A DNA stretch of 29,523 bases, taken from a virus (taxonomy: Duplodnaviria; Caudoviricetes). Under the pieces are notes generated by a model. That model saw only the letters and a list, made by a program, of their open reading frames with translations. It was not told the DNA's origin and did not search any database. Position numbers and translations under genes: made by a program. The DNA lies in the IMG/VR virus record IMGVR_UViG_3300032237_000566, positions 1-29,523 of that record. One strand, 5' to 3'. Shown here in pieces: positions 1 through 29,523 of the stretch. How positions within the stretch are numbered: position 1 is the first letter of the stretch; every line of letters starts with the position of its first letter.

Positions 1-78
1 ATTGACTCAACTGGAGACCGTCACGGCGATTGGCAACAGATCACTCAGAAAACTTTTTATGAAAACCCTAAAGTATAA
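1..78 (+). CDS. 3' end of an upstream gene (partial, ...IDSTGDRHGDWQQITQKTFYENPKV*)
   Basis: Frame 1 is open from base 1 to TAA at 76-78 and overlaps the ATG at 59 of the next gene, as is typical of coupled phage genes. Confidence 0.5.
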   Translation: MDSTGDRHGDWQQITQKTFYENPKV

Positions 79-607
79 TCAACCATGGACGCACTGGATA
101 GCGGATGATTTTTTGTCACCCGAATGCCTGGCTGAGTTAAAGTCAGTTGATCATAAAGGGTCACAGCCTCTGCCCGGCCGGAGAGTGGGTGGAGATCGAA
201 TTTTTATTGGGCCCGAGCATGAGGAACAGTATCCACACATGTATCAGTTGTGGCAGGAACTGCACACAGGTGATATCAAACGCTACTTTGAATCACACAC
301 GGACCTGGACTATACCAATCTGTATCCCAGAGTAGAAGTCATATCAGACCAGGGTGATTTTTATCTTGAACGACATCATGACCTGTTGGAAAAAAGACTC
401 ACAGCCTTGGTCTATACCGATCATACTAAATTATATCCAGGTACCATGCTGGAAGGTGGGTATCGGGTCCAAAGTCGTGACAATCGTTGTATGTTCTTTG
501 TGCCCGGTGAAGATACATGGCACAGTTACCCGCTCACACATTTTGACACAGTACGCAGGGCCATGCAGATCAACTATTGGACTGTCCCATCACCAAGCGG
601 GCCATGA
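59..607 (+). CDS. 2OG-Fe(II) oxygenase superfamily protein
   Basis: HxD (HHD) followed by a beta-strand (KRLTALVY), a distal His (TWHS) and RRAMQINYW carrying the 2OG-binding Arg. ATG at 59 preferred over the edge TTG. Confidence 0.75.
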   Translation: MKTLKYNQPWTHWIADDFLSPECLAELKSVDHKGSQPLPGRRVGGDRIFIGPEHEEQYPHMYQLWQELHTGDIKRYFESHTDLDYTNLYPRVEVISDQGDFYLERHHDLLEKRLTALVYTDHTKLYPGTMLEGGYRVQSRDNRCMFFVPGEDTWHSYPLTHFDTVRRAMQINYWTVPSPSGP

Positions 608-1297
608 CTTTAGGTCGTCAAACCAAGCAGGTGTGAACTCAAAGTCTGCGTTCTGCAACAGATAGTCATGCAGAGTCTTGACACAAAATGCTTCTGGTGG
701 GGTAACTGGTGCGGTCAATCGACTGTCGTACTCGTACCAAAATATGCCATATGGTGCATCAGGGTCAGTAAGTTGAAACAAGAATAGTTGTTCTCGCCCA
801 TAGTCAAAGGCTTTGCATAATTGAGCAAAATGATCAAAGTCCTGCACTTGTTCTAGATGTGCAAAGCGACTGGCATGTTCTTGTCTGGTACAAATAAACG
901 CCGACATAGTTGCTAGTCCACTTATACGTTCTACTGCTCGCAGTCGGCTTTCGCCATTGTTGATACCGTATTTTTCTTGACCATCATAGAATATATTCAT
1001 GGGCTTGACAATACCTTGTTTTCGGATGTCATCAATCCACATGTTTAGTTTAACAATGTTAGCGATATCATAGTGATTGCCGGGATTGTTAATGAATCCA
1101 TCTATTCCACTTTTTTCAATGTGATCGTTGGCCCAGTTGCAGATATCTTGCAAGGATTGTTGATAACGTATGGTTTCTTTTGGCACAGCGGGATCGTAGA
1201 ATATACAATGCACCCCATTGTGAAAACTTTGTTTAATCGGGTCGGGTTGTGATTTCAGCGGGTAAGTTACCCGTATGGTGGGATTGTTCCAGTACAT
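590..1297 (-). CDS. Hypothetical protein with ParB/sulfiredoxin-like N domain
   Basis: IRKQGIVKPMNIF...INNGESRLRAVERI resembles the ParB-N 'G..QPI.V...I.DGERRLRA' motif. Start placed at ATG 1297 (MYWNNP) to avoid overlap with the divergent gene. Confidence 0.55.
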   Translation of the reverse strand: MYWNNPTIRVTYPLKSQPDPIKQSFHNGVHCIFYDPAVPKETIRYQQSLQDICNWANDHIEKSGIDGFINNPGNHYDIANIVKLNMWIDDIRKQGIVKPMNIFYDGQEKYGINNGESRLRAVERISGLATMSAFICTRQEHASRFAHLEQVQDFDHFAQLCKAFDYGREQLFLFQLTDPDAPYGIFWYEYDSRLTAPVTPPEAFCVKTLHDYLLQNADFEFTPAWFDDLKSWPAW

Positions 1298-1302
1298 GCG
1301 GA

Positions 1303-1315
1303 TACTTATTAAATA
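1303..1315. promoter_or_regulatory. Back-to-back TAAGTA (minus) / TAAATA (plus) late-promoter-like motifs between divergent genes
   Basis: The 24-bp spacer has TAAATA at 1310-1315, 6 nt before ATG 1322, and TAAGTA on the minus strand at 1308-1303, 5 nt before ATG 1297. Similar to the T4 late promoter TATAAATA. Confidence 0.45.
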
Positions 1316-1321
1316 CTTTCT

Positions 1322-2422
1322 ATGATAGAAATCTTTGGCCCAACATATCGCTACAACGGTGAAATCTTGACTGAACCTGAAATAATTTACGTCAATGATC
1401 ATCACTACGATGATGACAATCATTGCTTTCATGTAAAAACACTACTGGAAAACAGCGCCTGTGATCCCCATAAACACCTAGTGGTGTTTGATCACATCAA
1501 TCATGATGATGAACTAGCAGAGTACAATCTCTTGTGCATGCCTATATTTTTAGCGGCAGAAGCAAAGGAATTTGAATCGCGAAACATCAAGCCTGACTGG
1601 AGCAACAAGACTCGAGCATTTAACTTCATGATCAATAAACCCAGGCCCAACAGAGAATTTTTGTTGATGTTGATTGAACATTTTGAGTTAGACAATTACA
1701 CACATTCCTTGTGTTGGAAGAAAATTGATATCAATCGTGCCAAGATGTTGAGCAATACCAAATCCGAACAGTACCGACAAATCATCAGCAACACTCAAGT
1801 CAACATAGCCGAAAAATCTTATGCATTTGGGCATGAAGTTTTTTTAGACCAAGGACTCAAATACGGACAAACTAGAAATGGAGAAAACTACGCAGGACTG
1901 TTAAAGCATGCATTGTTTGAACCCAGTTGTGTTAGCCTAATCACTGAGCCCAGTTTCTACGAGCGCGAAACACTCAAGACCGAAAAAACCATCATGGCCA
2001 TCTATGGTGGTACCTTGCCCATCTGGGTGGGAGGTTGGGCCGTACCTGACAGCATGCGTCGTTTGGGATTTGATGTGTTTGATGATATTGTGGATCACAG
2101 TTACGAACGCATGGAAGATCCCTGGGATCGTACCTACTACGCTGTGGAGAAAAATTTACACTTGTTGCGCAACATTGACCGCACTCGAGAGTTTATACAA
2201 AACAATCTGCCAAGGTTCCAGCACAATCTTGACCTGATTCGTCGCAATGTTTTTATGGAAGACCTGGTACAAAAGATCAATCGCTATGACCCGGATACCC
2301 AACGGGTACTTAGAGAAATATCTAGGGGCTTTAGATTTAGATTGTTCAATGATTATAAGTTATTAGGCGATATACTTGGCAATAACGGACCGCCAATCAA
2401 GGAAACAAAACGTTTAGTTTAA
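1322..2422 (+). CDS. Putative glycosyltransferase-like protein (GT10/fucosyltransferase-like C-terminal motif)
   Basis: 366 aa. SLITEPSFYERETLKTEKTIMAIYGGTLPIWVGG resembles the GT10 'E N....Y.TEK...A....vPI..G' motif. Confidence 0.5.
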   Translation: MIEIFGPTYRYNGEILTEPEIIYVNDHHYDDDNHCFHVKTLLENSACDPHKHLVVFDHINHDDELAEYNLLCMPIFLAAEAKEFESRNIKPDWSNKTRAFNFMINKPRPNREFLLMLIEHFELDNYTHSLCWKKIDINRAKMLSNTKSEQYRQIISNTQVNIAEKSYAFGHEVFLDQGLKYGQTRNGENYAGLLKHALFEPSCVSLITEPSFYERETLKTEKTIMAIYGGTLPIWVGGWAVPDSMRRLGFDVFDDIVDHSYERMEDPWDRTYYAVEKNLHLLRNIDRTREFIQNNLPRFQHNLDLIRRNVFMEDLVQKINRYDPDTQRVLREISRGFRFRLFNDYKLLGDILGNNGPPIKETKRLV

Positions 2423-2784
2423 GTTCTCTCTAGATAACGCAAAAACTTTTCCATGTCACCATACATGGCATACATCACAGCCGCTTGACTACCAAACAAG
2501 ATCAACCGAGCATTCTTACCGCCTTTGAGATAGTAAGGACAATCCAGTTTTCGATTCAAGATCATGAGTAACCTGGGACTCAATACTATTGTAAAATCAA
2601 ATTCATATTCATATTGTTCAATCGATAAAAATCTAAAAGCATCATAGCCAGAGATGCTCAATCTCAATCCGCCATCGTCACGTGGATCTTGCCACCATGA
2701 TTTGAGTGCCAGTTCAATACCAAGCCGGTCATCTGCCGGCAATTGATTTAACAGTTGCCGAGTGAGATTGAGTTTATCTAGCAT
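2419..2784 (-). CDS. Hypothetical phage protein
   Basis: 121-aa ORF, overlapping the end of the upstream gene; its stop overlaps the convergent stop at 2422. Confidence 0.7.
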   Translation of the reverse strand: MLDKLNLTRQLLNQLPADDRLGIELALKSWWQDPRDDGGLRLSISGYDAFRFLSIEQYEYEFDFTIVLSPRLLMILNRKLDCPYYLKGGKNARLILFGSQAAVMYAMYGDMEKFLRYLERT

Positions 2785-3073
2785 CGGGGTATACTTGCGC
2801 CCCCTGCGTCAAGAGCACGACTGTGAACTTGTCGGTCTTGAATTGTGTGTTGAGTTTACGTGCCAAGTTTTTGGCATGGCCAGGATTGGAAAACGAAACC
2901 TTTTTGTATTTAGGTCCCGGATATTGTGTGAGCATGTTAGATGTTTTGAGATTGATAGGTTTGGTATCAAAAAACACCGCCCACACGCCTTCAGAAGCCA
3001 ACACTTGTTCGGTTTTGTAAGTTGCTTTGTCAGTGTGTTCAATCAGCACATTTGGCTTGGGTCTCGACATCAT
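2774..3073 (-). CDS. Hypothetical phage protein (basic, about 98 aa)
   Basis: GGAG Shine-Dalgarno just upstream of ATGATG; overlaps the next gene. Confidence 0.75.
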   Translation of the reverse strand: MMSRPKPNVLIEHTDKATYKTEQVLASEGVWAVFFDTKPINLKTSNMLTQYPGPKYKKVSFSNPGHAKNLARKLNTQFKTDKFTVVLLTQGAQVYPDAR

Positions 3074-3079
3074 TATCTC

Positions 3080-3106
3080 CGTAGTTTATTTATCTCAAAA
3101 ACTACG
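3080..3106 (-). promoter_or_regulatory. Hairpin CGTAGTTT/AAACTACG abutting the RBS, with GATAAATA late-promoter-like motif in the loop
   Basis: Minus strand reads CGTAGTTT-TTGAGATAAAT-AAACTACG-GAGATAATG: a perfect 8-bp inverted repeat whose 3' arm includes the first G of GGAG. Confidence 0.6.
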
Positions 3107-3317
3107 TGGTTTTGAAACTGCCACCACTCAATTCTACCGAGATTGTTTCTGGTTTTGGCTGGATATTTTGGCTATGCAATGTTTCCAATGTCAATAGTAG
3201 TTTGGTAATATCACTATGTAAATCTTTGGCCTCACGCATGGTCATCCCAAAGTCTCGTTGACCACGTGATTCGTGTGCTTTGATTGAGTCCACAAAGCGA
3301 TTGATATGCAGGCTCAT
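3102..3317 (-). CDS. Hypothetical phage protein (71 aa)
   Basis: Starts MSLHINRFVD at an ATGA overlap with the upstream stop (3314-3317). Confidence 0.7.
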   Translation of the reverse strand: MSLHINRFVDSIKAHESRGQRDFGMTMREAKDLHSDITKLLLTLETLHSQNIQPKPETISVELSGGSFKTT

Positions 3318-3670
3318 GACAAAAACTTGGCCAAATCGGGTGGCTGCCAACCCACAGGTTTCAGCACCTTGCCGTCTTCGCGCTTGCGCACTCGACCTGT
3401 GGCATGATCGATCTTGGCAAAATTGGTGGCCATGACTTCTTTCCAGGCACCTTCAGCATCGGCACCCAGGCTGTGGATGGCACCAATGGTCACAACCAAG
3501 ATGTCAATCAAGGCATCAAGATCATCTGTCTTGGTCTTGCTGGCCACCAGTTCATTGAATTCCTCGCTGATGAGATTGCAATACAGTTGATACTGAGCCT
3601 CGTTGAACTGGCCCACAGTTTGTTCGCAGGCTCGCATGAATTTTTCTTGATCTCTAAATGGATTAGACAC
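3314..3670 (-). CDS. MazG-like / all-alpha NTP pyrophosphohydrolase (PRA-PH/DR2231-like)
   Basis: LISEEFNEL...DDLDALIDILVV acidic metal-binding helices, then EVMATNFAK and REDGKVLKP.GW..PDL, typical of this family. GTG start at 3670 overlaps the upstream stop. Confidence 0.8.
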   Translation of the reverse strand: MSNPFRDQEKFMRACEQTVGQFNEAQYQLYCNLISEEFNELVASKTKTDDLDALIDILVVTIGAIHSLGADAEGAWKEVMATNFAKIDHATGRVRKREDGKVLKPVGWQPPDLAKFLS

Positions 3671-4103
3671 CGGCTTGCTCCTTGGTTTGAAATGGACCTT
3701 GGTAGGCATAACGTTCCAAGGTAATAAGTTTAGGGTGCTGTACCACTCGCCACTTGCGATGTTGCTTGACTCGGTACCAGCCGGCAGCAAACCATGATTT
3801 GGATCGATCTTCTCTGGTAAACAGTGGCAATCGGTGCCTGACGTCCCATAATGGGTTGAATACATCTCCTGCAACTTCATGACCATACACCATGTTGGGT
3901 GGCAATGGAGTTGCTGTTTCAGGTGGCTCAAATTGGATGCCAACCGCCTCCCGGGCCATCTTGATGGTTTTGTAACTTACTATACTGTCAAGAATTTTTA
4001 TTGTACAGTTACCGTTTTCTTTCAGTTCAAGTTGGCCAATCTTGCGATCATCCTTCTTGAGTATCCAATACTGATTCTCTACCACTGGTTTGGCTAATAT
4101 CAT
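3663..4103 (-). CDS. Hypothetical phage protein
   Basis: 146-aa ORF overlapping both neighbours. Confidence 0.7.
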   Translation of the reverse strand: MILAKPVVENQYWILKKDDRKIGQLELKENGNCTIKILDSIVSYKTIKMAREAVGIQFEPPETATPLPPNMVYGHEVAGDVFNPLWDVRHRLPLFTREDRSKSWFAAGWYRVKQHRKWRVVQHPKLITLERYAYQGPFQTKEQAGV

Positions 4104-5097
4104 CTAGCACTCCTTTATATGTTTCATTCAGCCAGCGACCAAACTGTTCGGCCGCATCGCTACATTTGTTCAATTCGTACTTGCCGCGGAATTGCATAAA
4201 TCTCACTCCTACCTGTCCCACATCCTTGTGTGAGATTTGTTCACGTATGGCTGTGTCTATGGTGTTTTTAATATCATCTGGCTGGGCAGTAAGATCAATC
4301 AAGGTACGATTGCGTTCGTAGTCATCCAGCACACGATGCTCCGCACCCTCCGGGTCGGTCCAACGTTGCAACATCATGTTGTTCCAATTGTATCCGCGCC
4401 GGTCTCGGTCTCCAAAGGCCTCACGGAGACCAACTTTATTCTTTGTGCCTTTCTCACGTACTCCCGGATAAGCAGAGAAGACATTGTCGGAGGAGTCGCC
4501 ACGCATGCACTTCTCAAAGAGTAGCCAAGCCGGGTCCGGGATGGTTTTTGGCTGTTTAGTTTTCTTATCATTGACGTGCTTACCTTTCGCATCAAATATG
4601 CCCTCCAGCGTTAATAATTCGTCACTGATGCCATTGTACTGTGTGACATTGGGTGCAAGTAATTGTACAAAATCAGAATCTGAACTGATAATCACGTGTT
4701 GGTCTTGGGGGTGCAAAGCAATCCAACGTGCTATGATATCATCTGCTTCAGCAGTGGCACATCGGATAACGCTACAGTTGGTTTTGGTAGCCAAGTATTT
4801 AGTCAGTTCGTCATAGGTTTCCCAGAACAACTTGTCTTCTTCGGCTTCTTCTTCGGTCATCTTGCCGCGAGCCACAGCACGGTTGGCCTTGTAGGGTTTG
4901 TAGTAGTCTTTGCGCCAGGAGCGACCTTCCAGTGCAAATACCACGTGATCTGCTTCAAATCGTCGGGCCATCTTGTTCACAGCCATCAGTGTAACATGTA
5001 GAGCAAAACCTAATTTGGTCCATGAATCTGCGGCTCTAAATGCTCCGTGTCTAGCACGGAAAAACATGTTGGCAGTATCAATCAGTACGTATTTCAT
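4048..5097 (-). CDS. rnh: T4 RNase H-like 5'-3' exonuclease / flap endonuclease
   Basis: LIDTANMFFR, SWRKDYYKPYKANR, EADDII, IISSDSDFVQL, GDSSDNV: all conserved acidic motifs of the FEN/T4 RNase H family. Confidence 0.9.
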   Translation of the reverse strand: MKYVLIDTANMFFRARHGAFRAADSWTKLGFALHVTLMAVNKMARRFEADHVVFALEGRSWRKDYYKPYKANRAVARGKMTEEEAEEDKLFWETYDELTKYLATKTNCSVIRCATAEADDIIARWIALHPQDQHVIISSDSDFVQLLAPNVTQYNGISDELLTLEGIFDAKGKHVNDKKTKQPKTIPDPAWLLFEKCMRGDSSDNVFSAYPGVREKGTKNKVGLREAFGDRDRRGYNWNNMMLQRWTDPEGAEHRVLDDYERNRTLIDLTAQPDDIKNTIDTAIREQISHKDVGQVGVRFMQFRGKYELNKCSDAAEQFGRWLNETYKGVLDDISQTSGRESVLDTQEG

Positions 5098-5803
5098 TGG
5101 TCACAATCAAGTTGTTATCGTTGATGTATTGTAACACATAGTTGGCCCAAAAGCAATGGGCATCAGCACCAAAATGGTAACTTTTGGGGTTAACATACTC
5201 AAAACCGTTGTTTCTACACACAGCACTATAGGAATGATCTATGGAATATGGCTCAATATACATTGTCCCCCATGCCCGATCTCTTGGTAATTCACTGAAT
5301 GTACTGTGTCCGTTAAAGAACAGGTGTGGAATCTGGTGTTGGTTGAGTTCTTGATGGAATGCCCAAATTTGATCATGTGCTCTACGAGTGGCAGTTTTCC
5401 AATCCACATCAATCACAAACTGCCGATAACGATCACGTAATTCGGGCGGGACGACATCCCAACCGCTGGCATTGACCTGGTACCATGTGCCTTCATGAAA
5501 CCACTCTTCTCGTTCCCAAGTTGACCACTGTATGATCATGAACGTGTTGGCAAGTCGGTCCGGGTTGCGTAGGATCCATTCTCGTGTGGTTCGAATCATA
5601 CGATCATTGCTTGACGCAGATTCGGCATCGCAAATCATTTCAACATCCAACATCTTGGCAAGATTGGTGCACCAACTGACTGCAAGATTGGCCGGATGTG
5701 GTCTGCGATCTATGCCGTTTTTGCCATCGTCCACAGCAAACACTTCATTCACTGCGGCCTCGGCTGCCGCAGTATGACTACACCCATTCACATACAATAT
5801 CAT
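5078..5803 (-). CDS. SGNH/GDSL hydrolase-like protein
   Basis: N-terminal NGCSHT (block I GxS), IIQWSTWER, and C-terminal YHFGADAH (block V His). Confidence 0.6.
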   Translation of the reverse strand: MILYVNGCSHTAAAEAAVNEVFAVDDGKNGIDRRPHPANLAVSWCTNLAKMLDVEMICDAESASSNDRMIRTTREWILRNPDRLANTFMIIQWSTWEREEWFHEGTWYQVNASGWDVVPPELRDRYRQFVIDVDWKTATRRAHDQIWAFHQELNQHQIPHLFFNGHSTFSELPRDRAWGTMYIEPYSIDHSYSAVCRNNGFEYVNPKSYHFGADAHCFWANYVLQYINDNNLIVTNEIRTD

Positions 5804-6276
5804 CGTTGTAGTAGAACTTTTTCAGTTTCAGCAGCCACCACACGCTTGCGTAGACTTGAACTGGAGAACGAATGATCTCTACTGTTAAATATATGTTCAA
5901 TCTGCATAGACTGCCCTTCACTACGTCCGGTAAAGTTTGTGTCCTCATACTCGCTGCCTAAGATGCGTACATCAATTGGTAATGTAAGAATTAAATCTAC
6001 TAGATCTTGTTCTGTGGTGTATACAACAATCTCGTCTACAAAACGGCAAGCACCTAATTGTATTTGACGTTCTACAATACTTTGAACAGGAGGATTTTTA
6101 ATGCCCGGGCGATCAATACTTGCATCTGTTTGTAATCCTGCAATCAAGTAGTCGCAATGATTTTTGGCTTCGGCCAACATGGCGATGTGCCCTGCGTGTA
6201 GCATGTCAAATTGACTGAATGTGATACCGATTTTTTTGCCCTCGGCTTTGAGTTCTTTAATGTGATTGAATATCAT
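5800..6276 (-). CDS. Cytidylyltransferase (TagD/RfaE-like HIGH nucleotidyltransferase)
   Basis: FDMLHAGH (HxGH), LIAGLQTD, ERQIQL...FVDEIV, and RDHSFSSSSLRKR. Start at ATGA overlap 6276. Confidence 0.85.
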   Translation of the reverse strand: MIFNHIKELKAEGKKIGITFSQFDMLHAGHIAMLAEAKNHCDYLIAGLQTDASIDRPGIKNPPVQSIVERQIQLGACRFVDEIVVYTTEQDLVDLILTLPIDVRILGSEYEDTNFTGRSEGQSMQIEHIFNSRDHSFSSSSLRKRVVAAETEKVLLQR

Positions 6277-6665
6277 GATACCTCTGTTCTTCCGCCGCCG
6301 ATGTCTCGACTGTTTACATATTGACTGCTGTACTTGTTCATGGCCTGTTCTTGTTCCCATGTTTCCATGACCACATGGCGGCAAATATTTTGGAACCAAC
6401 GATCCACAATGTCAGCGTCCGCATCATCGGGTTTCATCATGTAACCGGCTTTGACCAAGCGAGCCACAAAGATATCGTTCCAGTCTAGTTCAAATGCACC
6501 TTGATGCAAGTTGTTGGGATCTATGTCCATGCGAACAATGCTCACATAGGGCTCTTTGTTTTCTGTAGCAAGTTCTTTTTCGGTCTTCTCTGGTGCTCGA
6601 GGCTTGGGTTCGGACCGAACTTTTACTGGCTCAGGCTTCTTGCGAAATCGATCAAATAGTCCCAT
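6273..6665 (-). CDS. Hypothetical phage protein
   Basis: Starts MGLFDRFRKK at a TGATG overlap with the queE stop. Confidence 0.7.
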   Translation of the reverse strand: MGLFDRFRKKPEPVKVRSEPKPRAPEKTEKELATENKEPYVSIVRMDIDPNNLHQGAFELDWNDIFVARLVKAGYMMKPDDADADIVDRWFQNICRHVVMETWEQEQAMNKYSSQYVNSRDIGGGRTEVS

Positions 6666-7504
6666 CAGGTGCCCCATTCGTTTTTAAACAGTGGAACCTG
6701 GAGTCGGTCTGAGTATCTCCAACCTTTTCGCATGGCCATTTCTGCCACTGATCGATTATTAAGATTGTACACCCGCTCAACGCCACCCACAGGCATGACA
6801 TAAACAGGACCTGTAAAACCCGCTGTACGGTATTCCGACACTGCACGTTCTGCATCTGCTAGATCCTGTTCTGTTGCAATTACCAATTTTAAATAGGTAT
6901 AGCCAACTTGCTCATATTCGCATACCACTTCGGGTCGAATGGCCTCCTCCCACCGCTCACCTGATCCAGGAAGTTTGGCACTGACACTGAACGTGATTTC
7001 TCGCTGTGCTCTCCATCGCAGTAGATACTCTTTGAACTCTGCTGTCAACGGTTGGGTGCCATTGGTCTCAAATGTAATTTCTTTGAGACGGTGCATACTG
7101 TCGTGATCCAGCAAGTCTGGATAGGCACGTTGCCAGCCTAGCAGTGGCTCACCGCCTGTGATCACAAGATGCTCTTCTTCCCAACGACGATGTGGAAGTA
7201 TTTGCATGATGCGATCCACAATGGCATTGGTTTCCAGCATGGGACTCAAGTCTCGGAATCTTGGATCCCAAGACGCATAACTATCACAGCCTGTGGAGAC
7301 CAAGGGCAATTGATTGTAGTCTCGGAAATCAAACACACGTTCGGCAATGGCATCACGCTCCACGCTCATTTCGCCACGTGGCATGCCAAAGCCACCACAA
7401 GTGAAGTTGCACCCAAATGTTCTCAAGAACACACTAGGCACACCCATATACCGGCCTTCTCCTTGCACACTATAAAACAGTTCTGCTATTTTGAGTTTGC
7501 TCAT
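6665..7504 (-). CDS. queE: 7-carboxy-7-deazaguanine synthase (radical SAM)
   Basis: ELFYSVQGEGRYMGVPSVFLRTFGCNFTC...GCDS, ITGGEPLL, FETNGT, SVSAKL, WRYSDRLQ. The Cys motif is expanded to CX3CX36C. Confidence 0.88.
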   Translation of the reverse strand: MSKLKIAELFYSVQGEGRYMGVPSVFLRTFGCNFTCGGFGMPRGEMSVERDAIAERVFDFRDYNQLPLVSTGCDSYASWDPRFRDLSPMLETNAIVDRIMQILPHRRWEEEHLVITGGEPLLGWQRAYPDLLDHDSMHRLKEITFETNGTQPLTAEFKEYLLRWRAQREITFSVSAKLPGSGERWEEAIRPEVVCEYEQVGYTYLKLVIATEQDLADAERAVSEYRTAGFTGPVYVMPVGGVERVYNLNNRSVAEMAMRKGWRYSDRLQVPLFKNEWGT

Positions 7505-8283
7505 ATTTTCCTTGCTTTTACCAACAAATGCCAACCTAGATATTCTTTCACTGCGTCTCGCATTTCTTCTGGCATGGCCGCAAACCACGGCTCCAGTTCA
7601 TATCTGCCTTGTTTGTAGGCTTCTACATTATACATGAAACAGTGGGCTTGACGCAACCTCTCAATATGGAATCGATCACCTAATAGAGCATACACTTCGT
7701 CATTTGAATAGGCTTGTGCAAACGGGCATCCTGCTTGTGCTTCAAATTGATCCAGGCCCTTGCGGATCATGCTGTACTTCCAGGAGTTTTTGGCATAGAC
7801 CAGGAATCTAAACTCGCCTTGCGGTTCCAACACATCATAGGCATTTTGAATCATGTTATCTATTCTGGGAAAGTGGTGCATGACACCGCAACTGTAAACC
7901 AGATCAAACTTGCCCAGGCCTCGATATGTTTTGGGATCACTTGCATCGCCATTCACAAATCGGCCTTCTAGTCCCTCGACTTCAAATCGGCGTTGTGCCA
8001 ATTCAATTGTTTTGTCACTGATGTCAATGGCAGTGTAGTCTGCACCATGCTTGGCAAATTCAGCCGCATCGGTTCCAATACCGCACCCAATTTCCAACAC
8101 ACGCTTGCCCTGCCAAAGATGAAATCCAGCAAAGTCTTTCATGTGTGGTTCCACACGATATCTGCGTTCAGTAATTTCCTGATAAAACTCCAAGGTGCCT
8201 ACTTCACTTTTGCCGTGCTTGATGTTGCAAGGCTGTGCGTTCCAATAACGCACAATGCGTTCTTCTAAATTGTGATCTGTCAT
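7501..8283 (-). CDS. Class I SAM-dependent methyltransferase
   Basis: VLEIGCGIGTD motif I, AIDIS motif II, GDA, FDLVYSCGVMHH. Confidence 0.88.
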   Translation of the reverse strand: MTDHNLEERIVRYWNAQPCNIKHGKSEVGTLEFYQEITERRYRVEPHMKDFAGFHLWQGKRVLEIGCGIGTDAAEFAKHGADYTAIDISDKTIELAQRRFEVEGLEGRFVNGDASDPKTYRGLGKFDLVYSCGVMHHFPRIDNMIQNAYDVLEPQGEFRFLVYAKNSWKYSMIRKGLDQFEAQAGCPFAQAYSNDEVYALLGDRFHIERLRQAHCFMYNVEAYKQGRYELEPWFAAMPEEMRDAVKEYLGWHLLVKARKI

Positions 8284-9131
8284 TTGCTTCTTCTTTCTGC
8301 TCGTTGATTGCTGTGATCTATTTTCCATTGTACCTGCTGTCGGTTCACATCATTACGTACCAACATCTCCCAAGGGTCTTGTTTGCCTGCTAGGATGTTT
8401 TCAAAATATTGTGTATCCATGCCAATGCTTTTCATGTAGTTGGCCAGTTTGATACAGTCATTTATTCGCAAGTTGGCCATGTCCACATGATTAAAGTCGC
8501 CGATCTCAAATGGATTTGTTTCTTTCATGGGACGATTGGCAAATGTTGAATCTTTGTTGTTACCAGTCAGGTCATAGCGATCGTGCTTGACCACAACATC
8601 AATGCGTTTGAATATGTTCAGCATGTAGGCCTGTTGACTGGTCCAGGCATCACCAATTTGATGTGGACACAGATACCCCAGTACCTCAAACCATTTGTAC
8701 GGAACAATAGGAAAGATACTGTATGGATGCTGATTGTGGGTATGGAAGGCCAATAGATTGAACCGGCCATCATGGGCCATGATCTCTGTGTCCCAGCCCA
8801 CGGTACGCATCACAGCATCGTCGTTCCAAATGATGTACCATTTGGCTCGAGTAGTCTTGGCCATGGCGTTGACATATTCGTTGAGTCGAATATAACCCAT
8901 GGGTTCAAACCGCATGGCCGAGTATGTGACAGAATTTTTATCCATCCAAGGACGCACAGTGCTGTTGAAGTGGTCAAAGCCCACTGCATCATCGTTGTCG
9001 TAGCCAAACACAATTTCAACCCTATTGGGTTGTTCGGCCAGTTCAAATAAACTTTTAACGCTTCGTTCCACCATGGTGGTGCGAGCTCTAGTGGGCAGTA
9101 GTACTGCAATATCAGAATCAAAATCAGTCAT
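8280..9131 (-). CDS. GT-A fold (GT2-like) glycosyltransferase, paralog 2
   Basis: IAVLLPTRAR, FGYDNDD, WNDDAVM (DxD-like), PYSIFPIV. Clearly homologous to 11165-12007. Confidence 0.75.
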   Translation of the reverse strand: MTDFDSDIAVLLPTRARTTMVERSVKSLFELAEQPNRVEIVFGYDNDDAVGFDHFNSTVRPWMDKNSVTYSAMRFEPMGYIRLNEYVNAMAKTTRAKWYIIWNDDAVMRTVGWDTEIMAHDGRFNLLAFHTHNQHPYSIFPIVPYKWFEVLGYLCPHQIGDAWTSQQAYMLNIFKRIDVVVKHDRYDLTGNNKDSTFANRPMKETNPFEIGDFNHVDMANLRINDCIKLANYMKSIGMDTQYFENILAGKQDPWEMLVRNDVNRQQVQWKIDHSNQRAERRSK

Positions 9132-9139
9132 AGTTGTAT

Positions 9140-9168
9140 ATTATAACACAAGGATTGGCTGTTGTCTA
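9140..9168 (-). promoter_or_regulatory. sigma70-type promoter (TAGACA-N17-TATAAT, extended -10)
   Basis: TAGACA at 9168-9163 and TGtTATAAT with -10 at 9145-9140. Only 8 nt to ATG 9131 and no SD. Confidence 0.7.
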
Positions 9169-9178
9169 CGGATTGTTT

Positions 9179-11161
9179 TTATATTATGGCCATTGCTTGC
9201 ACAGCGGCTTCGCCTCTTCGGGCACTGTTGTTGTTGCTGCCATCTATGGTATCCACGGTGGCCTTGCCAAAGTTTCTACGTCTTGCAAAGTAGAACAGTT
9301 CCAGGAATCGTGGAAAACTCATGGTCTTGTCTTCGGGAAAATCCAAGTTGTATATCACTGTGGCTTGTTGCAACGGTTGATCAAATGTTAGATATTCCCA
9401 AATGTTGTAGTCTAGTTGTAGTTTTTGTGGATACTGATCAACATCATCGTAGGCAATGAGATATTTCTTTTGAAACTTCATGGCATTGTCCAACAAGTCT
9501 TGGGGCAGATTGTATCGGCTCATGAACTTTTCAAGTTTGGCAAAAATGTTTTCGTATTGGTGTTCCACGTGCATGTTCAATATACTGCGATGTATCAAGT
9601 TCCAACCATGTATCTCAATGCCGCCGATGTTGGGGTGACGGATCTGTCCCTGGGTCATCCAGTTGCTGAAGTATTGACGCACTTCTGTTTGTTCTTTCAC
9701 AAACCATTCGTCTTGCTGTAGGAACTCAAACAGGTCTTCATAGAACACTGAATAGTCTATGTCAAGATACTTGTAGACCAAACGGCTCAACAGCGTACTC
9801 ACACCATTGATATGGAAGGTGTTGATGTACCATGAAAAAATCTCGGCATCCAGCATGATTTCAAAAGGCAAGTCCTTGGTGCTTGTGATGATGTCAATGC
9901 CTTCTTCTATGTGCTCATTGGAGTAAGAGCCTGAAAAGTAGTCAGTCACACGTTGCGAACCAATCTTGAACAGTTTCTTTTGTAGCAGGTTCATCTCGGC
10001 ATTTTCCAACAACTGTGCCTGGAACACAGTCAAACCTGTGTGGTTGCCCATGCGGAACAGTTTCCAGAAGTTGTCTTTCCATGTCTGCAGACTTTCGCCA
10101 GGCAAGCCGAGAATAAGTTCTGTGTAGGTTGGAATGTTGCGTTGTTCGCACAACTCAAACACTTCTTCCAACTTGTTCATTTCCATGTTTTTTCTGCGGA
10201 TATTTTCCAACACATCCACGTCAAGGCTTTGCACAGATAAGGTGAGTCCTTGATTGAAACCTGGTGCATCAAGCAGTTTCTTCACAATGTCCACAACCTC
10301 TTTCTTTTGATTTTTGGCCCAGGCCACGCTAAAGGTCTTGGGATATCCATACTTGCTTTGTACTTCAATGATTTTGTCAGCAATGAGATTATCACGTTCG
10401 GGGAACATGCCAAAGTTTGCATCAGTGATACTGATAAACCCGCATCGGTGTTTGGCCATCCATTCCAGTTCATCATACACTCTCTGCACATCAAAGTGCT
10501 TGACCTTGTTGTAGGTCAGACTGCCCCAGTCACAGAATGTACAGGCAAAAGGACAACCACGATTGGTTTCCAAGGTGCCGTTCCATTCTACTCCGGGATT
10601 CTCGGCCACAATCTTGTCGAACACACCACTCAGGTACGGACTAGGAATTTCGCCCAGTGCTTCAATACGTTTGGCATCGCCGGTGTTCAATGCTGTACCA
10701 TTCTTGTTGACCAGGAGTCCAGGAATCTCATCAAAATTACGACTGTCAAATGCCCGTATCACATTGCGAAAAGTGATTTCACCTTCAAAGCAAATCACAA
10801 GATCCATGTAGGGTTCTTTGACAAAGATATCTGGATCAGTGATAGCAGGTTCTGGCCCACCAAATATGATCAAACAATTGGGATTCAATTCCTTGACCAT
10901 ACGTGCTAGAGTATAGTTGTACTGGTGATTCCACACATAGGTACTGAACGTGACAACGTCGTTGGCAGCCAGTTTTTTGGCCAAAGGCTCTACAGCATCT
11001 CTACGCCAGACCATGTCTGTGCATTCAAAGTTTTCCCGGACCCAAGGATCAGTCAAGGCATAACTCCATATTACACCAGCCGAGTATGGCAAGTAGTGAG
11101 CATTGAACTCCTTGGGACCTTGTTGGAAATTGGGTTGGACCCAGGCAATTTTGTATTTCAT
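9179..11161 (-). CDS. Cobalamin (B12)-binding radical SAM enzyme
   Basis: N-terminal B12-binding domain (FSTYVWN, IIFGGP, EGEITF) and ETNRGCPFACTFCDWG (CxxxCxxC), DANFG, ELILGLPGES. Confidence 0.9.
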   Translation of the reverse strand: MKYKIAWVQPNFQQGPKEFNAHYLPYSAGVIWSYALTDPWVRENFECTDMVWRRDAVEPLAKKLAANDVVTFSTYVWNHQYNYTLARMVKELNPNCLIIFGGPEPAITDPDIFVKEPYMDLVICFEGEITFRNVIRAFDSRNFDEIPGLLVNKNGTALNTGDAKRIEALGEIPSPYLSGVFDKIVAENPGVEWNGTLETNRGCPFACTFCDWGSLTYNKVKHFDVQRVYDELEWMAKHRCGFISITDANFGMFPERDNLIADKIIEVQSKYGYPKTFSVAWAKNQKKEVVDIVKKLLDAPGFNQGLTLSVQSLDVDVLENIRRKNMEMNKLEEVFELCEQRNIPTYTELILGLPGESLQTWKDNFWKLFRMGNHTGLTVFQAQLLENAEMNLLQKKLFKIGSQRVTDYFSGSYSNEHIEEGIDIITSTKDLPFEIMLDAEIFSWYINTFHINGVSTLLSRLVYKYLDIDYSVFYEDLFEFLQQDEWFVKEQTEVRQYFSNWMTQGQIRHPNIGGIEIHGWNLIHRSILNMHVEHQYENIFAKLEKFMSRYNLPQDLLDNAMKFQKKYLIAYDDVDQYPQKLQLDYNIWEYLTFDQPLQQATVIYNLDFPEDKTMSFPRFLELFYFARRRNFGKATVDTIDGSNNNSARRGEAAVQAMAII

Positions 11162-11164
11162 CGC

Positions 11165-12007
11165 TTATTTAACCTTGCTGAGATCTTTGTCTGGACTTTG
11201 AAACGCAAACATCTGATGATTGGGGTCATTTTGTCGTAGTTTTTCCCAGGGATCTTGTGTGCCTTTGAATATGTTTTCAAAAAATTCAGTACTGAGTCCT
11301 TGATCATTCATGTAAGTGGCCAGTTTGGCACAGTCACCTTGCCGCAGTTTAATCTGTTGCGGGTGATGAAAGTCCATGGGGTGATTGAGATTGCCTTCCA
11401 ACATAGGACGATTGTTGAATACCGCGTCATTGTTGTTGCCAGTTAGATCGAATCGATCATGCAATACATCTACGTCAATGCGTTGATAGATATCCAACAT
11501 GTACCCTTGTTGACTGACCCAGCCATCTTGGGTAGGATGTGGACTGATGTACCCCAACAAGTCAAACCAGGTTCGTGGCACAATGGGAAAGATTGAGTAC
11601 GGATGCATATTATGGGTCTTGAAACTCAATAGTTTGAATTGACCTTCGTAACTCATGATAGTGGTGTCCCAGCCCTGGCTCTGCATCACTGCATCATCGT
11701 TCCAGATCATAAGCCAACGAGCACTGGAGTTGGCGGCCAGTGCATTGTTGTACTTGTGAAGATTGATATAGCCCATGCGATCGAATCGCATGGCAGTGTA
11801 TCCAACATCTTGAGTGTCCAACCAAGGTTGTAGATGTTGAGTAAAGTACTCAAATCCTACATCGTCATCCCGGTCAAATGCAAACATCAGTTGCACACGA
11901 CCAGGATCGTCTGCAAGATCCACTAGACTTCGGATACTACGATCCAACATCATGGTGCGACCACGTGTGGCCAACAGCATGGCAATATCAAACTCATGTT
12001 CTATCAT
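11165..12007 (-). CDS. GT-A fold (GT2-like) glycosyltransferase, paralog 1
   Basis: IAMLLATRGR, FAFDRDD, WNDDAVM, PYSIFPIV. AGGA upstream. Confidence 0.75.
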   Translation of the reverse strand: MIEHEFDIAMLLATRGRTMMLDRSIRSLVDLADDPGRVQLMFAFDRDDDVGFEYFTQHLQPWLDTQDVGYTAMRFDRMGYINLHKYNNALAANSSARWLMIWNDDAVMQSQGWDTTIMSYEGQFKLLSFKTHNMHPYSIFPIVPRTWFDLLGYISPHPTQDGWVSQQGYMLDIYQRIDVDVLHDRFDLTGNNNDAVFNNRPMLEGNLNHPMDFHHPQQIKLRQGDCAKLATYMNDQGLSTEFFENIFKGTQDPWEKLRQNDPNHQMFAFQSPDKDLSKVK

Positions 12008-12040
12008 GCAAACAAATCCTCATTCTGTTGGGCTTAAATT

Positions 12041-12490
12041 TTAGCCTTCATAGATGGCCGAGTTAGCACCGTGTTCTGCACATTCTACCCTTACACAATA
12101 GCACCGATTGTCGGTCTTTTCTCTGATCAATTGATCAGCAAAGTTGAAAGCATGTTCTGCAAACTTCTCTGCACCCACACCATCAAAGACACGGATCTCT
12201 GCCAGACCCAAGGCTTCTAGTTCTTGAAATTTAGCCAAATGTGGATCTGCCTTGTCCAATGCCAACTTGTGATCAAAGTGATCTTCTAACCAGGCCTTGA
12301 GCAGTTTGAGTCCGCCAAAATCCACTGCCCAGTTTTTATCATCCAATGAATCACATCCAAATGTGAATGTAAACGCTAGACTGTAGCCATGTAGCAAGTG
12401 ACAGTGACTGTGATCAGCGTTGGGTTGACGGAATACTGCACTGAGGCCAATGTTGTGTCCATAGTGTTTTGTCGAGTAATATTTTGCCAT
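12041..12490 (-). CDS. queD: 6-carboxytetrahydropterin synthase / PTPS family
   Basis: SHCHLLHGYS, VDFGGLK..K.WL...FDHK, GAEKFAE, VECAEHGANSAIY. Strong AGGAG RBS. Confidence 0.85.
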   Translation of the reverse strand: MAKYYSTKHYGHNIGLSAVFRQPNADHSHCHLLHGYSLAFTFTFGCDSLDDKNWAVDFGGLKLLKAWLEDHFDHKLALDKADPHLAKFQELEALGLAEIRVFDGVGAEKFAEHAFNFADQLIREKTDNRCYCVRVECAEHGANSAIYEG

Positions 12491-12509
12491 TGTAATTCTC
12501 CTATGTTAA

Positions 12510-12538
12510 ATTATAGCATAGGCGGCGGAGTTTGTAAA
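12510..12538 (-). promoter_or_regulatory. sigma70-type promoter for queD (TTTACA-N17-TATAAT, extended -10), embedded in an RBS-sequestering hairpin
   Basis: TTTACA at 12538-12533 and TGcTATAAT with -10 at 12515-12510. CCTATG (12522-12517) pairs with CATAGG (12505-12500), which overlaps AGGAG. Confidence 0.75.
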
Positions 12539-12588
12539 GCGGGACGATGCCGATAGGCCGCTGAAAGGAATATTTATGTAGTTGCAAA

Positions 12589-13272
12589 CTAGCCAACTCT
12601 TTTGTAGTGCCTGTTGACATATTCTACAAATTCTTGTTGGGCTCGTTGATGCGCATCAAACCACAGGCCATGCACTTGATTGGCTAGATCATAGCAATCA
12701 CTCAACTCAAACCATTCTATCATGCTGTTGTAAAATTCTCGGTCAAGTGTGGACTGATACAAGCAGTCTACATTTATAGTTTTCTTTTTGACATGAAGAG
12801 AAGCGTCTCCTTGGGCTTTGGCATTAAACTGTTGCACTTGTTGTTTGAATTGTTCGGGGGTGTGATGGTTTAAATTGCTGTTGAGTTTGAAATATCCACA
12901 CAAGGCCATGTCAGGATCAACGGCCAATACTAGATTTTTATCTATACCATCGATTTGACCCCAAGCATGATCAAATGCCAGCACACTGTCAAGATCTTCC
13001 CGGTAGAGCCATTCCATCCATAACCAATTGGTCCAGGATCGTGTAGCAGGATAAATTTGTGTGCGAAAACTTTCTAGTTTGCTGTGATTGTCAAGAAAAT
13101 TTATGCGTCTAGACGGATCCGGTATTTTTTTAAATCTAGGTTCAGCCAAGGGAGTGAGTTCAAATTGAAAACAAGGATCCAACAACGCCAGCCATCTCAC
13201 ATGATTTCCAAATCCACCAGCGGGTGCGGCCACTGCACAATGTAAACACGATGAATGTTTGACTTCAATCAT
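12589..13272 (-). CDS. Hypothetical protein (possible P-loop/sulfotransferase-like fold)
   Basis: 227-aa ORF. N-terminal APAGGFGNHVRWL glycine loop; no firm family assignment. Confidence 0.6.
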   Translation of the reverse strand: MIEVKHSSCLHCAVAAPAGGFGNHVRWLALLDPCFQFELTPLAEPRFKKIPDPSRRINFLDNHSKLESFRTQIYPATRSWTNWLWMEWLYREDLDSVLAFDHAWGQIDGIDKNLVLAVDPDMALCGYFKLNSNLNHHTPEQFKQQVQQFNAKAQGDASLHVKKKTINVDCLYQSTLDREFYNSMIEWFELSDCYDLANQVHGLWFDAHQRAQQEFVEYVNRHYKRVG

Positions 13273-13280
13273 TTTGATAG

Positions 13281-14147
13281 TTACTCAAGCAACTGACTCA
13301 GTAATTGATCTTTAGTGCCCAACAATGCACAATCTCTTGTGCCCCATTTGCTCTTGGTCAAGATCTCACGCACTTGATTTTGCAAAGAGGTAACAAGATC
13401 TGGTGCTTGGAAAAATTTTGGCCTCGGACTGGTTTGATAGATGGCTGATTTGTTTTCCTGCATGGTCTTATCTGGATTCCAACTGTTTACAAAACTGGCC
13501 ATGATTTCTGGACTCCAGTAGTAGAATGCCCAAGGATGTTGATTGGGTTGCACAGTTTCTAAATAGAGATCACTTTCCTCCATCACAAACCCGTGGTAGC
13601 CACCCAATTGATTTTGCAAATAGGTCATTTGTTCAAGATCAGGATAGTATTCCAATTGTGATCCAGTGATAAGTTGGCCCCCAAGTTCTTTCATGATGTC
13701 ACGCATACAACTTGCAAAAGCACCGCCATGAAACAGTCTTGGCCTGATTGCCATGTAGGCCTGTTTTTCATTTTCTGAGGATATGTGGTCACCAAAATCA
13801 ATCACCCTAGGTTGAATTTGATGAGTCTTGCACCAGTGGTATGCATACCATTGCTCGTATCGTTGATCATTGCTTTTGACCTTATTATAATTGACGATCA
13901 ACGGAGTAAATGGTATTTTGTTGCGTAACAAACAAGTGGCCACATGTTCACTGTCACTGCCGCCGCTGAAGGCAAGATATAAATTTTTATGACTGTCATA
14001 GATTTCATGCGCAGTTTGATCACAGGCCTGATCAAATGACAGTAATGTTTTTGCACGTCGATTGAATACCACCTGCAGATTTTCTTTGTCAACTCTGTTT
14101 GACTTACCGTCCCAACTGAGATCAATCCACGAATTTTTACACAGCAT
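13281..14147 (-). CDS. PP-loop (adenine nucleotide alpha-hydrolase-like) protein
   Basis: LYLAFSGGSDSE PP-loop. Lacks the C-terminal Cys/Zn cluster of QueC. Confidence 0.65.
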   Translation of the reverse strand: MLCKNSWIDLSWDGKSNRVDKENLQVVFNRRAKTLLSFDQACDQTAHEIYDSHKNLYLAFSGGSDSEHVATCLLRNKIPFTPLIVNYNKVKSNDQRYEQWYAYHWCKTHQIQPRVIDFGDHISSENEKQAYMAIRPRLFHGGAFASCMRDIMKELGGQLITGSQLEYYPDLEQMTYLQNQLGGYHGFVMEESDLYLETVQPNQHPWAFYYWSPEIMASFVNSWNPDKTMQENKSAIYQTSPRPKFFQAPDLVTSLQNQVREILTKSKWGTRDCALLGTKDQLLSQLLE

Positions 14148-14961
14148 CTTGCATCCAAACTCGATGATGCTGTTTCAACTCGTCTAGGTTGTCCACAGCC
14201 GGTGATTCAATAAATTCGGCCAGCGCACGATCCTGAGACCAGGCAGTTTCCCACACATGATTGTTGAGATCCCATGCACTGTTGGGGTATCTTGTGTCTT
14301 GATACTTGTAGACCTGTACTTGACTTGCTGTCTCGGTAGTATTGTGTGCCACAGTAACAAACAACGCACCTGGTTGCCATTCAATCATGGTACCTGGATA
14401 CACAGCCATCCAACAGGCACCAATGTTGTACTTTTCATCATCTGGTATCATGCTGATTTTTTCCTGTGCTGGAACAAGTTGTATGCTGCCATTTTCAAAT
14501 GTGAACCAGGTAATTTCATCTACAGTGTTGATGCCAATTTGGTCGTATACCCCGGCATGTGCCACAGGAATATGTTCTATATCCAAAAATACATCCATGA
14601 TCACGCCTGGCGTGGCATTGACTGTGTCTTGCCTATGCTCCGCCAATGTCATGTGTTGTGTGTCAATGGGAAATGCACAACCAACATGTTGATCAAACAA
14701 AATAGTTTGATTTTGGTACACAGGCCATGTTTCCAAAATATGACTGTTGTTTAGTCCTGAACCGTCACGATCAAACGTCATGCCATGATAAGGGCATTGT
14801 AGATGTGCGGTGGCACACTTGGCTATGCGGCTGTTTTGATGCGGGCAGATGTTGCTCAGCAGAGTAAAGGTTCCTGTGTTCACAATTGATACTCTGTAAT
14901 TGTATTGTGCCAAGGGAACCACATGATCAAGAGCAATATCTTGTGTCAGGGCTAAAAACAT
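14137..14961 (-). CDS. Rieske [2Fe-2S] non-heme iron oxygenase alpha-subunit-like protein
   Basis: NICPHQ...QCPYHGMTF (CxH...CxxH Rieske motif), DIEHIPVAH (DxxH-x4-H mononuclear Fe site), and distal QD. Confidence 0.85.
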   Translation of the reverse strand: MFLALTQDIALDHVVPLAQYNYRVSIVNTGTFTLLSNICPHQNSRIAKCATAHLQCPYHGMTFDRDGSGLNNSHILETWPVYQNQTILFDQHVGCAFPIDTQHMTLAEHRQDTVNATPGVIMDVFLDIEHIPVAHAGVYDQIGINTVDEITWFTFENGSIQLVPAQEKISMIPDDEKYNIGACWMAVYPGTMIEWQPGALFVTVAHNTTETASQVQVYKYQDTRYPNSAWDLNNHVWETAWSQDRALAEFIESPAVDNLDELKQHHRVWMQDAV

Positions 14962-15365
14962 CAGTCGGGTTGTTGGTAAGTGTCAGTTTTGTAATTGGCT
15001 TGTCCGGGTATCACACCACGCACACCGCCCACAGGATCAGGAGTATCTCCGTGTGTTCTCGGTATTAAATGCACATGTGGATACATCACAGTTTGTCCTG
15101 CGGCTGTGCCCATATTTAGTCCAACATTAAACGCATCGCACTGATTGTTTTGCACCATTTGACGACCGGTCAGCAGGGCCATGCCCATGGCCACCACAAT
15201 GGATTCATCTGTGTTGGCACGCGGAACAAACAACAGGTGACCTTGTGCCACAGGATATGCATCGCGGAACACGGCTATGTGAGGATTGCTGAGTTCGGGC
15301 ACTGTGTTGGTCCAAGGTGCTACTTTGCCATCCTGTGCGGCTTTTAATGTTGCATAAGATATCAT
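14961..15365 (-). CDS. HIT family nucleotide hydrolase
   Basis: DAYPVAQGHLLFVP, FNVGLNMG.AAGQTVMYPHVHLIPR, PVGGVRGVIP. Confidence 0.9.
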   Translation of the reverse strand: MISYATLKAAQDGKVAPWTNTVPELSNPHIAVFRDAYPVAQGHLLFVPRANTDESIVVAMGMALLTGRQMVQNNQCDAFNVGLNMGTAAGQTVMYPHVHLIPRTHGDTPDPVGGVRGVIPGQANYKTDTYQQPD

Positions 15366-15553
15366 TTTTTAGTTTTTTCCCAATGTAAATCTTGTTTCAA
15401 ACTTTCGCTGAGATTTTTGTAGTAGGCCAACTCTTTGAAAAGTTCTTGTTCTATTTCGTCTCGCGTTTTGTAGTACTGATAAATCAGTCGTTCTTGACGA
15501 TAGGTCAGGCCCAGTACAAATCCCACAACCACACATGCAAACATTATTAACAT
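15362..15553 (-). CDS. Small putative membrane-anchored protein
   Basis: Hydrophobic N-terminus followed by a coiled-coil-like segment; fills the gap between folE and HIT with an ATGA overlap. Confidence 0.6.
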   Translation of the reverse strand: MLIMFACVVVGFVLGLTYRQERLIYQYYKTRDEIEQELFKELAYYKNLSESLKQDLHWEKTKK

Positions 15554-15556
15554 AAG

Positions 15557-16294
15557 TTACCTCGGTGCAAAATCTTGTTGCAGTTTGATGTTGTCAAAAA
15601 ATTCCTTCTTCACGCTTTGATCAGATTTGAAGGCTCCACGCAGTACGGTTGTTTGGGTAAGACTACTATGAGCCATAATACCACGATTCTCACAACATCC
15701 ATGGGTAGCCTGGATATAAACAGCAACGTCTTTGCTTCCGGTTGCAAATTCGATTTCACGAGCAATATCCATACACAGTTCTTCTTGGAGAGTGCCACGT
15801 CGGGCACACCATTGGGCGATGCGAGTGTACTTCGAAAGACCAATGAGCGTGGGACCAGCAATGATTCCAATATAAGCCACACCCGTAACAGGTTGGTGAT
15901 GATGGCTACACATACTCTTAAGTTCACTTCGCACAACCAACATTCCGTCATAAGCGGCGTCTGTGTCGTTGGGAAACGCCGTAGCATTAGGGCTCGCCTC
16001 GTATCGGCCAGCCATAATTTCATTGAAGTACATCTTGGCCAAGCGTCGTGCTGTGCCTTTGGAGTTGGGATCATTTTCTCTATCAATTAGTAGTGTATCA
16101 AGCACCCGTTCAAATGCTTCTGTGGCTTCATTGATCAGTTGTTCTTTTTGTTCTTCGTTAACATAGTCACTGACATTGTCACCTGCCCAGAAACGTTTGT
16201 TGTCTCGTTTCATCTGGAAGCGGATAGCATCTGCCAAGTATGCAGACTCGTAGCCTTTGTTGTCGATGTTGTCTAGTGATACTGGTTCTGTCAT
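15557..16294 (-). CDS. folE: GTP cyclohydrolase I
   Basis: TARRLAKMY, SMCSHHHQP, IGLSKYTRI, LQEEL, ATHGCCENRG. Confidence 0.95.
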   Translation of the reverse strand: MTEPVSLDNIDNKGYESAYLADAIRFQMKRDNKRFWAGDNVSDYVNEEQKEQLINEATEAFERVLDTLLIDRENDPNSKGTARRLAKMYFNEIMAGRYEASPNATAFPNDTDAAYDGMLVVRSELKSMCSHHHQPVTGVAYIGIIAGPTLIGLSKYTRIAQWCARRGTLQEELCMDIAREIEFATGSKDVAVYIQATHGCCENRGIMAHSSLTQTTVLRGAFKSDQSVKKEFFDNIKLQQDFAPR

Positions 16295-16295
16295 T

Positions 16296-16892
16296 TTAAT
16301 CCTTGATAGTGATAGTTCTTAAATCTGGATAGGCAACATAGTATGGTTCAGGACACTGTTCTTTGAGTCCTTGTAACAGTGCTAGTCCTTGTATGGCCTC
16401 TTCTGGTGTGGGTTTATAATGATAGCCAACTTGGAATTCTTTTTGCTCCTGCCAGGGTGTGATATTTAGATCGCGACCATCATACCTCATGAGAATTATT
16501 GCATCATATGCTGTCTTGTCATCAAGTATTATAGCACCACCACGGCCTATATGTAAAGGCTTTGTATGCCCAAAACTCAAACATTGCATGGTTCCAGGTC
16601 GATACATGTTCTTTTGCAGTCGTCTAGCACTATCCCAAATGCGTGTATCCACAAACGGATACTCACCTACCCAACGTTGCCATGCATGATCCAAATACTC
16701 ATACTTGATGTTCAACTTGTGCATGAGCATGGGCATACTCAAATAGGTATAAGGAGTCATCTTCAATGACCGGACCTGATCGTATCGCAAACACAACTCA
16801 ATGGCGTGTGTACAGCAATCGGTCATAATGGCATATGGTGCTCCACAAAACTCGGCCAGTTCCTGTTCGAACTTTAGGATCTTATCGAACAT
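16296..16892 (-). CDS. Short DegT/DnrJ/StrS-family PLP aminotransferase-like protein
   Basis: FEQELAEFCGAPYAI..DCCTHAIELCL, WDSA, CLSFGHTKPL..GRGGAI (PLP lysine), GYHY. About 198 aa. Confidence 0.75.
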   Translation of the reverse strand: MFDKILKFEQELAEFCGAPYAIMTDCCTHAIELCLRYDQVRSLKMTPYTYLSMPMLMHKLNIKYEYLDHAWQRWVGEYPFVDTRIWDSARRLQKNMYRPGTMQCLSFGHTKPLHIGRGGAIILDDKTAYDAIILMRYDGRDLNITPWQEQKEFQVGYHYKPTPEEAIQGLALLQGLKEQCPEPYYVAYPDLRTITIKD

Positions 16893-17826
16893 ACCAGTTC
16901 CAGGCATGTTGAATCATGGCATCCAGATCATGGTGTCTCCATGCACCTGCCACCAGATTAAACTTGTCTGCACTGGCAGTGAGTATGGGCGGATCACCTG
17001 CTCGTGCCGCACCAAACTGTATCGTGGGCATTTTACCAGTAACAGCCTGGGCACGTTCTACTATTTGCTTGACTGAGGTTCCTGAGTTTGATCCGAGATT
17101 GTAGACGCCTGCAGGGATTTTATGATACAAAGACAAAGCGTGGGCTCGGGCGATATCATCCACATGCACGTAATCACGAACACAAGTACCATCATCAGTA
17201 GGATAATCAACTCCATATATTTTAAATGTCCCTTCGTCTCTGGTGGCTTCTAACAATCGAGCAATCACATGTGTGGCACCTGGCTCTTGGCCATGACGAC
17301 CTTGAGGATCTGCGCCACATGCATTGAAGTATCGGAAACTCACATAGTCAAGTCCATAGGCTCGATGATAAGACTTCAAGATCATGTCGATCATGAGTTT
17401 GCTGTCTCCGTATGGGCTCACTGGCTCACAAGGGTCTACTTCGTGACAGGGATTCATGATAGGCTCGCCATAGGTGGACGCCGAGGAACTGAAGATAAAT
17501 TTAGTCCGGGGCATGGCATTACATAAAAAGTCCAACAAATGCAAAGTCTTGACCACGTTGTTGGTGTAGTAGTCCCCAGGATGCGTGATACTTGGGCCAA
17601 CCAGGCTGGTGCCTGCACAATGTACAATGGCTTCTGGGCGCACATCTAACAGTTTTCTATAACTTTGATCGCTGTCAAAGTCACATTGTACAAAATCAGT
17701 AAATGCACCGGTCAACCCTGAGTGGCACGGTCGACGATCAATGCCCAGTACCTGTTGCCCTGCATCTGCTAGGCGCAATGCAATTTGTCCACCGATGTAG
17801 CCCGCGGCTCCTGTTACAACAATCAT
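16882..17826 (-). CDS. galE: UDP-glucose 4-epimerase-like extended SDR
   Basis: VTGAAGYIGG, FSSSASTYG, SPYGDSK (YxxxK), FRYFNACGA, GTCVRDYVHVDDIARAH. Confidence 0.9.
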   Translation of the reverse strand: MIVVTGAAGYIGGQIALRLADAGQQVLGIDRRPCHSGLTGAFTDFVQCDFDSDQSYRKLLDVRPEAIVHCAGTSLVGPSITHPGDYYTNNVVKTLHLLDFLCNAMPRTKFIFSSSASTYGEPIMNPCHEVDPCEPVSPYGDSKLMIDMILKSYHRAYGLDYVSFRYFNACGADPQGRHGQEPGATHVIARLLEATRDEGTFKIYGVDYPTDDGTCVRDYVHVDDIARAHALSLYHKIPAGVYNLGSNSGTSVKQIVERAQAVTGKMPTIQFGAARAGDPPILTASADKFNLVAGAWRHHDLDAMIQHAWNWYVR

Positions 17827-18443
17827 TTTATTTCCGTATGAGTTAAATCGTTTGTTATGGCTGATAGAATTTGTTCAGCAACATAATCACATTCCAACAC
17901 ATGGTCATCGCCATAGGTGTCCTGTACTTGTTGCATGGTCTTGGTACCATTGAAATTTCTATAGCGTATTTTGCTCCTAGTTAGACCAATCTTGGCTTCT
18001 AGTATTTTAATGTGTGTGATTTCTTGAGCGATTAGATCTATGCTGAACTTGCTGGCCACTTTGCTACCAGTGTAGGTGTTATGGAAAACTCTGGGATGGT
18101 CCATGCTGGTACTGCTGAGCCAAACATATTTACCGTGCTTGCGTTGATGTGCAAACTGTTTGAGCAAGAACAAGTTTGAGATATAGTTGACCCTGATCTG
18201 ACTATACTGGTGTTCCCAGGCATTTTTCATGAATCCTTGATAACTGCCTTGGTTGTGTCCAGCACAGTTTATTAGTATATCAATGTCTCGAAAGTCACAC
18301 TCAAACACACGCTCTGGATAGTCAAGGTCAAGATCTTTGCTAGACCATCCTGCAACTTCATAGTCTTCACTATCGGCCATCTGGTGAAACAAGTTACTGC
18401 CTATTCCACCAGTGGCACCAATTATCAAAACACGTTGTGCCAT
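17823..18443 (-). CDS. Short-chain dehydrogenase/reductase
   Basis: IIGATGGIG, DILINCAG, WLSS, YTGSK (YxxxK). Confidence 0.8.
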   Translation of the reverse strand: MAQRVLIIGATGGIGSNLFHQMADSEDYEVAGWSSKDLDLDYPERVFECDFRDIDILINCAGHNQGSYQGFMKNAWEHQYSQIRVNYISNLFLLKQFAHQRKHGKYVWLSSTSMDHPRVFHNTYTGSKVASKFSIDLIAQEITHIKILEAKIGLTRSKIRYRNFNGTKTMQQVQDTYGDDHVLECDYVAEQILSAITNDLTHTEIK

Positions 18444-19645
18444 TTTTTTTCTATTTTAACCACTTGATATTTTTCATGCGGCACATGATCGCGATAACGA
18501 TTTCCCGAACGATTCCACTGATCACCCTGACCGGTAATAATATCAACAATCCGATCAACAGTCCCATTGTTCCAATCACTAATAAGGCCCATGTTGTGAT
18601 GAGGAGTCTGCAAAAGATTACACATTTTGTGATAGGCATCGTCTATACTCCAAGGCACATAGAGCCGGTTAGGGTCATTTGCAAAAGTTTCAGGGAAACT
18701 GCGATAAGCAGGATATAGAACGTTGGCTCCGAGGGTATCTGCTTCACTGACAGTGTTCGACACCCAATCTTGTAGAGCACAATTGAACAGCACACGAGTA
18801 TTGTTAAGGTGAGCATAGTATTCGTTCTTGCTTATGTTATCGTAGATTTGCAGTTGGCCTTCGGCCTCCATACGGCGGGCACGAGCAACATACTCTGGGT
18901 TGTTGCTTCGCAAAGGTCCGCCTGAGTATATGGCAAACTCACATGGCTCCGTGGTGAGTTCACCATACATCTCAATAAGGTCCATAAAGAAGCCAGGTTG
19001 TTTCTCTTGATCAAAACGTGCCGCAAAACCAACTCGTCGCGGACGATCACCAAACGGTTTGATGTTGGCTTTGCCACCGATACGTTCAAGAACTTCATCT
19101 TTCCCAAACGCAAGGCCTGATATGTTGTAGATTGGAGCAGTCCAACCAGCAATCCGCATGTGGGCAACCATTTCTTCATTGGTAGCAAGAACTCCTGTAA
19201 CAAAGTGATTGACCATCTTTTCATATGTGCTCATCCATCCTGCCATGCCCCACACATGCACAAAGTCATCGGGATCGATGGCCTGTGCCAAACAGCGTAT
19301 CCATACTTGTGGGCGTTGTTCTGTAGGAATCTGATCCATGATGTACGGCAGTGATTCAATGCCCGGTTGGAACATGTCTTCAAAGTAGATCACGTCCTCG
19401 CCAGTGACCGCACCGTTCTTCATCATTTGAACCAAGTTCATCATCTGGCTCATGGCAAAGAAACTGCGACCATGTGCATCCAGCACTTGACCTACAGATA
19501 TGGCCTGTGTGTTGTCGATAGTGGTGCCAGGCACATACACAACGTCAAGACCTCTGCGGTCAAACACACGCCGGTTCCACTCGGTCAGTTGTAGTGTGTA
19601 TCGGGCTTCATAACTTTCCAGCCCCATGTAGTACAGTTTCCTCAT
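18425..19645 (-). CDS. GT-B fold glycosyltransferase (GT4 / phage DNA glucosyltransferase-like)
   Basis: RVGFAARFDQEKQP, YYAHLNNTRVLFNCALQDWVSNTVSEADTLGANVLYP...SFPE: nucleotide-sugar-binding C domain. Start at ATGA overlap 19645. Confidence 0.8.
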   Translation of the reverse strand: MRKLYYMGLESYEARYTLQLTEWNRRVFDRRGLDVVYVPGTTIDNTQAISVGQVLDAHGRSFFAMSQMMNLVQMMKNGAVTGEDVIYFEDMFQPGIESLPYIMDQIPTEQRPQVWIRCLAQAIDPDDFVHVWGMAGWMSTYEKMVNHFVTGVLATNEEMVAHMRIAGWTAPIYNISGLAFGKDEVLERIGGKANIKPFGDRPRRVGFAARFDQEKQPGFFMDLIEMYGELTTEPCEFAIYSGGPLRSNNPEYVARARRMEAEGQLQIYDNISKNEYYAHLNNTRVLFNCALQDWVSNTVSEADTLGANVLYPAYRSFPETFANDPNRLYVPWSIDDAYHKMCNLLQTPHHNMGLISDWNNGTVDRIVDIITGQGDQWNRSGNRYRDHVPHEKYQVVKIEKKWHNVF

Positions 19646-19866
19646 GCACGGAACCCTGCAAAGCGACGTGAGTCTTCGTTCCACATGTTCTTGGCATTCT
19701 TGCCCGCATGCCACTTGTTGAACTGTTGCCATGCATAACTTTTGAAGTTATACAGGTCCGACTCGTTGTAACGATATCCATAGTCCTGACAGAACTCCAA
19801 GAACACTTCGAGATCGTTAAAGATCTCAGCCACACGTGGGTTGGATTTGAATGATGGCTTGGCCAT
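19642..19866 (-). CDS. Hypothetical phage protein (74 aa)
   Basis: GAGGA RBS, its own promoter upstream, and translational coupling to the GT-B gene. Confidence 0.8.
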   Translation of the reverse strand: MAKPSFKSNPRVAEIFNDLEVFLEFCQDYGYRYNESDLYNFKSYAWQQFNKWHAGKNAKNMWNEDSRRFAGFRA

Positions 19867-19895
19867 TTGATTTCCTCTTAGTTAAAGTTAAAGAT

Positions 19896-19924
19896 AGTAT
19901 ACAAAATTTATTGATACGTGTCAA
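19896..19924 (-). promoter_or_regulatory. sigma70-type promoter (TTGACA-N17-TATACT)
   Basis: TTGACA at 19924-19919 and TATACT at 19901-19896, ahead of the 74-aa gene / GT-B / SDR / galE / aminotransferase / folE run. Confidence 0.8.
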
Positions 19925-20651
19925 TCCAGTTGTTGACCGATTGTTTGATTTCTTGCGCAAACAATCGATTTCCTTGTATGTTTGGGTGCGACCATGTGAA
20001 CAATTTATTTTTTTCTAATATTTTCCAGGTGACATTGAACAGTTTGTGTATTTCGTTGACCACTGCATTTGATGGCTTGCCCGATAATTCGAAATGTTCA
20101 GGCGGACCGTATTCAGGTATAACCATGCCCTTCAGCCATCTGTGTGCAACATCAGCCGGCCATCCATAGAAACTATTTAGGCCGCAACGTTGCCCAAGAA
20201 AATTTTGCCAACTTGGATGTATCACTGTGATATTATCAAAAGATTCACACTCAACATCGGTGTGAGCACCTATCAAGGCTACTGGTACATCAAGACTGTT
20301 TAGTCGACGATAAAACTGTTGTTCTAGAGTTTTTACTATGTCAATAGGATCTGTACTGGTTAAAAATGCACAAGCAAACTCCACTTGTGACACCTTGGAA
20401 ATTTTGTGCCCGTCATCTAGTGAATTAGCAGTGACAAACACAATTCCAAAAGGTGCTAATTCTGGATTGTGTTGCATAAACTCTTGGGCCGCTTGCAGTT
20501 GGTCAAGATTGCTTTTGGCGTACAATGCCAGCGAAGTATAGTCAGTCAACTCTAACTCTTGAGCAAGATTGGTTTTGACAGGATCGTCGAGACCTTGTAT
20601 TGATTCAAAACTTTGGACCGCCCAACTGGGTCCAAGGTATAGAGTATGCAT
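19908..20651 (-). CDS. Hypothetical protein, SGNH hydrolase-like
   Basis: N-terminal LGPSWA and C-terminal SHPNIQGNRLFAQEI resemble SGNH blocks I and V. Confidence 0.55.
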   Translation of the reverse strand: MHTLYLGPSWAVQSFESIQGLDDPVKTNLAQELELTDYTSLALYAKSNLDQLQAAQEFMQHNPELAPFGIVFVTANSLDDGHKISKVSQVEFACAFLTSTDPIDIVKTLEQQFYRRLNSLDVPVALIGAHTDVECESFDNITVIHPSWQNFLGQRCGLNSFYGWPADVAHRWLKGMVIPEYGPPEHFELSGKPSNAVVNEIHKLFNVTWKILEKNKLFTWSHPNIQGNRLFAQEIKQSVNNWIDTYQ

Positions 20652-21103
20652 TAAATTTTGATTGAAAGATTTGGGCGAGCGATTTCATATTTGATCAAGG
20701 CGCCATTCTCACCGTCTTCAGCAACCTCAATCCATACAGCACGATCTGGATATCGTGCGGCAATTTCAGCATACAAGTCATCAGCCATCATTTCGCAACT
20801 CTTGTAGTCCAGTTGCAAGATACCGTCTTTGTACAAATTTTCTAACCAGCGTTTGAATTGAATAAACTCAATGTCGCGATCGTTGTGTAACACATCAATC
20901 CACACTCTAAAGTGAAATATGTGACGATGTGGTGTGCCCAAAAAACTCACGTCATACTCATCACCTGTGGCCAGAGCAGGATCAGTGGCAGCCGCAGGAT
21001 AGCAATGTATGCCTTCTTTGCGGAACGTGACCCAGATTTTGCGTTCTGCCTGGTTCATGATTCTTGTGGCAGTTTCGTTTAGTGCCTGTTCTCTTTGATT
21101 CAT
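20651..21103 (-). CDS. Divergent QueD/PTPS-like T-fold protein
   Basis: GIHCYP, HRHIFHFRVWI, DRDIEFIQFKRWL, SCEMMA, IEVAEDGENGA map onto the PTPS/QueD pattern (H...HxH...DF..K...E.A...V.E...A). Confidence 0.7.
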   Translation of the reverse strand: MNQREQALNETATRIMNQAERKIWVTFRKEGIHCYPAAATDPALATGDEYDVSFLGTPHRHIFHFRVWIDVLHNDRDIEFIQFKRWLENLYKDGILQLDYKSCEMMADDLYAEIAARYPDRAVWIEVAEDGENGALIKYEIARPNLSIKI

Positions 21104-21492
21104 GCTTTTAGTGCTTCCATGGTAATGATTTTTCCAATCTCCTCACCAACATCTTGATCACCTGAGATCACATGCAGTTCATAAATGCTGTCGCCTGAAC
21201 GGCGGTCTTGTCGGCGAGTTTCAATCACTGTGCCACCATTGGCGCGATACACTTCAAATCTAATGCCAGTGGCACTGATTCGACTGGTTTCCTCTTGCAT
21301 GGGAATATCTTCGCGATCATGGTGATCGCTCATGCTCCATGTGACCAGGCCTTTGATCATTCTTTTAAACATATTGGGTCCTTTGGTTGGATACTTTCTT
21401 GTTGATGCAACTTGTGGTGTTCCATAGATCTTGTTCATTCTACGTTGTTTGGGCTGAACTGCGGCGCCCATGATTGCGGGATACGTTGACAT
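21100..21492 (-). CDS. Hypothetical phage protein
   Basis: 130-aa ORF with TAATG/ATGA overlaps at both ends. Confidence 0.7.
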   Translation of the reverse strand: MSTYPAIMGAAVQPKQRRMNKIYGTPQVASTRKYPTKGPNMFKRMIKGLVTWSMSDHHDREDIPMQEETSRISATGIRFEVYRANGGTVIETRRQDRRSGDSIYELHVISGDQDVGEEIGKIITMEALKA

Positions 21493-22028
21493 TACAGTGT
21501 CTCGTCCTTGGTGTATTGGGACCAGTCAGTAAATGCCGATCTCTTTTGCAATGCATGTATGCTATGACACCACACACCGGGATTTGTCGCTCGAAAGTCT
21601 CGATCGTCCAGTTTGAGTGTGGCATTGTAGCCCAGTTGATTGATATAAGGCAACTTGACCGAAATCATGGGAATAAAGTTGTGCTTCTCTGTCAAGCCTG
21701 ATTCCAACAATCCTTCAACACAGGCAATGTCAATGTCCAAGGTACACACTATGTCATGGTCTAGCACAGCGTAGATCATGCCTTCCCAGGGAGCCCAACC
21801 TGCACCATCATTCACACTCAGGCGAGGAAAACTCATGTTGGCACCAAAGTACACATGTGTGATGTGCTGACTCTCATCCAGCAATGCCCATGAGTCTTTG
21901 ACAATACGTACTATCTCATGATAGTCTTGAACTCCAATCACAAACAGAGTTTTTTTACCGTGTGCAGGAGTGTGTTCAACTTCGGTGCCAACAAAAAATT
22001 TGGCATTATCGTGTTCAGGTCTGTTCAT
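21492..22028 (-). CDS. Hypothetical protein coupled to the transglycosylase gene
   Basis: 178 aa (GTEVEHTP..GKKTLFV, HVYFGAN, TNPGVWCH); overlaps the end of the dpdA-like gene. Confidence 0.75.
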   Translation of the reverse strand: MNRPEHDNAKFFVGTEVEHTPAHGKKTLFVIGVQDYHEIVRIVKDSWALLDESQHITHVYFGANMSFPRLSVNDGAGWAPWEGMIYAVLDHDIVCTLDIDIACVEGLLESGLTEKHNFIPMISVKLPYINQLGYNATLKLDDRDFRATNPGVWCHSIHALQKRSAFTDWSQYTKDETL

Positions 22029-23583
22029 GCTCTAATTGATCTAATGCTGATGTGTCTAATTGTACACTATCATCATTTGGTTGTACAGTCTCAGGTTCTT
22101 CAAATTCAAACAATGCATTGAATTGTGTTCTAGCATTTTTGGTCTTTTTGCCTTTGAATCCTCGTGTGCCCACAATCTCCATCCAATAGGTGTCATACAT
22201 TTCGATTATGGCTTCGGCGGTGTCGCGATCTGGTGCGGCAAAGATTGCTTCCACAATGTCTTCGAACCGGGCGTAGTCACCTGTACTACGACGCATCATG
22301 GCCGGATGCTCTCCTGCATCAAAACGTCGATTGGCTTCTTGTACTGCTGTCAAGTGCATCCAAACATTGTGACCCATGAGCAGTGCATATGAGAAACTGT
22401 CCCAGGATGTTTTGCCTTCTTTGCCAATCTTGTTTAGGTCGCCGGGCCGGTAGATACAGATGTCTTTCATCTTGAGCAGATTGCTGATTGGACTATCCTC
22501 CCAACGAGGATAGATGCCGTCTGCTACTACGCCTGTTCCCCAGTCACGTGTGTCTGTGGAATACTTTTTGTCGTCGGCTGAAGGAGCCATGCGATACGAC
22601 CATTTTGAGTCGTGTTCAAACACATTTTCATAGTAGACCTGTCCGTTTGCTGTTGCAAGGAACGGTGAGGCGCAGTCAAACGAGATTGTGAAAGCGGGAT
22701 TGACATATTTTCTTACAGCCCTTTGGATTACAGTTAATAAAACAGCCCACTCCAGTTTGGAGGTTCCCAAGAAGTGCATCCAATCATGTCGGCCCTCTTG
22801 AAGTAAATTGTCATAGCGTAGTGCTACCAGTCTGCGGAGTACCAAGTGTACATCACACATGTTTTGTCCACCCATGGACCAACCATTGAAGTGAGTGTCT
22901 GGGTACTTTGCAGGGTCGCAGTATTCCTTCATGGTCTCATACCATTGATCTGCTGACGTATGGTTGTCACCTTGCAATACGTTCAAAAACCGGGCACCAC
23001 CATTTGCCACACCTCGACGATGCTTCATAAAGTACTCGTTGTTGAACTTGGTGGCATCTACGGCTTCTTGCAGTGTGGTAATTTGGCAAGCCGCTGATGC
23101 TTTCTTGTCATGGATCACCCAGGTGGGGATATCCAAGATCATGCCATAGTCAGCCACGTTATCCAACCAGTTTAGGATAAGACTTCTTTTCTTTTGAGCC
23201 TTGGCACAACCTGAGTTGGCTCGCCAATCACCTTCCCAAAGACCCTTGGCAATCTGGAACCCTCCAGAGTCTCCCAGTATAAACGTTCCAGGCTCTCGGG
23301 ACCGCACCATGTCTTCTGACCAGTCTTGTTTGGCAAGATCAAGATTGGCATGACCACCTGAGTACAGACTCCACTTGTAAGGGAAAAGAGCCTTGGTACT
23401 GTTGAGCCAATTAAGTTGTTCCATGTCCGTAAGGCCCTGAGGAAATCTCGCTGGATCCACATATGGTTCATTCCTTTGCTTGCCTATGAATGTGGCATAA
23501 AAGCCGCTGATGGCCGGCAAAAAGATTGCATAATCTGATTGCTTGGCAGTCAAGTTGTCTTGCACAACAGAGTCAGTCATCAT
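22015..23583 (-). CDS. dpdA: tRNA-guanine transglycosylase-fold protein, probable DNA deazapurine transglycosylase (DpdA-like)
   Basis: GDSGGFQ, ILDIP, NVLQG, SMGG, HFLGTS, SFDCASP and distal HN: the TGT catalytic motifs. No CxCxxC Zn site. Located with folE/queD/queE and coupled to the clamp gene. Confidence 0.75.
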   Translation of the reverse strand: MMTDSVVQDNLTAKQSDYAIFLPAISGFYATFIGKQRNEPYVDPARFPQGLTDMEQLNWLNSTKALFPYKWSLYSGGHANLDLAKQDWSEDMVRSREPGTFILGDSGGFQIAKGLWEGDWRANSGCAKAQKKRSLILNWLDNVADYGMILDIPTWVIHDKKASAACQITTLQEAVDATKFNNEYFMKHRRGVANGGARFLNVLQGDNHTSADQWYETMKEYCDPAKYPDTHFNGWSMGGQNMCDVHLVLRRLVALRYDNLLQEGRHDWMHFLGTSKLEWAVLLTVIQRAVRKYVNPAFTISFDCASPFLATANGQVYYENVFEHDSKWSYRMAPSADDKKYSTDTRDWGTGVVADGIYPRWEDSPISNLLKMKDICIYRPGDLNKIGKEGKTSWDSFSYALLMGHNVWMHLTAVQEANRRFDAGEHPAMMRRSTGDYARFEDIVEAIFAAPDRDTAEAIIEMYDTYWMEIVGTRGFKGKKTKNARTQFNALFEFEEPETVQPNDDSVQLDTSALDQLEHEQT

Positions 23584-24302
23584 TTGCTTTGTGCTGGCAA
23601 TAGGTAGTTGTAAACTGCAATACCACTGTCAACAGTGATTTCAGCCACACCGTCATCGCTGATGCGTACTTTCTTGTCGCCAGTTAGATCCATGATACTC
23701 ACAAACTGTTTGGCAGGCCAAGACCATGCACGTTTGAGTTGCCCGCTGATGCCAGGGTGGAACACAAAGTTGCCTGAGTGTGTGGAATGATCACCAAAAA
23801 AGAACTTGAGATCGCCGCCGTCTGTTTTGGCCTGGAAGTTGGCTTCTTCTGCATTGGCACTCATCTGCCACTTCATGCGTTGGATAGCCGCATTGGTCGG
23901 CTCAAACTCAATGTGCCAGGTCACAGGACGAACCTTGGCAGTTTTTAGTTTTTCACTCACCACACCCGATGTCATGAATCGATAGTTGTTTTTGAAGTCG
24001 CCAATTTTGTTTTCAAAGTTGATGCCATCCGGTTCTCCTGTTGACCCCTTGGTAATACCAAGTTTGGCATCTTCGCGGTACTCTTGCAAGTTCAACAGGG
24101 TTTTTAGTTTGCCCAGGTTAGGCATACCAAATGTGCCCACAAAGTCTGCCACAGGGTTGTGGAAGTTGCCGCGAATCACAACGCTGAGGTCTTCTGCCAG
24201 GCCAACAATGTCAGTCTTGCTGGTGTCTCCAACGATCTTGACCAGGTCAATACAGCCCAGATCATAAGTGTGTTCTACCAAGTCTAATAAGTAATCTCTC
24301 AT
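23580..24302 (-). CDS. DNA polymerase sliding clamp (T4 gp45-like)
   Basis: 240-aa alpha/beta two-domain pattern (FGMPNLGKLKTLL...YRFM...KVRISDDG..EITVDSG...Y.YLLPA), near the DNA polymerase, with AGGAG RBS. Confidence 0.7.
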   Translation of the reverse strand: MRDYLLDLVEHTYDLGCIDLVKIVGDTSKTDIVGLAEDLSVVIRGNFHNPVADFVGTFGMPNLGKLKTLLNLQEYREDAKLGITKGSTGEPDGINFENKIGDFKNNYRFMTSGVVSEKLKTAKVRPVTWHIEFEPTNAAIQRMKWQMSANAEEANFQAKTDGGDLKFFFGDHSTHSGNFVFHPGISGQLKRAWSWPAKQFVSIMDLTGDKKVRISDDGVAEITVDSGIAVYNYLLPAQSK

Positions 24303-24321
24303 ATGTTTCTCCTAAGTGTTA

Positions 24322-24350
24322 AGTATACAGGTTTCATTCAGTTTTCACAA
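24322..24350 (-). promoter_or_regulatory. sigma70-type promoter (TTGTGA-N17-TATACT) for the clamp-dpdA unit
   Basis: TTGTGA at 24350-24345, TATACT at 24327-24322, followed by AGGAG and ATG 24302. Confidence 0.6.
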
Positions 24351-25278
24351 GTACTTTGGCTAAAGTCTGCCCGCCTCGCAGGCTTGCAAGGTCCCCGGGT
24401 TTGCGGAACTCCAACCAACTTACATCACCCTTGCCATCGTGTGCCGTGACCAATTCAAATCCTGTTTCGTTGGCATGCTGTTCGATCAGCCGGCGAGGAG
24501 TATACAGCATCCAGGTGTGTTCGGCTCGGATCACCCCGTGTGCCAGATTGCAGTTGTTGTAGGTCATAAGCACACTGCCACCGGGTCTAAGTTTTTGATA
24601 AAATTCTGACAGGAATTTGCAAATTATGGGCATGGGTTTGTGATTAAAGTAATGATAGGCAAATATTGTGCCAAATTGGTTGTTGGGCAACTGATTCAAT
24701 ATAGGACCATCTGCCCAGTCGTTGATCACATACTCACGCAGTCTACGTTGATACTCTGGTGTGAACTTGCTGACTGCAGGTCGCATCAGTTCCTGATCAT
24801 GGTCTACCACATACAACGGATCCAACGGTACCATGTCTTCAATGTAGGTTTCCAATCCCGGCCTCAAAATCATACCCGGCAAGCGCCAATCGGTTAAATT
24901 TTTCAGTCGAGTGCGCAACATCAAATCATCATCGTCGTCAATTCTCATGCGTCTATTTAGAATAACATCTGGAGAATTATGTACAAATTCCTCTCTATAC
25001 AAATATAAACTATTGTCAAGATATTCTTGTTCACGCTGAATGATCTCAGATTTAAGATTTTGTTTTAGTTTTTCTATTTCTCCAGTGTACTTTGCAATGC
25101 CACTGGTTATTTCATTGAATACTCTTGCAATACTGTTGCTGGCACTTTGATCTTGATCAGCATGCTCGGTCACAACATGAGTTATGTGATTTAACTTGTT
25201 CGTGGCAATATCGCATTCACGAGCAACGTCAAGTGAATCTAACAAATTCAAGTATGCAACAATTTCGCTTAGTTTCAT
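24334..25278 (-). CDS. Coiled-coil plus degenerate class I methyltransferase-like protein
   Basis: Helical N-terminal about 100 aa; C-terminal LPNNQFGTIFAYHYFNH...FYQKLRPGGSVLMTY. Motif I is degenerate (ILRPGLE). Confidence 0.6.
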   Translation of the reverse strand: MKLSEIVAYLNLLDSLDVARECDIATNKLNHITHVVTEHADQDQSASNSIARVFNEITSGIAKYTGEIEKLKQNLKSEIIQREQEYLDNSLYLYREEFVHNSPDVILNRRMRIDDDDDLMLRTRLKNLTDWRLPGMILRPGLETYIEDMVPLDPLYVVDHDQELMRPAVSKFTPEYQRRLREYVINDWADGPILNQLPNNQFGTIFAYHYFNHKPMPIICKFLSEFYQKLRPGGSVLMTYNNCNLAHGVIRAEHTWMLYTPRRLIEQHANETGFELVTAHDGKGDVSWLEFRKPGDLASLRGGQTLAKVLVKTE

Positions 25279-27935
25279 TCGAAGTCAAACAAACTGGTAA
25301 ATGTATTTTCTGTGTTGGTTGCTGACGCCAAGTCCCATTCCAACACACCCAACAGGTTATCAACCTTGCCGTCTACAACTGTGGCTTCCATCTCCGAATC
25401 ATCAAATGGCAATGCAGTAAACCAAGCAGGTAGTCGTTGTTCATCGGTGGGATAACCGATGCTGGTCCAACCCAAGGCATTTGATTTGAGTTTGCAAACA
25501 ATAGTTTTCATACCGTCTACAATCTGCATTGAGTAGTTGTCACCGTTCATTCGGCGCATGTTGTTCCAGTTGATAGCGGCCCGCACATGTCCTGGCATGT
25601 TGGCTTTGCCCAGGCGTGTTTCTTCTGCCTGGTACTTGGTCAAGTTATTCACACGCTTGGGCGAACCTTTTTCCCAGCCCGGACGCTCTTTGAACTCGTA
25701 TTTGAATTCTCTAATGCGTTCCACAATCTCATCTCGACCCGCACCAGCCAGCAGTTTATTTAGAATTTCCAAAAGGAAGTCTTGAATTACTCGGGGGGTG
25801 TCTGATCGCTTTAGATCCAGGCCAGTGGCCTTGGTTTTGCCAATTGAGCCATTCACATCCAGTCGCTTGCCTTCAATATCAATGGCATTGACAGCATAAC
25901 GCTTCTTGGTAATGAACAAGCCACGGTCTGCTACTGTTTCACGACCGCACTTGATCAATGAACCCATGTCTCTGGGACAATGAAAAGCCTGTTCCATGAA
26001 ACCAGGGAAACTCGAGTTGACTTGTTCAGCAAGGCTGTCATACAGTTGAATACAAGCCTCTTTTGACCATGCCATGCGCCCTTCTTCGATTTCTTTCTTG
26101 AGCGCCGGCCATGCACTGAAGTAACACGAGTCTGTGTCACCATATATAACTGCCGTTCCCACATGGTCGTATTCGCCTGTGATACACTCATTAAGATAAG
26201 CGTCCATGTGCCGGGCAATTGAACGACCAGTAAGTGTTGTTGACTGTCCAATACGTTTGTCAAAGAACCTACAGCCCGGGTTAAGAATAGCGCCGTAGAG
26301 ACTGTTGAGGTTAATCTTTTTAACCAGTTGTCGTTTGTCCCAAAAAGCAATTTCTTTAGCATCTCGTGCTTCCTTCTTTCGAGCCTGAAGTTCTTGACGT
26401 TCACGATACCAACGTTCCAGCAAGCCAGGTATAATGCCCTTCTTCTCAAATGAGAGAATAGTACCATTAGCAGTGAGTATCCAAGGTTGGTTTGAGTCAA
26501 AGATTATGTTCCAGATCTCCGCGGCTGAGTGTATGCTCTCTTTGCCGTTCTCCCAGTCTATGGTAATCTCTGTACCACGCTCTTGATTCATCACGGCTGT
26601 GTATTCTAAACTGGCAAAGATACCTTCCCAGGCAGCCGCAAAACTCTGACCCTTGGCCATGTTGGCTCGGATCAGTCGCTCAGTCATGGTCTGGCGCAGT
26701 TGTCCTACCACAGTCTCTGGACCCATGTTCATGGCACGAATTGCCGACGGATACAAACTGTTGATGTCAACTGATCCAATCCACTCATGCACACCTTTTT
26801 TGGGATAGGCCACATAAGCACCTGCGGCCTGTGTGTCTTCATCTGTTAGACGTTGCTTGCGATTGGGCACAACCATGCCACGTTCATGTGCTTCGTTGAT
26901 GATGGCCTGCTCAGTCACTGCCACAGCACCCATAGTGGTTTGAAGCAGTACTGTGTTGGCGTGTGCCAGTTCGTTGGCCAGATCCAAGAAACGTAGTTTT
27001 TTGTCCAGTTTGCCAATCAAGGCAGTATCTTGCCTGTTGTATTCAATGAATGTACGAAAGTGTTGATTGTACAAAGTATCCAGTGTGCCTTCAAACTGTG
27101 TCTTGCGCTCGCCCAGTTCGTATTCACAAATGGCATCCAAACTATAACTGTGACGTTCTTCATAGGTGTACTTGCGATACAGTTGCATATAGTCCATATG
27201 CACACGACCAATCAAGTCATAGGTTTCGTTTTCGGCACCAAAGCGTTCGAACACCCGTTTCTTGGGCAATTGTCCCCACAAACAGAATTTACGTGTGTCA
27301 TCTTTTGATAGCACTCGCACACATCGGTTTACAGTATAGGGAATGTCATAGCCTTCTGAGTTCCAACCTGATAACACATCTGCATCGTCAATCAGGTCAA
27401 GAAATGTTTTGATCATGTCTGCTTCGTCGGCAAACAAGATGGTATTTTCAAAATCCCGGACCAGTTCGTGTGCAGTCTCCCAACTGAGATGCCGGGGTGG
27501 TACTGCCAGTGTTACTAATTGATCCAGCCAGTCTAAGTAGACTGAAATCGCAGTAATGGGATTAAAAGGGTCTGATACCGGTGAGAAGCCGCGATCTTTA
27601 TCAAACGCCACCTCAATGTCAAAAAACGCTGTGTGAAGTTCAGGCGCATCTTGATCTTTGTAGTTTTCTTCAAGGCATCTAAAGATTGGATTGATGTCGC
27701 TTTCATAAAGTGGCTTATGGCCATGAACGCGGACTTCCTTGCGGAACTCTTTGTTGTTTCTTGTGCTGAATCTTGCGACAGGTGTGCCATAGATGCTTTG
27801 AAATTTACCTCGGGGATCATCATAGTAGAAAACGTAGTTTGCTGGATATTCCCTATAGACTCGTTCGCCATTGCGGCGTTCTACTGTGTGAATGCGATCG
27901 TGTTCACGATCAAATAGTGCGTCAATATAACTCAA
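25275..27935 (-). CDS. Family B DNA polymerase (T4 gp43-like)
   Basis: Exo motifs FFDIEV, GWNSEGYDIPY, YNRQD; polymerase motifs DINSLYPS, KKINLNSLYG, YGDTDS, KKRY. TTG start after GGAG. Confidence 0.97.
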   Translation of the reverse strand: MSYIDALFDREHDRIHTVERRNGERVYREYPANYVFYYDDPRGKFQSIYGTPVARFSTRNNKEFRKEVRVHGHKPLYESDINPIFRCLEENYKDQDAPELHTAFFDIEVAFDKDRGFSPVSDPFNPITAISVYLDWLDQLVTLAVPPRHLSWETAHELVRDFENTILFADEADMIKTFLDLIDDADVLSGWNSEGYDIPYTVNRCVRVLSKDDTRKFCLWGQLPKKRVFERFGAENETYDLIGRVHMDYMQLYRKYTYEERHSYSLDAICEYELGERKTQFEGTLDTLYNQHFRTFIEYNRQDTALIGKLDKKLRFLDLANELAHANTVLLQTTMGAVAVTEQAIINEAHERGMVVPNRKQRLTDEDTQAAGAYVAYPKKGVHEWIGSVDINSLYPSAIRAMNMGPETVVGQLRQTMTERLIRANMAKGQSFAAAWEGIFASLEYTAVMNQERGTEITIDWENGKESIHSAAEIWNIIFDSNQPWILTANGTILSFEKKGIIPGLLERWYRERQELQARKKEARDAKEIAFWDKRQLVKKINLNSLYGAILNPGCRFFDKRIGQSTTLTGRSIARHMDAYLNECITGEYDHVGTAVIYGDTDSCYFSAWPALKKEIEEGRMAWSKEACIQLYDSLAEQVNSSFPGFMEQAFHCPRDMGSLIKCGRETVADRGLFITKKRYAVNAIDIEGKRLDVNGSIGKTKATGLDLKRSDTPRVIQDFLLEILNKLLAGAGRDEIVERIREFKYEFKERPGWEKGSPKRVNNLTKYQAEETRLGKANMPGHVRAAINWNNMRRMNGDNYSMQIVDGMKTIVCKLKSNALGWTSIGYPTDEQRLPAWFTALPFDDSEMEATVVDGKVDNLLGVLEWDLASATNTENTFTSLFDFE

Positions 27936-27944
27936 TTTTTCTCC

Positions 27945-27995
27945 ATTTGTGGCTGGTAGGCCATGCTACATGCTCGTGTCGTGAGCGACTCGATG
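27945..27995 (-). promoter_or_regulatory. Candidate structured 5' leader of the DNA polymerase gene
   Basis: Two short hairpins (GCTC-7-GAGC at 27986-27972; TGGC-6-GCCA at 27963-27950) just upstream of the GGAG RBS, preceded by GATAAGTA. Confidence 0.4.
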
Positions 27996-29093
27996 TTACT
28001 TATCTGTGCCAACAAAGTAATTGTTAATTTTGCCTTCACGGTTCAAGTCATTGGTAATGCAGTGTACTCCAGCGTCCCAAAAATATCTGTGCCTAAATGC
28101 ACTCACATGTACTTCGATGCCATGTCTAGCACAGGCAGCCTCAACTTGATCATTGTGAGAACTCACCACAATATTATTTTGATCAATTACCAAAATGTTG
28201 ACATCAAACACAGTTTCGCTGGCATTGCCAACCCACGAATCAAAATAGTAATCTACCATGTGCGCAAGATTAGGATCAGATTCAAAGCCCGGTATGTTCC
28301 AACGTCCGCGATTCATTTTCATACTGGATCTAAATTCCACTGTGTCGGCATAGTTGCTGGGTGGCAAGTATACCACTTCCCAGTCTGGGAATGTATCTGC
28401 GTATGTGGGAATGTCTCTGAGACTGATAATCAAACCAGGTGTGACCGGACAATAGGTAGCATCGCCATGGCCACCTGCGTTGACAATGTGATTGTGTGTG
28501 TGGGGAAAGTTTTGGTTGACTTGATTCAGCAGTTGACTTTGGTCTTGATCATAACTCTGTGTGGCAAAAAATAAATCTTGACCAATGCGACTTACAAAAC
28601 AACCAGACACCACATCAAGGTCAGTGTAACGAACACAATTGCCTTGTGCTTGAACATGGCTGAAAATATTTTGATAGCACAGCAATTTTGTTTGATGCTC
28701 CAGTAGATCTTGAACGTCAAACTCTGCTCGATCAAGTTTTGTTTGTTTGGCAAATGCACGTTCTGCATGTGATCTGTTTGGTACGCCGGGAACCCACAAT
28801 TGATCGTGGATCATTATAAAAAAGTCTCTGGGCGCCACCGGAGGAGCAATCCAACGATCTTGTATTTTCAAACCACTGGGATCCTCGGGCAGTTGAGGCC
28901 GCAGTACACGGATTCCGAACCGGCCTTGTAATAAACTGACTAGGCCTTGATAATCTTGTTCGGTTTCTTCTGCCAGTTGCTCAAAGCGACGGCGTGTATT
29001 TGCGTCTTGGATCCAGTTGTAAAAATCCGGCGGGTAGGTCCGACCAATCACGCATACCTTGAGTGGATCCCAGTGTTGAAATACCGAATACAT
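27996..29093 (-). CDS. Amidinotransferase (glycine / inosamine-phosphate amidinotransferase-like, pentein fold)
   Basis: WDPLKVCVIG, PRDFFIMI, GHGDATYCPVTPGLII, FDVNILVID, RHRYFWDAGVHCIT (catalytic His and Cys). Confidence 0.82.
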   Translation of the reverse strand: MYSVFQHWDPLKVCVIGRTYPPDFYNWIQDANTRRRFEQLAEETEQDYQGLVSLLQGRFGIRVLRPQLPEDPSGLKIQDRWIAPPVAPRDFFIMIHDQLWVPGVPNRSHAERAFAKQTKLDRAEFDVQDLLEHQTKLLCYQNIFSHVQAQGNCVRYTDLDVVSGCFVSRIGQDLFFATQSYDQDQSQLLNQVNQNFPHTHNHIVNAGGHGDATYCPVTPGLIISLRDIPTYADTFPDWEVVYLPPSNYADTVEFRSSMKMNRGRWNIPGFESDPNLAHMVDYYFDSWVGNASETVFDVNILVIDQNNIVVSSHNDQVEAACARHGIEVHVSAFRHRYFWDAGVHCITNDLNREGKINNYFVGTDK

Positions 29094-29354
29094 TTAGAGT
29101 GTTTTGCCCACAGTTTCCAAAATAGTTTCTAGTGTTTCGTGATCTTGTTTCTCTCGGCCAAATTCGGCCTTGTGTGCCAGTTTGATGGCCTTTTTCAAAA
29201 TAGCCGGCTTGACTTCCAGTTCTTCTGCCACGGCTTTGATAGTGTCATTGAGACCACCTTGCAGTGTGTCAATTTCATGCATGACCTGCATGCCCTCATT
29301 GATGATTTGGGTGAGTTTGATCTTTTGTTCACCGTTGAATGTTTTTGCTGACAT
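29094..29354 (-). CDS. Small dsDNA-binding protein (T4 DsbA / GapR-like)
   Basis: 86-aa all-helical protein (L..II.E......I......I...K...EEL...P..LKK.I.L.HK..F...), matching the DsbA/GapR pattern. AGGAG RBS. Confidence 0.65.
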   Translation of the reverse strand: MSAKTFNGEQKIKLTQIINEGMQVMHEIDTLQGGLNDTIKAVAEELEVKPAILKKAIKLAHKAEFGREKQDHETLETILETVGKTL

Positions 29355-29375
29355 AGAGAAATCTCCTAAAACACT

Positions 29376-29403
29376 ATTATAACAGATATTCAGGAGATGT
29401 CAA
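29376..29403 (-). promoter_or_regulatory. sigma70-type promoter (TTGACA-N16-TATAAT, extended -10) with anti-SD in the spacer
   Basis: TTGACA at 29403-29398 and TATAAT at 29381-29376. ATCTCCT (29398-29392) is the exact complement of AGGAGAT (29367-29361). Confidence 0.8.
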
Positions 29404-29409
29404 CTTGTA

Positions 29410-29485
29410 TGTGCTCGTTTTGGGCCGCCGGGTAGCGAATCCTTTGGCCCAGGCAGAAGCCGCCCACTCGGTCCTAAGGCTGAGT
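29410..29485 (-). ncRNA. Candidate structured RNA (three consecutive GC-rich stems)
   Basis: ACTC..CCTTAGG..GAGT, GGGCGG-CTT-CTGCCT and TGGGCC...GGCCCA in a GC-rich intergenic segment. No family recognised. Confidence 0.4.
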
Positions 29486-29523
29486 TAATGGGCCGCTTTG
29501 CGGCTGTGTTCTCTACGACGTTG
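29485..29523 (-). CDS. 3' end of an upstream gene (partial, ...QRRREHSRKAAH*)
   Basis: Open frame from the window edge to TAA at 29487-29485. Confidence 0.4.
   Translation of the reverse strand, partial: QRRREHSRKAAH

Follow-up and report, generated by a model that had tools for sequence, protein, structure and literature searches.

The DpdA3 transglycosylases described by Cui et al. 2023 (PMC10516641) are among the closest known systems to the locus reported here. Those of phages CP220, phiST and immuto_2-6A were measured to replace 100% of guanine, and they are short (258–264 aa) and tail-less. The same study treated 7-deazaguanine insertion as post-replicative, left the route to very high substitution open, and could not make DpdA3 and DpdA4 members work in E. 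coli; the word 'clamp' is missing from its preprint text. DpdA2 of phage nt-1 (Hutinet 2019, PMC6884629) is 464 aa long, gives a low level of modification, and needs no phage partner to function in E. coli. The available portion of Gedara 2023 (PMC10164549) describes bDpdA as an enzyme with three invariant aspartates that keeps a Zn site and requires the DpdB ATPase. Our literature searches found no clamp-bound DpdA.

Sommer 2004 is said to be the original report linking T4 alpha-glucosyltransferase (alpha-GT) to the clamp gp45. According to the accessible part of PMC13216743, this enzyme co-purifies with gp45 and has been suggested to work while DNA is being replicated, and the extent of modification did not depend mainly on its clamp binding. 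The accessible part of PMC6212786 states that the C-terminus of T4 gp43 binds gp45, and gives the gp43 tail SLDFLFG and the T4 ligase loop LDFLF as gp45 client motifs; the ligase loop was found by its resemblance to the polymerase and binds gp45 with a Kd of 10.7 uM. Mom of phage Mu and the beta-clamp were considered as a further precedent and rejected, with 0 occurrences of 'clamp' in the Mom preprint listing. T4 alpha-GT is a precedent for a clamp-bound phage DNA modifier.

We analysed a window of 29,523 nucleotides (positions 1 to 29,523 of IMG/VR record IMGVR_UViG_3300032237_000566), in which the following features were found.

6665..7588, minus strand: QueE (phrog_2076, E 3.9e-51; QueE NCBIfam matches under cut-off)
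12041..12490, minus strand: QueD (PF01242, E 2.6e-13; phrog_2389)
15557..16294, minus strand: FolE, GTP cyclohydrolase I (PF01227, E 2.7e-39)
18425..19732, minus strand: GT-B-type glycosyltransferase-like gene belonging to the same module; it probably starts near 19630
20651..21103, minus strand: DpdL, proposed CDG decarboxylase (LGTPHRHIF and homology)
21492..22028, minus strand: conserved 178-aa protein with a 14-nt overlap with the DpdA stop (conservation)
22015..23583, minus strand: long DpdA-type guanine transglycosylase, 522 aa (fold and homology)
22102..22128, minus strand: TQFNALFEF motif, DpdA residues 486-494, candidate clamp-binding short linear motif
23580..24302, minus strand: PCNA-fold sliding clamp, 240 aa (predicted fold and phage homolog annotation)
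24308..24350, minus strand: sigma70-like promoter of the clamp gene (TTGTGA-17-TATACT) with AGGAGA RBS
24334..25278, minus strand: methyltransferase-like gene, 314 aa (PF13489, E 5.6e-4, under curated cut-off)
25275..27935, minus strand: family B DNA polymerase (PF00136, E 3.9e-34; phrog_262)
25307-25278, minus strand: polymerase C-terminal NTFTSLFDFE, presumed clamp peptide

An initial annotation, made from the DNA alone, had assigned TGT catalytic motifs to the 522-aa protein, and both fold and residues bear this out. The AF2 model (mean pLDDT 88.9) has a TGT barrel at about residues 12-450 and a flexible tail from about residue 473. Foldseek matched it to Z. mobilis TGT (E 1.5e-8), and VIA to aTGT 1iq8 (Z 19.0, rmsd 4.3, 294 aligned) and DpdA 7ui4 (Z 16.0, rmsd 4.3, 305 aligned), the next unrelated barrel reaching Z 11.5. 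Residues D105 (DSGGFQ), D151 and D303, mapped by motif order to bDpdA D95, D130 and D256, were kept in 70/70 representatives (<80% identity) of a homolog set of 240 distinct proteins, in which relatives beyond ~30% identity are thinly sampled. Pfam, PHROGs, NCBIfam and a PDB search by single sequence or profile gave the protein no name, and scans of viral contigs with single Paride or Vibrio proteins as query returned no matches. It is 36% identical (tblastn E 6e-72) to PA5oct QCG76197, which is listed as DpdA3 in Data S1 of Cui et al. 2023 (PMC10516641). The predicted fold supports a TGT-fold, DpdA-type enzyme, and we filed its family as a separate long clade.

The long clade shares with the DpdA3 systems of Cui 2023 the fold, the aspartates, and FolE, QueD, QueE and DpdL without QueC, but its members are about double the length of the measured enzymes. 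The family HMM had no match in the short-DpdA3 genomes at E up to 1; direct scores of short DpdA3s against this family were <4 bits, with an hhalign probability of 39%, and phiST DpdA3 was found by fold at E 9.7e-3. A PF00136 polymerase was not found in two of the three phages with 100% replacement. The 464-aa nt-1 protein, taken as DpdA2 by organism and length only, ranked 7th when viral proteins were searched by fold (E 7.9e-9), ahead of phiST DpdA3; it is of similar size but has neither the tail motif nor a significant sequence match. bDpdA has the same fold and three invariant aspartates, and differs in its Zn site: CxCxxC is missing from the 522-aa enzyme, as had been annotated, and occurred in 0/240 distinct homologs. 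The loss does not serve as a marker of a DNA substrate, however, because Salmonella DpdA keeps the site, as stated in the available portion of PMC10164549.

FolE, QueD, QueE and DpdL are all encoded in the window and QueC was not seen in the 29.5-kb fragment; therefore, 7-deazaguanine is the predicted base. Following Cui 2023, these four enzymes would turn GTP into the modified base, 7-deazaguanine or else its CDG precursor. In DpdL, a QueD paralog, LGTPHRHIF fits the LxxxHRHxF signature. The protein matched Paride_0117 at 58%, which stands at the position of PA5oct QCG76199, a listed DpdL, and phiST DpdL at 34% (E 4e-16). Its gene was present in 177/184 loci with at least 3 kb of downstream sequence. 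DpdL is tied to a DNA base (PMC10516641), and PA5oct DNA withstands five restriction enzymes. It is likely that the 522-aa enzyme exchanges guanines of the phage's own DNA for a 7-deazaguanine base. The gene for the 178-aa protein was found in 169/184 loci and matched no Pfam family; separately, an Atlas search gave this protein a weak glycosyltransferase-like lead. The GT-B-type glycosyltransferase-like gene occurred in 148/184 loci, and PF00534 was detected in 12/27 members of its family, the window copy itself having no match.

The 240-aa gene had been called a sliding clamp, and its predicted structure agrees. The AF2 model (pLDDT 93.2) has a two-domain clamp fold, its top Foldseek matches were all PCNA (E 9.9e-11, TM 0.69), and phage homologs are annotated PCNA or sliding clamp; by sequence, only the unnamed phrog_12062 was matched, and nothing in the PDB. 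The polymerase does lie one gene away, separated by the 314-aa methyltransferase-like gene, which is missing in Paride and Vibrio 2.275.O. The reported overlap is also real: the clamp stop TGA overlaps the ATG-ATG start of the 522-aa gene (ATGA, 23583-23580; minus-strand junction ...AGC AAA TGA TG ACT). No AGGAG-type site lies directly upstream of this start, and the AGGAGA at 24313-24308 is the RBS of the clamp gene. Translational coupling, the headline of the initial annotation, was rejected as the key feature and appears incidental, since the -4/-1 overlap was kept in only 70/236 loci; the clamp-DpdA gap exceeded 150 nt in 100/236, and in Phosso the DpdA gene is ~175 kb from the clamp gene. 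The proposed sigma70-like promoter is present and matches 9/12 consensus positions, but in the window alone such sites are within chance (32 vs 25.5 ± 5.2 in shuffles). Among representative loci, 48/70 had a promoter-like site no more than 90 nt from the start of the clamp gene, against 20/350 control stretches inside the polymerase gene.

We then compared the transglycosylase tail with the polymerase C-terminus, which by analogy with T4 gp43 (available part of PMC6212786) may be a clamp-binding peptide. Both TQFNALFEF and the similar NTFTSLFDFE are present as annotated, but the former is not C-terminal; 28 more residues follow it, 9 acidic and 0 basic. The tail is of low confidence in AF2 (block means of pLDDT 44-49 over residues 471-510; <50 at 473-480, 482-485 and 492-508), with a helix placed at residues 484-491. 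A second amphipathic helix is partly conserved (L514 in 45/70, L517 in 40/70; pLDDT block 77). Conservation of the motif had been set beforehand as a refuting test, and its outcome among the 70 representatives favours the motif: F488 was kept in 50, L/F491 in 55, F492 in 62 and D/E493 in 48, between gap-rich flanks. Using a matrix derived solely from polymerase C-termini, 158/240 homolog tails scored at least 8 bits, compared with 1.1% of 2,792 other ORFs; the strict pattern F..[LF]F[DESTG] was found in 150/240 and in 0.47%, respectively. Other clamp clients were not detected among neighbouring families: none of the 83 families with at least 5 members had a median tail score above 2.4 bits, and the best median in the whole-protein scan, 7.1 bits, came from polymerase fragments. 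Because the tail peptide matches the polymerase end, it likely docks on the clamp. As with T4 gp43 and ligase (PMC6212786, in the part available), a flexible segment carries a short hydrophobic motif that imitates the end of the polymerase. This family differs in its consensus, FxxLF[DE] or FFEF, and in its clamp, a remote protein of the PCNA fold, and the binding is predicted.

The explanation that we favour, with somewhat better than even confidence, is a DpdA-type base exchange tethered to new DNA by a clamp-docked tail. The enzyme would swap guanine in phage DNA for a 7-deazaguanine base by double displacement, with D303 as nucleophile and D105 as acid/base, as in bDpdA. FNALFEF would dock in the clamp pocket used by the polymerase tail and so tether the exchange to newly replicated DNA. 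As in T4, the polymerase C-terminus would itself bind the clamp, and the transglycosylase would dock on whichever ring subunit is free or on clamps that stay behind as the fork advances. Tethering would give higher processivity and a preference for phage over host DNA.

Part of the family departs from this pattern. Twenty-four of the 240 tails (~10%) had no match even to a broad post-hoc pattern, and 11 of 12 hand-picked motif-less proteins retained all four catalytic motifs; therefore, some lineages do without the tether. In six proteins the internal motif was lost and a new LF stood at the C-terminal end. These were spread over at most 5 positions in the core tree, yet their tails resemble one another, and therefore we did not count them as independent events. 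It is thus conceivable, though we consider it unlikely, that clamp binding is an accessory, that is, that the enzyme acts post-replication and the clamp serves only to gather it on phage DNA or to make it modestly more processive. The motif-less members and the distant Phosso gene fit this explanation, as does T4 alpha-GT, which binds gp45 although expression strength mostly sets the glucosylated share (PMC13216743, in the part available). The short DpdA3s also achieve 100% replacement without a tail; therefore, full replacement needs no tail, and we rejected the tail as its cause across DpdA3. A mere accessory is harder to reconcile with a motif that persists among proteins 30-37% identical and, where the internal copy is gone, turns up at the C-terminus, a pattern that suggests steady selection.

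Clamp docking also gains from the match between each motif and its own polymerase. The fit was better than with shuffled partners under <80% clustering (0/2,000 shuffles reached it), <70% (p at most 0.001) and <60% (median p 0.002), and weaker under <50% (median p 0.03, up to 0.15). An FF-type tail accompanied an FF-type polymerase in 20/22 loci, and otherwise occurred in 4/203. Locus L204 has LDEFFEF in both proteins, Vibrio 2.275.O has DLFDW and DLFGW, and L269 has FNKFF and FKKFF; L222, L266, L184 and L235 are discordant. Tree-independent covariation was not significant (p 0.5 and 0.25), a test underpowered at 3 pairs per trait. A recent DNA copy of the polymerase gene's end seems an unlikely origin of the motif because just 19/33 identical residues shared a codon in six chosen loci, although the Vibrio pair, with 5/6 codons the same, leaves room for it.

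The suggested modelling of the clamp trimer with the tail gave a weak pass. Three clamp copies, the trimer being assumed, with residues 470-522 scored 0.57 against 0.02 for the best control, which is weak support with no interface given; replacing the clamp gave 0.00. The mark was reached by 116/157 solved pairs and 2/215 mismatched pairs, and 18 of those solved pairs and both mismatches reached it at 0.60 or less; contact agreement here was at least 38% and partner pLDDT at least 42. Resemblance to PCNA-peptide complexes of known structure may account for the pass. This weak score without an interface, the AF2 helix, the other contacts implied by L514 and L517, and the non-significant tree-independent test are what one would expect if FxxLF were a structural element or bound another partner (barrel packing, a dimer face or another phage protein), and resembled the polymerase through shared ancestry and a simple hydrophobic pattern. 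We regard this as improbable: in the monomer model the motif is of low pLDDT, its flanks are gap-rich, it relocates, and it changes along with the polymerase variant on separate branches (L269, L285, Vibrio); moreover, the clamp-replaced control fell to zero. Conservation, polymerase covariation, relocation and the weak model pass support a clamp-docking peptide, with ~10% of homologs lacking the motif. We concluded from sequence and model that the tail quite probably binds the clamp, and, less firmly, that this binding matters for replication-linked modification; coupling of base exchange to the fork is inferred by analogy.

A tRNA-guanine transglycosylase for host or phage tRNA is very improbable. 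In its favour, tRNA TGTs are the best structural matches, ahead of bDpdA, but this rank order says little because the PDB matches listed include no phage DpdA. Against it, CxCxxC occurs in none of the 240 homologs, the gene sits in a replication cluster with the DNA-linked DpdL, PA5oct DNA resists restriction, and no tRNA genes were found in the 29.5-kb window.

The clade comprises >7,400 protein clusters, and PA5oct, Paride, MIJ3, Vibrio 2.275.O and Phosso are culturable. T4 alpha-GT (PMC13216743, in the part available) is likewise a clamp-linked DNA modifier, but it performs glucosylation and not base exchange; this precedent and the fully modifying tail-less DpdA3s limit the reach of the finding. 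As a tentative picture, which we hold with rather low confidence, a very large clade of PA5oct-like jumbo phages may convert the majority of guanines, or every one, to 7-deazaguanine just after the fork has passed. The enzyme would ride the clamp through a motif that co-evolves with the polymerase tail, the clamp would make it efficient and specific for phage DNA, and the conserved neighbouring glycosyltransferase may decorate the base further. If tethering holds, a base-exchange enzyme would be part of the phage replisome, and deazaguanine DNA could be produced with it processively.

The initial annotation had placed the motif TQFNALFEF at the C-terminus of the 522-aa transglycosylase and likened it to the polymerase C-terminus NTFTSLFDFE. 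Both peptides were present as claimed, but the enzyme motif (residues 486–494) is not C-terminal, as 28 more residues follow it. We compared 297 locus rows, reduced to 240 distinct complete enzymes (≥450 aa, closed frame) by leaving out fragments and duplicates; the loci were picked by likeness to the queries and are related to one another. A scoring matrix made from polymerase C-termini alone was applied to the last 70 residues of each enzyme. Scores of at least 8 bits were reached by 158/240 enzymes vs 1.1% of 2,792 other ORFs at the same loci, and no other family with at least five members had a median above 2.4 bits. A broad tail pattern, written post hoc, fitted 216/240 enzymes vs 197/2,792 other ORFs. 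Conservation among homologs had been named as a refutation test; the motif core was kept in 48–62 of 70 representatives (F488 in 50, L/F491 in 55, F492 in 62, D/E493 in 48), with gap-rich flanks in the alignment. The segment had low confidence in the monomer model, which is what a linear motif would show. We concluded that the tail motif is a real, well-conserved feature. A second amphipathic helix at the tail end (residues 512–521, about 22021–22050; pLDDT block 77), with L514, L517 and E518 partly conserved, may pack against the enzyme itself or contact a different partner.

Even the broad pattern was missing from 24/240 enzymes. Clamp binding could be an accessory, a reading that we consider unlikely. 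In its favor, catalytic motifs were retained in 11 of 12 hand-picked motif-less enzymes; on the other side, six enzymes (L061, L065, L071, L072, L101, L126) had lost the internal motif and carried a new LF at the end. These relocated tails are alike and therefore may reflect a single event; the Phosso enzyme likewise ends in GLF. Separately, loci L170, L172, L173, L181, L186 and L199 had MW in place of the LF core (e.g. DMWG), which may be an alternative docking motif rather than a lost one.

Covariation was assessed in the 225 loci where the polymerase was complete. Compared with shuffled pairings, the enzyme tail was closer to the motif of its own polymerase. At <80% clustering the observed value exceeded that of every shuffle; p was ≤0.001 at <70%, and median p was 0.002 at <60% and 0.03 (up to 0.15) at <50%. 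FF-type tails occurred at 20/22 loci with an FF-type polymerase vs 4/203 others, two of these four being pattern artefacts, and the D[LIV]F type was common to polymerase and tail in 18/18, with eight further tail-only cases. Kin share traits, and the tree yielded only three independent pairs per trait, none in the wrong direction (p 0.5 and 0.25). Matching pairs included LDEFFEF in both proteins (L204), DLFDW and DLFGW (Vibrio phage 2.275.O), and FNKFF and FKKFF (L269); codons were the same at 19/33 identical residues in six loci picked for likeness. Loci L222, L266, L184 and L235 were discordant. That the motif serves another role seems less likely still than accessory binding. In a separate observation, L285 and the L145 clade had identical polymerase tails (KDRGFIDDLFS), DpdA cores on different major branches and DIF in both enzyme tails, suggesting gene exchange followed by motif matching.

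Modeling three clamp copies with residues 470–522 gave a score of 0.57 (runs 0.57, 0.58, 0.35) vs 0.02 for the best control, with contact agreement of at least 38% and partner pLDDT of at least 42. In calibration the mark was reached by 116/157 solved and 2/215 mismatched pairs, and passes at ≤0.60 comprised 18 solved pairs and both mismatches. Because solved PCNA–peptide complexes exist and this job differs from the calibration set, the pass may stem from likeness. The proposed check of the tail on the clamp trimer gave weak support for binding by score, and no interface. By analogy with T4 (PMC6212786, also the source for RB69 clamp-peptide details), the polymerase tail would bind the window's clamp. 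We consider it probable that the enzyme tail does so too, and functional coupling to replication is somewhat favored.

Gene order around the clamp and the enzyme:
27935–25275, minus strand, DNA polymerase B
Between polymerase B and the 240-aa gene, minus strand, methyltransferase-like gene (314 aa)
24302–23580, minus strand, 240-aa gene (clamp)
23583–22015, minus strand, 522-aa enzyme gene

The clamp/enzyme overlap AAATGATG and the promoter-like site at the clamp gene were confirmed. Translational coupling, also claimed, is not the rule: the −4/−1 overlap occurred at only 70/236 loci, with gaps of ≤30 nt in 125/236 and >150 nt in 100/236. A clamp gene was found at 236/240 enzyme loci; in Phosso the enzyme gene lies about 175 kb from the clamp, next to primase and helicase. 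Replication-gene clustering is the rule across loci. The count of promoter-like sites in the window alone was within chance, and among representative loci such a site preceded the clamp gene in 48/70 vs 20/350 control stretches and the enzyme gene in 11/70. CTAAATA was repeated amid or near the −35/−10 boxes upstream of the clamp gene at many loci (e.g. L098, L126, L145, L204, L243) and was absent from the window's own promoter region. The T4 late promoter is TATAAATA, which CTAAATA resembles; we did not count this resemblance as evidence.

The genome record covers only the 29.5-kb window, and gene content and homologs place the phage among PA5oct-like jumbo phages. Against 50,697 phage records the enzyme had 15 matches, of which 11 were Pseudomonas records (PA5oct, Paride, MIJ3 and relatives; identity about 36%) and two were weak Staphylococcus ones; strong matches were only Pseudomonas, Sinorhizobium phage Phosso and Vibrio phage 2.275.O. 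Among metagenomes, 7,484/8,000 scored candidates matched. According to Iyer 2021 (PMC7824862), PA5oct has a deazaguanine system and PCNA-type clamps occur in its phage group. The six passages found in the Paride paper (PMC10761892) do not mention DNA modification, and extended tables of the END-nuclease preprint (PMC12191111) bear on which enzymes cut PA5oct DNA.

Sequence libraries gave no name for either the 240-aa or the 522-aa gene. By AF2 model, the 240-aa protein (pLDDT 93.2) matched PCNA (E 9.9e-11, TM 0.69) and the 522-aa protein (pLDDT 88.9) matched Z. mobilis TGT (E 1.5e-8). A wide structure search with the latter returned TGT-family chains as its top five, including aTGT (Z 19.0) and Salmonella DpdA (Z 16.0), with other barrels below (Z 11.5 or less). 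D105, D151 and D303 were invariant (70/70 representatives) and, mapped by motif order, would correspond to D95, D130 and D256 of bacterial DpdA (PMC10164549). For all the TGT-family matches, a tRNA substrate is highly improbable; CxCxxC is absent, as claimed. The PA5oct homolog, QCG76197, is listed as DpdA3 and QCG76199 as DpdL in Data S1 of Cui 2023 (PMC10516641); window ORF 21103–20651 is the DpdL corresponding to QCG76199. FolE, QueD and QueE genes are all in the window and no QueC was seen within the 29.5 kb, which predicts 7-deazaguanine as the base, the one that phiST has (same source). The three DpdA3s with measured phage DNA (CP220, phiST, immuto_2-6A) are 258–264 aa, tail-less and barely match this family, and by fold a 464-aa nt-1 protein (probably DpdA2, to judge by organism and length; Hutinet 2019, PMC6884629) ranks above phiST DpdA3; we therefore call the family a separate long clade, filed under DpdA3.

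Several neighbors deserve mention. A GT-B glycosyltransferase-like gene (18425–19732, minus), listed with a galE-like gene (16882–17826), accompanies the DpdA/DpdL module in 148/184 loci, and in Paride it comes immediately after the DpdA gene; its product could decorate deazaguanine or another base. A 178-aa protein (21492–22028, minus) overlaps the DpdA stop, occurs in 169/184 loci and has invariant GxExE and NPGVW-like motifs, with no Pfam match and only a weak glycosyltransferase-like Atlas lead. Between queE and folE (7501–14961, minus) lie radical SAM/B12, two glycosyltransferase-like, methyltransferase, Rieske and PP-loop (SGGSDS) genes. In Vibrio phage 2.275.O (L082, 11905–18931) a family member stands with QueF, YhhQ, a QueC-like gene and FolE, and therefore likely inserts a different, preQ1-type base. 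The polymerase region of phiST (L301, about 11500–15350) is unannotated, with two long ORFs in different frames.

From the folds, motifs and gene order observed here, we infer substrate, product, binding and timing as follows. FolE, QueD, QueE and DpdL would most likely make the base, and the enzyme would swap it for guanine in duplex DNA via a covalent Asp intermediate. The tail would tie the enzyme to the clamp pocket that the polymerase tail would also occupy, either at a free clamp subunit or at clamps that the fork has passed. Searches of open-access paper listings turned up no report of a clamp-bound DpdA; a precedent is T4 alpha-glucosyltransferase, which co-purifies with gp45 (PMC13216743). 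The system is a new combination of known parts, a long DpdA clade with a likely clamp-docking motif.
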